A stretch of 64,000 nt of DNA from an uncultured bacterium (GTDB lineage Bacteria > Patescibacteriota > Microgenomatia > Levybacterales > UBA12049), in the NCBI GenBank assembly GCA_963826535.1, contig CAWGXL010000008.1, positions 2,679 through 66,678 on the forward strand. Direction: 5' to 3'. Positions 1 to 64,000 of this stretch are shown here, one piece after another. Numbering within the stretch: the stretch's first letter is position 1; the number at the start of each line of letters is the position of its first letter. The translations under genes were made by a program, and so were the position numbers. Under the pieces are notes generated by a model. The model was not told the origin of the DNA and searched no databases. It was given only the letters and a program-made list of their open reading frames with translations.

Positions 1-300
1 GACATAAAGAATTTTGATACTCATTGTCCTATATACTACAGAAAAGAAATACTAAAAAAAATTAATGTTGATTGGAATAAACCGCATGGCTATTGCATAA
101 AATCTATGTATTGTTATTTGGCAGGAATTGAAGGAACAGAATATCCGGATCTGAAAATCAGGAATTGTTTAGATGAAGAAAAAATAAAAGAACTGATTGC
201 AGGGAGGGAATATTTTTCAACGGGGAACCATGCTATCAATAGACCGATGATTAATATTTTAAATAGTCTTTATCCTGAAAAAAGTAAATATGAAATATAA
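1..300 (+). CDS. C-terminal fragment of a hypothetical protein whose start lies upstream of the window; possibly part of the glycan-modification cluster
   Basis: Frame 1 is open from base 1 to TAA at 298-300, with no start codon inside the window. Confidence 0.35.
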   Translation, partial: DIKNFDTHCPIYYRKEILKKINVDWNKPHGYCIKSMYCYLAGIEGTEYPDLKIRNCLDEEKIKELIAGREYFSTGNHAINRPMINILNSLYPEKSKYEI

Positions 301-369
301 AGAGATTGAAGTTATAAATAATCAATTTAAACATCCCATACGCCAAGTGGTTATGATTTTAATAGTAGG

Positions 370-1098
370 TTGTTTAATTGGTGTTGCCTTAAGTGCCGTA
401 GCATTCTTAATTGCGAAGGTTTCGCATTTTATAGGATTATGAATCATAAAGACTGGTTAGATAATGAATATAAATTATGGGTAGAAGCCCTGCAAACTTC
501 TACAGTATATAATTTCAAAGAACATCGACAGGTAAAAAGAATGTTAGGAGAAGTTGACGGTAATTTATTCTTTATTGGCTTTTTAAATAAAGACTTATAT
601 AATACTTTGGTTGAAATAGATAATATCGGTCGGTTACATAGTTACTATTTATCCGGGGCTTGTATTCGTATGGTTTATTATGCTCAAAAAGTATTAAAAT
701 CAAATCCTAAAAGCATTTGTGAAATAGGCGGAGGCGTTGGGCAGTTTTACGCAGTGCTACGGGCTTTAGGATATGAAGGGCGTTACTACATTTATGATCT
801 TCCAGAAGTGAAGAAATTCCAAAAGAAGTATTTACAGGAAGTGGAGAATATGACCGGGCTCAAACTTCCTTTGGTAAAAAGTAATTATGAAATGTGTTTA
901 AGTTTTTATGCTTTAGGTGAATTTGATGATGCAACAAAAGAGTGGTATATAGAAAATGTTGTAAATAAATGTGAACATGGTTTTGTGGTATGGAGTGCTC
1001 ACAGTGGGGCAAGTAATGAGGTAAATTTTAAACACAATCTTATTATAAGGCCTGAGAAGCCGCTAACTTTAGAAAATAATTTGCAAATTAGATGGTGA
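370..1098 (+). CDS. class I SAM-dependent methyltransferase (putative sugar O-methyltransferase)
   Basis: Motif I ICEIGGGVGQFY (ExGxGxG); the true start may be the Met at 442. Confidence 0.55.
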   Translation: MFNWCCLKCRSILNCEGFAFYRIMNHKDWLDNEYKLWVEALQTSTVYNFKEHRQVKRMLGEVDGNLFFIGFLNKDLYNTLVEIDNIGRLHSYYLSGACIRMVYYAQKVLKSNPKSICEIGGGVGQFYAVLRALGYEGRYYIYDLPEVKKFQKKYLQEVENMTGLKLPLVKSNYEMCLSFYALGEFDDATKEWYIENVVNKCEHGFVVWSAHSGASNEVNFKHNLIIRPEKPLTLENNLQIRW

Positions 1099-1117
1099 AT
1101 GAAAAAGCTAAACCCCT

Positions 1118-1681
1118 TTGGAAAACATGGACGCACATATAGAATTTATAAATGAGTTATTTGATTATAAGAACTTCCTAAAATATAGCAATACTTTAAT
1201 CGAGACGGGTTGTGCATGGGGAGATGGAGTGCAACGGGCTTTAGATGCAGGATTTAAAAAAGTGATAAGCATTGAGGCCAGTAATAAGTATTTTATTCAT
1301 TCCAAATCGAGATTTAATTCTAATGTAAGTATTTTACTTGGCGAGTCTAAAAAAGTTTTGCCTAAAATACTAAAAGGGAAACCATTAGTATTTTTTTTGG
1401 ATGCTCACCCTTCCGCTACGGATAGTTATGGGTATACAGAATGGGCAGCTACACAAGCAAATATCCAGGACAATATTATTAAGGCGGAACTTGGAATAAT
1501 CTTAGCCGACTATAACAAGCATATAATTATAATTGATGATATGCAGGGCTTAGATGAGTTTTCGCAAAGGTATATTGATATGATTTTAAAGGTTAATTCT
1601 GATTATCAGTTTAAATTCTATGATGAAAATTTAAGCGGCAATAAGTTTTATAAATCTAAAATATTGGCAGCGATTACATAA
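1118..1681 (+). CDS. FkbM-like (Methyltransf_21) SAM-dependent methyltransferase
   Basis: LIETGCAWGDG ... KVISIEASNKYF fits the FkbM-family N-terminal pattern. Confidence 0.5.
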   Translation: MENMDAHIEFINELFDYKNFLKYSNTLIETGCAWGDGVQRALDAGFKKVISIEASNKYFIHSKSRFNSNVSILLGESKKVLPKILKGKPLVFFLDAHPSATDSYGYTEWAATQANIQDNIIKAELGIILADYNKHIIIIDDMQGLDEFSQRYIDMILKVNSDYQFKFYDENLSGNKFYKSKILAAIT

Positions 1682-1688
1682 ATAAAAA

Positions 1689-1711
1689 ACCGCCTTACCT
1701 TGGATAAGGCG
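1689..1711. terminator. perfect 8-bp stem-loop (ccgcctta / taaggcgg) after the methyltransferase gene, possible terminator
   Basis: Inverted repeat read directly; an A-tract lies upstream and there is no T-tract downstream, so the hairpin is bidirectional or weak. Confidence 0.35.
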
Positions 1712-1785
1712 GGACACGGCTATATTTCAACTTCCGTGATTTTAATGAATAGTAGATCCCTCGCCAAGATTTACAAATATAGTAA

Positions 1786-3192
1786 ATGAAATTATCTTTT
1801 AGCAAATTAGGGAACTACGGGCGTTTCGGGAACGGATTATTTCAAGTGGCAAGTGTTTTAGGAATGGCTACATACAAAGCCGAAGCCGTATTTCCCGAAT
1901 GGAACTATGAAAAATATTTCGTAAAACTTCTGCCTCATGGTGAACAAGTAAAAAACCAGGTAATAGAGAAGCACTTTCATTATCATGATTGGGAGCTTAC
2001 AGAGGATAGTGATTTACTTGGTTACATGCAATCAGAAAAATATTTTGCATGGATAGAAGATAAAATAAAAGAGCAATTTACCTTTAAACCGGAAGTGCTG
2101 CAATCTGTAAAAGATAAATTTCCAAACCTGTTTGATAAAGAAGTTATTTTAATACAGATCCGAAGGACTGATTATGTTGGTTGTCCTCACTACTGGCAGT
2201 TACCAGTAACATATTTTATCCGGGCTCTCATAGAATATTTTCCCAATTACCAGGATTATAATATTGTTTTTATTAGTGATGATATTGCTTATGCCAAAGT
2301 ACATTTCGAATGTTTACCTAATGTTACGTTTGCAGATATACCGGATTATGAACAGATGGCACTTGCTACACTTTGCACACATTTTATAATTGCAAATAGT
2401 TCCTTTGGATGGTGGGCAGCATGGTTAGGTGAAAAACCCAATTCTAAAGTAATACATTCAGGCAGACTTCATGCAGGCAAGCTCTTGGAAAAATCTAATG
2501 AACAGGATTATTACCCTGAAAGATGGCTGGAATTTAAACGGGAAGATTATAAAATTGATTTAAATGATGTCACATTTACTATCCCGGTTTTTTTTGATCA
2601 TTCAGACCGCAAGCAAAACTTAGATTTATCTGTGTGTATTTTACAAACAAACTTTGAAACTAATATTACTATAGGAGAACAGGGTGGGACTAAGTTTGAA
2701 TATATGAGCAAGTGGTTTAAATATATTCATTTTGATTTTCCATACTTTCATCGTACAAAGATGCTTAATGATATGGCTACTGCTGCAAATACGCCTTATT
2801 TAGCCAATTGGGACGCAGATGTTATAATACCACCTTTCCAGATTTATCTGACTGTAGAGAAGCTAAGAAAGGGCAAAGACATGGTATTCCCATATGATGG
2901 ACGTTTTGCAAGGTTACCTCGTAAGGAATGGTTTAAGCCTATTGAGAAAATTCTTGACATAGGCGCAATAGGTGATACAGAACCTAAAGGAAAAAGGGGT
3001 CGTCCTGTTCCCGAAGGTTCGGTAGGAGGCGCAGTATTTTTCAACAAAGAATCGTTCATTGATGGGGGCATGGAAAACGAAAATATGATAAGTTTTGGAC
3101 CTGAGGATGGGGAGCGCAATGACCGTTTTGCAATATTAGGTTTTGATAAAGACAGGGTGGAGGATGCCTCTATCATATTGATCATTGGGTAG
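1786..3192 (+). CDS. two-domain glycosyltransferase: N-terminal GT11 alpha-1,2-fucosyltransferase-like domain fused to a C-terminal GT-A/galactosyltransferase-like domain
   Basis: GT11 motifs GRFGNGLFQ, IQIRRTDY (HxRRGDY-like) and ANSSFGWWAAWL; the C-terminal half carries the acidic GPEDGERNDR motif. Confidence 0.6.
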   Translation: MKLSFSKLGNYGRFGNGLFQVASVLGMATYKAEAVFPEWNYEKYFVKLLPHGEQVKNQVIEKHFHYHDWELTEDSDLLGYMQSEKYFAWIEDKIKEQFTFKPEVLQSVKDKFPNLFDKEVILIQIRRTDYVGCPHYWQLPVTYFIRALIEYFPNYQDYNIVFISDDIAYAKVHFECLPNVTFADIPDYEQMALATLCTHFIIANSSFGWWAAWLGEKPNSKVIHSGRLHAGKLLEKSNEQDYYPERWLEFKREDYKIDLNDVTFTIPVFFDHSDRKQNLDLSVCILQTNFETNITIGEQGGTKFEYMSKWFKYIHFDFPYFHRTKMLNDMATAANTPYLANWDADVIIPPFQIYLTVEKLRKGKDMVFPYDGRFARLPRKEWFKPIEKILDIGAIGDTEPKGKRGRPVPEGSVGGAVFFNKESFIDGGMENENMISFGPEDGERNDRFAILGFDKDRVEDASIILIIG

Positions 3193-3260
3193 GGCCTGAT
3201 AGCTCTCCACGAAATCCGTTTTTCAATTCAAATCATCTTGAAAAGGATAAGATACATACA

Positions 3261-3971
3261 ATGACTTCTGATGAATTAAGACTTTATGTTGATACCTGGC
3301 ATTGGCGACACAAATACACGAGTAATTATTATAAGAGAATAGGATCCGGGAGTGTTAAAAGTGCCAGTGAAGTTTTCAAAGAGTTAAGAAAACATATTAG
3401 GTTTAAAACAATTATAGACATTGGTTGCGGTATAGGTGAGTGGAATGATGGCAATCCAAACTATTTTGGAGTTGATTATAATATACCAAGGAAAAGTTTA
3501 ATGATAGACACTAAAAATTATATAGATATTGATCTTGAAAAAGATGATGCTGTAAGAAATAAAATATTATGGGCAACAGGAAAAGAAAAATTTGATTTGT
3601 GTTTATGCCTGGAAGTCGCGGAACATATCAGCGAAGAAAGATCAGATATTTTAATTGAAATGTTGTGTAATTTATCGGATAAAGTTTTATTTGGTGCAGC
3701 AATACCAAATCAGGGAGGTACGGGTCATATTAATGAACAATGGCAGACATATTGGGCTGAAAAATTTGCATCTAATAAATTCTATCCTTATAAAACAGAT
3801 ATCAGAAAAGCGTTCTTTAATAATGAAAACGTAGAAATGTGGTATAAAAACAATATGATCTTATTTACTAAAAAAAAATTTAAAATAGATTACCAGTTAA
3901 ATTTTGTGCATCCTGAAATGTTTACTTCTTGTATTCAGCATTATAAGAATCAGTTAAAACAGGTAGTTTAA
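3261..3971 (+). CDS. class I SAM-dependent methyltransferase
   Basis: Motif I IIDIGCGIGEW; post-I acidic motif LCLEVAEHI. Confidence 0.55.
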   Translation: MTSDELRLYVDTWHWRHKYTSNYYKRIGSGSVKSASEVFKELRKHIRFKTIIDIGCGIGEWNDGNPNYFGVDYNIPRKSLMIDTKNYIDIDLEKDDAVRNKILWATGKEKFDLCLCLEVAEHISEERSDILIEMLCNLSDKVLFGAAIPNQGGTGHINEQWQTYWAEKFASNKFYPYKTDIRKAFFNNENVEMWYKNNMILFTKKKFKIDYQLNFVHPEMFTSCIQHYKNQLKQVV

Positions 3972-4326
3972 TTTCTAATTCTTTGCCTGTTAAAGCAAAG
4001 TAAAGGTTTTGTAGTTGATGTAGGTATTTAAGTTCAACCCCTTCCATTGAACCATTAAAACTAACTTTAAACCCGTTATCTGTTTTATCTAAGTCTATTT
4101 CATTATTACTAAAATCACATTGTAATCCTTCTGGTTTAAATCCGCATCCTTCTAATATTTCAGGTGTGAGTGGAATGGGATGAACGTGATCTTGAATAAA
4201 TTCATTAATTAAATAAAAAAAACCGTCTTTTACAGACTGTTTTGATATTTTATCAACCTTAATCCAATTATCATTTATAATTGTTGTAATCCAATTCCCT
4301 ATCCGTAATTCTTCTGCTTGTATCAT
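3922..4326 (-). CDS. hypothetical protein, member of a duplicated family (paralog at 7702-8094)
   Basis: Shares ELRIGN, HPIPLTPEILEGCGFK and YLHQLQNLYFALTGKELE with the 7702..8094 product. Confidence 0.5.
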   Translation of the reverse strand: MIQAEELRIGNWITTIINDNWIKVDKISKQSVKDGFFYLINEFIQDHVHPIPLTPEILEGCGFKPEGLQCDFSNNEIDLDKTDNGFKVSFNGSMEGVELKYLHQLQNLYFALTGKELEIKLPVLTDSYNAEYKK

Positions 4327-4402
4327 ACTTCTAAGATACTAAGTATAAACTTATACTTACCCCTTTTCCTTAGTATTAATTTTAGTCAATCAATTAATTA
4401 TT

Positions 4403-4717
4403 ATGAAAGTAAAAATTATAAAAGATCACTGGACGTATAAAAAAGACGAAGTTATAGATGTGGAAGAAGGCAGGGGTATTTATCTTCTAAAGGTTCATGT
4501 TGCACAAGAAGTTAAAGAGGAACCTGAATTAGATGAGCCGGATGTGGAGCAGGATTGGAACTTGGAAGAACCTAATGAACAGGTTGAATATTTGGCAAAA
4601 GGAAGTGTAGAAGGAATGGAAGATGTTGAATCTGGTAGCGAACCAATGGTAATTAATCCATCCAGTGGCAAACCTGTAACCAAAAAAGCTACAACAACTA
4701 AAAAACGTAAAAAATGA
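4403..4717 (+). CDS. hypothetical phage protein with an acidic middle and a Lys-rich C-terminus
   Basis: ORF of 104 aa opening the structural operon. Confidence 0.4.
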   Translation: MKVKIIKDHWTYKKDEVIDVEEGRGIYLLKVHVAQEVKEEPELDEPDVEQDWNLEEPNEQVEYLAKGSVEGMEDVESGSEPMVINPSSGKPVTKKATTTKKRKK

Positions 4718-5313
4718 ATTACTATATAGAAGATTCAGACCTGGCAAAAAGAAACCAGATAATGAGGATTGGTAGCGGCAGCGAGATTGCTTACAATGCC
4801 GTTTTGGATGTGATGTTTTCGGACGAAGAAGAAACCGAACCTGTTTTGCTTGAAGAGGCTAAAGCCTGGTGCAGGATAGATGTAGATGATGACGATAATA
4901 TAATTGAAGAACTTATTACAGCAGCCCGTATCATTTGCGAGCAATATACAAATATTAGTTTTATTCCCCGGACAGTTACAGCAAGATTGAAAAATGAATT
5001 AGGAGGTATTTACCTTCCTTATGGACCTGTTGTCACGGAGGATGATGATCCTGTAGTTTTTACCGATGATGAAGGCGCGGAACAGGCAGAAGACACTTAT
5101 AAAGTTGTAGGTGTGCAGTTCAAAGCAATAAAAACACCTTTTACAGAAATGACAGCTACTTATTCAGCAGGATTTACAACACTGCCTGCTTCTTTAAAAG
5201 AAGCATTACTTAATCAAATAGATTATATGTACTCTTTTAGGGGTAGTGACAGGTCAGCTAAAATTTCTTCTAATGCCTTAGAAGATTTAAATAAAGTTAG
5301 GAGAGTATATTAA
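4714..5313 (+). CDS. head-tail connector / DNA-packaging protein (gp6-like, Phage_connect_1)
   Basis: EEAKAWCRIDVDDDDNIIEELITAARIICEQYT matches the gp6-like signature. Confidence 0.6.
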   Translation: MNYYIEDSDLAKRNQIMRIGSGSEIAYNAVLDVMFSDEEETEPVLLEEAKAWCRIDVDDDDNIIEELITAARIICEQYTNISFIPRTVTARLKNELGGIYLPYGPVVTEDDDPVVFTDDEGAEQAEDTYKVVGVQFKAIKTPFTEMTATYSAGFTTLPASLKEALLNQIDYMYSFRGSDRSAKISSNALEDLNKVRRVY

Positions 5314-5380
5314 AAAAAGGTTACCCCTCTGATGATTTGAACAGTGCGCACCAATCAAACCTGTAAGCAAGGGGAAACCG

Positions 5381-5656
5381 ATGCAAATATATAAAGTTAT
5401 GTTCACAGACAGATTTATAATGGTTCCTGTTGAGTTATATTCAATAAACGCTGAGCTTATAGGATATAACGAAGATTCCAAAACTAATACTGTACTCGTA
5501 AGAATTAATCCTTTAGATATTTCTATTTATAGAGAATATTCAGAGGGCGGTTTACTCACGGGGGAGACAACAGTTATCTTAAAAAACGGTGAAAATTTTA
5601 TTATTCATATGCCAATTAATGAATTTGAAAATTTACTAAATCACTTTAATAAATGA
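5381..5656 (+). CDS. hypothetical phage protein
   Basis: Small ORF in the structural operon. Confidence 0.35.
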   Translation: MQIYKVMFTDRFIMVPVELYSINAELIGYNEDSKTNTVLVRINPLDISIYREYSEGGLLTGETTVILKNGENFIIHMPINEFENLLNHFNK

Positions 5657-6042
5657 CTGGACAACTAAACAGGCGTATAACAATAAAATCATGGACACAT
5701 GAAACCGATGAAGCCGGTGGCGTTTCTTCTGTAGTCGGTGTATCTTATACTATTTGGGCTAAAGTAGAAGCAAGATCAGGCGCTATGTACACAAGTGAAC
5801 AGCAGGCACTATGGAACTATGACTATAAGGTAACATTCAGATATGAAGCCTCCAGAGTAGTAAAATCTAACATGACCATTGATTATGATAATAAGCGGAT
5901 GGCTATTAAATCCATCTCATTTTTAGAGGAAGGAAATAGAAAATTTTGTGTAGCAAGATGTACTACAACAGATGAAAACATTTTACCAGGTGAATCTAAT
6001 TTATTACTAACAGAGGAAGGCGATCATTTAATTCAAGAATAA
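5653..6042 (+). CDS. head-tail joining / head closure protein (SPP1 gp16-like)
   Basis: QLNRRITIKSW...DEAGG...WAKVEARSG pattern at the expected operon position. Confidence 0.5.
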   Translation: MTGQLNRRITIKSWTHETDEAGGVSSVVGVSYTIWAKVEARSGAMYTSEQQALWNYDYKVTFRYEASRVVKSNMTIDYDNKRMAIKSISFLEEGNRKFCVARCTTTDENILPGESNLLLTEEGDHLIQE

Positions 6043-6057
6043 TTCGACAAGCTCATT

Positions 6058-6624
6058 ATGGCAGATAAAAAATATACAGAATTAGTTGCAGCTAATTTAC
6101 CACTTACAGGCGCTGAAATTATTGCTTTAGTTCAGAGTGGAGTAAGTAAAAAAACACCTGTATCGAATTTGCCAACAAGCGGAAAGCCAGTTTCTGCAAG
6201 TGTATCAGGTAGTGATTTTACAACTACTTCCAATGTAGCAGCAAATGTTACCGGGCTTTCCATTGCCGTATCAGCTAATAGAAAGTATAGGGTTTTAGCT
6301 TCACTTAATACAGGTTGCAATAGTACAGGAGGTATAAAAATTGGTTTTAATGGTCCTGCAGGGAGTGCAATACTAACAGGTAGTTGGGTAGGGTCAGCAA
6401 CATCGATTTCTAATAACCAACAACTTAAATTTACCACTATGGGGACTCTTAGTGGTACAGCTTTTAATAGGGTTAATTCCGCTAATGGAATAGTAACATT
6501 TATAGGGTATATTACAACATCAGTAACGGCTGGCAATATTGTTATTCAGGTTGCAAGCAGTACAGATACTGAAACATCAACAGTTTTTATAGGAAGTACG
6601 TTTGATTTAACCGAAGTACAATAA
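6058..6624 (+). CDS. hypothetical beta-rich structural protein
   Basis: Ser/Thr/Gly-rich 188-aa ORF within the head-tail module. Confidence 0.4.
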   Translation: MADKKYTELVAANLPLTGAEIIALVQSGVSKKTPVSNLPTSGKPVSASVSGSDFTTTSNVAANVTGLSIAVSANRKYRVLASLNTGCNSTGGIKIGFNGPAGSAILTGSWVGSATSISNNQQLKFTTMGTLSGTAFNRVNSANGIVTFIGYITTSVTAGNIVIQVASSTDTETSTVFIGSTFDLTEVQ

Positions 6625-6625
6625 A

Positions 6626-7147
6626 ATGGGATTCACAATAAATATTGACACAAATAAAGTTAATGTAGCTTTAAAAGGCATTGAGAATAAAGCCAAAACA
6701 TTTATTCAAAAAGAGTTAGAAACCTTTGCGCTCAATGTCGTTAATGATGCCAAAAGGCTGGCTCCTGTTGATGAAGGACACCTAAGAAATTCAATAAGTT
6801 TTAATTCAAAACCTCTGAAAGTTGATGTAGTTGTAGCGGCTGATTATGCCCCGTTTTTAGAATTTGGGACTAAGGCTTTTGCCGCTAAATATGTTTCAAG
6901 TTTGCCGGCAGAGTGGCAAACTTACGCAGCCTCATTTAAAAATAGGATGCCGGGAACTTATGATGATTTTATATTTAGATTAACTGGCTGGATTAAACGC
7001 AAAGGCATTGCAAAGGGAGATGATATAGATCAGATTGCTTATATCTTTGCCCGTAAGATTATGATTACGGGTATTAAACCTCAGCCATTTCTTTATCCAA
7101 GTTTTTCTAAGAACTTAATAAAATTAAAGCAAAGATTAAATGCGTGA
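6626..7147 (+). CDS. tail component, HK97 gp10 family
   Basis: VDEGHLRNSI motif (vDtGrLrnS signature). Confidence 0.55.
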   Translation: MGFTINIDTNKVNVALKGIENKAKTFIQKELETFALNVVNDAKRLAPVDEGHLRNSISFNSKPLKVDVVVAADYAPFLEFGTKAFAAKYVSSLPAEWQTYAASFKNRMPGTYDDFIFRLTGWIKRKGIAKGDDIDQIAYIFARKIMITGIKPQPFLYPSFSKNLIKLKQRLNA

Positions 7148-7296
7148 TGTTAATTTTGTTCTTACTTTTTCTGTCATAGCTTTCTCAATAGGCCACCCAT
7201 AAAATTTTCTCGCATGAAACGTGCCGCTTTTTATATTATTTAGTTTTAAAGTATAAAGATAATTTTAGATAACTCATATCTGATTAGTTTTACTCC

Positions 7297-7734
7297 ATGC
7301 GCTCAGTTAATTTCCCTTTAAGAAAAAAGTACTATTCTTTACTTACCGGCATTACTTATAATGATGTATTAGTGCCCTCATTTTATCAAAAAGCTCCAAA
7401 TGATTTGGTGACCGAAAATTATATAGTATTTGGAGAAATAAGTAGTAACGATACTTCAAGTAAGTACAAGGCAGAAACCGAAACTTCAATTAGATTAACA
7501 ATACATACTTATAAAAGTATTTATAATTCCGGCGAATCTGCGGATTCAATCGCTAATGAAATATTTGCAAGAGTTTATCCGAATGGCCAGGTTAATCATG
7601 ACCTTTCGGAAGATAGCTTGCAAGTTGTAAATACAAGGTTAAGTTCTGATTATACACAGAATTATAATATAAATAACGAAAGAGAATATATTGACCGACA
7701 CTTAACATTTACTCACATTATTTTCCATCAATAA
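7297..7734 (+). CDS. hypothetical protein (possibly tail terminator-like)
   Basis: Sits between the gp10-like and major tail genes. Confidence 0.35.
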   Translation: MRSVNFPLRKKYYSLLTGITYNDVLVPSFYQKAPNDLVTENYIVFGEISSNDTSSKYKAETETSIRLTIHTYKSIYNSGESADSIANEIFARVYPNGQVNHDLSEDSLQVVNTRLSSDYTQNYNINNEREYIDRHLTFTHIIFHQ

Positions 7735-8094
7735 GTTTACTTCTAATTCTTTGCCGATTAAAGCAAAGTATAAGTTTTGTAATTGGTGCAAATATGTAAT
7801 ATGAATAATCCTATCATGGGTTCCTTCATAATCTATATGAACGTAATAAAAATCAGTATCCAACGAAAGATTTGGGATGGAATAAATACCAAAATCTTTA
7901 TTACACTTAAACCCACAACTTTCAAGTATTTCAGGTGTGAGTGGAATGGGTTTTATATGATCAAATACTTCAATATCTCTTTTTCCTGATTTAAATTCAA
8001 TAGATATACCATTCTCAAAAACCTCTTTTATAGTACAACTATTAAATAGTGCAAATACACAATTTCCAATCCTTAATTCATTTGCTTTTATCAT
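7702..8094 (-). CDS. hypothetical protein, paralog of 3922-4326
   Basis: Same conserved blocks as 3922..4326, encoded antisense to the structural operon. Confidence 0.5.
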   Translation of the reverse strand: MIKANELRIGNCVFALFNSCTIKEVFENGISIEFKSGKRDIEVFDHIKPIPLTPEILESCGFKCNKDFGIYSIPNLSLDTDFYYVHIDYEGTHDRIIHITYLHQLQNLYFALIGKELEVNLLMENNVSKC

Positions 8095-8175
8095 AGTAGC
8101 ATAATTAAATCTTTATACAAAGTACAAAATTATGCCTTACCCATTTAAATATTTTTATACCCTAAAATATTTACT

Positions 8176-8610
8176 ATGGCACAACGGAATTTAGATGCAA
8201 CTAATTATGGACTTTTCATTGATCCTGCAGGGGGAACAGACTACAGTATGATAGTTTGTCTTATCTCACAAACACTTAACCGAACTACTGAAACTCTGGA
8301 CTCAGGCTCTAAGTGCGGAGTATCTTCAGGCGCTGGCAAAAAATCAGCAGACGTAAGTTTTGAAGGTGTTTTAGCTCTTGATCCTGATTCGGGTAACATT
8401 TCAGGTTCAGGGCTGCATGATTTGTGGGATGCTTCAACTGTTTTTGGGTGGAAAATTGGCAGGCTTGTCCCTATTGCCGGTGATGTAACTTATTCAGCTA
8501 CCGGGTATTTAACGAGCTTGAGCGATACTTACCCTATCGGTGATGGTACCTTCTCAGGTGCTTTTGCAGTATCAAGCAATATAGTTAAGGTAGTAGAGGC
8601 TGAAAGTTAA
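8176..8610 (+). CDS. putative major tail (tube) protein
   Basis: Position immediately before the chaperone and tape measure; Gly/Ser-rich, about 144 aa. Confidence 0.45.
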   Translation: MAQRNLDATNYGLFIDPAGGTDYSMIVCLISQTLNRTTETLDSGSKCGVSSGAGKKSADVSFEGVLALDPDSGNISGSGLHDLWDASTVFGWKIGRLVPIAGDVTYSATGYLTSLSDTYPIGDGTFSGAFAVSSNIVKVVEAES

Positions 8611-8613
8611 TTT

Positions 8614-8955
8614 ATGAGTTACATCAAAATCGAATTAGGCGGCAAAGAAAGGGGTCTAAAATTCAATCAGCTTGCTTTGGAAGAAATGACAAAGCTTTTT
8701 AACTCTGATTCTGCTACGTCTAATATTTATGCAATGTTTTGGGGAGGCTTAAAAGGAAATTCTTTTGTAAAAAGGGAAGAGCCGGACTACAGTTTTGAGG
8801 AAGTTTGTGATTGGGTAGACGAGATTTATGCAACAAAGAGGTTAGACGTAATTATTGAAGTTGAAAAGGCATTGGTTGAAACACAGCTTTATAAAAGTTT
8901 GCTTGAGGTGGAAGATAAGGAAGAAAAAAAAAGCAAACTAAAAAAGATCGTATAA
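8614..8955 (+). CDS. tail assembly chaperone (G-like)
   Basis: MSYIKIELGGKERGLKFNQLALEEM pattern directly upstream of the tape measure gene. Confidence 0.5.
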   Translation: MSYIKIELGGKERGLKFNQLALEEMTKLFNSDSATSNIYAMFWGGLKGNSFVKREEPDYSFEEVCDWVDEIYATKRLDVIIEVEKALVETQLYKSLLEVEDKEEKKSKLKKIV

Positions 8956-9272
8956 CTGATTTATTTGAGTTGCATAAATTCTTTTTTGGTGTTTTAGGGC
9001 TTAGCGAATATGAATATTATACCAATTCCCCTTATACAAATTACTGCAAAATAAAAGGGTATGAAGATAAGCAGGAAAGACTTGCATCAATGCTTCGTGT
9101 AGCTTCATACCGCATCCATCAAAGCCTCGTTCAGAAGCCGCTTAATATTAAAGAATATTGGCCTTTGCCCTCTGATAAGATACCACAAGTTCAAAGATAT
9201 ACTGATAAAAAAGAGCCTTTGATAAGCAGGGAGTTGTTGGCGCAAATAAAGAAGGCTCATCATCTCACATAA
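8931..9272 (+). CDS. -1 frame extension of the tail assembly chaperone (G-T-like product via programmed frameshift)
   Basis: The A9 run at 8924-8932 (A AAA AAA) lies in frame 1; the -1 frame is open from 8931 and continues into the 8970 ORF up to the tape measure start. Confidence 0.45.
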   Translation, partial: KQTKKDRITDLFELHKFFFGVLGLSEYEYYTNSPYTNYCKIKGYEDKQERLASMLRVASYRIHQSLVQKPLNIKEYWPLPSDKIPQVQRYTDKKEPLISRELLAQIKKAHHLT

Positions 9273-11602
9273 TGGAAGACTTAAAGGTAGGTATAGGCGT
9301 AGATATAAACGGGCTGCTTACCGGAATGGCAAGGGCCAATAAGTCTTTGCAGGATTTCAAAGACCAGGCTGGAAGATTTAAAGGAGCACTGGATAAAGCT
9401 ACTGATCCAACTTCAATAGCAAGATTAACCAGGGCTTTAGATGCAGCTAATGCTAAGATAAAGACAATAGGTGGTGCGGGACTAAGTGGATTAAATAATC
9501 TATCAAAATCTTCTAACACAGCCGGATTTGCTCTAACAAACTTAGGCCGTGTGGCACAGGATGCACAGTTTGGATTTGTTGGTATAGCCAACAACCTTAA
9601 TCCATTACTTGAATCATTTCAAAGATTAAATAAAGAAAGCGGAAGCACAAAGGGTGCACTTAAAGCTCTTGCAGGCTCTGTTATGGGAGCGGGAGGTATA
9701 GGGCTTGCACTCAGTCTTGCTATTCCTATTATCGGTTTTATGACTTCAGGTTTCGGAGCCTGGACAAGGGGGTTGACAGGAAATAAAGCCGCATTGGATG
9801 CAACAGCCAAATCAGCAAAAAAGGTAACCGAAGAAATAGAATCGTTAAAATCGGTAATGGATATTATCGGTGAATCTACAGCTTCTGTTCAGGGGAATAT
9901 TGCTGTAGTGAATGTTTTAGCAGCAACAATTTTAGACACTAATAAATCTTATGAAGAAAGAAACAGAGCACTAAGAGAATTAAAGAAAACAAATGAGGCT
10001 TATTTTGGAGACCTAACCCTTGAAGCCTCTAAGTTGGCTACACTTACAGGGCTTGTAAATGAATATACACAGGCACTTACTCAGCAAGCTGTTATTAAAG
10101 GATTTGAGGGTGGGATTTCAAATATTACGCAGGCAATTTTTAATCAGCAAAAAGTTGTTAAGGATGCGAATAAAGTATTAGTAAGTGCACAAAGAGATGT
10201 AGGGGAAGAAATTGCAGCCGCTACTAAACAAGGGCCGGCACAGCTTGCAAGATTATATGCACGAATTGCGGCCGGTGCTACTGATGCAAGCGGCAAACTT
10301 AAAGACGCTAATGAAGAATTAGCTAAGCAAAATAATATAGCAAATACTCTTACCACACAATACAGTGATTTGAGGAAAGGAATTCAGGATGCTGTTACTG
10401 CTTCTTTAGGATTCAAACCACTAACAATTGATAAGCCAGAAGGCGCGGACAAAGCAGCTAAAGAGATTGAGACTATAAATGATGTGCTTGCAAAAATGAG
10501 GGCCGAGTTAGTGGTGCTTAATAAGATTGAATTAACCTTTGGCACAGATGAAACACAAAATAAAATAAAGCTTCTTGAAAAAACTATTGAAGAGTTATTT
10601 TCAAAATTCAAGTTAGGGACTAAAAGCCCATACATCATAGGGTTAGAATTTGAGATAGCAGAATTTAAGCTAACAGAATTCAGCAATAAGATTTTAAAAG
10701 GTGATAGAACATTAACAACGACTATTCCTACAGAAATACTTTTTGTTATTAATGAACGTAAAGCAAGGCAGGAATTAAGAGAAAAACTTTTACCATTTTC
10801 TGATTTGCCTCAAATACAAACAGAGCAAAAAGTAACGATTGATATAAATCCATTTATAAATACTGGTGATTTAGATAACGCTGCAAAGGTGGCATTTATA
10901 AAAGGGCAAGGTATAGGAACAGCATTACAGAATGGAATAAAAACATCTATTGAAGGATTAATATTACCAGAATTAAATGAAGCCTTTGATATTGCAAAAA
11001 ATGTTGAAAGACTAAACCAATCGATAGCAGATAATTTAAAGGTTGGATTAATCGATGCTTTAGCAGGAATTGGGGAAGCAATAGGAAGTGCTATTGCTGA
11101 AGGTGGCGATTTAGGGAAGGCAATATTTGGTAGTTTATTTCAGGTTATATCACATGGCCTAAAAGAGATGGGAAAGGCAATGGTTGCTTTAGGTACTGCA
11201 AAAATTTTCATTGAAAAATTCAAATTTGCTCCCGGTATAGTAACTGTTACTGCCGGTATTGCAATAATTGCTTTGGCTCAGGCGCTACAGGCATCTATAC
11301 CAAAGTTTGCTGAAGGCGGTCCCGTTTCCGGTTCAGGAAGGCCTGATTCAATTTTAGCACGGCTTTCACCAGGAGAGTATATTATCAAAGCTGACACAGT
11401 AGACCGTTTCGGCACACACTTTTTTGATATGTTGAATAAAGGCATTATACCTCCAAGAATGAATACAGGAGGCAGTGTAAGTGGCGCAAATATAGGAGGC
11501 GGACTATCTCATGAATTAGTTGTAGCAGATGTTAAAATTAAAGGCTCTGATTTGCTTTTAGTTTTTGATAGGGCAACAAACTCACGTAGCAGAAATGGAT
11601 AA
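9272..11602 (+). CDS. tail tape measure protein
   Basis: 776-aa Ala-rich, alpha-helical protein with internal hydrophobic segments, directly downstream of the chaperone. Confidence 0.8.
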   Translation: MEDLKVGIGVDINGLLTGMARANKSLQDFKDQAGRFKGALDKATDPTSIARLTRALDAANAKIKTIGGAGLSGLNNLSKSSNTAGFALTNLGRVAQDAQFGFVGIANNLNPLLESFQRLNKESGSTKGALKALAGSVMGAGGIGLALSLAIPIIGFMTSGFGAWTRGLTGNKAALDATAKSAKKVTEEIESLKSVMDIIGESTASVQGNIAVVNVLAATILDTNKSYEERNRALRELKKTNEAYFGDLTLEASKLATLTGLVNEYTQALTQQAVIKGFEGGISNITQAIFNQQKVVKDANKVLVSAQRDVGEEIAAATKQGPAQLARLYARIAAGATDASGKLKDANEELAKQNNIANTLTTQYSDLRKGIQDAVTASLGFKPLTIDKPEGADKAAKEIETINDVLAKMRAELVVLNKIELTFGTDETQNKIKLLEKTIEELFSKFKLGTKSPYIIGLEFEIAEFKLTEFSNKILKGDRTLTTTIPTEILFVINERKARQELREKLLPFSDLPQIQTEQKVTIDINPFINTGDLDNAAKVAFIKGQGIGTALQNGIKTSIEGLILPELNEAFDIAKNVERLNQSIADNLKVGLIDALAGIGEAIGSAIAEGGDLGKAIFGSLFQVISHGLKEMGKAMVALGTAKIFIEKFKFAPGIVTVTAGIAIIALAQALQASIPKFAEGGPVSGSGRPDSILARLSPGEYIIKADTVDRFGTHFFDMLNKGIIPPRMNTGGSVSGANIGGGLSHELVVADVKIKGSDLLLVFDRATNSRSRNG

Positions 11603-11608
11603 AAAGTT

Positions 11609-13876
11609 ATGGCATATGGTATAAAATATATTTGCGATTTCAACAGGCTAACAACTCTTGACTACCCGGACTATACATTTCAAATACTCCAAAAAAATTA
11701 TGAAGGTGATGCACAAAGATTAACAGGTGGTGCATCGGTAGTTATACATAGGTGGGAGACAGATAACCCAATAGCTCCAATTAAAGGTTCATCATTAGAA
11801 GTTACGTTAATTAATGAAGGTGCATTCCCACTTCTTTCAATTTACTCCACAGATGACGAAGAGTTTAAGGCAAAATTAATCTGGCACGCAGATGTAGATA
11901 TATTAATGTTTGAAGGCTTTGTGGTGCAAGATGATTGCAGTGAGTTAATGGTGGATTATAACCATGAAGTAACAATATCAGCAAATGATAATCTTGGATT
12001 ACTTAAAGATGTTGCACTCAATAAAGCGGCTGCAGGATATGGTCTTTTATACACTTCCATTGAACCTTATGAAATAACACAAGTAGCCGCAACATCTGAT
12101 TTACTTGTTAGTTTAGGTTATGGCAGTACAGTAATGGTAGGTGATAAAATAAGCATAGATGGCGGAGAGCAATATGAAATAGCCGGTATTGAAAAAGGCG
12201 GGACTGTTTACAATCTTTATTTAGTTGAGAATGTAGCAAGTGTAGCACCAACAACGGGTGAGTTAGCTCTTTACCGTAATGCCTTAGATAATTTACTTAC
12301 TCTTTTAATGATCATTAAAAGGTGTATAAGTGCTACAGGACTGGAACTAAATACTCATATTTTCTCAAACATTAATGAATCAACTGTTACAGAAAACACA
12401 GTATGTTTTTTGGAGCAAACTTTAATTGATCCGCAAACTTTTTTGAAGGGTGAAAATAATTATGATGATTGTTATACAGTGCTTGAAAAGATTTTACAGA
12501 GGTTTAATTTTACCCTCTTCCAGGCTAAAGGTGTTTGGAATATGGTTAGATGGCATGAAGCAAGAGTTTATGACTATGATGTGCCGGGTCATGCATATGA
12601 TGCAGAATTTAATTTATTGCCGGATAAGGTTTATTTAGATGGAAGGTTAGTTGTTGATGAAGGTGTAACATTCCAGGGGTTCCCTAAATTCTTAATTGGC
12701 TCAGGTGAACATACGGCGGCTGAGACAGGTTTATTACAAAGGATTCAAAGACCGTATGAGCACGTAAAAGAAACCTTCAATTATAAGCAGCCAACGGAAT
12801 TATTGCGCAATGCAAACTTTACGCAATTAGGCCCATTAATCCAGACATATACAACAGGCAGCGGGGATGACCTGCAACTCATAGCTGAATATGAGGCTAA
12901 ATGGTGGAACTATACAGATGAAACTCCTACTGGGTCAGGCGTTAACGGTGCAGCCGTATTTTTTATAAGGGTTATACTGGACAGCTTAGGCAATGAAGTT
13001 GAGCGGTATATGGTTGTTAAAAATAATGACATTCACTCCTATAGAATAGAAGCTAATAAAGGGGATAAAGTAAAGTTCTCATTTAGCTTCAAAACTCCAG
13101 ACGGCTTTACTACAATAATTGTTTATATCAAATTAACAGATGGCACTAATACTGTTTTTGCAAATGAGCCCGGAAGTACACCTACATGGGCTACTACGGT
13201 GGGTTATAATGCAACCGTTACGGCGGTGGCTAACGAATGGACAAGCGTAGAAACTGAAACCGCTTCGATCCCTTTTGACGGAATATTAACGGTTTATTTG
13301 CGGGCATATAGTACAAGCGGGAATGGTGAAAATCAATACAAAGATGTGAGGCTTGAATATATCCCTACTATCAATCAATCCACAAAAATCATAGGTCACA
13401 CACACACCTCGGAGCATCCTATCACAATTAAAAACAATGATGAAAAAGAAATCTTTGTAGATAACACTTCCCGTAATTCATTAGCCGGTACATTGTTTTT
13501 AAATGAGCTGGACGGCATATTACAAAAACGTTGCAATCAATGGAAAATGTTTTCAGGTGCAGCTATGAATTTAGGAGAGCTTACCACCAGAGAAAATTTA
13601 TTTCTTCGCAGAACACCCCGTATGATTTTGGAAGGTACTTTTTATAATCTAATATCAGAAATAGTAGATACCCCAACCATACATGATCATGTTAGTTTAC
13701 TCACAGTAGTGAAACATAACTACGTCCCTTATATCAATTTTTGTTTTGGCAGGCTTGAAATAGATTACCGAAATAACAAGTGTTCGGGAACCCTGTTCGA
13801 AATGTATAAAGATAATGAACAAGATAGCGAACTAACTAACCTTTACACCTTTGATTTTATATATGATTCTAAATGA
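11609..13876 (+). CDS. distal tail / baseplate protein (Dit/Tal-like)
   Basis: Large ORF immediately after the tape measure. Confidence 0.45.
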   Translation: MAYGIKYICDFNRLTTLDYPDYTFQILQKNYEGDAQRLTGGASVVIHRWETDNPIAPIKGSSLEVTLINEGAFPLLSIYSTDDEEFKAKLIWHADVDILMFEGFVVQDDCSELMVDYNHEVTISANDNLGLLKDVALNKAAAGYGLLYTSIEPYEITQVAATSDLLVSLGYGSTVMVGDKISIDGGEQYEIAGIEKGGTVYNLYLVENVASVAPTTGELALYRNALDNLLTLLMIIKRCISATGLELNTHIFSNINESTVTENTVCFLEQTLIDPQTFLKGENNYDDCYTVLEKILQRFNFTLFQAKGVWNMVRWHEARVYDYDVPGHAYDAEFNLLPDKVYLDGRLVVDEGVTFQGFPKFLIGSGEHTAAETGLLQRIQRPYEHVKETFNYKQPTELLRNANFTQLGPLIQTYTTGSGDDLQLIAEYEAKWWNYTDETPTGSGVNGAAVFFIRVILDSLGNEVERYMVVKNNDIHSYRIEANKGDKVKFSFSFKTPDGFTTIIVYIKLTDGTNTVFANEPGSTPTWATTVGYNATVTAVANEWTSVETETASIPFDGILTVYLRAYSTSGNGENQYKDVRLEYIPTINQSTKIIGHTHTSEHPITIKNNDEKEIFVDNTSRNSLAGTLFLNELDGILQKRCNQWKMFSGAAMNLGELTTRENLFLRRTPRMILEGTFYNLISEIVDTPTIHDHVSLLTVVKHNYVPYINFCFGRLEIDYRNNKCSGTLFEMYKDNEQDSELTNLYTFDFIYDSK

Positions 13877-14556
13877 ATGTACAGGGTAAAAATGTTATAT
13901 TATTCATATACGAAGGTGGTGTATGGGTTGGTTACGCCTGCGGCCGTAGTATCACATTTAATGTACAAACTGATTTCATTGAAACCAGTGGCCCGGGCAC
14001 AGGGAAGAGCGCCTATTTTTTACCCACAAAAAATTCATTTTCGGCAACAATAGACGGCATTGTTGCACTTGAGGAAACCGATATGCTTACGCTGCCTGAT
14101 CTCAGAGCAAAGCAGCTTGCACATGAACTATTGTTGTGTCGATTTCAAAGAACAGATGACGGGGCGCATGTGTATACTGATGAATGTGAAATGTACATAA
14201 GCAACAGTAGTGATGTAGGGAGTTGGGATGATATGGCAGTATTTACAATTGACCTTATAGGGATAGGGCAAATATCACAGGTGTTCGTAACGCAGCCGCC
14301 TATACCTATGGATGCAGTACAGGTTAAGAGATATGAATATACAGGTATTGGAGGTGAGTTTGGTTTTACAGATACACAATTAATCGGTAAGGATATTTTG
14401 GAGGTAAACAAGGATGGAATTAGTAATAGCAGAATTATAATAAGTGGCACACCGATAAATAAAGAAGTAAAATATATAAGTGCAACAGGTCAATTTATAT
14501 GGGCTATGGCAATAGAGCCAGGAGAAGAAATTTATGTTTTGTATCAGGATATATAA
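13873..14556 (+). CDS. hypothetical tail protein
   Basis: ORF overlaps its neighbours by 4 bp at both ends. Confidence 0.35.
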   Translation: MNVQGKNVILFIYEGGVWVGYACGRSITFNVQTDFIETSGPGTGKSAYFLPTKNSFSATIDGIVALEETDMLTLPDLRAKQLAHELLLCRFQRTDDGAHVYTDECEMYISNSSDVGSWDDMAVFTIDLIGIGQISQVFVTQPPIPMDAVQVKRYEYTGIGGEFGFTDTQLIGKDILEVNKDGISNSRIIISGTPINKEVKYISATGQFIWAMAIEPGEEIYVLYQDI

Positions 14557-14809
14557 AATGAAACTTTTTAATTATAGAGCAACAGGAGTAGAGGCGGGAG
14601 TATTACCATACTCACATATGTTTTTTTCTGCTCTGAAAGGCAAGAGTGTGGTATCAATTTACAGGGATGGAGTAGCAGCATCAAGAATAAAAACCGATGG
14701 GATTCCTGAAAATAAGGAGGCTACATTTTACAGTGTTTTAGGTACTGTTTTAATATGGGGGAAATTGGTTAACGGGGAAGAAATTTCAATACTATATCAG
14801 AATCAATGA
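14534..14809 (+). CDS. hypothetical protein
   Basis: Small ORF translationally coupled to the tail fibre gene. Confidence 0.3.
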   Translation: MFCIRIYKMKLFNYRATGVEAGVLPYSHMFFSALKGKSVVSIYRDGVAASRIKTDGIPENKEATFYSVLGTVLIWGKLVNGEEISILYQNQ

Positions 14810-17382
14810 GAAAACTATTAACTATATTATTGTGTTTGGCTTGTTTCTTTGTAAAAGGTCAATCGATTACTTATACCCCTATGTCGGCAGGGGGCTATAC
14901 TTTTAGATATTTAAAAGCCGATTCAGGCTTTGCCGTTCCTTTTAGAAATCTTAGCACAGGCAGGGGAGTAGTAAGAGCGGGAAGTATAGTAGTTAACACA
15001 GCAGATAATATTTTTTATGGTTTTGATGGTACAGCATGGTTACCATTAGGCGGTGGCGGCGCAGCAGGAACCTATGTAGATTCTTTAAGTATAGTAGGGA
15101 ATAATCTGTTCTATTGGGAGGCAGGATTAGGAACCGGGATCCAAATAAATAAACTTGATTCTGTTGTACAGAAAGCGGGCACAGATAGCATATATACTTA
15201 TATTGGTGGGGTAGGAACATTTGTATATAGAAACATTGGAGCAAGCGGTGGTGTATCAGAAGTAACAAGCACTACAAGTGATATAACTATCACTAATGGT
15301 ACTACTACACCGGCTTTAACACTTGATACGAATAAACATCATTCTTATGCCTATTTACAGACTGTTTTTGCTGCTTTGGCACATACACATGATGCAAGTC
15401 ATATAATCTCAGGAACGCTACCTATTGTTCGCGGTGGAACAGGTTTAGCCGGAATTGGTTCAGTAGGGCAACAAATGAGGGTAGCTGCATCAGGAACAGC
15501 GCTTGAATATTATACTCCAACAATAGGAACGGGGACAGTTACAAATGTATCATCATCTACAAGCGATATAACGGTTATTAATCCTACCACTACGCCTGTA
15601 ATTACATTAGATACAACTTTGCATCATTCATTAGGTTTTTTGGATTTAAGATATGCCGATATTTCCAATGATTCCGCTTTTGTAAGACATACCAATATTG
15701 CTGTTGATACATTGAGGCTTTATAGATCGAATGGGGACTCATCAGATGTTCTTTTTGATATAGGAGGCACAGGTATTACACAAGAACAATTAGACGATAC
15801 GGCGGCTGCAATAAGAGATGATTTTCCAACTGGGAGCGCAGCCGTATGGGGAACTATTACAGGCACACTATCAGATCAAACAGATGTTCAAAGCGCCATA
15901 GATGCAAAACAAGAAACACTTATAAGCGGCTCAAATATTAAAACTATAAATGGTAATTCATTACTTGGTAGTGGTGACTTAGTGATAGCTGGCAGTTCTT
16001 GGGGAACTATTACAGGAACGCTATCAGCACAAACAGATTTACAAAGTGCTTTAGATGCGAAGCAAGATGATATTACGCTTACTACAACTGGCACAAGCGG
16101 AGCGGCAACTTTAATTGGCTCTATTTTGAACATACCTCAATATGTGGGTAGTTCCGTTACTCCTGCAGCACTAACCAAAACAGATGACGCTAATGTAACA
16201 TTGACTTTAGGCGGCACGCCTTCAACTGCTTTACTGCAGGCGACTTCGCTAACATTAGGATGGGCTGGCACACTTGCAGCCACAAGGGGTGGTACAGGTA
16301 CAGGGACAGTTGCGATTGGAGATCTACTCTACGGATCAGGCGTGAACACATGGAGCAAGCTCACAGCCGGAACAAGCGGCTATGTTTTAACTTCGGGTGG
16401 TGCTGGTGTTGCGCCCTCATGGTCGGCTTCAAGTGGTGGCAGCGGATGGCTTTTAACCGGTAATGCAGGAACAACAGCAGGAACAAATTTTTTAGGCACA
16501 ACAGATAACATTGCTCTTAATTTCAGAGTGAACAATATTACCGCCGGACGAATACCCACAGATGCGACGCCCTGGAAAACGTCTTTCGGATATGGAGCAA
16601 TTCCGGATGCTTCAACAGGTGTTAGCAATTCCGCTTTTGGGCACCTTGCAGGAGCAGCATTAGCAGGGGGGGATTTAAATACTTTAGTAGGATTTAAGGC
16701 CGGAAACGCAATGACAAGCGGCTCAAGCAATACTGCTATTGGTTTTAACGCTATGCAAGCCAGTACAACAAGTCTATATAACACAGCGGTGGGATATCAG
16801 GCGTTGTCTGCTGGTACTGTTGCGTATCAAAATACAGCTATAGGGTATAACGCTGGACAGAACACAGCAGCAGCGCATAATGTTTTTATTGGATATAACG
16901 CAGGTCAGGATAATACAACTGGTGGATCAAATGTTGCAGTAGGGTCTCTTGCTCTTTTAGATAATGTTTCAGGTTCAAATGTCACAGCAGTAGGCCATCA
17001 GGCATTAAATCTAAGTACAGGGGCAACTAATACAGCATTAGGAAAAGATGCAGGAGCAGCAAATACAACGGGGGAATCAAATCTTTATTTAGGTGCATGG
17101 GCGGGCAGTCATGCTACGACGCAATCTAATCAGATTTTCATAAATACCATTAATCGTTCAAATTACACAGGAGATCAAACGGGTTCGCCTATTTACATTC
17201 AACAAAACGCAACAGTATCAAACCAAATTATCACGGTTAATGGGGCTCTTAAATTATCTTCTATGACTACAACGCAACGGAATGCAATTCCATCCCCTGC
17301 AGCTGGAATGATAATCTACAATTCAACAACTAACCAAATAAATGTATATACAACAGGTTGGGAGGCTGTAACAAGTTTATGA
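14806..17382 (+). CDS. tail fibre protein with internal tandem repeats and an N-terminal signal-peptide-like segment
   Basis: Repeated blocks TSDITITNGTTTPALTLDTNKHHS (x2) and WGTITGTLSxQTDxQSAxDAKQ (x2); Hep_Hag-like NTAxGxxAG repeats near the C-terminus. Confidence 0.6.
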   Translation: MRKLLTILLCLACFFVKGQSITYTPMSAGGYTFRYLKADSGFAVPFRNLSTGRGVVRAGSIVVNTADNIFYGFDGTAWLPLGGGGAAGTYVDSLSIVGNNLFYWEAGLGTGIQINKLDSVVQKAGTDSIYTYIGGVGTFVYRNIGASGGVSEVTSTTSDITITNGTTTPALTLDTNKHHSYAYLQTVFAALAHTHDASHIISGTLPIVRGGTGLAGIGSVGQQMRVAASGTALEYYTPTIGTGTVTNVSSSTSDITVINPTTTPVITLDTTLHHSLGFLDLRYADISNDSAFVRHTNIAVDTLRLYRSNGDSSDVLFDIGGTGITQEQLDDTAAAIRDDFPTGSAAVWGTITGTLSDQTDVQSAIDAKQETLISGSNIKTINGNSLLGSGDLVIAGSSWGTITGTLSAQTDLQSALDAKQDDITLTTTGTSGAATLIGSILNIPQYVGSSVTPAALTKTDDANVTLTLGGTPSTALLQATSLTLGWAGTLAATRGGTGTGTVAIGDLLYGSGVNTWSKLTAGTSGYVLTSGGAGVAPSWSASSGGSGWLLTGNAGTTAGTNFLGTTDNIALNFRVNNITAGRIPTDATPWKTSFGYGAIPDASTGVSNSAFGHLAGAALAGGDLNTLVGFKAGNAMTSGSSNTAIGFNAMQASTTSLYNTAVGYQALSAGTVAYQNTAIGYNAGQNTAAAHNVFIGYNAGQDNTTGGSNVAVGSLALLDNVSGSNVTAVGHQALNLSTGATNTALGKDAGAANTTGESNLYLGAWAGSHATTQSNQIFINTINRSNYTGDQTGSPIYIQQNATVSNQIITVNGALKLSSMTTTQRNAIPSPAAGMIIYNSTTNQINVYTTGWEAVTSL

Positions 17383-17600
17383 TAAAAAAAATATTAATGG
17401 TATTGGCAATTACTTTTCTTATTGCTTTTACACCAAACCAAACAAAAACTTTAAAAGTTGAAGCTGATTTACAAACATGGAATACAATACTTAGAGTTAT
17501 TGATTTTAGTGAAGCTCCTGCAAAAGAAAGAATAGCTGTTAGAGATTTTATTATCAACCAATTGAATGATACGACAAAAAATAAAATAAAACCAAAATAA
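17358..17600 (+). CDS. small protein with an N-terminal hydrophobic segment
   Basis: ILMVLAITFLIAF segment. Confidence 0.3.
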   Translation: MGGCNKFMIKKILMVLAITFLIAFTPNQTKTLKVEADLQTWNTILRVIDFSEAPAKERIAVRDFIINQLNDTTKNKIKPK

Positions 17601-18091
17601 TGGCAACAATAGCAATTAAAAAAGAAATCAATGGAGTAGCCTCTTATATAAGAAACAATGGCGAGCTTTTTACAATTTTCTCTCCAATTATTCTAAACAG
17701 TAGTGGCACAAGAGTTTTATTGCGGGATGCAATTGGAGACTTTGATTTTAGTTCTACCGATTCAATAACTATTAATGATATGTCGTATAATGGGCACACG
17801 GCAAAAGAAATTGTAGCAAAATTACGTGATGAGGTTTTTCTTAACGCTGGGGGGGCAGCGTCAACAACCGATGCAGGCGACCTCATAACAGGTACGCTTG
17901 ACGATGATAGACTAAGCGGCAACGTAATGTTTATGGAAATAGCTGCCACTTATGCCGCAATTGATCCAGGTACAAGAAAGAGACTAATATATGTATTGGC
18001 AGATGAAACAAATAATGATGATATATCCCTTTATGTACATAACGGAACCGTTTTAAAATCTATACACCTAACTGAACAACTTGAATCGTAA
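17600..18091 (+). CDS. hypothetical protein
   Basis: ORF between the two fibre genes. Confidence 0.35.
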   Translation: MATIAIKKEINGVASYIRNNGELFTIFSPIILNSSGTRVLLRDAIGDFDFSSTDSITINDMSYNGHTAKEIVAKLRDEVFLNAGGAASTTDAGDLITGTLDDDRLSGNVMFMEIAATYAAIDPGTRKRLIYVLADETNNDDISLYVHNGTVLKSIHLTEQLES

Positions 18092-20121
18092 TGAAAAAAT
18101 TATTCTTTCTATTTCTTATTATTTCTTCATTTGCAAGAGCGCAAACAGTGCAGACTATTTATCCTGCTTCTACCATTGCAGATATGAAAACTTATTATGG
18201 CAAATCCAGCAGAGTTCATGTTTTCGCTACTAATGAAGATTACATTCGTTGTACAGTTTGCACGGCGGATGAAATAACAATTTTTGCAGGAGCAGGTGGA
18301 AGAAAATGGAAAAAGTTTGCTGATTTAATTGGAGGCGATACAACAATATTTGAAACTGTATTAGATAGTACAGGGCAGCCCGGTCAAAGAATATTATGGA
18401 GTGCAGGAAATAAAATTAAAAGTCATCAATATTTTTTGTACGATTCGGCGAACCGAAAAGTTGTAATTAATCATAATAATGTAAGTATTGGTGGCGCGGG
18501 TGTAAAGTTATGGGTGCAGGGAAGTTCTACAGTGAACGGTTCTTTGGTTGTTGCAAGTTATGCGACTGCTTTTGGTTTTATAAAACCAGGGGGCACAGCT
18601 TCTCAATTTCTAAAAGCAAATGGTACAGTAGATGCGAATGATTACTTAACAACCGCTTTGGCAGCATCAACTTATGCCACTATTGCAAATCTTGCTCTAA
18701 AAAATAATATTTCAGACACAGCGGCAATGCTATCACCTTATCTCAGAAGTAATGTAGCTGGAGCAACATATCAGCCGCTTTTAATTAGTGGTACAAATAT
18801 TAAAACTGTAAATGGAACAGCGGTTTTGGGCAGTGGTGATTTAGTTGTAGGTGGCATTCCTGCAGGCTCAACAACAGAAATACAATACAATAATGCGGGT
18901 GCTTTTGGTGCAAGTTCTACGTTTAAATACATTTCCACAGCTGCACTTACTTCTGCTAAAAATTATTCAGCCTTATATATTAACCCGGTAACTACAGCCG
19001 TAGCCAGTACAGATACATTAATAGCTCTTGAACTACATAACACATTTAACAAAGGGGCTTATATAAATGTAGCAGATCATTTAATGAAGTTGAATTTGGG
19101 CTTTTTAAATGCGGATTCTAATTGGAACTTTAGTTATGGCAATGGTGGTGCTGCAAGGCCAACCGCTGGTAGCACAATCTTTATTGGCTACAGGGCCGGG
19201 CAGACTTCTACTTCGGCGTCATTTTCAAACTTCTTTGGTAGTAATGCCGGCTTTGCTGCCACATCTGCAACCGCCTCAAATTTTCTTGGCAATACTGCAG
19301 GCTCAGCCGCTACAGGTGCAAACAATTCGAACTTCCTCGGAACACAGTCAGGTGAAACCGCTACAGGTGCAAACAATTCAAACTTCCTCGGACAACAGGC
19401 TGGCATGACCGCCACATCTGCTTCTAACTCAAACTTTATGGGCTTTACGGCAGGCAAGAACGCCACCAATGCAAGTACTTCAAATTTCTTTGGTTACCAG
19501 GCAGGACTTGGTGCAACAAACGCAAGCAGCTCAACTTTTATTGGTGCTGATGTGGGAAAGGGTGCAACAGGAGCCGCTTATTCAGTTTTCATAGGCTATG
19601 TAGCAGGGAGTAATGCCACTCATGCAATTACCGGAGCTAACAATATTTTAATAGGCAAGGGAATAACAACGCCAACCGCAGGAACAACAAACACGTTTAA
19701 TATCGGCAATGTTCTTTACGGGAATAATACTGCTACGGGCACTACACCGCAGGCTGCAGCACAAACAACGGGAACGGTAGGTATCAATGTAACTACTCCA
19801 AACTCTACACTACAAGCATTAGGATCATTTAGTGCGGGCTATGTTGCTAAATCAGCCACTTATACAGCGACTATCTCAGACTATACTATTGAATGTACTG
19901 CCAATACTTTTACTGTTACCGTCCCTACATCTGTTGGCATAACCGGACGCGAATATTGGATAACAAATACAGGCTCAGGAACTATAACGCTTGCAACAAC
20001 TTCATCTCAAACTTTTGTAAACGTTACGGGCACTCCGACAACTTTAACTATTGCTCAATTCACAGGTTATAAGATCACAAGCAACGGGGCAAACTGGCTT
20101 GCTTATAAAATAGTAAACTAA
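18091..20121 (+). CDS. second tail-fibre-like protein with a signal peptide and periodic repeats
   Basis: About ten 13-aa repeats of the form SNF[FL]GxxAGxxATxA; shares GTNIKTVNGTAVLGSGDLV with the first fibre. Confidence 0.55.
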   Translation: MKKLFFLFLIISSFARAQTVQTIYPASTIADMKTYYGKSSRVHVFATNEDYIRCTVCTADEITIFAGAGGRKWKKFADLIGGDTTIFETVLDSTGQPGQRILWSAGNKIKSHQYFLYDSANRKVVINHNNVSIGGAGVKLWVQGSSTVNGSLVVASYATAFGFIKPGGTASQFLKANGTVDANDYLTTALAASTYATIANLALKNNISDTAAMLSPYLRSNVAGATYQPLLISGTNIKTVNGTAVLGSGDLVVGGIPAGSTTEIQYNNAGAFGASSTFKYISTAALTSAKNYSALYINPVTTAVASTDTLIALELHNTFNKGAYINVADHLMKLNLGFLNADSNWNFSYGNGGAARPTAGSTIFIGYRAGQTSTSASFSNFFGSNAGFAATSATASNFLGNTAGSAATGANNSNFLGTQSGETATGANNSNFLGQQAGMTATSASNSNFMGFTAGKNATNASTSNFFGYQAGLGATNASSSTFIGADVGKGATGAAYSVFIGYVAGSNATHAITGANNILIGKGITTPTAGTTNTFNIGNVLYGNNTATGTTPQAAAQTTGTVGINVTTPNSTLQALGSFSAGYVAKSATYTATISDYTIECTANTFTVTVPTSVGITGREYWITNTGSGTITLATTSSQTFVNVTGTPTTLTIAQFTGYKITSNGANWLAYKIVN

Positions 20122-20122
20122 A

Positions 20123-20734
20123 ATGGTTAAACACTATAGGAAATATATTGAAGTGAGTTATAAAATCTGCCAATTTAAGTGGCAAAAAAGAAGTGATGGT
20201 ATTAAAGAGTGGAATGGTAAATGTAAAAAATGTAGATACGTTGACAGATTTACGGACGCTGCTAAGATTCAAATATCAAAAGCACTAATTGGCAGATTTA
20301 CAGGCAGAAATCACCCTAATTGGGTAGAGCCAAAACTTTGTATTGACTGCCATATCCCGTTATCTAAAAAGTCAGGAAAAGATAAACGGCCAGTGAGATG
20401 TAAAAAATGTTTTGATGTTTTTAATAGAAAAGAAAACCATTGGAATTGGCAAAACGGATTATCAAATGAAAATCATTTAATAAGAAATTCAGTGAAGTAT
20501 AAGGGTTGGGCTAAGGCAGTTAAAGAAAGGGATAATTATACTTGCGTGATATGCAATAAAAAAGGAGGTGAATTACATTCCGACCACATTCAACCCTTTT
20601 CGCTATATCCCGATTTACGATTTGAAATATCAAACGGTAGAACACTATGTAAACCTTGTCACCAAAATTATGGATGGAACTTATTTAAAGAAAACAATCC
20701 GAGAAAACCTGTACAACTAAAACAAACCGGATAA
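20123..20734 (+). CDS. HNH homing endonuclease
   Basis: C-terminal CVICNKKGGELHSDHIQPFS...NGRTLCKPCH HNH motif plus several CxxC pairs. Confidence 0.65.
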   Translation: MVKHYRKYIEVSYKICQFKWQKRSDGIKEWNGKCKKCRYVDRFTDAAKIQISKALIGRFTGRNHPNWVEPKLCIDCHIPLSKKSGKDKRPVRCKKCFDVFNRKENHWNWQNGLSNENHLIRNSVKYKGWAKAVKERDNYTCVICNKKGGELHSDHIQPFSLYPDLRFEISNGRTLCKPCHQNYGWNLFKENNPRKPVQLKQTG

Positions 20735-20748
20735 AAAAATAAAAATAT

Positions 20749-21192
20749 ATGAAAAAGATACTTTTAGCAGCAATGATTTTAGTAAGTGTAAACTCTTTTG
20801 CTCAAATAGATTCCGGTAAAATAAAAACCTCTATATCGCTCCAGGTAAGAGACTGGCTTTACCTCAACAGTTTTCTTGCCACTTCTTCAGACGAGTTTGA
20901 AAATGTTTATGATTCTATGAAAGTAAAGTTAAGGGTAGCGGTTGCGCCAAATTTAACCACAGTAATCAAAGTGGATTCTGTCAGGCAGAACCAAATAGTA
21001 AGGCTTGCACAACTACTAAAAGGTTCAGAATATGGGGTGGTGGCAATCCCTTATACACGGATAAATACCGCGCTTAAATCAAACGCTTATCTAACGCAAA
21101 AGATTGATGATATGGATGCCACATATACGGCTCAATACAATCAGCGGGTGCAGGGTGAATTGGATAAATTAAGAAAGGTATTACAACAATAA
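20749..21192 (+). CDS. secreted hypothetical protein
   Basis: Signal peptide MKKILLAAMILVSVNSFAQ. Confidence 0.4.
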   Translation: MKKILLAAMILVSVNSFAQIDSGKIKTSISLQVRDWLYLNSFLATSSDEFENVYDSMKVKLRVAVAPNLTTVIKVDSVRQNQIVRLAQLLKGSEYGVVAIPYTRINTALKSNAYLTQKIDDMDATYTAQYNQRVQGELDKLRKVLQQ

Positions 21193-21206
21193 AAAATGAG
21201 CAATGA

Positions 21207-23648
21207 ATGGTTTTGACGAAAAAAACAATATTAGGTTTTGCATGGTTATTCATAATAATAACTCTTATACTCTTTGCTATACCTGCAAGAGCAATTGATT
21301 ATTACATTAGTTCTTCGGGAAGCGATATCAACAACGGTACTTCAACATCAACACCATGGGCTTCCATAGCGAAACTAAATAGCTTTTTTTCAAGTCTTCA
21401 ACCAGGTGACAACGTTTACTTCAAAAGAGGTGAAACATTCTACGGAACAATAACGGTAAATAAATCCGGTACTTCAAGTGCGCCTATTACTATTGGCGCT
21501 TATAGTACAGGGAACAGACCTCTCATTTCATCACTGATAACCGTATCAGGGTGGACAGCAGACCCAACATATACAGGTGTATATAGGAGTGCCATTAACT
21601 CAGCATTACCTTCTACTACAGTTAATATAGTATTAAGGAATGGACTGCAGGAGCCTATAGGCAGGTTCCCAAACCGTGACTATCCAACACCTCTTACAAA
21701 AGGATGGTTATCGTTAACCGGCCCAATAAACGGCTATACATCTATTACTCATTCACCAAGTGCCTCCGTTGCAGACTGGACGGGTGCAGAGCTTGTATTA
21801 AAAAGGGTGGCATGGATCATAGATAGAAATCCTATTACATCTCATTCGGGTAATATTATTACTTATTCTACAGCTCATTATTCAACCTCTAAATACGCAC
21901 CACTCTCTGGCTGGGGCTACTTTTTTCAATCTCATCCGCGAACCCTTGATCAATTAGGAGAATGGTATTATGATAAAGCTACAAAGCAGTTAAGTATGTA
22001 TTTCGGTAGCGGTGGAGTAGGCTCAAACGTTGTTCAGGTAGCAGCACTTCAACAGGTGATTTACAATGCCGGTTTTGATTATATAACATTCCAGGATTTA
22101 AACTTAGAAGCAGCTAATGACCAGGTAATTTATTTGTTTGGCACTTCAGGTAACAGGATTATAAATAATAAGATCATAGGTTGTAATGTACAATATGGTG
22201 GAGCTTATGGAATAAGAGCACCGGGTACTACAGGGCTTCTAATAGAAAATTGTTCTGTTAACAATCACAATAATAGTGGTATTGAACTTTCACCACAGGC
22301 AGCACAAGGGAGTATCAACTCTATAATAAGAAATTGTGAAGTAAGAGACATTCAACAAATAGTTGGTATGGGATTAAGTGGTGATGGACAAGGTAGGTCA
22401 ATTGGTAACTCAGACGGTGGACTCATTGAATATTGTACAATTATTAATTCCGGTTATATAGGTGTGCAAATTGGTGGCAACAATTCAATAGTTGATTATA
22501 ATTTAATTGATAGTATCGGTAATACAAAAGATGATGGTGGAGCAATTTATGAATCATCCAGTACATCAACACTAAACACAGGTAGAAAAGTGCGAAACAA
22601 TATCATATTACATGGTATTGGTGCCCCGGATGGGACGCTTAATAGTGCCGGCGGATTACAGGTAAACAAAAGCGTCAAAGGTATTTATATGGATGACTAT
22701 GCGAGTGGTACAGAGATAAGCGGTAATACTGTTGCATACTATCAATATGGGCTATTCTCACATAGCGGAAGAAATAACACCTGGTATAATAACACACTTT
22801 ACGGTAATGGTACAGGTAGCCCGGAGGGAGCCGGTTTATATTTTCAGCAAAATACAAATGATGTATCAAGGGGTAATGTCTTTAAGAAAAACATTGTATT
22901 TGCAACTACAAATTCAAGTGGTCAGGAAAATATACTTACTATGTTCACGGAATTTAACGATATAAATCTATTGGGTATTATAGACAGTAATTATTATGTC
23001 AGGCCACTTGATAGCAACCTGATTATTAAGATCACCCGTACGGGTTCGGCTATTGCTTATTATAATTTAACTCAGTGGAGAAACGCTACCATATATGATA
23101 ATAATACTTCCAAATCACCTCTATCATATCCGAGGCTTACAGCGCCTTCAACAATATTTAGATTTGAATATAATGCAACTAATTCACCTGTAACAATAAG
23201 CGGCTTTGGTGGATTCTATTGGTTGGATGGAAAAGGTACCCAATATTCACAGTCATTACTTTTACAACCTTATTCTTCAGTCGCTCTAATGAAAGGCGCA
23301 GTAGATGGCAGTAGTTCTAATATTGCGCCAACAGTAAGTATAATAAGCCCTTCCAGCGGTGCAGGTTATACGGCTCCTGGTACTGTGGTTATAGATGTTA
23401 CCGCAGGAGATGCAGATGGAACAATAGACCACATTGATTTTTATAGCGGAGGTACATTAATTGGCACTGATAATACTTCACCATACTCTTTTACGTGGAC
23501 ACCTGTTGGAGCGGGTAATTATTCATTAACAGCAGTAGCAATCGATAATGATGGCGGTATCACTACATCATCTTCAAAATCAATTACAGTAGCTAATCTT
23601 TCAAATCCGGTAATAGAAATTAAGATAAGAAAAAAACTTAAAGTATGA
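21207..23648 (+). CDS. right-handed beta-helix (pectate-lyase fold) protein with a C-terminal Ig-like domain; tailspike / polysaccharide depolymerase candidate
   Basis: N-terminal YYISSSGSD...TPWASIAKLNSFFSSLQPGDNVYFKRGETFYG, repeated ...IGGNN...NxI turns, and a C-terminal Ig-like segment. Confidence 0.6.
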   Translation: MVLTKKTILGFAWLFIIITLILFAIPARAIDYYISSSGSDINNGTSTSTPWASIAKLNSFFSSLQPGDNVYFKRGETFYGTITVNKSGTSSAPITIGAYSTGNRPLISSLITVSGWTADPTYTGVYRSAINSALPSTTVNIVLRNGLQEPIGRFPNRDYPTPLTKGWLSLTGPINGYTSITHSPSASVADWTGAELVLKRVAWIIDRNPITSHSGNIITYSTAHYSTSKYAPLSGWGYFFQSHPRTLDQLGEWYYDKATKQLSMYFGSGGVGSNVVQVAALQQVIYNAGFDYITFQDLNLEAANDQVIYLFGTSGNRIINNKIIGCNVQYGGAYGIRAPGTTGLLIENCSVNNHNNSGIELSPQAAQGSINSIIRNCEVRDIQQIVGMGLSGDGQGRSIGNSDGGLIEYCTIINSGYIGVQIGGNNSIVDYNLIDSIGNTKDDGGAIYESSSTSTLNTGRKVRNNIILHGIGAPDGTLNSAGGLQVNKSVKGIYMDDYASGTEISGNTVAYYQYGLFSHSGRNNTWYNNTLYGNGTGSPEGAGLYFQQNTNDVSRGNVFKKNIVFATTNSSGQENILTMFTEFNDINLLGIIDSNYYVRPLDSNLIIKITRTGSAIAYYNLTQWRNATIYDNNTSKSPLSYPRLTAPSTIFRFEYNATNSPVTISGFGGFYWLDGKGTQYSQSLLLQPYSSVALMKGAVDGSSSNIAPTVSIISPSSGAGYTAPGTVVIDVTAGDADGTIDHIDFYSGGTLIGTDNTSPYSFTWTPVGAGNYSLTAVAIDNDGGITTSSSKSITVANLSNPVIEIKIRKKLKV

Positions 23649-26491
23649 AATACCTGTTAACGATATTAATATTTATTTCATGCAATCAGTCTGAACCAAA
23701 AGTCACTACAAGAAGTACAACAGCATCAACAACAGGCAGAACTTTTTACATTTCTGAAAGTGGTAATGATGGAGGAAGCGGTACCATTAATTCACCATGG
23801 AGAACGATAAATAAACTAAACTCTTATTTCGGTAGCCTTCAGGCCGGTGATGTAGTATTATTTAGAAGAGGTGAAACATTTTACGGAACAATCACAGTAA
23901 ACAAATCGGGCACTTCAGGCAATCCTATTGTTATTAGCGATTACGGTGAAGGCGCAAAGCCTGTTATAACTTCCCTTGTTACACTTTCAGGATGGAATAA
24001 TGCAGGCAATGGTGTCTATGAAAGTGCCTCTAATTCTTCGTTTGATGCAGCCGTAAATGTGGTCCTTTTGAATGGTGTTATAAAAGGTATTGGCCGTTAT
24101 CCAAATGACACTTATTTGTATCTGGAAAGTCATGTAAGCAATACTTCCATAACAGATAATCAATTACCTTCTTCTCCAAATTGGACGGGAGCCGACGTTA
24201 TCATAAGAACTTCACGATGGACACTTGACAAAGGGAAAATAACAAATCATTCAGGGACCCGGATTACTTATACTCCCACACCTAACACTTACACACCGGT
24301 AAATAATTATGGGTACTTTATTCAGAATAATATTAAGACACTTGATCAGTTAGGGGAGTGGTATTACAATCCTTCAACGAAAAGGATTTATATGTATTTC
24401 GGGAGTAATAATCCGTCATCCTATAATGTGCAGGCCGCTTCATCTGATAACCTTGTTTACTCATCAAACAGAAGCTATGTGGGATTTGAAAATATAGAGT
24501 TCAAAGGAGCTAACGGTAACAATATAAATATTGTTGGTGGGGTAAATAATTTTATGACTAATTGTGATGTTGACTTTTCAGGCAAAGACGGACTAAACGT
24601 AACAGGCAGTTATTTTAAGTTAGAAAATTCAACGGTAATTAACTCGCTTAACAATGGTGTTCATGTTGGTAACTGCTATGCTTCACAAGTAAGAAATAAC
24701 CTGATAAAAAATAATTATTTCATTGCAGGTATGGGCGGAAGCGGAAATGGGCAAGGAGCAGGTGTAAGAAATAGTACAAACGGACTTGTAGAATATAATC
24801 AAATTATCAATTCAGGTTATATAGGTGTGCAACTTGGCGGCAATAATGCAATAGTTAAAAACAATCTTATTGACAGTTTTTGCTTTGTCAAAGATGATGG
24901 TGCAGCCGTATATACTTCTAATGGTGAGAATAATACATACACAGGAAGAAAGATAATAGGCAACATTATTTTAAATGCTATAGGTGCGCCAGCTGGCACT
25001 CCTTCAACAGCATATTCAGCGGAGGGTATTTACATGGATGATAATGTTAACGGGGTTGAAATTTCCGGTAACACTATTGCTAATTGTAACAGGGGTATAT
25101 TTCTTCATAATACCAAAAGTATAGGTGTAAAAGATAATACTGTTTTTTCAAATATAAATGGGCAGCTGTTTATGAAACATGATGCTTTAGGGGTTGCCCT
25201 CAGAGATCATATAATTACAAACAATATATTTTTTGCAAAGCAGTTGACGCAAAATGTAGCATCATTTATAACGAAGGATAATGATATCGCTCACATCGGA
25301 GATTTAGATAATAATTACTATGTACGTCCAATAAATGATAGGGTTACTTTTTATTCAACAATTTACTATTTAGCATCGGCGCAAGTTGTCAATTATATGG
25401 ATTTGGAAGCATGGAAAAGTAAGTACCCACATGATGAAGGTAGCAACATTTCCAGCAAATCAATTTCACCTTACAAACTTATCGGTTTGATAGGATCAAG
25501 CAAGTTTGCAAATAGCAGTTTCAATTCAAACGTATCAGGTGTTTTTGCAAATAAATGTGCTGTCTCATGGAGTAATTCAAATATGGATGGAGGCCATTTA
25601 AAAGTAGTTCCATCCGGTGAAGGATCAACAATTGTTATGAGTATTGGTGGGCTTACTTCCGGTAAAAGGTATATATTAAGGTATAGTGCGAAAAGCACAG
25701 CTACAATGAGCATAGCAGCCAATTTACGGGCAGCTAATTATATTCCTAACACCTTGCTTATGAGACGCACAATTTCTCCTAACAGATCTGAAAATGAGAT
25801 TTTATTTCAACCGTTTACAAATGAATCAAGTGCTGCACTTGTATTCACGGCAGCAGAAAGAGCAACCTATTATTTAGACAACATTCAACTCTATGAAGCA
25901 AACGCAACAGTAACCGACGTAGAAGATTCTATACGGTTTGAATACAATGCATCAACTAATACAAAATTGATTACACTGGATGGAAAATATACCGACGTTA
26001 AAAATAATATTTATGATCAGGGGATAACATTACAACCTTATTCATCAGCTGTACTAATAAAAGTAGGTGCGGGTATTATTAATCCTCCTATAGAATATGA
26101 ATCAGGAATATTAGAATCTGAAAATGCTGTTTTATATAATGCTGTTGTTGCATCAAATCATGCAGGCTTTACAGGAACAGGCTTTGCGGATTACATAAAT
26201 ACTACAGGTGATTTCGTAGAGTTCACGCTAAACAAAAAAAATACCGGATCGGCTTCACTTAGTTTTCGGTATGCTAATGGCGGATCTGCTAATCGTCCGT
26301 TAAGATTGGAAATTAATGGTATGATTAAAGCCGATGGACTTGCTTTTCCGCCGACAGGAGGTTGGGCTAAATGGTCAACAACAATACTGCCGGCAAACCT
26401 CAATGCAGGTGATAATAAAATAAGATTAACGGCTATCGGTAGCAGCGCGGGGAATATAGATCATTTGGCATGGGAGGACTTAAAGCCATGA
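23645..26491 (+). CDS. paralogous beta-helix protein with a C-terminal CBM6/CBM35-like carbohydrate-binding module (lipoprotein-type signal)
   Basis: N-terminal 60 aa nearly identical in pattern to the 21207 product; C-terminal GFTGTGFADY...SFRYANGGS...RPLRLEINGM...GGWAKW...DHLAW. Confidence 0.6.
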   Translation: MKYLLTILIFISCNQSEPKVTTRSTTASTTGRTFYISESGNDGGSGTINSPWRTINKLNSYFGSLQAGDVVLFRRGETFYGTITVNKSGTSGNPIVISDYGEGAKPVITSLVTLSGWNNAGNGVYESASNSSFDAAVNVVLLNGVIKGIGRYPNDTYLYLESHVSNTSITDNQLPSSPNWTGADVIIRTSRWTLDKGKITNHSGTRITYTPTPNTYTPVNNYGYFIQNNIKTLDQLGEWYYNPSTKRIYMYFGSNNPSSYNVQAASSDNLVYSSNRSYVGFENIEFKGANGNNINIVGGVNNFMTNCDVDFSGKDGLNVTGSYFKLENSTVINSLNNGVHVGNCYASQVRNNLIKNNYFIAGMGGSGNGQGAGVRNSTNGLVEYNQIINSGYIGVQLGGNNAIVKNNLIDSFCFVKDDGAAVYTSNGENNTYTGRKIIGNIILNAIGAPAGTPSTAYSAEGIYMDDNVNGVEISGNTIANCNRGIFLHNTKSIGVKDNTVFSNINGQLFMKHDALGVALRDHIITNNIFFAKQLTQNVASFITKDNDIAHIGDLDNNYYVRPINDRVTFYSTIYYLASAQVVNYMDLEAWKSKYPHDEGSNISSKSISPYKLIGLIGSSKFANSSFNSNVSGVFANKCAVSWSNSNMDGGHLKVVPSGEGSTIVMSIGGLTSGKRYILRYSAKSTATMSIAANLRAANYIPNTLLMRRTISPNRSENEILFQPFTNESSAALVFTAAERATYYLDNIQLYEANATVTDVEDSIRFEYNASTNTKLITLDGKYTDVKNNIYDQGITLQPYSSAVLIKVGAGIINPPIEYESGILESENAVLYNAVVASNHAGFTGTGFADYINTTGDFVEFTLNKKNTGSASLSFRYANGGSANRPLRLEINGMIKADGLAFPPTGGWAKWSTTILPANLNAGDNKIRLTAIGSSAGNIDHLAWEDLKP

Positions 26492-26787
26492 CAACAGTCA
26501 AACAAATAAATATTGACAAAAAGGAGAAACGGGTTACAAGGCAACAATACCGGGATGATGAACTACTAATAATTCTGAATCATCTAAAAGACGGGAAAGG
26601 ATTAAAAGAAATCGCTGCCTTAATGTTTCTAAGCGTTAATACTCTTTATGGCAAAGTTGAGCTTTTAAAATTTGACTGGGATGCAAGAAATTTAACGCAC
26701 CTGGTCGCACTTGGTTATCAAAAACGATATTTAAAAGTAGAAAATATTGAACATAAAAATAAAATTATTGAGGACTTGAAACCATGA
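26488..26787 (+). CDS. LuxR/GerE-family helix-turn-helix protein
   Basis: DDELLIILNHLKDGKGLKEIAALMFLSVNTLYGKVELLKFK matches the LuxR HTH pattern (rEleVL...G.snkeIA..L.iS..TV); ATGA overlap with the upstream stop. Confidence 0.5.
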   Translation: MTTVKQINIDKKEKRVTRQQYRDDELLIILNHLKDGKGLKEIAALMFLSVNTLYGKVELLKFDWDARNLTHLVALGYQKRYLKVENIEHKNKIIEDLKP

Positions 26788-27269
26788 TAGATATATCACA
26801 AATAAAATTATTGGCTATTGATGATGATGAAGGTATTATAGAAATACTTGAGCTTATGTTTAGTATGCATAAGGATGTCATTCCACAATATGAACTTTTT
26901 ACAGACGTAAGTAAGTTTATCTCGGCATTAAAACCTAATGTACACATTTGTATAGTAGATTATTTTTTGCACAGGCAAAACGGTCTTTCGCTAATTCAGC
27001 AGGTACTTAAAACTAATCCTTATTGCTGGTTTATTATGTTTTCAGGACAAAAAGATTTACAAGTTATTATAGACTTTATGAACAACACACATGGCAGCAG
27101 GTATATCGAAAAAGGCTCACAAGATTTTATGGATAAAATGCTTACTTATATAAAAGATATTGTTAGTAGGATAACTAAAATTGAATCACTTTTTTTTGAA
27201 TCATATCAAAATAGAAAAGCACTTAAAGAATTAAATATTACACTTACCAATTTAAAGGAGAATTTATAG
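26784..27269 (+). CDS. stand-alone response-regulator receiver (CheY-like REC) domain protein
   Basis: Aligns to CheY by eye: LLAIDDDEG (DD pair), ICIVDYFL (phospho-Asp), FIMFSGQKD (Thr/Ser), IEKG (Lys). Confidence 0.6.
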   Translation: MIDISQIKLLAIDDDEGIIEILELMFSMHKDVIPQYELFTDVSKFISALKPNVHICIVDYFLHRQNGLSLIQQVLKTNPYCWFIMFSGQKDLQVIIDFMNNTHGSRYIEKGSQDFMDKMLTYIKDIVSRITKIESLFFESYQNRKALKELNITLTNLKENL

Positions 27270-27805
27270 TGGAAAATTTAACAGACATTATTTCATATCT
27301 GGTAGGTGCAGGAGGAGTTATACTTTTTGTACTTGCATGGATAAGATTCAGGCATAGAGATAGTGCCGCTACGAATAAGATAAATGCCGAATCACTGAAA
27401 GTAAAGGCTGAAGCACAGGAAATACGAGCAAAAGCCGATGTATTAATTACAGACGGCGCACTAAGGATTGTTGATAGATTATCAGCGGATTTGGATGAAG
27501 CAAGAGACGAGATTGAAAAATTATTAAAAGTATCTGCTAAAATATCAGAACTATATGAAAAGTCTAAAATAGACCATAAAAAAGAAATTGAAGGATTAAA
27601 TCACCAATTAAAATACTCTAAAGATTTACTTGAAACTAAGAAACGGCATTGTATTGATACAAGAGCAAGAGTTAAACAATTACAAGATTTGCTAAAACTA
27701 AAGCAGGAAGGATTAACACAAGTACAGTTAGAGGAATTTATTTCAAAATTGAATGAGTTAATTAATTCTGCTCCATTAATAACACCAACAAATCTAAGTA
27801 GCTAA
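27269..27805 (+). CDS. membrane-anchored coiled-coil protein (i-spanin-like topology)
   Basis: N-terminal TM YLVGAGGVILFVLAWI followed by a long charged helical region. Confidence 0.35.
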   Translation: MENLTDIISYLVGAGGVILFVLAWIRFRHRDSAATNKINAESLKVKAEAQEIRAKADVLITDGALRIVDRLSADLDEARDEIEKLLKVSAKISELYEKSKIDHKKEIEGLNHQLKYSKDLLETKKRHCIDTRARVKQLQDLLKLKQEGLTQVQLEEFISKLNELINSAPLITPTNLSS

Positions 27806-27806
27806 A

Positions 27807-28115
27807 ATGGCTGAAAGTAATAGCATAGAAGAAATAAAAACAAGGCTGGAGGTTCAGACTGTAGTTAAACAGGAGCTTGCTGGTATGCTTAGACAAAACT
27901 CTCGCAGACAGTTAATACAATCTATTCTCACAGCTATGTGTACAGTAGCAACTATTATAGTTTTCATTTTCTACTTCACCCGTCCTACAAAGACAGATAT
28001 ATTAGTATTTAAGCAAATTCAAAGGGAAAGAATGTTGCTAAGAGCAGAACGGGATAGTATGTTAAAAGAAAAAGAAAATCTGCAAAGATTACAAATGAGA
28101 AAGAAGGGCTTTTAA
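27807..28115 (+). CDS. small coiled-coil protein with one TM segment
   Basis: ILTAMCTVATIIVFIFYF. Confidence 0.3.
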   Translation: MAESNSIEEIKTRLEVQTVVKQELAGMLRQNSRRQLIQSILTAMCTVATIIVFIFYFTRPTKTDILVFKQIQRERMLLRAERDSMLKEKENLQRLQMRKKGF

Positions 28116-28146
28116 AAACCTATGAAACCAATTAAAATCCATATCA

Positions 28147-28899
28147 ATGAAACACTTATTATTAATTATTGTTTTGTTTTCGTGTTCGAAAACAGAATTA
28201 CCAAAAACTGAAATTGAAGGTAAATTGACAATTAATGCACCAAAAAACCGAGGGTTAAGAGCACCAGACATGAGCATACTTGGGGATGAGAGTTGGTGGC
28301 CCATTAGTCATGGTGCTTTTCAATTCATAGAAACGTATTGGAAAGAAGTTAAGTTAGGCGACTACCTGAATGATGTGTACAAGATTCAACCAGGCATGAA
28401 GTTAATAATGAAAACAAATTGCCCTATTGTTAATATGCCTGAAATGCAAAAAGGACGGCCGAAACAAACTTGCGATTATGCATGGATAATTAACAAACAA
28501 ACACAATGCTACCAAGATACAGTTAATAACGAAAATGAATGTGGAAGCATGTTAGCAGTTGAGGTGACAAGAAACGATACATTAGTAGGCTTTATAGAAA
28601 AAACTACATATCGGTTTTTATCGGATTGTCATGCAGATCATATTCCCTGTGTCACTTGCCCTGACTTAGATAGAAAAATTTTTATGATTCAGCCGGCCTG
28701 GTCAGTAGATTTCTATTTTCTCTATACAGATATAACGGACCTTATACCACTAACCGGAACCAGTGAAATAGTTGTTACTCCGACTGTTAATTTCAGGCGT
28801 ATATGGATAGAACAGAATTACAATAATAATTCTTTGGACATTCCTATTACATTATTACCGGATGCACCATATGCAAGATTTACAAATCAGGCTTTATAA
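28147..28899 (+). CDS. Cys-rich lipoprotein
   Basis: Lipobox LFSC after the signal peptide; many Cys residues. Confidence 0.45.
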   Translation: MKHLLLIIVLFSCSKTELPKTEIEGKLTINAPKNRGLRAPDMSILGDESWWPISHGAFQFIETYWKEVKLGDYLNDVYKIQPGMKLIMKTNCPIVNMPEMQKGRPKQTCDYAWIINKQTQCYQDTVNNENECGSMLAVEVTRNDTLVGFIEKTTYRFLSDCHADHIPCVTCPDLDRKIFMIQPAWSVDFYFLYTDITDLIPLTGTSEIVVTPTVNFRRIWIEQNYNNNSLDIPITLLPDAPYARFTNQAL

Positions 28900-29245
28900 A
28901 TTAAGTAACCAATTAAAAATTAAAATTATGACACAAGAAGCGCAAACAGTTCCTCCTAAAGGGCTTTACACTTTACAAGTAAGCGACTTTGTAAAAGGGT
29001 TAGGATTTGTTTTATTCGGCAATTTAGCAGCAGCTTTAATTTTTTTAATTCGTCAAGACCATTGGCCTTCCTGGGTTGAATGGCAACCTTATGCCGAAAG
29101 TGCATTAACTGTGTTTTTAGCATATATAGGGAAAAACTTTTTCACTAATAATGTAGGTGAAGTTTTCACACAGGATAAGCCTGTAGTGAAGGTTGATATC
29201 GAAACCTTAGACAACCTAAAGCAAAAAGCACAAAACAACAATTGA
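28862..29245 (+). CDS. holin-like small membrane protein
   Basis: Two hydrophobic helices (GLGFVLFGNLAAALIFLI and ALTVFLAYIG) located upstream of the endolysin; the start may be the internal Met at 28928. Confidence 0.35.
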   Translation: MHHMQDLQIRLYKLSNQLKIKIMTQEAQTVPPKGLYTLQVSDFVKGLGFVLFGNLAAALIFLIRQDHWPSWVEWQPYAESALTVFLAYIGKNFFTNNVGEVFTQDKPVVKVDIETLDNLKQKAQNNN

Positions 29246-29345
29246 ATAATAACGAAAAAATCTCAACTGCACTGGTGTTATTAGGATTGATTGGCCTTGC
29301 AATAATATTTCTTTATTTATTAATCTATTATTAAAAATTAAAACT

Positions 29346-29810
29346 ATGTCGTTAAAATCATTCTTAAAAAGTATTGGCACTTTCTTTAAAAAGATTTTCA
29401 ATGGGTTAACTCCTATAGCTAAAGAGGCTATACATATTGGAGTTATCATAACCGAAAACTTAAAAAAATTTGTTGAAAGTGGTACAGCCGATGTACTTAC
29501 ATCTATAATCCCCGGCGATCTTGACGATAAAATAAAAGAAAGATTGCGTAAAGAGCTTCCTGTAATTCTTGTTAAGTTAAAGCTTGCCGAACAATGCAGC
29601 AATGAAACCGAACCGGATAAACTTGTGTTGTGCGCAATTAAAGTTTTGCAATCTATTGAGGGAGATTTCAAAAAAGATTTCTATGATGCCTTAGCTGTCC
29701 AGATAGGGCTTGTTTATGCCGATGGAAAAGTAACATGGGATGAACTAAAATATGTTATTAAATGGTTCTACGATAATAAATTTAAGCCAGAAACTTCAAA
29801 TAATGACTAA
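29346..29810 (+). CDS. hypothetical protein in the lysis region
   Basis: ORF between the holin-like gene and the endolysin. Confidence 0.35.
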   Translation: MSLKSFLKSIGTFFKKIFNGLTPIAKEAIHIGVIITENLKKFVESGTADVLTSIIPGDLDDKIKERLRKELPVILVKLKLAEQCSNETEPDKLVLCAIKVLQSIEGDFKKDFYDALAVQIGLVYADGKVTWDELKYVIKWFYDNKFKPETSNND

Positions 29811-30198
29811 ACTTATAAATACTCAGCTTACAAAAAGCTTTCATCTTATTGAATTTATTTGCAAAGATGGAACTTTTGTTCCTGAAGAGTACTATATTAA
29901 CGTCATAACTGTTGCGAATCAACTTCAAATTTTAAGAGATTATTTAGGCGAGCCGATACATATTCTTTCTGCTTATCGTACACCTTCGCATAATAAAAAG
30001 ATAGGAGGCAAACCAAAGAGCCAACATCTTACAGCAAGTGCAGCTGATATAATTGTTAAAAGCAAATCACCAAAACAATTAGCCGCTATTGTAGAAAAAT
30101 TAATAAGTGAAAAGAAATTAAAGTTTGGTGGAATGGGTGTTTATAAATCGTTCATTCATGTTGATATTAGGAAAAATAAAGCAAGATGGGAAGGATAA
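29752..30198 (+). CDS. endolysin, peptidase M15 (Peptidase_M15_3 / L-Ala-D-Glu or D-Ala-D-Ala peptidase fold)
   Basis: SAYRTPSHNKKIGGKPKSQHLTASAADI ... FIHVDIRK zinc-peptidase motifs; the likely start is the Met at 29809. Confidence 0.65.
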   Translation: MLLNGSTIINLSQKLQIMTKLINTQLTKSFHLIEFICKDGTFVPEEYYINVITVANQLQILRDYLGEPIHILSAYRTPSHNKKIGGKPKSQHLTASAADIIVKSKSPKQLAAIVEKLISEKKLKFGGMGVYKSFIHVDIRKNKARWEG

Positions 30199-30533
30199 AA
30201 TACAATATTAATTATTTCATACGCAAGTTTTCTGCTATACCGGAAAATAAATGGACAACATTTGAGTATGGCGAAAATGATATTCATTGCGTTTTTGGTC
30301 ATTGCGGAATGAGAAAAAAAGATATAAGCATAGAAGGTAATGCAGAGGCAGAAGCGTTTGTGGAATTGTTTGACGCAAAAGTAAGGATAGTACAAATTAA
30401 CGATGGTTACAATTGCCATTATCAGCAGCTAACATCAAAAGCCCGCATCTTGGCCGCACTGTATGATTTGAAAGCTGAGGAAGCGATTAAAGAAACGTTA
30501 GTAATAATAAATGAGATGGATATGGTAACATAA
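30186..30533 (+). CDS. hypothetical protein
   Basis: ORF translationally coupled to the endolysin. Confidence 0.35.
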   Translation: MGRIKYNINYFIRKFSAIPENKWTTFEYGENDIHCVFGHCGMRKKDISIEGNAEAEAFVELFDAKVRIVQINDGYNCHYQQLTSKARILAALYDLKAEEAIKETLVIINEMDMVT

Positions 30534-30574
30534 AAAGCTTTGCATCGGAAAATTATTTTCCTATGTAAGACGAG

Positions 30575-30600
30575 CCACCCCGTTTTTACGGGGGGCTTTT
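30575..30600 (+). terminator. rho-independent terminator ending the late/lysis operon
   Basis: ccccg-ttttta-cgggg hairpin followed by gctttt. Confidence 0.5.
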
Positions 30601-30700
30601 ATTAACTGGATTTTTTCATGTGTATTTTGTAAGCAAAGCTGCTTTATTCTTAGAGCAGCTTTTTTATTTTACAAATGTGCATAACTTTATTATGAATTAA

Positions 30701-30982
30701 TTGCAATATTCAAGTTTACACCTTATCTTTGATCTATTAATAACAATTAAAATAAATAAAATGAACAATAATTTAATTAACGAAGAAGACAAAAATTTAT
30801 CCTCTGATGGTAAGCTAAGGGCATCATTGTATACACATGCTGTTGATCTTAATCTCAAAAAAATAGAAGAACTGCAGGTATTATTTGATAATGAAACCGA
30901 TATTCATGAAAAAGCTAAATTATCGTATCTCATAGCACGCAGACAAAAACTGCATTATGATAACTTCAATATGAGCGAATAA
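30701..30982 (+). CDS. hypothetical protein
   Basis: ORF in the AT-rich inter-module region. Confidence 0.3.
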   Translation: MQYSSLHLIFDLLITIKINKMNNNLINEEDKNLSSDGKLRASLYTHAVDLNLKKIEELQVLFDNETDIHEKAKLSYLIARRQKLHYDNFNMSE

Positions 30983-30987
30983 TGATT

Positions 30988-31149
30988 ATGAAAAAACAAA
31001 AGTCTCATGGGGGTGCTCGTCCAGGCGCAGGACGTAATTTAAAATACGGGGAACCTACAGAGCGCATATTTTTTACTGTACCCGAATCAAAAAAAGAAAT
31101 AATCGTAGAACAGGTCAAAAAAATTATTCAGCGTATAACAAAAACGTAA
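30988..31149 (+). CDS. small basic protein (53 aa) with a GGARPGAGR motif; possible excisionase/DNA-binding candidate next to attP
   Basis: Translated by hand as MKKQKSHGGARPGAGRNLKYGEPTERIFFTVPE...; below the ORF-track length cut-off. Confidence 0.25.
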   Translation: MKKQKSHGGARPGAGRNLKYGEPTERIFFTVPESKKEIIVEQVKKIIQRITKT

Positions 31150-31356
31150 AATTCATACCTTTACTTTGCAAAGCAGACTTCATACAGGTCATTACAGCAA
31201 ACCAGGCCGCCCTTTTCAGGATGGCCTTTCTTTTTATAAACACAAAAGCCAGTGGTCATAACTCCACCGGCTCCCAATTTCCATTTTCAATTACAAATTA
31301 CCTTAAATTACATAAAACCCTATTAAATTACAGGACAAACATAATATATATTTTAG

Positions 31357-31383
31357 TAATGTTTTAGTAATTTCTAAAATTTA
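31357..31383. repeat. TTTTAGTAA direct repeats (two copies), candidate integrase arm-type sites
   Basis: ttttagtaatgttttagtaatttc, 13 bp upstream of the tRNA-like core. Confidence 0.4.
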
Positions 31384-31395
31384 TTGATTTAATAC

Positions 31396-31434
31396 GGGAA
31401 AACGATAGTGGTTCGAATCCGCTCGGGACCTCTT
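31396..31434 (+). other. attachment-site core: 3-prime fragment of a tRNA gene (T-arm plus acceptor 3-prime strand), no 5-prime half present
   Basis: agtgg-TTCGAAT-ccgct T-arm with the GGTTCGAATCC box, then cgggacc; no complementary ggtcccg within 100 nt upstream. Confidence 0.45.
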
Positions 31435-31530
31435 TATTTAATACGTAAAATTCATAAAGCTCTAATTATTAGAGCTTTTTAGTGTAAAATAGTGTAATAT
31501 TTTGCGAAAAAGTGGTTTAAAAGGGTACAT

Positions 31531-31557
31531 TTGTTTTAGTAAAGTTTTAGTCATTGA
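31531..31557. repeat. second pair of TTTTAGTAA-like repeats overlapping the integrase promoter region
   Basis: ttgttttagtaaagttttagtcattg; a TTG...TAcaTTTG Bacteroidetes-type promoter motif at 31502-31533 is also visible. Confidence 0.35.
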
Positions 31558-32714
31558 CAAAATACACCCTTAAATTACTGCTTTACACCTATCAGGTAAA
31601 CACACAAGGGCTATTCCCTATCTATATAAGAACAACAATAAACCGCAAAACTTCCTATAAAGCTACAGGGCATTTTGTAAGCAAAAAAATGTGGGATGAA
31701 AAGAATAGCCAGGTTAAAGCCGGTCATCCGAATGCTGAGTTAATTAATGCTCACCTTTCATTTACTAAGACAGAATGGGAGAAAAAAATTGTTACTACTC
31801 AACTTAAGGGAACTGATTTAACAGCAGCAGAATTGAAAGAAAGTTTTATAAGTGATAAGCATAATATTTTTCATTATGTTGAGGGATTTATTAAAAGATT
31901 AAAAGGTAAAAAATCTAAAGCCACTTTAGAAAACTATAAAAAACATTTGCTGAAGCTTGAGACTTTTAATAAGAGCCGGGCACTTCAATTTGAAAGTATA
32001 GACGCAAATTTTTTGCATAAGTATGAAACCTGGTTAAGAGAAAACATAAACTTCAGAAAAGCAGATAGTACAAATTATATCCATGCTATTTGGAAAACTT
32101 TTAAGACCTGGTTTAATGCTGCAAAGAAAGAAGGTATAATAAGTAACTACCCTTTTGACCAGTATGAGAATCCTGTTTATGTTTCACCGGATAAGGACTA
32201 TTTAACAAACGAAGAATTAAAATTGTTTGAAGATTTTGCGGATGAATCTTTGGATCTTATTTTAAAAGAGAGTGCAGTTTATTTTTTATTCGGTTGCTAT
32301 TCAGGATTAAGAATTTCAGATTGGTATCAGTTCAAATTTGATAAGCATGTAAAAGGAAATAAAATAAGATTGCGTCCGGCAAAGACTAAACACAAATGGG
32401 TAGAGATGATAATAAGCAAACCTTTGCAAAGAAATCTTTTAAGGATGCAGCAAATACCAATTCAATTAAAGGAGCAGACTATAAATGAAAAACTAAAGAT
32501 CATAGCCGCTAAAATAGGTATCAGCAAGCATTTAACTACGCATTCATCTCGTCACTCGTTCGGGATAACCATTTGTCTTGCTAACGGTCTTTCAAGTGAA
32601 ACAACAGCAGAATTAATGGGAATAACATTAGATACTTTTGTAAAAAATTACTCTCAAATAACTCAATCAAAAATAGATCATGAAACAAGTAAGGCCTGGG
32701 AAAAATTAAATTGA
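31554..32714 (+). CDS. int: tyrosine integrase (site-specific recombinase)
   Basis: N-terminal arm-binding-like LFPIYIRTTINRKTSY, catalytic HSSRHSF and LMGITLDTFVKNY (Tyr); a TTG start is inferred. Confidence 0.75.
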   Translation: MTKYTLKLLLYTYQVNTQGLFPIYIRTTINRKTSYKATGHFVSKKMWDEKNSQVKAGHPNAELINAHLSFTKTEWEKKIVTTQLKGTDLTAAELKESFISDKHNIFHYVEGFIKRLKGKKSKATLENYKKHLLKLETFNKSRALQFESIDANFLHKYETWLRENINFRKADSTNYIHAIWKTFKTWFNAAKKEGIISNYPFDQYENPVYVSPDKDYLTNEELKLFEDFADESLDLILKESAVYFLFGCYSGLRISDWYQFKFDKHVKGNKIRLRPAKTKHKWVEMIISKPLQRNLLRMQQIPIQLKEQTINEKLKIIAAKIGISKHLTTHSSRHSFGITICLANGLSSETTAELMGITLDTFVKNYSQITQSKIDHETSKAWEKLN

Positions 32715-33340
32715 GCTTCTATTACAATAGATAATTCCTTGCTACCTTTGATATAAGTATGCCTACCATTAATTCTTAAATATGATTCCCATACTTTTTT
32801 GTTTTTATTCCAATAAATACCTTTAATCCCACTTCTTCTTTCTGCACATGGCGAAGACCTATCATTAGATAACATTTCTTCCAATTCATCAATACTGTAG
32901 TTTAATTCATTCAATAAAGCATATTCAGATAATTCCTTAGCTTTTTTATTATAGGCGTATGCAGCGGCTATTTCGCTTTTATAAAACCCCAAATCGTGAT
33001 CTTCATGATTTATTCGGCACCTACTATTATACAGCCCTAATTTTTTTTTAAACTGTACACCCTTATAAGTATTGTTTGTGTTTCTTCTTTTGTGTTGATT
33101 ATGTACATTTTGCTCTTTATTTACAATCCTTATATTATATTTTTGATTGTTCAATTTATTATGATCCCTGTGATCTACTAATTGATCCGGCAAAGGCTTT
33201 AAAATCATTCTATGCATCTTTACTCTATCTTCATTTATAGCATATCCATTGGATAAATACCATTTGTGCTTAGATAAATAAGCAAAATCTTCATCATCAA
33301 CTAAAGATGTTTCTCCTTTTGATAGTAATATTATTTTCAT
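32678..33340 (-). CDS. HNH endonuclease with AP2 DNA-binding domains (homing-endonuclease-like)
   Basis: VDHRDHNKLNNQKYNIR (HNH); YKGVQFKKKLGLYNSRCR...EIAAAYAYNKKAKEL and IKGIYWNKNKKVWESY (AP2). Confidence 0.6.
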   Translation of the reverse strand: MKIILLSKGETSLVDDEDFAYLSKHKWYLSNGYAINEDRVKMHRMILKPLPDQLVDHRDHNKLNNQKYNIRIVNKEQNVHNQHKRRNTNNTYKGVQFKKKLGLYNSRCRINHEDHDLGFYKSEIAAAYAYNKKAKELSEYALLNELNYSIDELEEMLSNDRSSPCAERRSGIKGIYWNKNKKVWESYLRINGRHTYIKGSKELSIVIEAQFNFSQALLVS

Positions 33341-33400
33341 GAAATAAAGTTACGAAAAGGTTACGTAACTTCACAGTATCTTTCATGTAAATAAATAGTT

Positions 33401-33583
33401 ATGTCTTATATTAGTGCAACGATGCCAAAAAGCCCGGAAACAAAAAGGATTGAAGTACATTTAATGCCTTCAATTGTTAAGGAGTTGCAACGTCTTGCAG
33501 AGTTAGAAAACAGAAGCCTTAAAAATTATATTGAAACGCTTTTACAAAAGCATTTAGAAGATCAAAATAAAAAAACACGTTAA
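33401..33583 (+). CDS. small ribbon-helix-helix-like protein
   Basis: RIEVHLMPSIVKELQRLAELENRSLKNYIETLL beta-alpha-alpha pattern. Confidence 0.3.
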   Translation: MSYISATMPKSPETKRIEVHLMPSIVKELQRLAELENRSLKNYIETLLQKHLEDQNKKTR

Positions 33584-33595
33584 GAATTACAGCCA

Positions 33596-33661
33596 AGTAA
33601 CACAAAGTAAGATTGATAAAGAAACCGCTGAAGCTTGGGAAGTATTGACTTAAAGAGGTGT
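33596..33661 (+). pseudogene. vestigial integrase C-terminus (21 codons, then stop)
   Basis: Translates to YSQVTQSKIDKETAEAWEVLT, against NYSQITQSKIDHETSKAWEKLN at the end of the intact int; about 60 percent DNA identity. Confidence 0.45.
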
Positions 33662-33850
33662 ACAATGATAACTTAAATCATTGCCTTGTGCATCCTGAAA
33701 TCTTGCATTTTTTGGATCATCGCCACACCATTTTTTAGGCTCTGGATTTTGCCCATTGAACGTACCAAAAGTACAATACCAGCAATCTTTATTTTTCTTA
33801 CAGCCAAAAATGTTGCAGAGAAAAATAGTATTAATAATGCTTTTTTCATA

Positions 33851-34084
33851 TTAGCGGTATAGGTTGAATTTTTTAACCAAGACATTTGTTGCGCTATGAA
33901 TTTCTTCATTAGTAACGCCTTGCTTTTCTGCAATTTTTGTTAGCAGCCCTATGATTGCATTATTCTGTTTTGTGTGTTTATCTACATCAAAAATCCATCT
34001 GTACAAAAAATAAGTTATGGCAATAATAGCAGCAAGAATCATTAAAAATACTATAACATAGAATGGTGTAATTTCTTCTGGCAT
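33851..34084 (-). CDS. small membrane protein
   Basis: TM segment FYVIVFLMILAAIIAITYFLY. Confidence 0.3.
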   Translation of the reverse strand: MPEEITPFYVIVFLMILAAIIAITYFLYRWIFDVDKHTKQNNAIIGLLTKIAEKQGVTNEEIHSATNVLVKKFNLYR

Positions 34085-34175
34085 GAGTTTTAATTTTAAG
34101 AAGTAATTATATATATTAGAAAGTATTTCTTTTGTTAATGTTCAAATAAATTCAACTGCCTCGATCCAAACAAGT

Positions 34176-34610
34176 TTATAACTTTGCACGTTTGATTGGT
34201 TTTGATTGCTCTGAGGGGTGGCCATTTTTTGATGTGTTAGTTATGTTTGTTTGCAATCGTTCTTTTTCTGCATAGTCTTTAATCATTTGTTGTTGGCTAT
34301 TTATTGTATCTGCATTTTTAATAACCGCACTCAACAATTCATAAAAAGTAAGATCATTTATTTCCAATGCTATTTTACTTTTTTGTAATGACGGCTTTTG
34401 ATCATCCCATATTGATTTTTTCAACAAATCCCTATAAATAATTTTCAGTTTTTTAATTACTGCTTCGTGCCCATCCTTTTTAGATATTGCCTGCGTTAAA
34501 GTTTGCGGTCTAAGCCCTGCATCTACAGAAAGCTCAGACTGCGTCTCAAATTTTTTTGCGATTCGTAAAAAATCAACCAGTTCTTTTAATATTTCTTTAG
34601 AAGTTTTCAA
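34176..34610 (-). CDS. putative phage repressor (HTH), divergent from the cro-like gene
   Basis: FETQSELSVDAGLRPQTLTQAISKK HTH-like segment; position and orientation fit a CI-like repressor. Confidence 0.4.
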   Translation of the reverse strand: MKTSKEILKELVDFLRIAKKFETQSELSVDAGLRPQTLTQAISKKDGHEAVIKKLKIIYRDLLKKSIWDDQKPSLQKSKIALEINDLTFYELLSAVIKNADTINSQQQMIKDYAEKERLQTNITNTSKNGHPSEQSKPIKRAKL

Positions 34611-34729
34611 TCGTTTAGGCTATTTGTTTAATCAGTATCAATATTTATAAAATCAATAAAGAAGCCTTGGATTATTGATAATATCAATATATCTTTGTCA
34701 CTTACTAAGTAAAGATAAGTAATTAATAA
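34611..34729. promoter_or_regulatory. divergent promoter/operator region of the lysogeny switch
   Basis: Palindrome TTGATAaTATCAA at 34675-34687 plus additional TATCAA(T) half-sites; TTG (34666-68) ... TAtcTTTG (34690-97) Bacteroidetes-type promoter facing the cro-like gene. Confidence 0.45.
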
Positions 34730-34966
34730 ATGACACTAAGCAGGACACAGATTAAAATATTATACGGCATTCAAGGAAAACTGAGGCGTGGGGATATTAC
34801 AGCTATTGCGAAAAAGGTTGGTGTATCTAAAGAATATGTAGGAATGGTTTTAAATCCGGATTTGGATTATTTCAGAGAAGATATAGTGGATGAAGCTATA
34901 AAGATTGTTGCCAATCGTGAACAAGTTACGAAAAAGTTGCTAAAATCTATAATGTCAGCAGCATGA
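34730..34966 (+). CDS. Cro-like HTH regulator
   Basis: GDITAIAKKVGVSKEYVGMVLN helix-turn-helix. Confidence 0.4.
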   Translation: MTLSRTQIKILYGIQGKLRRGDITAIAKKVGVSKEYVGMVLNPDLDYFREDIVDEAIKIVANREQVTKKLLKSIMSAA

Positions 34967-35220
34967 CCGCATCCGAATCAAATATAATAGAGATCATAGA
35001 AAGATTAGATAAGATTGAAAAGCTTATTAAAAACAACCGTCCTACAGTAGCTAAGAAATCATGGGTAAAAATTGGAATTGTGAAACAACTTACTAATTGG
35101 AATAAGGAGCAGATGCGTAAGGCCAGGGAGAACGGATTAATAAGGCATAGGCGAGGCAGTAACGGTATAGAATATTTGCTGGAATCAATAGACGAAAAAT
35201 TTATAAAAAACAAACAATAA
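34963..35220 (+). CDS. small DNA-binding-like protein (Xis/regulator candidate)
   Basis: Basic 85-aa ORF coupled to the cro-like gene. Confidence 0.3.
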   Translation: MTASESNIIEIIERLDKIEKLIKNNRPTVAKKSWVKIGIVKQLTNWNKEQMRKARENGLIRHRRGSNGIEYLLESIDEKFIKNKQ

Positions 35221-35342
35221 TTCAATCACTCACAAAAACTTTCAGAATGAAAAACAAACTAATAAAATTTCTTAAAGGGTTCTTCTCACTACGTGGGTTT
35301 AACTCTTACAATTTTTAATTAACACATCAAAAACTTTCAGAC

Positions 35343-35636
35343 ATGACACGATTTTATTTGTTCACAGAAAAAAGTATAACAGACAGATTTTTTTGCGGAA
35401 ATATATATAATAGTAACCCCTCGGATACAATACGTTTTCATGGTTGTCCTATGACATTTGAAGAATGTGAAAACGAAGGCAACTGTAAATCGTTTGAAAC
35501 TAAAAAAGAGGCTAATGAATATAGCAACAGTGAAGAAAGTGCAATGGCTGATTCAAATGCTTATGCAGTAAATGCAATGAGAAGCGAAGAATATTACGGT
35601 TGTGAGGGTGTTGATGATTGCAGGTATGAATATTAA
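35343..35636 (+). CDS. Cys-rich acidic small protein
   Basis: 97-aa ORF with eight Cys. Confidence 0.3.
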   Translation: MTRFYLFTEKSITDRFFCGNIYNSNPSDTIRFHGCPMTFEECENEGNCKSFETKKEANEYSNSEESAMADSNAYAVNAMRSEEYYGCEGVDDCRYEY

Positions 35637-35748
35637 AATTCTTGGTGTTTCCCTGAAAGTTCATCAGGCGTGAAGGCTACGATAGTGCCACTTTTAAAAG
35701 GTTTAGTAGCCACCTCCCAAAAAGCTTCGTACCCACAAAGATAATTCA

Positions 35749-36237
35749 ATGACAAAAAAAATATTATTCGCAATATTAATTATTGCCATGTCAAATAAAT
35801 CTCAGGCACAATTTATAACGTCTTTTGGTTCCGGTTTTGAAATCCAAAACAGTGCTATCCCGGTGCAGTTAACGGCAGGAGCAAGTTTGTATAAGAGCGA
35901 ACTTGTAGCGGGATACACTGTTTTTTTTCATAAGGCGGATGCTACAATACCTAAAATTTTGTTTTTAAGGTACGGGTTAAATATAAGTAAAGGTGATATT
36001 GAAATCATGCCGCTTATAGGCGCAGGAATGCTTACAAAGACTATTAGTGAAGTACCAAATCCATTAGACACACAACACGTCTATGATTACGAAGTAATAC
36101 AAAATCCTGTTCAATTTAAAATATTGTACGGTTTGAAAGTTCAAAAAGCAATTGGCTTGGGTGGCCTGTTTGCCAGTGTAGAGCATTGCAAACTATCATA
36201 CCTAAATGTCGGATTATACGTAAAAATAAAAAACTAA
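35749..36237 (+). CDS. secreted beta-rich protein (outer-membrane-protein-like)
   Basis: Signal peptide MTKKILFAILIIAMSNKSQAQ; alternating hydrophobic pattern. Confidence 0.4.
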   Translation: MTKKILFAILIIAMSNKSQAQFITSFGSGFEIQNSAIPVQLTAGASLYKSELVAGYTVFFHKADATIPKILFLRYGLNISKGDIEIMPLIGAGMLTKTISEVPNPLDTQHVYDYEVIQNPVQFKILYGLKVQKAIGLGGLFASVEHCKLSYLNVGLYVKIKN

Positions 36238-36240
36238 ATA

Positions 36241-36471
36241 ATGCAGGCAAATATTTGGATAGACGAAATGGATCAAAACGTAACATTTACAGCAAGGAAA
36301 GTGCGGACAAATTCACTAATGGCAAAGTATCCGGATTATTATCTCAAAGAGGTAACATGGGAAAACGAAAAATACACACCAGAAGAAAACACAATAATTG
36401 TGAACTATTATACACAAGCGGTAGGAGAATTTTTTGACGCAATAAAAGAAATAAATGAAAACTATTTCTAA
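36241..36471 (+). CDS. hypothetical protein
   Basis: ORF. Confidence 0.3.
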   Translation: MQANIWIDEMDQNVTFTARKVRTNSLMAKYPDYYLKEVTWENEKYTPEENTIIVNYYTQAVGEFFDAIKEINENYF

Positions 36472-36482
36472 AAACTAAAACA

Positions 36483-36635
36483 ATGAAAAAAGATGCACAA
36501 AAACTGATAAACAAATTAATTGATGAAATAGACAACATGGAAGAAGATAAACAAATAACAGAAAAGCAAGCAGAAGAAATTTATAAAGCTATCAGATTAA
36601 TCGAAACAATTTTAAATACAGAAGAAATCATATGA
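36483..36635 (+). CDS. small hypothetical protein (50 aa)
   Basis: Hand-translated as MKKDAQKLINKLIDEIDNMEEDKQ...; its stop overlaps the next start (ATGA). Confidence 0.25.
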   Translation: MKKDAQKLINKLIDEIDNMEEDKQITEKQAEEIYKAIRLIETILNTEEII

Positions 36636-36919
36636 AAAAATATCCGGTTTATGTAGCTCACGGTTTAGGTATCAGAAAAATTGAGGATGAAGAAACTTAC
36701 ATAGAAGTAAACAACGACTTATGGGAATCTGGTATAATGCGATTTTATAAGGTTCACCAGGTAGTTGACACGTTATTAAAAAATGGTACAAAGGTTAGTG
36801 AGGTAGTTTTTAATAACGCTTACCAAACCGCATTAACAAAATTAAATCTGATGCTTCTGGATGAAATGGTTCCAGAAGGAAAGGCGCTAACACCAAAGGA
36901 ACAGGCAGAAATTTTTTAA
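36632..36919 (+). CDS. hypothetical protein
   Basis: ORF. Confidence 0.35.
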   Translation: MKKYPVYVAHGLGIRKIEDEETYIEVNNDLWESGIMRFYKVHQVVDTLLKNGTKVSEVVFNNAYQTALTKLNLMLLDEMVPEGKALTPKEQAEIF

Positions 36920-36942
36920 GATTTTTTCATGGTTTGTAATTT

Positions 36943-37164
36943 TTGAAACAGAGGGTAACTGTTTCTGGCAGCCGGGAAAGACCGGCACTTTTTAAACCTC
37001 AGATGGTACAGCAAAAAAATAAAATGACAGAGATAAAATTTATTAATACAGATGGGAAAACAATCGTTGTTAAATGCCCTATTAACAATTGGTCTGATTG
37101 GATAAGGGGCCAATATAATAATGTTGAAAAGGTTATTTCAATACAAAAACACAAATCAAAATGA
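36943..37164 (+). CDS. hypothetical protein
   Basis: ORF; an internal Met start is likely. Confidence 0.3.
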   Translation: MKQRVTVSGSRERPALFKPQMVQQKNKMTEIKFINTDGKTIVVKCPINNWSDWIRGQYNNVEKVISIQKHKSK

Positions 37165-37638
37165 TAATTTTTTTATTAATACCAGCTATCGTGATAGCGG
37201 TTTATTATTTTTTTGTAATGCGTCCAGTAAGCCGTGAAAAGTATAAAGAAATCTGGCCATATGACGTTAGAAAACATTTATAATGGCAAAGGATAAAAAA
37301 GATAGGTGTATAGAAATATTACTAGATGCTTTACAGGAAGCAAAAACATACATTATTGAATTAACAAACTCTGATAGTAAAGCTAATGAAGTATACTATC
37401 CAAAATTTATTGATGCTGCAATTATTAAAGTAAATAAGCTTTTGAAATGAAACGACTGAAAGCAATAATGATGTACCGTCTTTTTGGCATAATGCCAAAG
37501 GGCAGGACAAACGAATATATCCAGAAGTATGTAGTAAAGCTGGCACAAAAAGAAAGTAATAAAAGACAACTATTATCCAGGTCGGTTTATTTGACAAGTA
37601 AAATTCAATAACGTAACAATTTAAAATCCCCATAACAA

Positions 37639-38235
37639 ATGCAAAATTTATTATTCGCTCTATCAACATTATTAATTTTTAGCTGCTCAAAAACAAAAGA
37701 ACCACCACAAGAACCTAACAACAATGATGCAATTGTAAGTATTGAAACTGTTGATCTGAGCAATGAGAACAAGTTAACAGCTTCTATCTCTGCACCTATC
37801 TATGATTACCGGATAGTACAAAAAGCAACATTTTCAAGTGGACTTATTGCTTACAATATTCCCTCTATTGTCGACAAGACAAAACACCTTGTCAAATTCA
37901 CAAGGGATAATATTAAATATGTACAGGCAATTAGTAATGATTCCACTATTTCGTTAGGTATAAAACTATTTAGTCTGAAATCATTAACAGGCAAATTATA
38001 TTATTCAATGAAAGTGCGAAAAATAGATATGCATTATGCAGAATTGAAAGTAGAAAACGAATTGCCGCTTTATATTCTCGGTACTGGAACAGGTATGAGG
38101 AAATGGTATGACTGTATGAAGTCAAGAGTTTATGCGTGTGGCGCGAGTTGGAAATGTACTTTATCATGTACCGTTTTTACAACGATGTATCAAACTGGTA
38201 TGTGTGGTATGCAAATGGCGATATCTTGTCTATAG
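37639..38235 (+). CDS. lipoprotein (superinfection-exclusion candidate)
   Basis: Lipobox LIFSC; Cys-rich C-terminus. Confidence 0.45.
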   Translation: MQNLLFALSTLLIFSCSKTKEPPQEPNNNDAIVSIETVDLSNENKLTASISAPIYDYRIVQKATFSSGLIAYNIPSIVDKTKHLVKFTRDNIKYVQAISNDSTISLGIKLFSLKSLTGKLYYSMKVRKIDMHYAELKVENELPLYILGTGTGMRKWYDCMKSRVYACGASWKCTLSCTVFTTMYQTGMCGMQMAISCL

Positions 38236-38350
38236 TGTATTTATGAGCTACCTAAAAATAAGCCCGTTTGCTAATCCGAATGAAGAACCAAACCATTAAC
38301 TCTATGGACATTAAAAAAATTAAAACAATCAAAATAAACACAACAAAGTT

Positions 38351-39232
38351 ATGACAAAAGAATTAACAACACAATCTCAAACGGTAAAGTCTCTCTTTGA
38401 ACGGGAGGACGTAAAAAAGAAGTTCCATGAACTTTTAGGAAAAAGATCAACAAGTTTTATTACAAGTGTCTTACAAATTGCGGTGCAAAATCAACTCCTT
38501 GCAAAAGCCGATCCTGTAAGCATTTATCAGGCCGCAGCCGTAGCAGCTACCCTTGATCTTCCTCTTAACTCTAATCTTGGCTTTGCTTACATAGTACCTT
38601 ATAATGATAAGAACAAAGGACAGGTAGCGCAATTCCAAATGGGGTACAAAGGGTTTATTCAACTGGCACAACGTAGCGGGCAATTTAAAAGCATTTATGC
38701 ATCTCCGATTTATCAGGGTCAAATAGTTTCTGAAAATCCGCTTGAAGGCTATTTGTTTGACTTTACTAAAAAAAGCGATGTGCTTGTCGGGTATGCAGCA
38801 AAATTCAAATTACTTAATGGATATGAAGCCACGCTTTACATGACAGTGGAACAACTTAAAAAACATGGCAACCAATACAGCCAGTCATTTAAAAAAGGCT
38901 TTGGGTTATGGAAAGACAACTTTGATGCCATGGCATCTAAAACAGTTTTAAAACTCCTTCTTTCAAAGTTCGCACCTCTTTCGGTTGATATGCAAAGGGC
39001 AGTTATTACAGACCAGGCTATCATTAACAATGCAGATACAGAAGATGTAACCTACATAGATAATGAACCGGTTATTGTGGATAAGGAAGCCGAGAGAATA
39101 AGCCTACTGATAGGGGATGCTAAAACAATTGACGATTTAATGAAGGTAAAAGAATTTGTACTTCCTGAGCAGGCAGAATTATATGAAACAAAATTTGCAG
39201 AACTGAGCGAAAAGGCGATGGAGGCCGCATAA
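38351..39232 (+). CDS. recT: RecT-family single-strand annealing protein
   Basis: SFITSVLQIAVQNQLLAKADPVSIYQAAAVAATLDLPLN...GFAYIVPY...QFQMGYKGFIQLAQRSGQ matches RecT. Confidence 0.7.
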   Translation: MTKELTTQSQTVKSLFEREDVKKKFHELLGKRSTSFITSVLQIAVQNQLLAKADPVSIYQAAAVAATLDLPLNSNLGFAYIVPYNDKNKGQVAQFQMGYKGFIQLAQRSGQFKSIYASPIYQGQIVSENPLEGYLFDFTKKSDVLVGYAAKFKLLNGYEATLYMTVEQLKKHGNQYSQSFKKGFGLWKDNFDAMASKTVLKLLLSKFAPLSVDMQRAVITDQAIINNADTEDVTYIDNEPVIVDKEAERISLLIGDAKTIDDLMKVKEFVLPEQAELYETKFAELSEKAMEAA

Positions 39233-39234
39233 AT

Positions 39235-40020
39235 ATGGACTTTTCAAAACAATTATTCCGTTGTTCGTCATTAGGGTATCTGATGACCAATCCTATAAGT
39301 AAAGCAGATAAAGAAGCTGGTAATTTATCAGAAGGTGCCAAAACACATTTGATAGATATATATATTCAAAATAAATACAGGCGACAAACCGATATTTCAA
39401 ACAAGTATATCGAAAAGGGTTTAATGGTTGAAGAAGATTCTATTACTCTTTACAGCCGGGTTAAAAAAATATTCTTTAAAAAGAATGTACAGCATCTTTC
39501 AAATGAATTTATAAAAGGTACACCGGATTTATACACCGGACTTGAAATTGAGGCCGCTGATAAGGTAATAGATTTAAAAAGCTCATGGGATATATATACT
39601 TTTTTCAGAGTTCATACTAAAGATATTAATCCTCTTTATTACTGGCAACTACATGGCTATATGGCGCTAACACATGCTGCAAAAGCTTCTTTGTGTTATT
39701 GCCTGATAAATACTCCTGAACCAATTATTCAGGATGAAGAAAGAAAACTATTCTATAGAATGGGGGCAATAGAAAATCCTTTATACGAAGAGGCCTGTAA
39801 AGAACTACGAAAGGCAATGATTTTTGATGATGTGCCTATGAGAGAAAGGATTATAGAGTTTATAGTAGAAAAAAATAAAGAAGATATTGAAAAGCTATAT
39901 GAAAAGATTAAAAAGGCAAGGGCTTATTTAAAAGAATTGGATGAAATAATTAACCCTGATGAAATATCTGTTTTGATTGCAAATCACGAACCTGAATTAT
40001 CGGCAACAATTGTACAATGA
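39235..40020 (+). CDS. YqaJ-like (lambda-exonuclease fold, PD-(D/E)xK) recombination exonuclease
   Basis: GTPDLYTGLEIEAADKVIDLKSS and YYWQLHGYMALT; its position after recT fits the partner exonuclease. Confidence 0.55.
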   Translation: MDFSKQLFRCSSLGYLMTNPISKADKEAGNLSEGAKTHLIDIYIQNKYRRQTDISNKYIEKGLMVEEDSITLYSRVKKIFFKKNVQHLSNEFIKGTPDLYTGLEIEAADKVIDLKSSWDIYTFFRVHTKDINPLYYWQLHGYMALTHAAKASLCYCLINTPEPIIQDEERKLFYRMGAIENPLYEEACKELRKAMIFDDVPMRERIIEFIVEKNKEDIEKLYEKIKKARAYLKELDEIINPDEISVLIANHEPELSATIVQ

Positions 40021-40412
40021 AAACAGCAAAAGAAATTTTACACGAAAAGGCAACTGAAAATAATGATGGCTTTTTATCCGGGCAAGTTAAATGGATTATT
40101 GAGGCGATGGAAGAATATGCAGAGTTAGTTAGTGAGACAAATGATAGTATATGGAAACGGGAATATGATTTAGCAGTTAAAGAAATATCTGATTTACAAA
40201 AACAATTAAAAGACGCTGAACAGGAAATAAGAGATTTAAGTAACGCCTCTATTATAAATAATATGAAACAAAGAAACAACTATAGGGATATAGAAGATTT
40301 AACCAAAGAGGAAATGGGTCGGTTAGATCATCTTGAGCGCATGGTGGAAGATTACCGGGAACATGAGTATCTCAAAGAAGGCAACAAGGGCTCAACAATG
40401 GGAATTTCATGA
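40017..40412 (+). CDS. hypothetical coiled-coil protein
   Basis: ORF. Confidence 0.35.
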   Translation: MKTAKEILHEKATENNDGFLSGQVKWIIEAMEEYAELVSETNDSIWKREYDLAVKEISDLQKQLKDAEQEIRDLSNASIINNMKQRNNYRDIEDLTKEEMGRLDHLERMVEDYREHEYLKEGNKGSTMGIS

Positions 40413-40471
40413 AAAATGGAACAACTACAGAAAGAAACTGGAAAGTTATAAAAAAGAAATAGGGATATAGC

Positions 40472-40882
40472 ATGAAAGCTGAATTACAAATAGCAAGAGT
40501 AGAAGATTGTAATGAATGGCTGGAGCTATCGGCTAAAGACTACACTGCTTCGCAAAGTATATCCTGGTTAATAGACCAAGTAGGGCTTTTATGTAATTCA
40601 ATGGCTTTTGTGAATAATCAAATGGCAGTAGCAAAGCGAAGTTTAAACATTGCGAAGGTTAAGGCTTATCATGACATGATTGCTTCATCCATTGCTAATG
40701 AAACGTATTTCGCTCCTTCTTTGGCCAAAGAATATACAGCAGCAAAGTGCCATGATGAACAGTATAATTATGATTTGTGTGAAAGATGCAGCCGGACTAT
40801 AACGCATACACTGGAAGCACTACGTACCTGTATATCGGCACTAAAAGAAGAAATTAAAGTATCACAATATCAAACGGCATAA
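40472..40882 (+). CDS. hypothetical protein
   Basis: ORF. Confidence 0.35.
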   Translation: MKAELQIARVEDCNEWLELSAKDYTASQSISWLIDQVGLLCNSMAFVNNQMAVAKRSLNIAKVKAYHDMIASSIANETYFAPSLAKEYTAAKCHDEQYNYDLCERCSRTITHTLEALRTCISALKEEIKVSQYQTA

Positions 40883-41065
40883 ATGGAAAATCTTATAAAG
40901 AAAAAAGTAAAAGTAAAGATTGATATTTCTTATTTCGAAGATCCAAAAAAAATATTTGCGCGCCAGGGAGATAGGGTAAATGTATTTGCAGACTTAGGCC
41001 ATGTAGTTGTAGCAAAAAATGTTTATGGAGAAAAATTTTGTATTGCCAAACATGATATAGAATAA
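40883..41065 (+). CDS. hypothetical small protein
   Basis: ORF. Confidence 0.3.
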   Translation: MENLIKKKVKVKIDISYFEDPKKIFARQGDRVNVFADLGHVVVAKNVYGEKFCIAKHDIE

Positions 41066-41421
41066 TGGAATCACAATACCTCATAGAACGGCGCCTAAGA
41101 ATGTTAGGCATTAAGCAGCCGGAAGAAAAGCGGCCTGTAAAAAAAATAGCCTTCCATTCAAAGAAACGTGAAACTAAACAGAGGGTTTACCGGAAGATAG
41201 TAAAAAGCATGCATGAAGAAAGTGATTTATGTGAAATACATAGCCCTGTATGTACAGGAAGGATGCAGGGTGCAGATCATATCCAGAAAAGAAGTGAACT
41301 TAATTTATTGATAAGGAATAATTTAAAAAGAGCCTGCAATGCATGCCAGGATTATAAAGAAAAATTTCCGGAATGGGCAAAAGAAAACGGTCATTCAATA
41401 AGCAAATTTAACAGAGCATAA
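41065..41421 (+). CDS. small Cys/His-rich protein (possible HNH-like or zinc-binding nuclease)
   Basis: CEIHSPVC...ADHIQKRS...CNACQDY. Confidence 0.3.
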   Translation: MESQYLIERRLRMLGIKQPEEKRPVKKIAFHSKKRETKQRVYRKIVKSMHEESDLCEIHSPVCTGRMQGADHIQKRSELNLLIRNNLKRACNACQDYKEKFPEWAKENGHSISKFNRA

Positions 41422-44123
41422 TGGAATTAACCCACGAAGCATATATAAACTTCCTAAAAAGTAAGGTAAGGCTGGCGCAAAGTACTGGATTTGATATTGA
41501 AATATCAGAAATAAATCCTGCCATAAAACCATTCAACCGATTAATGGTTAAGTGGCTTGTAAAAGGTGGCAGAAGAGCCTGTTTTGCAGCGTTCGGACTT
41601 CATAAAACTGTTACACAACTTGAAACACTCAGATGCATATTAACTAAAACTGGTGGCCGGGGTTTAGTCATAGCTCCACTTGGAGTGCGACAGGAATTTA
41701 AAAGAGATGCTGTTAATATATTAGGTTGGAATGAACCTCCAAAATTTATAAGAAATATTAACGATGCCGGTGATACAGGTATCTATCTTACAAACTATGA
41801 AACTGTAAGAGATGGTAAACTTGACCCAAGATTATTTAATGTGGTATCACTTGATGAAGCATCTGTTTTAAGAGGCCTGGGAGGTTCAAAAACATTCAGG
41901 GAATTTATGCGCCTATTTACAGGTGATGCCGGTCCGCTTGGTGACAGAAGAGGAACGGAATGCGTAAAATATCGTTTTGTTGCTACGGCTTGTCCGAGTC
42001 CCAACGAATACATTGAATTGCTTTCATACGCGGATTTCTTAGGCATCATGGATGTATCCCAGGCTAAGACAAGGTTCTTTAAAAGAGACAGTACACAAGC
42101 TGACAAACTTACACTTCATGCACATAAAGAAGAAGAGTTTTGGTTATGGGTAGGTTCATGGGCTTTATTTGTTACAAAACCTTCAGACTTGACCGGAAAC
42201 CATGAAGATGATATCGGATATAATATGCCACCATTGGATATAAGATGGCATGAATTACCAAGTGACCACAGCAATGCCGGCGCTGAGAAGAATGGACAAT
42301 TTAAAATGTTTAAAGATTCAGCTTTAGGATTAAGTCCTGCTGCAAAAGAGAAAAGAGAAAGCTTGGACGCAAGGATTAATAAAATGATTGAATTGAGACA
42401 AGAAGATATTAGCGCACATAGAATAATTTGGCATGACTTAGAAGATGAGCGTCATTCACTCAAAAAAGTAATTCCTGATATAGTTAATATTTATGGTTCC
42501 CAAGATCTTGATCAACGTGAGCAAGCGATTATTGATTTTTCGGATGGTCTTATCCGGGAGTTTGGAGCAAAACCGCGTATAGCAGGTTCGGGCTGTAATT
42601 TTCAAAGGCATTGTAATTGGGCAATCTATTTAGGTATTGGTTTTAAGTTCAACGACTTTATTCAAAGTATTCACAGACTTCTAAGGTTTCTGCAAACAAA
42701 AACTGTACGCATTGATTTGATCTACACAGAAGCTGAAAGGCAAGTAAGAAAAACACTAGAAAGAAAATGGAAACAACACAATATAATGGTGCAAAAAATG
42801 ACAGAAATAATTAAAGAATATGGTTTATCTGAATCTGCTATGGCTCAGGTATTAACACGGAAAATGGGTGTTGAGCGTGTTGAAATTAAAGGAAATAATT
42901 ATCACCTGGTAAACAACGACGCAATATTAGAAGCTAAAAATTTGGAAGATAACAGCATCGGTTTAATACTCACTTCTATCCCATTTTCTACTCAGTATGA
43001 ATACTCACCTAACTATGCTGATTTCGGCCATTCAGAAAACAATGAAGAGTTTTTTGCACAAATGGATTTTTTAACACCTGAATTATACAGATCACTAAAG
43101 CCTGGCAGGATAGCAGCTATTCATGTTAAAGATAGAATAGTACCAATGGGATTAAGCGGCATGGGTTTTCAAGTTGTTTATCCACTTCATAAACATTGCA
43201 TTGATCATTACACAAAATATGGTTTTGGTTACATAGGAATGAAAACTATCGTTACTGATGTTGTAAGGGAAAATAATCAAACATATCGTTTAGGATGGAC
43301 AGAACAATGCAAGGACGGAACAAAAATGGGAGTAGGTATGCCTGAATACCTGTTACTCTTTAGAAAACCTCCTAGAGATAGAAGTAACGCTTATGCAGAT
43401 GAACCGGTTATAAAAGAGAAAAAATCTAAAGCAAGATGTATGTATTGTTATTCAAGTAGTCTTGTTCAGGATTATTTTGTTGATAACAGATATGTATGTC
43501 CGGTTTGCAAAAATGAACTTAAAGAAGAATTTTTTCATGAAAATAAAAGTTTTGAATATTCTCTTTCCAGGTGGCAAATTGATGCTCATGGTTTTACCAG
43601 ATCTTCCGGCGACAGATATTTGAACCCGGAAGAACTTGCTGTATTAGATCATGATAAAATATTTAAAATATTCAGGGATTATTCACTTAACAATATTTAT
43701 GATTTTGAGCATCATGTTCAAATTGGGGAAGCTATTCAGGCTATTGGGAAACTTCCTACAACATTCATGCTTTTACAGCCTCAAAGTTGGAGCCCTGATG
43801 TATGGACAGATATTACAAGGATGAGGACTTATAACATGACACAGGAACGCAAAGGTAAAGAGATGCATTTATGCCCTATGCAGATTGATCTTGCACGAAG
43901 GGTTATAAAACAACTTTCAATGAAAGGCGAGAAAGTGCTTGACCCATTTGGAGGGTTAATGACCGTACCTGCAGAGGCTGTACATTTGGAACGTTACGGG
44001 ATAGGATTTGAGCTTAGCAAAACGTATTTTTTAGATGGAGCAGTTTATTGTAGGTCGGCTGAAAATAATATTGATATGCCGACTTTATTTGATACAATTA
44101 ATGAAACGGTACCGGCAGCGTGA
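41421..44123 (+). CDS. fusion of an SNF2/DEAD-like helicase N-terminal (RecA-like) domain with a beta-class N6-adenine/N4-cytosine DNA methyltransferase; contains a zinc ribbon
   Basis: FAAFGLHKT (motif I-like), LVIAPLGV...QEF (Ia), VVSLDEASVL (II); then methyltransferase motif IV LILTSIPFSTQY (DPPY-like) followed by motif I DPFGGLMTV; CMYCYSSS...CPVCKNE. Confidence 0.65.
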   Translation: MELTHEAYINFLKSKVRLAQSTGFDIEISEINPAIKPFNRLMVKWLVKGGRRACFAAFGLHKTVTQLETLRCILTKTGGRGLVIAPLGVRQEFKRDAVNILGWNEPPKFIRNINDAGDTGIYLTNYETVRDGKLDPRLFNVVSLDEASVLRGLGGSKTFREFMRLFTGDAGPLGDRRGTECVKYRFVATACPSPNEYIELLSYADFLGIMDVSQAKTRFFKRDSTQADKLTLHAHKEEEFWLWVGSWALFVTKPSDLTGNHEDDIGYNMPPLDIRWHELPSDHSNAGAEKNGQFKMFKDSALGLSPAAKEKRESLDARINKMIELRQEDISAHRIIWHDLEDERHSLKKVIPDIVNIYGSQDLDQREQAIIDFSDGLIREFGAKPRIAGSGCNFQRHCNWAIYLGIGFKFNDFIQSIHRLLRFLQTKTVRIDLIYTEAERQVRKTLERKWKQHNIMVQKMTEIIKEYGLSESAMAQVLTRKMGVERVEIKGNNYHLVNNDAILEAKNLEDNSIGLILTSIPFSTQYEYSPNYADFGHSENNEEFFAQMDFLTPELYRSLKPGRIAAIHVKDRIVPMGLSGMGFQVVYPLHKHCIDHYTKYGFGYIGMKTIVTDVVRENNQTYRLGWTEQCKDGTKMGVGMPEYLLLFRKPPRDRSNAYADEPVIKEKKSKARCMYCYSSSLVQDYFVDNRYVCPVCKNELKEEFFHENKSFEYSLSRWQIDAHGFTRSSGDRYLNPEELAVLDHDKIFKIFRDYSLNNIYDFEHHVQIGEAIQAIGKLPTTFMLLQPQSWSPDVWTDITRMRTYNMTQERKGKEMHLCPMQIDLARRVIKQLSMKGEKVLDPFGGLMTVPAEAVHLERYGIGFELSKTYFLDGAVYCRSAENNIDMPTLFDTINETVPAA

Positions 44124-44341
44124 AAAAGGTTTATACAATAAAGATAACTTCTAATAATTCTCATCCAAACATCTGGTATGCTAAACGGATAGGGCAGGAG
44201 TTTGAAGCCGAATTATCAATGGGAGCAAAAGGTTATGTGGTTTACAGGTTGAAGGGTAATTATATAGTTCACCCGGAAGACTGTATAGTTTTAAATGTCA
44301 AGGAAGAAGAAAAGCATTTTAAAGAACAAAGAGTAGAATAA
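44120..44341 (+). CDS. hypothetical protein
   Basis: ORF coupled to the methyltransferase gene. Confidence 0.3.
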   Translation: MKKVYTIKITSNNSHPNIWYAKRIGQEFEAELSMGAKGYVVYRLKGNYIVHPEDCIVLNVKEEEKHFKEQRVE

Positions 44342-44359
44342 TTTATATATCGTAATAAA

Positions 44360-44716
44360 ATGGGTTATTTAGAAAAACTTAATCAGCCCCTTTGGCAAAA
44401 GAAACGCCTTGAAATATTCCAACGTGATAATTGGAAGTGTACCCAATGCTTTGCGGTTGAAAAAGAATTGCATGTACACCACTTAGATTATATCCATGAT
44501 ATTAAGCCTTGGGAATACCCAAATGATATGCTGATTACCTTATGCAGTGACTGTCATGCAAAAGAAAATGAGCGGCCTAAACATGAAAGCTATTTACTAC
44601 AATCACTAAAGATGAAAGGTTTTTTAGTAAATGATATGCTTATTTTATCCTGCCTTATTGATACCAATGAAAAATTCACCAATTTCTTATTAAAAATTAT
44701 GAGGGCTAATGAGTAA
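44360..44716 (+). CDS. HNH endonuclease
   Basis: WKCTQC...LHVHHLDYIHD...NDMLITLCSDCHAKEN. Confidence 0.55.
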   Translation: MGYLEKLNQPLWQKKRLEIFQRDNWKCTQCFAVEKELHVHHLDYIHDIKPWEYPNDMLITLCSDCHAKENERPKHESYLLQSLKMKGFLVNDMLILSCLIDTNEKFTNFLLKIMRANE

Positions 44717-45326
44717 AAGAATGACTGATACTGATAAATGGAAAAAACCATTTTTTAGATCATTGCCGAAGGAGTATAAATTATTTTGGTTTTATATTTT
44801 AGATGACTGCGATCATGCAGGCTTATGGCACGTAGATATGGAAGTGGCTGATATAAGATTAGGTCTACGATTATCATCCCAAAAAGCACAAGAGTTATTC
44901 GCCGATAAAATAATTGTGCTTGATAATGGAACCAAGTGGTTCATTCCTGATTTTATTACATTCCAGTACGGTGAATTTAACGAAGCTAATAAGATGTATA
45001 AATCAATAATGCCTATTCTTTTAAAGTATAATCTTATCCCCCATATATCCCCCATTTATGGGGTTAAAGTAAAAGTAAAAGAAACAGTACAAGTAAAAGA
45101 AGAAGAAAGGAAGCAAGAATTTTTAAAAAATGAGATTTGGAAACAAGAATTCTGTATGGCAAAAAACATTTCAATGTTTGAATTAGAGGCGCTTCAAAAG
45201 TCTTTTATAAAAGACGCAGAGCTAAAAGGAGAATTTGTAGATAATTACTATAGATATTTTACAAACTCATTCAATAAGGGATCAAATAATATTATTCCTA
45301 AGCCTAAAAAAGAATTTGTGATATGA
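44709..45326 (+). CDS. hypothetical replication-associated protein (possible replisome organiser)
   Basis: WKKPFFRSLPKEYKLFWFYILDDCDHAGLW N-terminal pattern; located upstream of the primase-helicase. Confidence 0.35.
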   Translation: MSKRMTDTDKWKKPFFRSLPKEYKLFWFYILDDCDHAGLWHVDMEVADIRLGLRLSSQKAQELFADKIIVLDNGTKWFIPDFITFQYGEFNEANKMYKSIMPILLKYNLIPHISPIYGVKVKVKETVQVKEEERKQEFLKNEIWKQEFCMAKNISMFELEALQKSFIKDAELKGEFVDNYYRYFTNSFNKGSNNIIPKPKKEFVI

Positions 45327-46999
45327 ATTTAAATTGGCTTAAATACGGCATAGATATTTCTAAACAAAGAGGCGGTAAAATGCTTTGTCCTAACTGTAGC
45401 CATACCAGGAAAAACAAAAATGATCATTGCCTTAGTGTTGATGTTGTAACCGGGCTTTATAACTGCCACAACAACAACTGTGGATTTAAGGGAAGCGTAG
45501 TTGAGTATAGGCCAAAAAAAGAATTTGTTAAACCTATACCGAGATTGGAAGTTTTAAGAGCCAAAACGGTGGAATGGTTTGAGAAAATAAGGCGCATATC
45601 TAACAACACTTTGCTAAGATTTAAAATTACTGAGATTAAAGAATGGATTTGCTTTAATTATTTCAGGGATGAACAATTGGTAAATATCAAATTCAGGGAT
45701 ACAGCAACAAAATCCTTTCGCATGACGAAGGACGCAGAGCTAATTTTTTACAACCTGGATGCGATAAAAGATGAAAATGAATGTGTAATTGTTGAGGGTG
45801 AAATTGATTGTCTTACCTGCCATGAATGCGGAATTTATAATTCTGTATCTGTACCAAATGGCGCAAGCAAAGGAAATCAAAAGCTTGAATATTTGGATAA
45901 TTGTTGGGAATGGTTTGAGAATAAAACAAAAGTGGTTTTAGCTGTTGATAGCGATGAAGCTGGCGTTATGTTACGGGATGAATTGGCGCGGAGATTAGGG
46001 AAGGAAAAATGTTTTACGGTTGAATATCCGCAAGGATGCAAAGATGTGAATGAAGTGCTTATAAGCCATGGTAAAGAAGCAGTAATTCAAATCATAGCCG
46101 CAGCAAAAGAAATACCACTTGAAGGAATAAAAACAATGGATGAAATGTATCAACAGATTTGTGATTGGTACGAACATGGTTATCCAAAAGGAGCAAGGGC
46201 CCGTATAAGTGGGTTCGACGAATTACTAACTTTTGTCCCGGGCCAACTAACTATGATAACAGGGATTCCGGGCCATGGTAAAGACGAGTTTGCAAATCTT
46301 ATTATGACCTCCCTTGCTAAGTATGAAGATTGGAGTTGGGGGATATGTGCCTTTGAAGAAAGCCCGGAAGAAACGGTTACAAAACTCATTGAAAAACTTA
46401 CAGGAAAATCTTTTGATTTTAGGATTGATAAATCACAAAGAGTTAATGAAAGTGAGTATGAAACTGGGTTAGGACTTGTTGATAAATATTTTCACTTCAT
46501 AAAAACAGAAGATATTGAAACCGATCTTGAAGGTATTTTAATTAAAGCAGAACAAATGGTAAAACGTTTTGGGATAAGAGGTTTTTGCCTTAATCCCTGG
46601 AATTGGGTTGAGCATTTTAGAGAAGCATACATAAGCGAAACAGAATACGTAAGTCATGCGCTCACTAAGGTTATTTTATTTTCACGAAGGTTTAAGGTGC
46701 ATTTTTTTTTAATGGCACATCCTACAAAAATGAGTAAGAAAGATGGGAAAAAATATGATGTACCAACTCTTTATTCAATTAACGGATCAGCAAATTTTTT
46801 TAATAAGACTCATAACGGAATAACAGTTTATAGAGATGCTGATACGGTTGATGTTCATGTTCAGAAAGTAAAGCAAAGCTGGTTAGGTAATACTGGTTTA
46901 TGCCAATTTAGGTATAACACTTATACTCGGCAATATGCTGCATTATCTGAGTTTAAATTAAATGGTTTTGTACCTATTCAAATAGATAGAACATTTTGA
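45323..46999 (+). CDS. bifunctional DNA primase / P-loop helicase
   Basis: Zinc ribbon CPNCSH...C...YNCHNNNC; TOPRIM VIVEGEIDCLT and VLAVDSDEAG; P-loop ITGIPGHGKDEF. Confidence 0.65.
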   Translation: MNLNWLKYGIDISKQRGGKMLCPNCSHTRKNKNDHCLSVDVVTGLYNCHNNNCGFKGSVVEYRPKKEFVKPIPRLEVLRAKTVEWFEKIRRISNNTLLRFKITEIKEWICFNYFRDEQLVNIKFRDTATKSFRMTKDAELIFYNLDAIKDENECVIVEGEIDCLTCHECGIYNSVSVPNGASKGNQKLEYLDNCWEWFENKTKVVLAVDSDEAGVMLRDELARRLGKEKCFTVEYPQGCKDVNEVLISHGKEAVIQIIAAAKEIPLEGIKTMDEMYQQICDWYEHGYPKGARARISGFDELLTFVPGQLTMITGIPGHGKDEFANLIMTSLAKYEDWSWGICAFEESPEETVTKLIEKLTGKSFDFRIDKSQRVNESEYETGLGLVDKYFHFIKTEDIETDLEGILIKAEQMVKRFGIRGFCLNPWNWVEHFREAYISETEYVSHALTKVILFSRRFKVHFFLMAHPTKMSKKDGKKYDVPTLYSINGSANFFNKTHNGITVYRDADTVDVHVQKVKQSWLGNTGLCQFRYNTYTRQYAALSEFKLNGFVPIQIDRTF

Positions 47000-47101
47000 A
47001 ACACACAAAAACAATATTAAAGCTTATGCTGGTTTTAATTCTGATAGCAGTGATTTATTTGTTTATTATCTGGCTGGCTTTAAATTCTAATAAAGGTTTT
47101 T

Positions 47102-47605
47102 ATGAGTAAAAATTGGACTTTAGGCGATATAGAAAAACTTTCAGCAAGAGGTTTTAGGGTTAATGTTAAGTCGGTTCTTCATGTTTCAGATCTCAACGAT
47201 TTTAAGACTAAAAAAATAATACCTCTACAAAAATTATTAGATAAGGCTCAAAAAGAATTTAATAAGTTTATTCGTAACAGGGATGCTCAAAAAGGTTGTA
47301 TTTCATGTCAGTCATATAACGTACAGCAAGCGTCACATTTTTTCAGTGTAGGGCAATTTTCAGCATTAAGATTCCACGAAGATAATGTGGCGGGTAGTTG
47401 TCTTAAATGTAACTATTTTCTTTCAGGTAATTTATTAGCATATAGAGAAAGTTTGTTAGTTAGAATAGGCGAACAAAGATTAAATGATCTTGAATTATCA
47501 GTAAAAATAAATAGGGTTAAAAAGTGGTCACGTTTCGAATTAGAATTAATTTATAAAATGTACAAAGAAAAAAATAATATAAGTATAAAAAGTTATGAAT
47601 CTTAA
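47102..47605 (+). CDS. NinG/Rap-like recombination protein
   Basis: CISCQSY...ASHFFSVG...CLKCNYF Cys/His pattern. Confidence 0.45.
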   Translation: MSKNWTLGDIEKLSARGFRVNVKSVLHVSDLNDFKTKKIIPLQKLLDKAQKEFNKFIRNRDAQKGCISCQSYNVQQASHFFSVGQFSALRFHEDNVAGSCLKCNYFLSGNLLAYRESLLVRIGEQRLNDLELSVKINRVKKWSRFELELIYKMYKEKNNISIKSYES

Positions 47606-48050
47606 AAACTACACATCAGATATTGAACCAACAAAATCAATGGCAAACATTGAAAGATGGCTCATTGAAATTGGCGCAAGCAATATAAATAAAAACTATG
47701 TTGATAAAATATGTGTAGGGCTTACGTTCTTGTATTTTGATCAAGCCATTAACCAAACACTTGCCTTTCATTTGAAGGCACAAGTGCAGGAATGTTTTAA
47801 TATTTTTTGGAAAGATAGGGTTCAAGAAACGCCTTCGCAGAAAGAAAACTGCATGAAGCAGGCAAATAAAACAGCATGGAAAATACTCAGCGATTGGACA
47901 GAAATACAATGCTCAATGATTTTGCTTGGTCAGGCAACACCCTTACAGATGTTTTTGCCATTTGTTTATGATACCCAAAAAAATGAAACACTTTATGATA
48001 AAATAAGTTCAGGTAAAATGAATAATCTATTAACTTATAACCATGGATAA
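47595..48050 (+). CDS. hypothetical protein
   Basis: ORF. Confidence 0.3.
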   Translation: MNLKNYTSDIEPTKSMANIERWLIEIGASNINKNYVDKICVGLTFLYFDQAINQTLAFHLKAQVQECFNIFWKDRVQETPSQKENCMKQANKTAWKILSDWTEIQCSMILLGQATPLQMFLPFVYDTQKNETLYDKISSGKMNNLLTYNHG

Positions 48051-48669
48051 TATACCACAAAAGATATACCTGCATCGGTTCAAGTCAACCGATGCCTTCT
48101 TTAATGGGTGGAGCAATAAAAGGGAAAGCGATACTGACATAGAATATGTCTTATCTCAACCTGTACAGGATATTAAAAGTGCAGAGGATGTTTATAGGAA
48201 ACATTGGGCAAGATGGGTAAACAGAACATTTAAGAATGATAAAGAGGTTATGCCGGAAGACTTATCAGATGAGGATGAACACTATTGGATATACGAAGCT
48301 ATGTTGGAATTTGCAGTACAATTTTCACAACCTTTAAGCACCCCTGTTGTACAGCCAACAGATGAACAGGTAGAGGCCATAGCTGAAAAAGCGATACCTG
48401 CTTTTGTTGTTGAGGTTAAGGAAGGCGAGGAAGAAGTTGATACCCGTATGAGACAAATAAATGCTGACTTGGTAAGAAGTTATATGATAGGGGGATATAT
48501 GAGGTGTTTAAAAGCAATGTGGCAACCCATACCTGATGACAAAACCATACAGGCAATGGCAGACGAGTATGCCCGAAATGAAGAAACACCTGTGAGTTGG
48601 GAGCATAGGCAGGGATTTGTAGCAGGCGTAAAAGCAGGGATTAACCCAAAAACTAAAAAACAATGGTAG
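48043..48669 (+). CDS. hypothetical protein
   Basis: ORF; its C-terminus resembles that of 48716..49042 (IQAMAxEY ... GxKAG). Confidence 0.35.
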   Translation: MDNIPQKIYLHRFKSTDAFFNGWSNKRESDTDIEYVLSQPVQDIKSAEDVYRKHWARWVNRTFKNDKEVMPEDLSDEDEHYWIYEAMLEFAVQFSQPLSTPVVQPTDEQVEAIAEKAIPAFVVEVKEGEEEVDTRMRQINADLVRSYMIGGYMRCLKAMWQPIPDDKTIQAMADEYARNEETPVSWEHRQGFVAGVKAGINPKTKKQW

Positions 48670-48715
48670 ATAGTAGATGGATTGACAAACCAAGTGAGTT
48701 AGAAAATCAACCATT

Positions 48716-49042
48716 TTGGATATGTTGGCATGCTTGTATGTTGTTCCTGCATGGCGTTTTTACTTTACGAACAGTTTAATGAAATTTATGAAAAATACAG
48801 CGACATTAATAGATGAGTTATACAGGGAATATATTGTACATGAAGAATTGCCTATAGATTTTCAAATAGGTATGCAAAACTTTCTGGATAAATTAAAGGA
48901 AGTATTATCACCACCCATAACTGATGCCGATATACAGGCAATGGCAGAGAAGGAATATCCTGAAGGTCAAAATGCGGTTAATATAAAAAGAGAAGCCTAT
49001 ATCAAAGGTGCAAAAGCAATGCTTCATCTTAAAAACAAATAA
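48716..49042 (+). CDS. hypothetical protein
   Basis: ORF. Confidence 0.3.
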   Translation: MDMLACLYVVPAWRFYFTNSLMKFMKNTATLIDELYREYIVHEELPIDFQIGMQNFLDKLKEVLSPPITDADIQAMAEKEYPEGQNAVNIKREAYIKGAKAMLHLKNK

Positions 49043-49121
49043 ATGGAAATAACAGACATACAAATCGGTGACGCTGTAGTGTATATCCCAAAGCATTTAT
49101 TATTACGGGGATAGCGGTAAA

Positions 49122-49367
49122 ATGATACTGGATGAAAACCTCGGTATTGTAACTTCCAAAAATGATAACTATGTTTTTGTAAAGTATAATGGGAAAGAAT
49201 ATAGTGCCGCAACTAACCCACAAGATTTATTTACTCTTAGCGGAAGACCTGACTTAGCGGAAAAGTTAGGTATTGAGATAAAACCTATCAATAAAATATA
49301 CGAATTATACTTAGAACAGAAAACAATGCTTCAACTTAAGATACACACTCATGCCAATTTCAGATAA
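49122..49367 (+). CDS. hypothetical protein
   Basis: ORF. Confidence 0.3.
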   Translation: MILDENLGIVTSKNDNYVFVKYNGKEYSAATNPQDLFTLSGRPDLAEKLGIEIKPINKIYELYLEQKTMLQLKIHTHANFR

Positions 49368-49551
49368 TGATAGAATATGGGCTTTAAGGGGTATAATCCA
49401 GGATTTGGAAAAGCGTTTGACTGAGACGAATGATTTACTGGGCAGTGCAACAAGAGAAGGAGAAAGGTTACAAAAGAAAGTTTTAGAGTTAGTAGCAGTT
49501 AAATCTAAAACAGAATCGGGAAAACAAAGAACTAAAAAAATAAAAGATTAA
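49351..49551 (+). CDS. hypothetical coiled-coil protein
   Basis: ORF. Confidence 0.3.
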   Translation: MPISDNDRIWALRGIIQDLEKRLTETNDLLGSATREGERLQKKVLELVAVKSKTESGKQRTKKIKD

Positions 49552-49560
49552 ATTGCAGTA

Positions 49561-49785
49561 ATGGTAAAACTTTCTACAATAAAATCTAATCCTGACAATC
49601 CCCGGATCATCAAAGACGATAAATTTAAAAAACTCGTCACCTCTATAAAAAACTTCCCTAAAATGATGGCTTTACGTCCGATGGTAGTAGATGACCATGA
49701 AACAGTTTTAGAAATGATGCAGGCTATAGCTTTAACTATAAAAGATAAGATACTAACAGTTGATAAACAGTTGATAAATGCCTAA
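49561..49785 (+). CDS. ParB N-terminal-like (ParBc) domain protein, possibly the N-terminal part of the terminase small subunit
   Basis: KLSTIKSNPDNPRIIKDDKFKKLVTSIKNF...RPMVV (NPR motif); ends at TAA 49783-49785 with the same frame open downstream. Confidence 0.4.
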   Translation: MVKLSTIKSNPDNPRIIKDDKFKKLVTSIKNFPKMMALRPMVVDDHETVLEMMQAIALTIKDKILTVDKQLINA

Positions 49786-49878
49786 TCCTCAAAACTTAGA
49801 AAAAGAAAGTCATTTGTAAAAAATGATCCGCGTATTAATAAAGAAGGCAGGCCTAAACTACCTGACCTCAAACTCCTT

Positions 49879-50136
49879 ATGGAAGAAATAATGGGAGAAG
49901 AGAAAGACGGTAAAACTGCAGCATTCGCAATCCTGGCTGCATTACGGGCGAAAGCAGCCAAAGGTGACGTAAGGGCAGCAGAGATGCTAATGAACAGGGG
50001 GTATGGTCTTCCTAAGCAACATATAGAACATTCAGGCAGCATAGAAACACCAATAATATTTAAACTTGATGACAAGTTCAGAGAAGATAGTCTTAACGAC
50101 CCCGGTGTTCCAAAAAAACTTGGCGGCATACCTTAA
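49879..50136 (+). CDS. terS: terminase small subunit candidate (C-terminal part)
   Basis: In-frame region 49786-49878 upstream encodes NDPRINKEGRPKLP (GRPK motif typical of TerS N-termini); located immediately before TerL. Confidence 0.4.
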   Translation: MEEIMGEEKDGKTAAFAILAALRAKAAKGDVRAAEMLMNRGYGLPKQHIEHSGSIETPIIFKLDDKFREDSLNDPGVPKKLGGIP

Positions 50137-51244
50137 TCCGAAATATAATGTTATTTGTGACGAAGGTGGTAGTAGATCAGGTAAGACATTTGGGATAATC
50201 CAACTTTGTGTTGGCATAGCCGGCAATGAACCAAACAAAAGAATATCAATAGTGTCTCATTCATTACCTCATGTTAAAAGGGGGGTATTAAGAGATTTTA
50301 AATTGATCATGCAGGAAATTGGTTGGTGGTATGAAGAACAATGGAGTGCGACAAACTTTATTTATACTTTTAAGAATAGCAGTTATATAGAATTATTTGG
50401 TTTAGAGGATGAATCTAAAGCAAGAGGACCAGGTAGGGATATTCTATTTGTAAATGAAGCTAACCTGATAACTAAAACTTTATTTGATCAGTTGGCAATG
50501 AGGACAACAGGTAAAATCTTTTTAGATTGGAATCCTGCTGACTTTAATTCATGGTGTTATGAGTTGGCCGATGATCCAAAGAATAAAAGAATACATTCTA
50601 CCTACAAAGACAACATTCACAATTTAAGCCAATCGCAAATAGATTACATAGAAGCCTATAGAAATTTACCTGATGACTTCCTTTGGAAAGTTTACGGGTT
50701 AGGAGAAAGAGGAGCAGCCAAAGAACTAATTTACACTACCTGGAAATATTATACCGATGATCCGCTTAATGGAGATGTTTTTTACGGTTTAGACTTTGGA
50801 TATACTAATCCTTCGGCAATGGTAAAAGTAACGCATTATGAAGGCGCTAATTACGTGCAGGAGGTATTATATCAGTCTTCATTAACCGTACCGGAAATGA
50901 TTAACCGAATTAAAAGTTTAGGTATAGGCAAAAGTATAATTTATGCTGATTGTGCAGAGCCTAAAACTATTGATGAGATTTATAAAGCCGGGATAAATAT
51001 TAAACCAAGTGATAAAGATGTGTGGGCAGGTATTGTAGGAGTAAAATCATATCCACTTTATATAAAGAAAGGTTCAGATAATTTAATAAGAGAATTGCAG
51101 GGTTACAAGTGGAAGAAAGATAAAAACGATAATATAACTGAAGAGCCGGTTAAAGCTGATGACCATTTAATTGATGCGTTACGTTATGCAATATTTACAA
51201 ACCTTGTAACACCAAAGCTGGTTTATTCAGATGCAAGATATTAA
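50066..51244 (+). CDS. terL: terminase large subunit (PBSX/Terminase_3-like)
   Basis: Walker A-like VICDEGGSRSGKTFGII; FVNEAN; the start is possibly a TTG near 50119. Confidence 0.7.
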   Translation: MMTSSEKIVLTTPVFQKNLAAYLNPKYNVICDEGGSRSGKTFGIIQLCVGIAGNEPNKRISIVSHSLPHVKRGVLRDFKLIMQEIGWWYEEQWSATNFIYTFKNSSYIELFGLEDESKARGPGRDILFVNEANLITKTLFDQLAMRTTGKIFLDWNPADFNSWCYELADDPKNKRIHSTYKDNIHNLSQSQIDYIEAYRNLPDDFLWKVYGLGERGAAKELIYTTWKYYTDDPLNGDVFYGLDFGYTNPSAMVKVTHYEGANYVQEVLYQSSLTVPEMINRIKSLGIGKSIIYADCAEPKTIDEIYKAGINIKPSDKDVWAGIVGVKSYPLYIKKGSDNLIRELQGYKWKKDKNDNITEEPVKADDHLIDALRYAIFTNLVTPKLVYSDARY

Positions 51245-51255
51245 AAACTTTATAC

Positions 51256-51516
51256 ATGAAAAAGTATCTTATAATCCTTGTACTATTCTTTAGCGCCTGT
51301 AAACATGAAGCACAAGAAACAACGCATAGCGGAGATTTTAAAATAGAATTTCTGTTTGAAAAAGATGGGTGTAAAATGTATAGATTTAAAGATGCTGGTG
51401 ATTTAATATATTGGGCAAACTGTGAAGGTAGGACAAGCTATGAGACAACATTTGTAAGCGGCAAACCTCCAACAGTTATTAAAAAACAAATTCAAGCAGT
51501 TACTACCAAGCATTAA
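51256..51516 (+). CDS. small lipoprotein (moron between terL and portal)
   Basis: Lipobox FFSAC. Confidence 0.4.
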   Translation: MKKYLIILVLFFSACKHEAQETTHSGDFKIEFLFEKDGCKMYRFKDAGDLIYWANCEGRTSYETTFVSGKPPTVIKKQIQAVTTKH

Positions 51517-51577
51517 ACTTTATACTTATCCCACTATTCACCTTTGCCCTTAATAATACCTTAGCATAAAAATAAGG

Positions 51578-53062
51578 ATGGGTGTATTTGACTTCTTTAA
51601 AAAAGATAAGGTTATAAAAGACTTGTCTGCCCAGGTTAAAGCATTACAACAATATAATACCAATAATTTTCTAAGATTTAATAATCTTAACCGCAACATT
51701 GCTCTATTCCCTGAATGGGATATACATACTAACTCTGAGCGTTACGCCACTACTGATGATATTTATTCTATTGTTCGTATGCTTGCCACTACTGCAGCAA
51801 TGATACCTATTTATGCTTACCAGGTAGTTGATGAGGTGGCACAAAAGAAACTTAACAGAATAAAGCAGCCACATAATAAACCATATGAAGTAAAAGCTCT
51901 GCAGGTAAAAGCATTAGAAGAACTACCAGGTGATGACAGGGTTGAAATGCTAATGGAGAACCCTTGCGAATATAAAAGCAAGTTTGAGTTTTATGAGGCT
52001 ATTTATACCTTTCTTTTTTTATATGGTGAAGCATTTATATTAAAAGAAAGGCCGGTTGTAGGTGTTAACTCAGGGCTTACAGTATCTCTCCACCCTTTAT
52101 ATCCCCAGAACATTATTTTGAAAGTAAGTGGTGATTTACCACGTAGAATAACAGGCTATGACTATAAAGTAAATGGAGTTACTATTTATGAGAATTTACC
52201 TGTAGAAGATATAATACACCTGAAGTATTTTAATCCAACAATGGATTATTTGGGTACCGAATTAAGAGGACTTTCACCTTTACAGGTTTTAGCTAAAAGA
52301 TTAGGTAGAATGGATGCCAACCTTAATACATCTGTTGCACAGATGCAAAATGGAGGTGTGCAAAAAATTGTGTGGGATGAAAACGATACCGGTGTTCCAT
52401 TTACTCAGGATGGTAAAGAGGTAACAATTGCAGGAGCAAGGAAAGATAATTTTTATAGGTTCCTGAAGAACCCTGGTAATTATGGGGCTCCATTCTTTGC
52501 AGCTGGCAAAATGGGTGTTATCGATATTGGCAGCACACTTGATGAAATGGGGATTTTAGAAATAGGTAACATAGATTTTAAGAAGTTATGTAATGCTTAC
52601 GGTACTTCTGATATACTTTTTAATTCAGATGTTGCCAGTACTGAGAGCAATGTAACTGTAATGGAGAAAAGGACTTATACCAATACAGTTTTACCAAATG
52701 TTTACAGGGTAAGGGATGCCTTAAAGGCCGGATTGTTGGAAGACTTTGAAAAAGGAAGAAGATACGTTAAGATAGATGAAAACGGTAATGAAAATCAGGT
52801 AGTAATAGAAGGGGATGGTGTTAAGCGGGATATACGGGAAGATATTTCAGAGATACATTCTTTGCAGGAAGATATGGGTAAGATGGTAGCATGGATGCAA
52901 CAGGCCTGGTGGATTTTACCTAATGAAAAAAGGTTAATGATGAAATATGATGAAATAGATAATCCATTGTTTAATGAACCGTTAATTCCTACAGGTATGC
53001 AAACTACAGAAGATTTTCAGAGCGTAGAGCCCTTAGATATTGTTACTGAGGAAGGAAATTAG
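51578..53062 (+). CDS. portal protein
   Basis: 494-aa ORF between the terminase and the Mu-F-like gene, about the size of an HK97/SPP1-type portal. Confidence 0.55.
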   Translation: MGVFDFFKKDKVIKDLSAQVKALQQYNTNNFLRFNNLNRNIALFPEWDIHTNSERYATTDDIYSIVRMLATTAAMIPIYAYQVVDEVAQKKLNRIKQPHNKPYEVKALQVKALEELPGDDRVEMLMENPCEYKSKFEFYEAIYTFLFLYGEAFILKERPVVGVNSGLTVSLHPLYPQNIILKVSGDLPRRITGYDYKVNGVTIYENLPVEDIIHLKYFNPTMDYLGTELRGLSPLQVLAKRLGRMDANLNTSVAQMQNGGVQKIVWDENDTGVPFTQDGKEVTIAGARKDNFYRFLKNPGNYGAPFFAAGKMGVIDIGSTLDEMGILEIGNIDFKKLCNAYGTSDILFNSDVASTESNVTVMEKRTYTNTVLPNVYRVRDALKAGLLEDFEKGRRYVKIDENGNENQVVIEGDGVKRDIREDISEIHSLQEDMGKMVAWMQQAWWILPNEKRLMMKYDEIDNPLFNEPLIPTGMQTTEDFQSVEPLDIVTEEGN

Positions 53063-53279
53063 TATCTTGTATCTAAAAAACAATATGGATGTAACAAGGT
53101 TTGACACAGAAACTATTATAGAACAAAAAAATCAATTAGCTGAAAATATCCGTGAGCTTATTCAAACATTTTTAGACAATAATCCAGATCATGACTTAAT
53201 AATTAAGATTGATTATAAAGTACATAGAACGACACTTGGTGAAATAAGAAATACGGTTGTAAATATTTTTATAAGTTAA
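53040..53279 (+). CDS. hypothetical protein
   Basis: ORF. Confidence 0.3.
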   Translation: MLLRKEISILYLKNNMDVTRFDTETIIEQKNQLAENIRELIQTFLDNNPDHDLIIKIDYKVHRTTLGEIRNTVVNIFIS

Positions 53280-53464
53280 TGACCGGTATTGAATTAAATA
53301 TGGAAGTACAGGAGATGCCGCCTGATGGCTCAAAGTGTTTTGAATGTGGAGAAATTATTACAGGCAAAATGTTCCAATATTTTTTATTTGAAGGAACGAA
53401 TTTAAAACCTACGCCAACTAAGTTTAAATTTTGTGAACCGTGTTATATAAAAGCAGGTGAATAA
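53279..53464 (+). CDS. small zinc-ribbon protein
   Basis: CFECGEIITGKMF...CEPC. Confidence 0.35.
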   Translation: MTGIELNMEVQEMPPDGSKCFECGEIITGKMFQYFLFEGTNLKPTPTKFKFCEPCYIKAGE

Positions 53465-53470
53465 ATAGCA

Positions 53471-53668
53471 ATGGCAACATTAGAAATAGACGTATTATTA
53501 GAATGGTGTGAGATGCCAATAGATTTAAGTTATTGTGATTTATGTAATGATTTAATAGCAGGTAAGATGTTTGAACTTTTTGTATTTGTTGATGATAAGC
53601 CAGAAGGATTAATTAAATCTTGTTCATCTTGTTATTATATGATAGGAATTGTTACCAATGGCAGATAA
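53471..53668 (+). CDS. small zinc-ribbon protein, tandem paralog of 53279-53464
   Basis: CDLCNDLIAGKMFELF...CSSC. Confidence 0.35.
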   Translation: MATLEIDVLLEWCEMPIDLSYCDLCNDLIAGKMFELFVFVDDKPEGLIKSCSSCYYMIGIVTNGR

Positions 53669-53828
53669 AGAATTAATAAAAATAGTTGAGGAAGCTATAC
53701 CATTAGACCCAAAGTGTCAGATTCAAAGGAACTATGATATTCATAGAAGGGATAAGCTAATGAGGAAAATAAAAGAGTATGTAGCTAAACAATTAGAAGC
53801 GCAGTTTAATGCAAAAGAAGTAGCATGA
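53658..53828 (+). CDS. small hypothetical protein (56 aa)
   Basis: Hand-translated as MADKELIKIVEEAIPLDPKCQ...; below the ORF-track cut-off. Confidence 0.25.
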   Translation: MADKELIKIVEEAIPLDPKCQIQRNYDIHRRDKLMRKIKEYVAKQLEAQFNAKEVA

Positions 53829-53928
53829 CAATAGATATTTTACAGTCAATTAGTTTAGTATTACTTTCACTCGTTATAATTCATTTAGTATTTAGAATTA
53901 GAAAATTAGAAAAAAAAGATTAAATGGG

Positions 53929-54730
53929 ATGGACAAAAGAGATTACCTCAACCGCTTTCACAGGTTCCAAAGAAGCCGGGAAAAGTTCTTCGCTCCAAAA
54001 ATTAACGCCGCTTTAAAATCCCAATACAAAAGTTTTATTGATAATTTGCCCTATGGTGAACTGGAAGCTTTAAATAGAATTAGCTCTAATGGCATAGTAC
54101 GTGTATTACAGAATTTATACATGGATGCGGGTATTAATTATGGAGCTAAGGTAAGGTCCGATTTAAATAGAACAGTGCCCTATAGACTACCTAACCCCGG
54201 CGATTCATTCCATAAAAGTATTAAGGCACGTTTGCCTATGGGCTTTAGTGAACGTATGGCTCAATTGATAGCCGATTATTTCCGCACTGATATTTTAAAT
54301 ACTTCTGAACGCATTACAGATACCACAAAAGATTTAATAAGGCAGGTTTTTACAGATGCTTATTCTCAAGGGTTGGGCATTGATGATATCATAAAACAAT
54401 TAGAAAATACTGAACTAAGCCGGATAAGAGCGCGGTTAATTGCACGTACCGGAGACTGTAACTTCAGCAAATCAGGGTGCAATGTTCGTTGCTAAAGAAA
54501 CCGGGCTAACATTACGCAAGGGATGGCTTTCGGCACGTGACAGTAGGGTAAGATTTCATCATAGGAATGAAAATGGGCAGGTGATAGGTGTTGATGATTT
54601 TTTTACTGTAGGGAATGATTTGATGTTGTATCCGGGTGATAAAGGTGGACATAACGGGCAACCAAAAGTAAGTGCCGGAAATTTATGCAACTGCAGATGT
54701 TCAGTTTTAATGATACCTGTTGATGATTAG
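53929..54730 (+). CDS. head morphogenesis protein, Mu F / SPP1 gp7 family, interrupted by a +1 frameshift near 54449
   Basis: RLIART in frame 1 continues as ETVTSANQGAMFVAKETG...WLSARDSRVRFHHR...NCRCSV in frame 2; one extra base lies within accgGag. Confidence 0.55.
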
Positions 54731-54759
54731 TTGAGGTAAAAAAAATCGTAAATTAAGTT

Positions 54760-55002
54760 ATGACAGCAAAAGAAAAGGCTGATGAGTTAGTAAATAAGTT
54801 TTATCAGAATATTACGGCTGATAGTGCTTATCCAGATTATCATGCAAAGGAAGCTGCCTTAATAGCGGTGGATGAAATAGTAAAACAGTTGGCATCTTTG
54901 GATGAATGCACTTTGTGGGATAATAAAAAAAATACAAGTATTTATGTATCGGAAATAATTGAATACTGGCAACAAATTAAAATAGAAATAGAGAAGCTAT
55001 GA
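54760..55002 (+). CDS. hypothetical protein
   Basis: ORF. Confidence 0.3.
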   Translation: MTAKEKADELVNKFYQNITADSAYPDYHAKEAALIAVDEIVKQLASLDECTLWDNKKNTSIYVSEIIEYWQQIKIEIEKL

Positions 55003-55282
55003 AGATAGACGTCAGAAAAAATTTTGTGTATAGTAAGTTACGGTTTTTTGGCTTTGGTACTTGCAATGTTCTTTTCCCACCTATAATACTTCCACACTTA
55101 TACATTCAATTTAGTATTTCCTATTAATCATTTTAATAGCGTAATTAGTTGATGGTATGTCCAATTTACATCACTATCAAATTAAGTTTATAATTAATAA
55201 AATAATTTTTTCTGCCATAATACTCCATTGTTAACGTGACTACAATTTACAAAAAACCTGCAACTTTGTTATTTTTGCCAAA

Positions 55283-55770
55283 GTGAAATATTTCTTCTTA
55301 GATAGCCGCATTGACGAAGTTCTTTTAAACAAGTTTTTCCAGTTTGCCAATGATAATTCAGATGATGATTGGACTATTTCAATTTGGAGTACCAGCGGCT
55401 TAACAACTTTATCTAAGGCAATACTTTATATAATCAATTCAAGGAAAGAAAAGGTTACTCTGATATGCGATGGACATATAGTGCTGCTTTTGAAATATTT
55501 TACCATGCTAAGTGTAAAAAAGTTCTTACCAGAGAGTGTAAAGGTATCGTTGATTTATCAGCGGGGGATATTAGATTGTCACGTAACGGAAAAGCGAATG
55601 ATCCTGAAAATCTTTGTGTTATGAAAAACTGGCAGGAAGATAAAACATCTAATAAGTGGGTTAAGAAAATACTTGTCAGCGAAGAACTTAAAAAGTTTAA
55701 TAAAGGCGAAGATGTTTATTTGACAACTAAGCGGATGAAAGAAATATTCCCTGATGCAGAAATAATTTAA
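55283..55770 (+). pseudogene. possible ClpP-like prohead protease, frameshifted near 55478-55482 (1-bp indel)
   Basis: SIWSTSGLTTLSKAILYIINSRKEKVTLICDG resembles the ClpP core; the continuation ...KCKKVLTRECKGIVDLSAGD lies in another frame. Confidence 0.3.
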
Positions 55771-55844
55771 TTTCTATCTTCCTCTAAGCAAACTTAAAAT
55801 ATAGCCATGCAAGACTTGTCACATTCCATAGCCTCTTTTTGCAA

Positions 55845-56420
55845 AGCTGGTTTAATGGTTCCAAGCCGACCGGGAACGGGTTATAATTACTCCCATACGT
55901 TTAATAATTCTATCCCTTAATTCTGAAAGATTACTACTCTGTAATTCTTTTGCTATACTTTTTATAGATGATGGTTATTATAAGCATAAGTGAAAGTGGC
56001 GATAATGTTTTCCCTCATTTCATCCGTTAAGGGCTCTACATCTAAAATCTCAATTTTAAAATATTCGGTAATTAAATCTTTTACTCCCTGTTTACAGGTT
56101 GTTTCATGGATAGGCAAATTGTGTTCAGCAATAAACAAAAGTGGTTTTATTTACATAATTACCATTCAGTGCACACTTTAATGTTATTAATTTAAATTTT
56201 TAGATTCAGCAGCTTCTTTAACTGAATCATAAAAAATACCATTTGAAGTATCTAAAACAAGTCTGCCAGTTAGATGTAACATATCTTTTATATTTTTCTG
56301 ATCTTGTACACTAAACTAAATTTTCTACATTATTATTTAATGGATTTCTATCAAGATGGCCAACTTCTTTTTTATTTTGTGGATTTGGGATATAAGTTTT
56401 AGCAACAATCGGATTAACTC
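55845..56420 (-). pseudogene. decayed HNH homing-endonuclease remnant
   Basis: Reverse-strand fragments NPQNKKEVGHLDRNPLNNNVENL (HNH) and SIAKELQSSNLSELRDRIIKRMG (DNA-binding module) lie in different frames with stops between them. Confidence 0.3.
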
Positions 56421-56789
56421 TAAAGGTTTTTCGTTATCCATTAGATTGTTTCAAGTTGGTAGAATAGTATCCTCTTGTAATACCATATTTAAGAAATTCT
56501 TTCGTAGTTAGATTCCAATTTTCCTTTTGGTAGTTATAAGATAATTATCACAACCTTCAATCATTTTCATTTTTATGAATTTCCATAAAGATATAATTAA
56601 ATTTTAATTACCTACCTAATATTGTTAGTGAATTTTTAACTAAAGATGTTGGTAGGAAGAAAAAGGTTAAAAATGGATACGAAGTAAAAATCATGAATGT
56701 TAAATCAAAGAAGATAAAGAAAAAGAAAGATGGAAAGGAAATCTATAAACTTTGAATTAAAGGACATTGACAAAGGCAAACGTATGGCA

Positions 56790-58159
56790 GTGATCGCCGG
56801 CTCGGTGGGCGCCTCGGTGGTCGGTTCGGTTGTCGGTTCCGTGGTCGGCGGCGTCGTGGCCGGCCTGGTCGTGGCAGGCGCGGAGGTCGGCGGCCGAGCC
56901 GTCGGCGTGCGGCTGGGCTGCAGCGACTGGCCGCTCGGCCGGGCGGGCTCGGTGTTCTCGTCCGACGAGTCCTGCAGGCCGGGCACACGCCGGGCGCCGA
57001 GCTGTCGGTGACCCGCGCCGACGGCGTGGTGACCGGTTGCTCCGCGGTGCCGCTCCGGTCCGGCTGGAAGAATAGCGCAGGGCCAGCAGGCCGCGGCCAG
57101 ACCGAGGAAGATCACGGTCAGCAGCACGGCCAGCTCGGCGCCGGTGCGCTTACGCTGGCCCGGCGCCTGCGGCACGTACGGCAGGTCGTGCGGCGCCGGT
57201 GCGGGTCCAGGTCGGCGGCGGCCGGGCCCAGTGGCATGGTGAGCGCGGTGCCGGTCATCGCCGCGCTGGTCAGCGCGGTGCCGGTCTGCGTGGTGCCGGT
57301 GCTGGTCAGCGACTGGTAGTCCATCGGCGTGCTGGCGGCGAGCGCGGCCTCGGCGAACTCGGCGGCGCTGGCGAAGCGGTCCTCCGGGTGTTTCGCCATG
57401 GCGCGGCTGATCAGCTCGCGGACCGCCACCGGCACCTCGGCGGGCAGCGGCTCCGGATCCTCGTCCAGGTGGCGCAGCGCCACCGGAGGGCGGTGTCACC
57501 GTCGAACGGGCGGATGCCCGGAGAGGCAGTGGTATGCCACCGCGCCCAGCGCGTAGATGTCCGTCGCCGGCGTGACGTTGCCCTTGGCCACCTGCTCCGG
57601 TGCCATGTAGAGGGCGGTGCCGACGATCGAGTTGACCCCGGTCAGGCTGGTCACCGCGTTGGACCGGGCCATGCCGAAGTCGACGAGGATGGACCGCGCC
57701 GGTCGGGCTTCACGATCAGGTTGCCGGGCTTGACGTCGCGGTGCACGGTGCCGGTCTGGTGCGCGGCGTGCAGCGCGTCCGCGGTCTGGGACACGATCGA
57801 CATGGTCTCCGCGACGGTCAGCCGGCCGACCTCCTTGAGGCGGGTGGACAGCGGCTCGCCCTCCACGTAGCGCCATCACCAGGTAGGCGCACTGATCCTC
57901 GTCGGCCGAGTCGCGGCGCTCGGCGTAGTCGTAGACCTCGACCACGCCCGGGTGCCGGAACGCGGCCATCATCCGGGCCTCCGCCGTAGAACCGGGCGGC
58001 GAACTCCGGGTCGCGCATCATCGACGGACGCAGCACCTTGACCGCGACGACGCGGTTCAGCACGACGTCGGTGCCGCGCCACACGTCACCCATGCCGCCC
58101 GTGGCAATGCGCTCGTCCAACCGGTAACGGTTGTCGAGGAGATGACCGGCATCCAGCAC
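56790..58159 (-). pseudogene. PknB-like Ser/Thr protein kinase (kinase, TM and Pro/Thr-rich tail), broken by frameshifts and truncated at the GC junction
   Basis: Across at least four frames: GGMGDVWRG...VAVKVL, HRDVKPGN, DFGMARS...APE; TM LAVLLTVIFLGLAAA; PTTEPTTEPTTEAPTEP runs into the AT-rich DNA with no stop. Confidence 0.55.
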
Positions 58160-58229
58160 CAGCGGACCTTATCTGCTCGGGGGACCTCGGGGGAAAGCCG
58201 AGTGACGCTCACTGTATCGAGCGGGCCGC

Positions 58230-58809
58230 TCAGCGCCGGATCAGCGGGGGCACCCGGCGACCCTGCGCGGAGTCGGTGATCAGCTGTTGCAGGCGGCGTT
58301 CCCGGGTGTCCGCGCGCTTGCCGCTGACCACCCAATGAGCTGCCGCTTTGCGGTACGACGGCGACTGCGCGGAGTACCACTGGAAGGCCTTGGTGTCCAC
58401 TTGGAGGAGGGCCAGTTTGGCGTCGTCAGGCCGGGCGTCATCGGGCTGCTCGTACGAGTAGGTCGCCACCCGATCGGGTCGCCGGGTCTCGTACGCGTGC
58501 AGCCCGGCCGGCCGCATCAGCCCCTGTTCGGTGAGGCGCGCCACAGCCGCGATGTTCACCACGCTCCACACGCTGCCCTTGCGGCGCGGCGTGAAGCGCA
58601 CCTGGTGCCGGTCCTCGTCGATCGCGCCGGCCGATGCTGTCGATCCAGCCGAAGCACAGCGCCTGCTCGATCGCCTCGGTGTGCGAGATGCCCGGCTTGC
58701 CGGTGTGCTTCTTCCAGTAGCCGACGAACAATTCCGGCGCTTCGGCATGATTTTCCTCGTACCAGGCGCGCAGCTCGGCGACTGTGGTGAAGAACACGGC
58801 ATCGGTCAT
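58230..58809 (-). CDS. YdeI/OmpD-associated family protein, one frameshift
   Basis: VGYWKKHTGKPGISHTEAIEQALCFGWIDS then (+1 base) IDEDRHQVRFTPRRKGSVWS...KRADTRERRLQQLI. Confidence 0.5.
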
Positions 58810-58879
58810 GACGGCAGAGTAGGGCCGCCGGGCGGCAAAGGGTCCCGGCCGGCGGCCACTACCGCTCCTCGACCGGTAG

Positions 58880-59280
58880 TCAGCTGTCGTACCTGGGGGT
58901 GACCACGACCGCGGTCTCGGCCAGCTCGAGCTCCTCGGCCTCGGCCTGACGCTCGAGCGCGGCCCGCGCGGCGGTCGCCGCGGCCAGCCGAGCGCGGCGC
59001 CGAGCAGGCCGGCGCCGATGATCAGGCCCCAGGGCAGGCCCGGGCTTGCGTACCGGCCAGTGCGTTCGCGGCCGCGTTGGCCCGCGCCCACGCCTCGTCG
59101 GCGACCGAACCGACCGTGCTGCCCGCCTGGCCCGCCAGCTTCGAGCTCTTCTTGCTCGGCCCGGTGGCGAACTTCGAGCTCTTCTTGGAGCCTGCGGCCC
59201 GCCAGTTGCGACGGCCGTGAGCTGGTGACGTCGACCGTGTGCTTGCCGGCCTCCCGGGCGGTGTCACCCGCCGCGGTCAT
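58880..59280 (-). CDS. small Ala/Lys-rich membrane protein, frameshifted
   Basis: KKSSKFATGPSKKSSKLAG..., TM GLPWGLIIGAGLLGAALGW, and tail ...ERQAEAEELELAETAVVVTPRYDS spread over two or three frames. Confidence 0.25.
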
Positions 59281-59687
59281 GGCGGACGACAGGTAGTCCC
59301 ACGCCTGGGCGGCCGTCCGCTCGGCTTTGTTCTTCCTGGGCGAACATGTCTTGTACCTCCTGCGTTTCGCCGGTGCAACCCTAACCCTGCCCAGGCACCG
59401 GGCGGCAAACGTCCGGCCGGGCGGCCGGGGTCGCGTGTGGACAGCGTCACACCCGGATAAAGCGGTGGACGCCGTCGGTAGGCTGGTGCCGATCCAAGCC
59501 GCGGTACACAGGCGGTTGCCAGGTTCGGTGCATAGGCTGGCGGAGTTTCACCGAACCCCACGGGGGTAGCAGCCATCGGCACTCCCGGGCGGACGGCGAT
59601 CACCGGGTCACGGCGTCACCACGCCAAGGCCCGCCGGCCGCGACAGGAACAGACGGCGGGGCGTCCCGGGCGGGTGGAGGTAATGGC

Positions 59688-60078
59688 GTGAGCCTGTCGA
59701 TAACGACGTCGACGCTGGCCAGTGGCGCGGTGGAGGTCTTGCCGGAGGCGAGATCGACGTCGAGACGCCTATTCGATCAAGGACGCGGTGGCGGCTCAGC
59801 TCGCCGACGACCGTCCCGAGCGCATCGAGCTCAACATGCAGTACGTGAGATTCATCGACTCCGTGGGCATCAGCGCCCTCGTGAGTGCGCACCAGCTCGC
59901 CGGGATCAGCGGCGTCAAGCTGGTGGTCACGCGTCCCAGCCGGTTCGCGCACCGGCAACTCTGGGTGACCGGCCTGCTCGGTCTCTTCGGCAACCCGGAC
60001 CCGTGCCCGGAGTGTACGGATCCTCGCGGAGCAGCCCGCGGTGTCCGGCGCATGACCGCGAGTGATTCTCACCTTTAG
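59688..60078 (+). CDS. STAS-domain anti-sigma-factor antagonist, two frameshifts
   Basis: LAGGEIDVETP (third frame) and ...IELNMQYVRFIDSVGISALVSAHQLAGISGVKLVVTRP. Confidence 0.45.
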
Positions 60079-60130
60079 CCTTCCTGTGGTGACTTGTTAC
60101 CCGGTGTCCGATACGGAATAGTGCCCCATC

Positions 60131-61090
60131 GTGGCGCGACTTCCGATGGGCACCGCCATCCTCCGGCGATACGTGCTGATCGGCGCCATCGGCCAGGGCG
60201 GCGTCTCGACCGTCTATTCGGCCGTCGATGCCCGCCGGGGCCGCAAGCTGGCGGTCAAGGTGCTCGCGCCGAGCCTGGCCGACGACCCGGCGGCGCGCGA
60301 TGACGTGCGGCGTGAGGCGCTGATCACCGATCGGCTCCGGCACCCGAGCGTGCCCCGGGTGTTCGAGTACGGCGAGGCGCCGCTCCCGGACGGCACGGTG
60401 GTCCCGTACGTGGTGCTGGAACTGCTGGCCGGGGTGCCGCTCACCGAGATGCTCGCCGACGGCCCGCTGGACTGGCCGGAGGCGGTGCGGATCGCGGCCA
60501 CCGCGGCGGACGTGCTGGCCGTGGCCCATCGCCGGGGGGTGGTGCATCGCGACCTGACCGCGCGCAACATCATGGTCACCCCGGCCGGCGTCAAGATCAT
60601 CGACTTCGGCCTGGCCACCGCGGCGTGCGTACTGCCGGGGACGGGACCACCGGACCGGGCATCGCCGCCTCGAGACCGGCGCCGGCACCGGTGGCCGCGC
60701 GGCCGGCGCGGGAACGCCGGCGCCCCGGGACGGCCGATCATGGTGCGCGCCGGCGAGCCGCGGCCGGGCCTGCCGTCGCATCCCAAGACCGCGTTCGCCC
60801 GGCCCACGGACGACGTGTACTCGCTGGGCACGCTGCTCTACGAGATGCTCACCGGCGAGTCGCCGTACCCGCCCGCGATCGCCGCCACCATCCTCGCCGC
60901 GGGCCGGGTGTCGCATCTGGCGCCGACCCCGGTGATGGCCGTGCCCGGCCTGCCGGCGGGGTCCGGGGGCTGGTCCGGGCCTGCATGGCCAAGAACCCCG
61001 AGTGACCGCCCGGCGGCGCGAGGTCGCGCTGTCGTTGTGGGTGATGCTCGATCGCGGGGGCGACCGGCTGCCCGGCCGTCGTACTAGCCG
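60131..61090 (+). CDS. Ser/Thr protein kinase (second copy), with at least one frameshift in the activation-loop region and near the 3-prime end
   Basis: GQGGVSTVY, LAVKVL, HRDLTARNIMV, IIDFGLA, DVYSLGTLLYEMLTGESPY; LVRACMAKNPE sits in another frame. Confidence 0.5.
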
Positions 61091-61868
61091 CGGTCTGCAC
61101 CCAGGGCGGCGGTCCCTCGAAGGCGAGCACGTGCACGTCGAAGAGGACCGCCGCCTCGACGCCGATCGCGGGTCCGCCCATCTCGGCGATCCAGGTGAGG
61201 AACGGCCCGGTCCGGGCCGCCCGCGCCGAGCCCCTTGGTGTACTCGGCGTGCGCGGCCAGCGACGCGATGCCCCGCTGCAGCGGCTCGCCGGTGACGTCC
61301 ACGCCGTGGGTCGGCTCGGCGCGCCGGCGAAGCCGACGTACCGCACGCCGCCCCACGGCTCGAGTCCCTCGTCGGCCAGCTCCGGGAAGATCCACCGGTT
61401 GCCGGCATCCCGGGCGGCGTCGAGCGTGGCCAGCCCCACCGCCCGGTGGTCGGCCTGGTTCGTGATGCCGCCGACCATCCGCACCGTGAGCCGCCGGTGA
61501 CGATGACCTCGGGGCGGTGCTGCCGGATGGCCCGGACGATGTCGCGTCGCAGCGCCAGCCCGTACTCGACGACCCCGTCCCGGTGGTCGAGGAACTCCAC
61601 GATGTCGACCCCGACCTCGCGGGCGCCCGGCGCGCTCCTCCGCCTCGCGCAGCGGCGCGGCCTGATCGGGGTGCATGCTGTCGATGCCGGCCTCGCCCCG
61701 GGTGGCCAACAGGTAGGTGACCCGCTTGCCCTGTGCGGTCCAGCGCGCGACGGCCGCCGCGGTGCCGTACTCGATGTCGTCGGGATGCGCGACCACGGCC
61801 AGGCAGCGCTCCCAGTCCTCCGGCAGCATGGGCAGCAGATCAGCCATGAGTCGGTACAGTCTCGTCAT
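61084..61868 (-). CDS. LmbE/PIG-L family deacetylase (MshB/Mca-like), multiple frameshifts
   Basis: LAVVAHPDDIEYGTAAAVARWTAQGKRVTYLLATRGEAG; FLDHRDGVVEY...IRQHRPEVIVTGG; HRAVGLATLDAARDAG...; HGVDVTGEPLQRGIASLAAHAEY, spread across frames. Confidence 0.5.
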
Positions 61869-61874
61869 CGGCCG

Positions 61875-62788
61875 ATGGATTCTGGTCGCTGCATCCGCAG
61901 GCCCGCGCCGCGCTCGGGCGTCCAGCAGCGCGTGCCGCTGACCCGCGACAACCTGGCCGACGTGCGGCAGCAGCATGGTCGACGCGGCGCCGGCCGAGGT
62001 CGGCCCCGGCCCTCGGTGCGGACGGTGGTCGACGTGGACGCCGGCGGCGTACCGGCCCGGCTCTACCGCGCGGTCGCGGTGCTCCAGTTGTCGTGTACGC
62101 GCACGGCGGCGGCTGGGTGATGGGCGGCCTGGACACCCACGACGGGCTGTGCCGGCGGCTCGCCGTCGAGTCGGGTTGGGCGGTGCTGGCGGTCGACTAC
62201 CGGCTCGCGCCCGAGCACCCGTACCCGGCCGCGCTCGACGACCTGCGAGCGGCGCTGGCCTGGCTGCGGGGACGGCGCCGCGGGCCCGCTCGACGCCGGT
62301 CGGGTCGCCGTGGCCGGCGACTCCGCCGGCGGGCACCTCGCCGCCGTCCTGGCCCGGCGCTGCCGCGACGGCGGGGTCCGGCTCGCCGGCCAGTTGCTGA
62401 TCTGCCCGGTCATCGACCCGGCCGGCGAATACCCGCCGCTCGACGACTACGGCCTGCACCGCGACGAGATGCGCTTCTTCTGGGACGCGTACGCCCCGCC
62501 CGGCGTCGACCGCGCGCATCGACCTGGACCCGTTGCGCGCCGACCTGGCCGGCCTGCCGCCGGCCGTCGTCGATCACCGCCGAACTGGACGTGCTCGCGC
62601 GACGAGGGCGAGCGGTACGCGGCCCGCCTCGGACGGCCGGCGTCCCCGTCGTCGCCGTCCGGTACCAGGGGCTGATCCACAACTTCCCGCGCAAGCTGGC
62701 CCTGTTCGACGCCGCCGGGGTGGCCGTCGCGCAAATCGCCGCCGCGCTCAGCGCACCGGGTTTCGCATCCGGATCGACTCCAGGTTGA
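61875..62788 (+). CDS. alpha/beta-hydrolase fold-3 (HSL-family) esterase/lipase, at least three frameshifts
   Basis: ARLYRAV...YAHGGGWVMGGL...DYRLAPEHPYPAA; nucleophile elbow GDSAGG; DVL..DEGERYAARL; GLIHNF. Confidence 0.5.
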
Positions 62789-63575
62789 GCCGTACGTCCC
62801 GGGCCTGGTCGGGGGAGCGGATCGGCGTGACCACCGCGTAGCCGTGCGCCAGCACCGGCCAGGTCGGTGCCCTCCTCGAGCTCCTCCTCGGCCGCCTGCA
62901 CCGCGGTCCGGACGAAACCCTCACCGGCCTCCGCGATGCTCATCTGCACCTGACCGAACCGGGCCAGCCGCGGCCCGCCGCAGCCCGCGGATGCCGTCCG
63001 GAGGCAGATCGGGCACGTTGAGGTTCAGCACCGTCCCGGCCGGCGTTGCGTCAGCGTGGGCAGCAGGCCGACGGCCAGCTCGGCCGCGGTCTCCCAGTGC
63101 CGCTTCTCGTCGTCCACTGGTCCAGGTCCGCGATCGCCGCGCCGCCGCTGGCCGCGGCCGCGGCGCCCGGGGTGAGCACGTCCAGCGAGACCGCCAGGCC
63201 GCGCAGCCGGCGTCGGGCGGTCAGGGCGGCGCCGACCGTACCCGAGTGCAGCACGGCCGTGCCCGCGTTGGCGCCCCGGTTCATGCCGGAGAGCACGACC
63301 TCGGCGGGTCGCCGAACGCCTCGCGCAGGGCGAGCATCGCGATGAAGCTGGTGAGGCGGCGACCGCGTACGCCGGCACGTCCTCCCCGGCAGCTCCCGCT
63401 GCTCGCACCACGATCTCCGTCCTCCTCCACCGCCGAGATGGACGCGCTGCTGCCGCTGGCCTCCTTGGCCGGCGCGGCGACCACCACGTCGTGCCCGGCG
63501 CGCTGCGCGGCGCGGGCGAGCGCGGATGCCCGGCGCGTCGATGCCGTCGTCGTTGGTGATGAGAAGCATCGTCAT
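62748..63575 (-). CDS. surE: 5-prime/3-prime nucleotidase SurE, frameshifted
   Basis: MTMLLITNDDGIDAPGIRA ... VVVAAPAKEASGSSASIS ... HSGTVGAA ... TDLAG..GYAVVTPI, in alternating frames. Confidence 0.55.
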
Positions 63576-64000
63576 GTGGTCCTTCCCGATCGTGGCGACA
63601 ACTCGACGCGGCCGGTGACCTCCGCGATGGCCTCGGCGCTGTCCGGTACCCAGCCCGTGCCGGGTCACGTTGAGCGCGCCGGCGGCGGCGCCGGTGCGGA
63701 CGGCCTCGCGCAGGTCACCGCCCTGGGCCAGCATGGCCGCCACGCCCGCGGTCATCGAGTCGCCGGCGCCGTGGTGGTCGGCCTCCTCCAGCCGGGGCGG
63801 GTCGACGACCAACACCTCGCCGTCGAGCAGGGCCAGCGCCGGCTGCTCGGCCCGGCTGATCACCACGGCGCCTCGGCCCCGCGTCGTGCAGCTCGTGCAG
63901 CGCCGCGATCAGGTCGGCCTCGTCGTCGGCGCCCGGCCGTCCCGGAGCAGCTCCTCGTCGCTGACCTTGAGGAACTCCACCCCGCCGTCGAGGACCGCGT
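63572..64000 (-). CDS. PfkB-family carbohydrate kinase, C-terminal part (start beyond window end)
   Basis: VVDPP...HHGAGDSMTAGVAAMLAQGGDLREAVRTGAAAGALNVTRHG (GAGD box); its stop overlaps the surE ATG (ATGA). Confidence 0.45.

Follow-up and report, generated by a model that had tools for sequence, protein, structure and literature searches.

The gene under study lies at positions 41421-44123 on the + strand of the window, i.e. the whole stretch of 64,000 nucleotides from an uncultured bacterium that was analysed. It is a single open reading frame (ORF) of 900 aa in which a beta-class DNA methyltransferase follows an SNF2-type ATPase. The gene forms part of a RecT - exonuclease - primase/helicase - NinG module, with RecT, exonuclease, HNH, primase-helicase and NinG genes as its neighbours. 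Its start overlaps the stop codon of the upstream gene (TAATG) and its own stop codon overlaps a downstream GTG (GTGA). It is located in a lytic early operon and appears to be translationally coupled to the replication genes. The following features were assigned:

41065-41421, + strand: upstream HNH-like ORF, 118 aa (PHROG333, E=6.5e-5)
41421-44123, + strand: whole ORF, 900 aa (PHROG16 'DNA helicase', E=3e-108 over aa 40-895)
41538-42005, + strand: predicted SNF2 ATPase lobe 1, aa 40-195 (motifs I-III, 1z63 profile, AlphaFold model (AF2), fold matches)
42006-42410, + strand: predicted inter-lobe helical insertion, aa 196-330 (AF2 helices; aligned inside the 1z63, Ino80 and ISW1 matches)
42411-42740, + strand: predicted SNF2 ATPase lobe 2, aa 331-440 (motifs IV-VI, Helicase_C at 353-423 with E=0.06, 1z63, fold)
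42741-42875, + strand: predicted long helical linker from motor to methylase, aa 441-485 (model helices 437-467 and 471-481)
42876-43370, + strand: predicted methyltransferase N-terminal part, aa 486-650 (motif IV TSIPFS at 42972-42989)
43371-43556, + strand: variable loop hotspot, aa 651-712, with a CxxC...CxxC insert (comparison with 114 relatives)
43557-43820, + strand: conserved helical region, aa 713-800, at the position of a beta-class target-recognition domain (alignment, AF2 model)
43821-44075, + strand: predicted methyltransferase C-terminal part, aa 801-885 (motif X EMHLCPMQ at 43860-43883; motif I DPFGGLMT at 43941-43964)
44360-44716, + strand: downstream HNH endonuclease, 118 aa (PHROG119, E=8.5e-17)

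The upstream HNH-like ORF showed no orthology to the genes upstream of the homologues in phages Emma, Tiff81 or Charlie, so that a conserved HNH partner of the fusion was rejected; the ORF probably encodes a free-standing homing-type endonuclease. A conserved small downstream ORF was rejected as well, since the window ORF at 44120-44341 has no similarity to its equivalent in L007.

Predicted motor and methyltransferase modules

All SF2 helicase motifs were found in order across two RecA-like lobes: motif I FGLHKT (aa 58-63, 41592-41609), Ia APLGV (aa 85-89, 41673-41687), II LDEAS (aa 144-148, 41850-41864), III TACPSPN (aa 189-195, 41985-42005), IV IIWHDL (aa 335-340, 42423-42440), V AGSGCNFQ (aa 388-395, 42582-42605) and VI QSIHRLLRFLQ (aa 415-425, 42663-42695). 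An earlier note on this DNA had recognised motifs I, Ia and II (with DEAS), in agreement with these positions. It had, however, taken the N-terminal region for half a helicase of about 300 aa that lacks motifs IV-VI. These motifs lie in the same ORF, and the module actually spans about 440 aa. A family profile aligned with both lobes of the Sulfolobus SWI2/SNF2 core (1z63, SsoRad54; E=2e-15), the alignment covering profile positions 22-442. In a Foldseek search with the AlphaFold model, which is of moderate quality (pLDDT 72.8; regions 610-640 and 720-820 poor), the top matches were all SNF2 motors, including the complete Ino80 and ISW1 motors at a target-normalised TM of 0.68-0.69. Between motifs III and IV the model places helices over aa 197-326 in an SNF2-type fold; an inter-lobe helical insertion such as that at aa 196-330 is a typical trait of SWI2/SNF2 ATPases. 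Motif alignment, profile, fold search and homologues that are split into two genes (see below) thus rule out a half-helicase. No frameshift is involved, and with the whole motor in a single ORF neither a missed frameshift nor a complete helicase in a separate gene needs to be invoked.

The HMM scan proposed in the earlier note gave a mixed outcome. Pfam N6_N4_Mtase scored above its cutoff, while SNF2-rel_dom and ResIII had no reported match on the window protein and Helicase_C remained below threshold at residues 353-423 (E=0.06, 14 bits vs a cutoff of 23.5). Formally, the N-terminal domain is thus missed by the helicase HMMs, an outcome that the earlier note had named as refuting its idea. 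Since homologues in the same alignment do match such models (SNF2-rel_dom in 3 of 10, best 4.9e-6; Helicase_C in 4 of 10, best 3.3e-8), we attribute the miss to divergence and not to absence of the domain. In place of the canonical GxGK(T/S) of Walker A and RxGQ of motif VI the window protein has G-L-H-K-T and R-F-L-Q, whereas GLGKT and RFGQ are found in more distant family members. The motor residues K62, T63, D145, E146, R419 and R422 are retained. From motifs and model, aa ~40-440 are predicted to form a dsDNA translocase of the SWI2/SNF2 family.

The C-terminal half (aa ~486-885) is predicted to be a beta-class amino (N6-A/N4-C) DNA methyltransferase, as the earlier note had proposed. It matched Pfam PF01555 N6_N4_Mtase over aa 515-870 with 50.6 bits (cutoff 26.7, E=3.3e-13) and Thermus thermophilus TTHA0409 (2zie) with E=1.5e-11 for the single sequence and 8e-25 for the profile; PADLOC 'MTase_II' models match as well. 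The order of the motifs is the permuted one of the beta class, with motif IV TSIPFS (518-523) preceding the AdoMet motif I DPFGGLMT (841-848). This order predicts motifs IV-VIII within aa 486-650, where motif IV alone was located. Between motifs IV and I sits the conserved helical region 713-800, which long-form family members have and which is for the most part missing from short and split forms. At the sites of the canonical (D/N/S)PP(Y/F) and FxGxG the window protein has S-I-P-F and F-G-G-L-M; short and split forms carry SPPF and G-I-G. The first Pro of (D/N/S)PP(Y/F) makes a backbone contact with the target amino group, and M.PvuII likewise lacks the last Gly of motif I, both of which would argue against a loss of chemistry through these changes. 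A motif of S-x-P-F type presumably leans towards N4-cytosine, the modified base being a prediction.

The CxxC...CxxC ribbon that had been noted earlier is present as far as its cysteine pairs are concerned (C673-x2-C676 and C693-x2-C696, 43437-43448 and 43497-43508), but it is not a trait of the family. At the variable hotspot such an insert occurs in 6 of 114 relatives, and 78 of the 114 have no insert there. As judged from the alignment, the putative zinc ribbon is a lineage-specific insert. Overall, sequence motifs and structural model indicate a complete, two-lobed SNF2-type DNA motor and a DNA methyltransferase in one phage protein.

Family spread, conservation and neighbourhood

The family is phage-borne: it was found in 314 phage records compared to 9 of 72,556 plasmids. 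Full-length homologues (>=80% query coverage) occur in 289 phage records, and a large protein database holds >8000 clusters of the fusion family. Prophage copies are present in at least 7 bacterial phyla at 48-72% identity, a range that spans actinophages to cyanophages. Few other phage-borne proteins met in this analysis are as strongly conserved. It is widespread and already annotated ('DNA helicase/methylase'), with Mycobacterium phage Pacc40 gp60 and Arthrobacter phage Tiff81 mentioned in print, and the window gene is an ordinary further copy. Megablast searches of phage records with 36-56 kb and with 56.8-64 kb as queries gave no nucleotide-level relatives of the phage. In some phages helicase and methylase are separate adjacent genes, e.g. 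Emma gp68/gp69, which points to a lasting functional partnership of the two activities. Inteins and homing endonucleases have been inserted repeatedly in family members. A search of the longer ones for informative extra domains gave nothing beyond inteins and LAGLIDADG, and their N-terminal extensions have no Pfam match.

Among 60 close relatives K62, D145, E146, Q415, R419 and R422 of the motor and S519, P521, F522, D841, F843, G845 and T848 of the methylase are invariant, and strong purifying selection acts on the catalytic motif residues of the methylase. The window clade carries, however, unusual residues at usually invariant positions, namely GLHKT for GLGKT, RFLQ for RFGQ, SIPF for SPPF and G-L-M for G-x-G, so that activity should not be assumed. 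The methyltransferase chemistry of this clade may have been lost or changed, leaving a DNA-binding sensor or motor anchor or an enzyme with another substrate or cofactor. Such a change would fit the replacement of GxG by Gx(M/F) in ~108 of 120 close relatives and of SPPF by S(I/V)PF in every long-form member compared. Against it speak the seven invariant methylase residues and the free variation of the AdoMet-loop position, which is G, M, F or A among near-identical proteins, the canonical GxG recurring within the long form. In a motif-variant tally, made with crude regular expressions and with some motif VI calls possibly stemming from neighbouring SNF2 genes, the variants mix freely across taxa. 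This suggests permissive positions, and the idea that function was lost in a coordinated way at all four unusual motif sites was rejected. We therefore regard lost or changed chemistry as improbable.

In a census of 80 loci no partner gene proved to be a neighbour throughout. Just one type of gene was often found immediately adjacent, namely a C5 cytosine methylase, which adjoins the fusion gene in 23 of 80 loci (29%) at a median gap of 28 nt and supports a role in DNA modification. ParB-domain proteins and PAPS reductase recur near the fusion loci as well; together with the C5 methylase they suggest a DNA-modification island. In 6 of 80 loci a separate canonical SNF2 helicase lies next door, such that the fusion motor is not simply the SNF2 of the phage's replication machinery.

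The same surroundings can also be read in terms of replication and recombination. The motor may act as a remodeller on forks or recombination intermediates, together with RecT, exonuclease, primase-helicase and NinG/VRR-NUC, while the methylase module would be an accessory for DNA binding, base flipping or marking and have no part in anti-restriction. Besides the location of the gene within the replication module, the context of the relatives is alike, with RecT, DnaB, VRR_NUC and beta clamp nearby. Conservation across phyla is very high, and the putative target-recognition region is as conserved as the catalytic cores, which is unusual for methylases in an arms race and would also fit a housekeeping role in DNA metabolism. 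Moreover, family members host inteins and homing endonucleases, elements with a preference for conserved genes of importance. A pure remodeller is, however, difficult to reconcile with the strong purifying selection on the methylase motif residues, with the separate canonical SNF2 or ResIII helicase that adjoins the fusion at some loci, and with the commonest neighbour being another DNA methylase and not a replication protein. A related actinophage methylase pham is, in addition, patchy within phage clusters (PMC9957025), which is an analogy, membership of this pham in the family not being established. Overall, we consider the remodeller unlikely.

The flanking HNH genes raise the question of a defence or restriction-like system of the prophage (DISARM-, Type III- or Type ISP-like) with HNH as the nuclease. 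HNH genes lie on both sides of the window gene, and Emma and reportedly Tiff81 and Sashimi have HNH genes upstream as well; DISARM pairs SNF2 with a methylase, and PADLOC gave a weak DrmD match (E=5e-5). This match covers only the generic helicase C-lobe and corresponds to 12.8 bits compared to a required 610, and DrmA/B/C, PLD, Mrr and PD-(D/E)xK domains are all absent. The upstream HNH proteins are non-orthologous between phages and no nuclease family occurs in more than 9 of the 80 neighbourhoods. Within the window protein Pfam, NCBIfam, PHROG and PADLOC detected no nuclease domain, and none of the window neighbours is a defence partner gene. With the gene being apparently translationally coupled to replication genes of a lytic early operon and the PADLOC and NCBIfam matches being generic only, membership in a defence system was rejected; we give this explanation very little credence.

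Proposed function and comparison with known systems

The analysis directly supports which domains are present, that they are complete and how they are ordered, as well as that catalytic residues are conserved, that the family is specific to phages and that other DNA methylases are often adjacent. The earlier note is supported in that one phage protein combines a helicase-like ATPase with a beta-class amino-methyltransferase. A cognate nuclease is lacking, and an orphan methylase that protects its own genome is thus the reading we find most reasonable. On balance we thus favour an autonomous orphan methylase that is moved along the phage DNA by its own translocase and serves to evade restriction. 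The protein would be expressed from the early replication and recombination operon of the phage. Its ATP-driven motor would carry the tethered methylase along the phage DNA, such that sites could be modified fast and processively, and the replicating and packaged genome would be shielded from host restriction enzymes. ATP hydrolysis, methyl transfer, their coupling, the modified base and the benefit in restriction evasion we infer from the features above. No published methylome, ATPase or restriction-protection work on the fusion family was found in the literature. Related phage methylases are viewed as orphan anti-restriction enzymes, and a coupling of SNF2 and methylase has been described (PMC9957025, PMC5512222).

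More tentatively, and with rather low confidence, the long-form family may be regarded as one ATP-driven machine for methylation that is shared horizontally and whose target specificity is relaxed or universal. This idea draws on the conservation of the putative target-recognition region across at least 7 phyla and on the tolerated GLHKT, G-L-M and S-I-P-F. If true, it would be a processive, motor-coupled genome-wide methylase (possibly m4C) of DarB-independent origin, mechanistically unlike site-specific orphan methylases, and such a low-specificity enzyme would be a useful tool for DNA footprinting or labelling. The window gene itself matters little, being a common annotated phage protein without the oddity of a half-helicase. 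The family, which joins a motor of chromatin-remodeller type to a DNA methylase, merits experiment.

With the SNF2 motors 1z63, Ino80 and ISW1 the window protein has two RecA lobes, SNF2-type motifs and helical insertions in common. It is only 13-18% identical to them, lacks accessory remodeller domains and is fused to a methylase. Its methyltransferase part shares the PF01555 fold and the position of motif IV before motif I with TTHA0409 (PDB 2zie, a putative modification methylase); M.MboIIA, M.RsrI, CcrM, M.PvuII and the N4-cytosine methyltransferases 8s9m/n belong to the same permuted group. Compared to the 2zie type it has an insertion of ~150 aa between the halves (conserved helical region and variable loop), SIPF instead of SPPY/DPPY in motif IV and G-L-M instead of G-S-G in motif I.

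The closest homologue from a phage genome is Pseudanabaena phage Pan5 gp57 (72% identity), followed by proteins of Pseudomonas phages phi297, YMC/01/01/P52 and PA8 (61-62%), all full-length and of the same architecture. They are labelled variously as restriction endonuclease, DNA methylase N-4/N-6, SNF2 helicase or hypothetical, and adjoin a C5 cytosine methylase; the window phage has no such gene at that position. The actinophage 'DNA helicase/methylase' proteins (Pacc40 gp60, Tiff81, Mycobacterium phage Charlie gp56) are collinear at 46-48% identity over 98-100%, the Tiff81 protein (gp71, named gp76 in the paper) being 48% identical over 98%. Like the window protein they carry S-I-P-F, have their domains in this order and are encoded in a replication module; that the helicase precedes the methylase is stated in PMC11855218. 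The window protein differs from them by belonging to a Bacteroidota/cyanophage-centred clade with GLHKT, RFLQ, G-L-M and the zinc-ribbon insert, in place of which actinophage members often hold inteins or hidden homing endonucleases.

Among systems that combine a motor with a methylase, DISARM has a DrmD-type SNF2 helicase and DrmMI together with DrmA (a DUF1998 helicase), DrmB and DrmC/E as neighbours. It is set apart by the DrmD scores (12.8 bits vs 610 in NCBIfam; PADLOC match to the C-lobe only) and by the replication and recombination genes that flank the window gene. Type ISP enzymes (LlaGI/LlaBIII) combine in one chain an N-terminal Mrr/PD-(D/E)xK nuclease, an SF2 helicase, a gamma-class methylase and a target-recognition domain. 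The window protein has neither a nuclease domain nor a gamma-class methyltransferase, and the type-ISP-like enzyme suggested in the earlier note is not supported. The same holds for its alternative of a degenerate DarB-like protein. The DarB-type dyad consists of LPD36, a gamma-class (EcoKI/TaqI-like) NPP(Y/F) adenine methylase and then SNF2, and is packaged into the virion (PMC5512222). In P1 DarB, which has 2255 aa, Pfam places N6_Mtase/Eco57I at aa 145-290 and the start of SNF2 at aa 849, i.e. the methylase comes first. The window protein of 900 aa starts with SNF2, is beta-class, lacks LPD36 and gave no similarity to DarB (BLASTP E=1.4). In favour of an anti-restriction protein of DarB type, injected with the DNA and methylating in cis, is the fact that SNF2 and a DNA methylase share one polypeptide as in P1 DarB. 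Yet the gene lies in the replication module, away from head genes and from a MuF/polyvalent protein context. Moreover, plasmids and conjugative elements, which commonly carry the DarB dyad, have almost no members of the window protein's family. We consider virion packaging of this kind most implausible. For mobile elements a methylase with a SWI2/SNF2 translocase has been proposed to act in anti-restriction (Iyer et al. 2017, PMC5512222). The orphan methylase favoured here may, by analogy, work in a way similar to the DarB/polyvalent dyad without being a member of that group.

Architecture of the fusion protein

The fusion gene (41421-44123, +) is a single unbroken ORF of 900 codons. At the 5' end its ATG and the stop of the preceding ORF overlap (TAATG), and at the 3' end its TGA does so with the GTG of the following ORF, which places the gene in a compact, co-directional operon. 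The motifs named in an earlier note on this DNA were found in the protein, i.e. FGLHKT (aa 58-63), LDEAS (aa 144-148), TSIPFS (aa 518-523) and DPFGGLMT (aa 841-848), as were two cysteine pairs (C673-x2-C676 ... C693-x2-C696).

The motor part had been taken for a half-helicase that lacks motifs IV-VI. An alignment with close and distant relatives located the SNF2-type motifs III (TACPSPN, 189-195), IV (IIWHDL, 335-340), V (AGSGCNFQ, 388-395) and VI (QSIHRLLRFLQ, 415-425) in the window protein. A family profile built from the alignment matched 1z63, the SWI2/SNF2 ATPase core from Sulfolobus, in a single run (profile positions 22-442, E=2e-15) and also many eukaryotic remodeller motors. The AlphaFold2 model of the window protein (mean pLDDT 72.8, pTM 0.63, most of both lobes >80) superposed on whole SNF2 motors, with TM scores of 0.69 for Ino80 and 0.68 for ISW1 normalised to the targets (about 440-455 residues). 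Mycobacterium phage Emma has the motor module as a gene of its own (429 aa, annotated as DNA helicase), followed by a 316-aa methylase gene. The full motif set, the match to 1z63, the fold and the split gene of Emma together refute the half-helicase. Detection by Pfam held only in part: the window protein stayed below threshold for SNF2-rel_dom and ResIII and gave a sub-threshold Helicase_C match (residues 353-423, E=0.06), whereas among 10 aligned homologues SNF2-rel_dom was matched by three, Helicase_C by four and ResIII by two. The missing SNF2-rel_dom and ResIII matches are due to divergence rather than to absence.

For the methylase half, Pfam N6_N4_Mtase scored 50.6 bits over aa 515-870, well over the threshold of 26.7. 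The best solved relative was the Thermus beta-class enzyme TTHA0409 (2zie; profile E=8e-25), which aligned in two blocks, the first around motif IV, the second around motifs X and I. Motif IV precedes motif I in the chain, as expected from the beta-class permutation noted earlier, and the fusion of a helicase with a beta-class methylase is real. About 150 residues separate the two methylase halves; they form a variable loop (651-712) followed by a helical region (713-800). In conservation the latter equals the catalytic parts (62% identity to a Pseudomonas phage protein, 52% to a Mycobacterium phage protein), and it is mostly missing in short and split family forms.

The zinc ribbon is located in the variable loop after PV-K-K (window 43371-43556). 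This loop is a hotspot for insertions and occurs in three forms across the family: among 114 scorable relatives, 78 lack any insert, about 20-25 carry an unrelated one of ~25 aa ('PLQ..DG..') and six carry a CxxC...CxxC insert. The six are divergent in sequence and may stem from repeated acquisition of the ribbon; P0002, the closest homologue (79-82% identical), is without it. The ribbon is thus a lineage-specific decoration outside the family core.

At four places (window 41592-41609, 42663-42695, 42972-42989 and 43941-43964) motif positions that are usually invariant carry fixed non-canonical residues. In the window's clade Walker A reads G-L-H-K-T in 118 of 120 members, motif VI ends in R-F-L-Q, motif IV is S-(I/V)-P-F, and about 108 of the 120 have G-(L/I)-(M/F)-T as AdoMet loop (G-L-M in the window protein). 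More distant family members possess the canonical GLGKT, RFGQ, SPPF and G-I-G, and across taxa the variants mix freely (Walker A G/H/Q; motif VI G/L/Q/M; AdoMet loop G/M/F/A). Among 60 relatives there is little or no variation at the residues needed for ATP hydrolysis (K62, T63, D145, E146, Q415, R419, R422) or at those that serve AdoMet binding and methyl transfer (S519, P521, F522, D841, F843, G845). We read the unusual residues as probably permissive positions, not as inactivation. The invariance of the catalytic residues speaks for function in each of the two halves. That catalysis occurs and is coupled to the motor, which base is modified and how the phage would benefit are points that we infer from sequence.

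Distribution in phages

Using tblastn we found the architecture in 314 phage records, of which 289 contain it at full length. Identities were 72% for Pseudanabaena phage Pan5, 61-62% for about 20 Pseudomonas phages, 56-58% for Paracoccus and Rhizobium phages and 46-48% for Arthrobacter and Mycobacterium phages. PHROG 16 matched almost end to end (E=3e-108). A large protein database gave at least 8000 clusters, the best 120 of which were 67-82% identical; an exhaustive search of 50% representatives gave 799 clusters at E<1e-30. In a phylum survey with one genome per species, full-length copies occurred in Bacteroidota (closest, 64-71%), Alpha-, Beta- and Gammaproteobacteria, Bacillota, Spirochaetota, Chlorobiota, Acidobacteriota and a CPR lineage. 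Only 9 of 72,556 plasmids had a match, which marks this as a phage family and not one of conjugative elements.

Annotations of the homologues vary from "DNA helicase/methylase", "SNF2 family helicase" and "DNA methylase N-4/N-6" to even "restriction endonuclease". The helicase-then-methylase order is already in print for gp60 of the actinophage Pacc40 and its relatives Tiff81 and Sashimi (PMC11855218), and the Tiff81 protein is among our full-length matches. Phage methylases of the same general type have been described as orphan enzymes with an anti-restriction role, in which inteins and homing endonucleases reside (PMC11855218, PMC9957025). Hint and LAGLIDADG inserts were found in three representatives (P0138, P0151, P0157) and occurred in the helicase half as well as in the methylase half. 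The match to Rita and LastJedi (Mycobacterium phages; H41, H47) was in two pieces over about 3.5 kb, consistent with intein-type insertions. The window gene adds a member to a known, very common, annotated and experimentally uncharacterised phage family, which as a whole would be a worthwhile experimental target.

Genomic neighbourhood

The low-GC 56.8 kb of the window are a temperate phage, the gene order of which is circularly permuted in the contig. The relevant features are:

31554-32714, tyrosine integrase
32678-33340 (-), HNH-type ORF
38351-40020, RecT and exonuclease, upstream of the fusion gene
41065-41421, HNH-type ORF, bracketing the fusion gene
44360-44716, HNH-type ORF, bracketing the fusion gene
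45323-47605, primase-helicase and NinG, downstream of the fusion gene
50066-51244, large terminase
51578-53062, portal

No nucleotide-level relative of this phage was found among 50,697 phage records. The closest fusion copies lie in Bacteroidota genomes, which suggests a Bacteroidota host. At about 56,790 the GC content changes abruptly from ~34% to 70-76% within a few bases. The high-GC part (56780-64000) codes for cellular-type proteins (Ser/Thr protein kinase, PIG-L deacetylase, PfkB/SurE) and gave no phage match. The junction is inside the phage structural region, far from the integrase, and is more suggestive of a chimeric assembly or an artificial join than of an integration site.

HNH genes have been reported upstream of the homologue in Tiff81 and Sashimi (PMC11855218), and one also precedes the Emma homologue. 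The upstream HNH ORF of the window had no orthology to the genes at the same position in Emma, Tiff81 and Charlie. The HNH ORFs fit free-standing homing endonucleases aimed at a highly conserved gene. The small ORF downstream of the fusion is not conserved.

We took a census of the genes within ±3 kb of 80 genomic copies of the fusion gene (L011-L090).

Recurrent neighbours of the fusion gene in 80 loci
C5 cytosine methylase (~600-750 aa), adjoining: 23/80, median gap 28 nt
VRR-NUC: 9/80
Beta sliding clamp: 8/80
ParB-N/MutS_I protein: 7/80
Separate canonical SNF2 helicase, directly upstream: 6/80, median gap 8 nt
ResIII helicase: 6/80
PAPS reductase: 5/80

The C5 cytosine methylase was also a neighbour in Pan5, YMC P52 and the locus L008. 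With these recurrent neighbours and no universal partner across the 80 loci, the fusion protein looks autonomous. Its gene appears to sit by tendency in a DNA-modification island, and in some phages it occurs alongside a separate conventional SNF2 helicase. In a Paraflavitalea prophage with a 70% identical copy (L009), a reverse transcriptase (RVT_1, 13143-14171) lies 1.6 kb and a second SNF2 helicase 7 kb downstream.

Proposed function and comparison with known systems

The best-supported reading is that of an orphan DNA methylase that would carry its own dsDNA translocase. SNF2 enzymes move along duplex DNA without unwinding it (PMC5512222). A motor tethered to the methylase could allow scanning and processive modification of phage DNA during replication, and the modified DNA would be protected from restriction. 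The recognition region is evenly conserved across hosts from several phyla, which suggests a shared, possibly relaxed specificity; the same even conservation keeps alive, as a rival reading, a role of the fusion in DNA metabolism. The S-x-P-F motif leans towards N4-cytosine as the target.

The Type ISP, Type III and DISARM families were excluded, as the window protein has no nuclease domain and the required partner genes are absent nearby; the earlier idea of a type-ISP-like enzyme falls with them. Matches to DrmD were weak and limited to the generic C-lobe of the helicase. The other proposal had been a degenerate relative of DarB, the antirestriction protein of phage P1, which likewise joins SNF2 with a methylase. 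However, a direct comparison revealed no detectable similarity (E=1.4), and the virion-packaged DarB (2255 aa) is laid out as LPD36, then a gamma-class NPP(Y/F) adenine methylase, then SNF2 (PMC5512222). DarB and the window protein are analogous, independently assembled fusions.

Follow-up and report, generated by a model that had tools for sequence, protein, structure and literature searches.

The window analyzed here, a stretch of 64,000 nucleotides, passes from AT-rich DNA into GC-rich DNA in the middle of a gene, and the question that this locus raises is whether the two halves were joined in nature or during sequencing and assembly. The earlier note on this DNA had described the switch as abrupt, had reported that it truncates a kinase gene, and had named as its likeliest causes a misassembly, a chimeric read or an artificial concatenation. 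We suggest that the join is almost certainly a sequencing or assembly artifact and no biological junction, and that one error-prone chimeric long read was probably attached to the end of a phage contig.

Results

Phage DNA on the left side of the join

The left side of the window has a GC content of about 0.35 and carries the gene complement of a tailed phage, i.e. a glycosyltransferase, connectors, large tail-like ORFs, an integrase, a helicase-methyltransferase, a primase-helicase, TerL, a portal protein and a Mu F protein. The window start interrupts a gene, and the phage part does not close inside the window. The features on this side are as follows.

1..56789, plus strand: AT-rich DNA of a temperate tailed phage of the Bacteroidota type
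1786-3192: glycosyltransferase
31554..32714, plus strand: tyrosine integrase with Arm-DNA-bind_5, Phage_int_SAM_5 and Phage_integrase domains
41421-44123: helicase-methyltransferase
45323-46999: primase-helicase
50066-51244: TerL
51578-53062: portal
53929..54730, plus strand: Mu F-like gene, frameshifted
55777..56138, minus strand: broken phage gene, homologue of a 149-150 aa protein, with four 1-base deletions (55969, ~55896, 55866 and 55810)
56730..56798, plus strand: Peptidase_S78 prohead protease, N-terminal ~23 codons only, from alignment to the relative L083

Matches among GenBank phages have ~25% amino acid identity, and the better-covered ones are mostly Cellulophaga and Flavobacterium phages; the portal protein likewise is ~25% identical to those of Cellulophaga and Flavobacterium phages in GenBank. 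The nearest relatives found are metagenomic, with portal identities of 53-63% and GC contents of 0.37-0.39: L081 (JGI 3300002100), L082 (Logan SRR31296745), L083 (JGI 3300015171, 55,093 bp) and L084 (Logan ERR4837132). The phage end had no match in IMG/VR, searched with a 45-mer and with portal patterns, and no exact or near nucleotide match in INPHARED. This phage is poorly covered by reference collections.

Gene order was compared with three of the relatives (L081, L083 and L084), as L082 stops shortly past the portal gene. In all three, TerL is followed by the portal gene, small ORFs, Mu F, a minus-strand ORF, a Peptidase_S78 protease, the major capsid protein and connectors, and the window keeps this order as far as the ORF beginning at 56730. 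The product of this ORF, MERKSINFELKDIDKGKRMAVIA, aligns residue for residue with the N-terminus of the L083 protease, VERKTINFELKDLDKNSRTAIIA; a tblastn search with the 23-aa peptide gave no match. Neither the remainder of the protease (~210-285 codons) nor the major capsid gene, which comes next after the protease in all relatives, was found in the window. Circular closure of the phage was considered as an explanation and rejected: window position 1 lies inside another gene and not in a continuation of the protease, and there is no terminal direct repeat. Because the protease remainder and the capsid gene are missing and the window start offers no continuation, we conclude that the phage is cut within an essential head gene. 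The truncation described in the earlier note is thus only half of what happens at the join: the kinase gene is cut, and a second cut gene, the S78 protease, had been missed.

Several other observations on the phage DNA were made. The glycosyltransferase lies within the head/connector module, as it does in L083, in which a single small ORF separates it from the capsid gene. The final ~49 codons of the window copy (3162-3308) are shifted to another frame (separate HSP, E = 1.6e-8), probably by a further indel close to the window's left end. The 900-aa ORF at 41421-44123 matches a DNA helicase (phrog_16) and DNA methyltransferases (phrog_67 and phrog_498), and in the relatives several N6/N4 and C5 methyltransferases are encoded by separate genes close to the packaging module. 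A short minus-strand reading frame (56230-56400), located between the protease start and the broken 150-aa gene, contains ...DMLHLTGRLVLDTSNGIFYDSVKEAAESKNLN and, by appearance, looks like a small protein of the DNA-binding type.

Composition step and position of the breakpoint

The abrupt change in composition is real and is evident as a step in 1-kb bins, in 60-nt windows and in a likelihood fit. In 1-kb bins, GC is 0.30-0.40 nearly throughout 1-56000, with two bins at 0.44-0.46, and 0.70-0.77 in 57001-64000; 60-nt windows have 0.28 at 56720-56779, 0.67 at 56780-56839 and 0.82 at 56840-56899. A two-segment likelihood fit places the change point at 56786, where GC goes from 0.30 to 0.74, with near-equal likelihood over 56775-56796 and a plausible range of 56775-56798. 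The protease frame is still phage-like up to 56798, where A-V-I-A in the window corresponds to A-I-I-A in the relative L083. Given that the composition shifts at 56786 and that the phage-like protease frame continues until 56798, the breakpoint lies within ~13 nt:

56786..56798: junction zone, from the composition change point and the protease frame

At the join, at most 12 nt (GCAGTGATCGCC) make sense as sequence of either parent, and from these letters a few bases of microhomology may be present. On the GC-rich side, 56798-56845 contains a direct repeat with a 12-nt period, in three copies that are 75-100% alike; it is the coding sequence of the Pro/Thr-rich tail of the kinase (TTEPTTEPTTE) and no boundary repeat.

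Micromonosporaceae DNA on the right side of the join

The right side of the window is chromosomal DNA with the gene order found in Micromonosporaceae, i.e. genes for a PfkB-like protein, a SurE-like protein, an esterase, a PIG-L deacetylase, a second kinase, a STAS protein, a YdeI-like protein and the kinase at the join. The syntenic Micromonosporaceae chromosomes have a GC content of ~0.70.

56790..64000: GC-rich (about 0.73) Micromonosporaceae chromosomal segment, recognized by conserved gene order
56790..58159, minus strand: Ser/Thr protein kinase with a kinase domain, a TM segment and a Pro/Thr-rich tail, recognized by Micromonosporaceae orthologues

The two sides thus come from unrelated genomes, on the left one whose portal, TerL and Mu F are related to those of Flavobacteriia phages and of the metagenomic relatives, and on the right a Micromonosporaceae-syntenic one, and the change from Bacteroidota-phage-like to actinobacterial-like content that had been proposed from the sequence is borne out by homology and synteny.

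When stitched from several frames, the kinase at the join has orthologues in Actinoplanes, Paractinoplanes, Krasilnikovia, Pseudosporangium and related MAGs, with 52-83% amino acid identity to the Micromonosporaceae ones in the best segment. All 39 of the 39 orthologues are intact single ORFs of 441-673 aa. The stitched copy in the window has 459 aa at the cut; the orthologous kinases stop 10-40 residues past the same kind of Pro/Thr tail and are followed by chromosomal DNA of ~0.70 GC. As described in the earlier note, the kinase frame passes without a stop from its Pro/Thr-rich tail into AT-rich DNA: the minus-strand ORF at 56705..57499 reads through the tail, ...TTEPTTEPTTEAPTEPAITA, and continues with IRLPLSMSFNSKFIDFLSIFLFLYLL for 26 codons in the AT-rich DNA until the first stop. 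The extent of the truncation is small; from orthologue lengths and the stitched copy, just the final ~10-40 residues are missing.

Boundary features

A search of the whole window gave neither tRNA nor tmRNA genes, and 54000-60000 had no match in Rfam. The join is not flanked by repeats, direct or inverted, and a terminal repeat is likewise absent. A scan for ONT, PacBio, Illumina, Nextera and 454 adapters found no adapter remnant at the join. The integrase gene is 24 kb from the join and has phage genes on both sides and, for these reasons, the join is no att boundary. The boundary of an integrated prophage was accordingly rejected as an interpretation: the integrase is remote, neither a tRNA gene nor a repeat is found at the join, and the join lies inside a head gene. 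The tRNA, Rfam, repeat and integrase checks therefore agree with the earlier observation that no mobile-element ends, repeats or att sites mark the boundary.

Frameshift density across the join

Frameshifts relative to intact homologues were mapped with a custom frameshift-aware protein-to-DNA aligner in place of plain tblastn, which merged frames badly. Calibrated on intact orthologue pairs of similar divergence, this aligner made 14 false calls in 36,006 nt (0.0004 per nt). In the GC-rich half, all eight of the eight genes require frameshifts to match intact orthologues, with about 41 in 6,156 aligned nt (0.0067 per nt), distributed as follows.

Kinase 1: 7-13 frameshifts, six of them reproducible with every orthologue (57979, 57867, ~57700, 57688, 57507 and 57481)
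YdeI-like: 1 frameshift
STAS: 3 frameshifts
Kinase 2: 4-8 frameshifts
PIG-L: 4 frameshifts
Esterase: 11 frameshifts
SurE-like: 8-10 frameshifts
PfkB-like: 3 frameshifts

In gene-by-gene alignments there are 0-1 in-frame stops across the eight GC-rich genes, and two more in a low-complexity linker of the junction kinase that aligns poorly. The genes have 59-82% amino acid identity to their orthologues, and the stitched YdeI-like protein matches intact 192-aa homologues over its full 192 aa (90%). The second kinase (60131-61087) appears as a 318-aa ORF with an in-frame nonsense stretch; compared with the orthologue L009, 1-base deletions at 60639, 60656 and 60730 jointly restore the frame, and a long open ORF in this region is therefore no proof of an intact gene.

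The frameshifts are not confined to the GC-rich half. The Mu F gene has one extra G at about 54454 (ACC GAG to ACCGGAG), on which three relatives agree, and its homologues in the relatives are single intact ORFs of 268-279 aa; the four deletions in the minus-strand gene at 55777..56138 are also supported by three relatives. In total, the phage DNA at 53.9-56.1 kb has 5 frameshifts in 1,139 nt (0.0044 per nt) versus 1 in 6,482 nt (0.0002 per nt) in the phage DNA before 53.9 kb. A Fisher test separates the phage end from the remaining phage DNA (p = 4e-4) but not from the GC-rich half (p = 0.54). The remaining ~54 kb of the phage is clean, with ORFs of up to 948 aa; seven ORFs of 2.0-2.8 kb are found elsewhere in the phage, and the chance of these staying open at the higher rates is 1e-4 to 5e-9. 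Frameshift calls at 5914/5924, 8110/8166, 51701/51714 and 54190/54222 were discarded as spurious, being antisense ORFs, non-coding stop-to-stop extensions or compensating pairs supported by a single relative.

Given that indels are present in the phage DNA 5' of the join, the indel-rich zone starts before the join, and the composition switch lies within one continuous low-accuracy stretch that extends from 1-2.4 kb left of the join to the window end. An old pseudogene region was considered and rejected on account of the few in-frame stops, the 59-82% identity, the intact-like YdeI-like gene and the same indel density in the adjoining phage genes. Judged from the sequence, the frameshifts are best read as a signature of indel errors and not of gene decay. 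This discontinuity in quality is new evidence, beyond that in the earlier note.

The public record

The portal protein is 100% identical to a protein on a single public NCBI/ENA contig of 66,951 bp. This contig also carries the literal frameshifted phage products, i.e. fragments of 188 aa (Mu F) and 58 aa (the broken gene) and the 80-aa ORF, and the indels on the phage side are therefore part of the assembly as deposited. Exact look-up in the protein collection found none of the 16 tested versions of GC-rich or junction-spanning ORFs (0/16), a result that depends on the starts and the model used by the gene caller; a single low-GC model, if used for a contig that is mostly AT-rich, would predict few sensible genes in a tail of 0.73 GC. 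The junction-spanning minus-strand ORF has no near-identical counterpart among 1.84 billion representatives, in which it had one weak, unrelated match, and the 40-mer across the junction, GACAAAGGCAAACGTATGGCAGTGATCGCCGGCTCGGTGG, has no match in JGI metagenome contigs.

Of the 66,951-bp contig, 2,951 bp are outside the window. The protease remainder, the capsid gene and the start of the gene that is cut at position 1 would together take up about 2.0-3.5 kb, as estimated from the gene sizes of the relatives. These sizes would fit a circular phage map of ~59.7 kb with a foreign tail of 7.2 kb after it.

Discussion

The data presented here show that the join cuts functional units on both sides and that the expected neighbors are missing: the protease gene ends at codon ~23 with no capsid gene after it, and the kinase is 10-40 codons short. 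Judged by frameshift density, the join moreover lies in low-quality sequence. With both genes cut, their neighbors missing, no integration signature and an indel-rich zone extending over the join, the proposal that the join results from misassembly, a chimeric read or concatenation gains support. Among these, we favor a model in which, in a long-read metagenome assembly, a chimeric long read of low coverage extended a well-covered phage contig at its end, and we put the probability of this model at roughly 0.74.

In this model, the phage contig would be well covered and accurately polished to about 54-55.7 kb, and the sequence beyond about 54.4 kb, up to the window end or further (at least 9.6 kb), would derive from one or very few error-prone long reads, a level of read support that we deduce from the frameshifts. 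The phage part of the chimeric read would comprise about 1-2.4 kb and end within the prohead protease gene, and the other part would be a Micromonosporaceae chromosome fragment that begins in the tail of the kinase gene and was joined to it blunt-end. Most likely, two fragments were ligated to each other as the library was prepared, or the assembly graph was mis-joined where a contig ended at low coverage. Because there is no adapter at the join, we favor these two routes over the in-silico concatenation of reads. Chimeric reads make up about 1.7-3% of the reads from nanopore ligation libraries (PMC6156371). We infer that a long-read platform was used for this assembly, and an indel rate of 0.4-0.7% would be expected of a single modern long read or of a consensus of very few reads. 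The truncation and the frameshifts of the kinase would then be attributable to the artifact. Several points stand against the chimeric-read model: it offers no explanation for a fall in the coverage of the phage over its last 1-2.4 kb, none of the 16 GC-rich or junction-spanning ORF versions is in the protein collection, the junction-spanning ORF has no near-identical representative, and the junction 40-mer is missing from JGI contigs.

The negative ORF look-ups bear on an alternative model, in which two public records were set end to end when the 64-kb window was made, so that a phage contig with a ragged, low-coverage end at ~56789 would be followed by an indel-rich, low-coverage Micromonosporaceae contig from ~56790, whether of that assembly or of a different one. 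Concatenated records would look just like this, with one contig ending and the next starting inside a gene, and poor accuracy at a contig end and along a low-coverage contig would fit the indel pattern. Moreover, no gene call extends across the join, and the phage ORFs are on the 66,951-bp contig, yet none of the 16 versions of right-half or junction ORFs is on record. However, the 66,951-bp contig alone suffices for a 64-kb window and padding would be needless, and a separate GC-rich record should have yielded some of the tested ORFs under a GC-appropriate gene model; the absent calls better fit a low-GC gene model on one mostly AT-rich contig. In addition, the equal indel density on the two sides (p = 0.54) is explained more simply by one read than by two low-coverage ends. 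We consider concatenation of records unlikely, although it is the main rival. A chimera generated in a short-read (de Bruijn graph) assembly or during amplification, e.g. by MDA or PCR template switching, is highly improbable. The ~12 nt that are sensible in both parents (GCAGTGATCGCC) would be compatible with a microhomology-mediated template switch, but short-read assemblies do not have 0.4-0.7% indels, an overlap of 12 nt is far under any assembly k-mer, and the indel-rich zone over the join indicates long-read data.

Finally, the join could be natural, either because a Micromonosporaceae bacterium captured phage DNA by Ku/LigD end-joining or because a phage acquired actinobacterial DNA, with the frameshifts reflecting real pseudogenization. 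Actinobacteria possess non-homologous end joining, for which repeats and att sites are not required. Nevertheless, such an event would have to place at least 56.8 kb of 0.35-GC phage DNA of the Bacteroidota type, with ORFs of up to 948 aa, directly against 0.73-GC DNA, with an essential phage gene cut at codon ~23, the capsid gene missing and the integrase 24 kb away. Also, frameshifts are present in 8/8 conserved genes with almost no in-frame stops and at the same density in the adjoining phage genes, and this shared pattern fits errors in sequencing better than the decay of two unrelated lineages. We find a natural join with real pseudogenization barely credible. We assign next to no probability to a variant in which a phage fragment of the Bacteroidota type of >56 kb was truly captured in the kinase gene of a Micromonosporaceae bacterium by homology-independent end joining and the indels reflect poor sequencing only. 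The earlier argument that natural transfer is not expected to yield an unflanked join in the middle of a gene is in line with this assessment: with both genes cut and no boundary signature, a natural join is very unlikely.

Significance

The join is almost certainly not a biological feature, and its value lies in flagging a public record and in providing an example of a test for chimeric joins that does not depend on reads. At one end, the public 66,951-bp contig probably has about 7-10 kb of foreign actinobacterial DNA riddled with indels, and this tail could be mis-scored as a phage-borne kinase, as gene transfer across phyla or as a signal for host prediction. The comparison of frameshift density against intact orthologues on either side of a composition step is a read-free test that can be reused.

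Comparison with known systems

The locus can be compared with three known systems. As in the att junction between a prophage and its host or in a hybrid made by specialized transduction, phage DNA, here from a temperate phage with an integrase, lies beside a bacterial chromosome. In contrast to these, the join is in the prohead protease gene with the integrase 24 kb away and neither a tRNA gene nor a repeat present, and the bacterial side is from another phylum and separated by a 40-point GC gap from the phage genes of the Bacteroidota type. Compared with actinobacterial PknB-like Ser/Thr kinases that have a TM segment and a Pro/Thr-rich extracellular tail, the kinase in the window is an ordinary orthologue, in conserved gene order, of one shared by Actinoplanes, Paractinoplanes and relatives, except that this copy is without its last ~10-40 codons and has 7-13 frameshifts. 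Chimeric long reads and misassemblies at contig ends show the same seamless mid-gene join of unrelated genomes without biological boundary features and, as in chimeric-read misassemblies, the join in the window is found in a terminal contig stretch of low accuracy and, presumably, low coverage.
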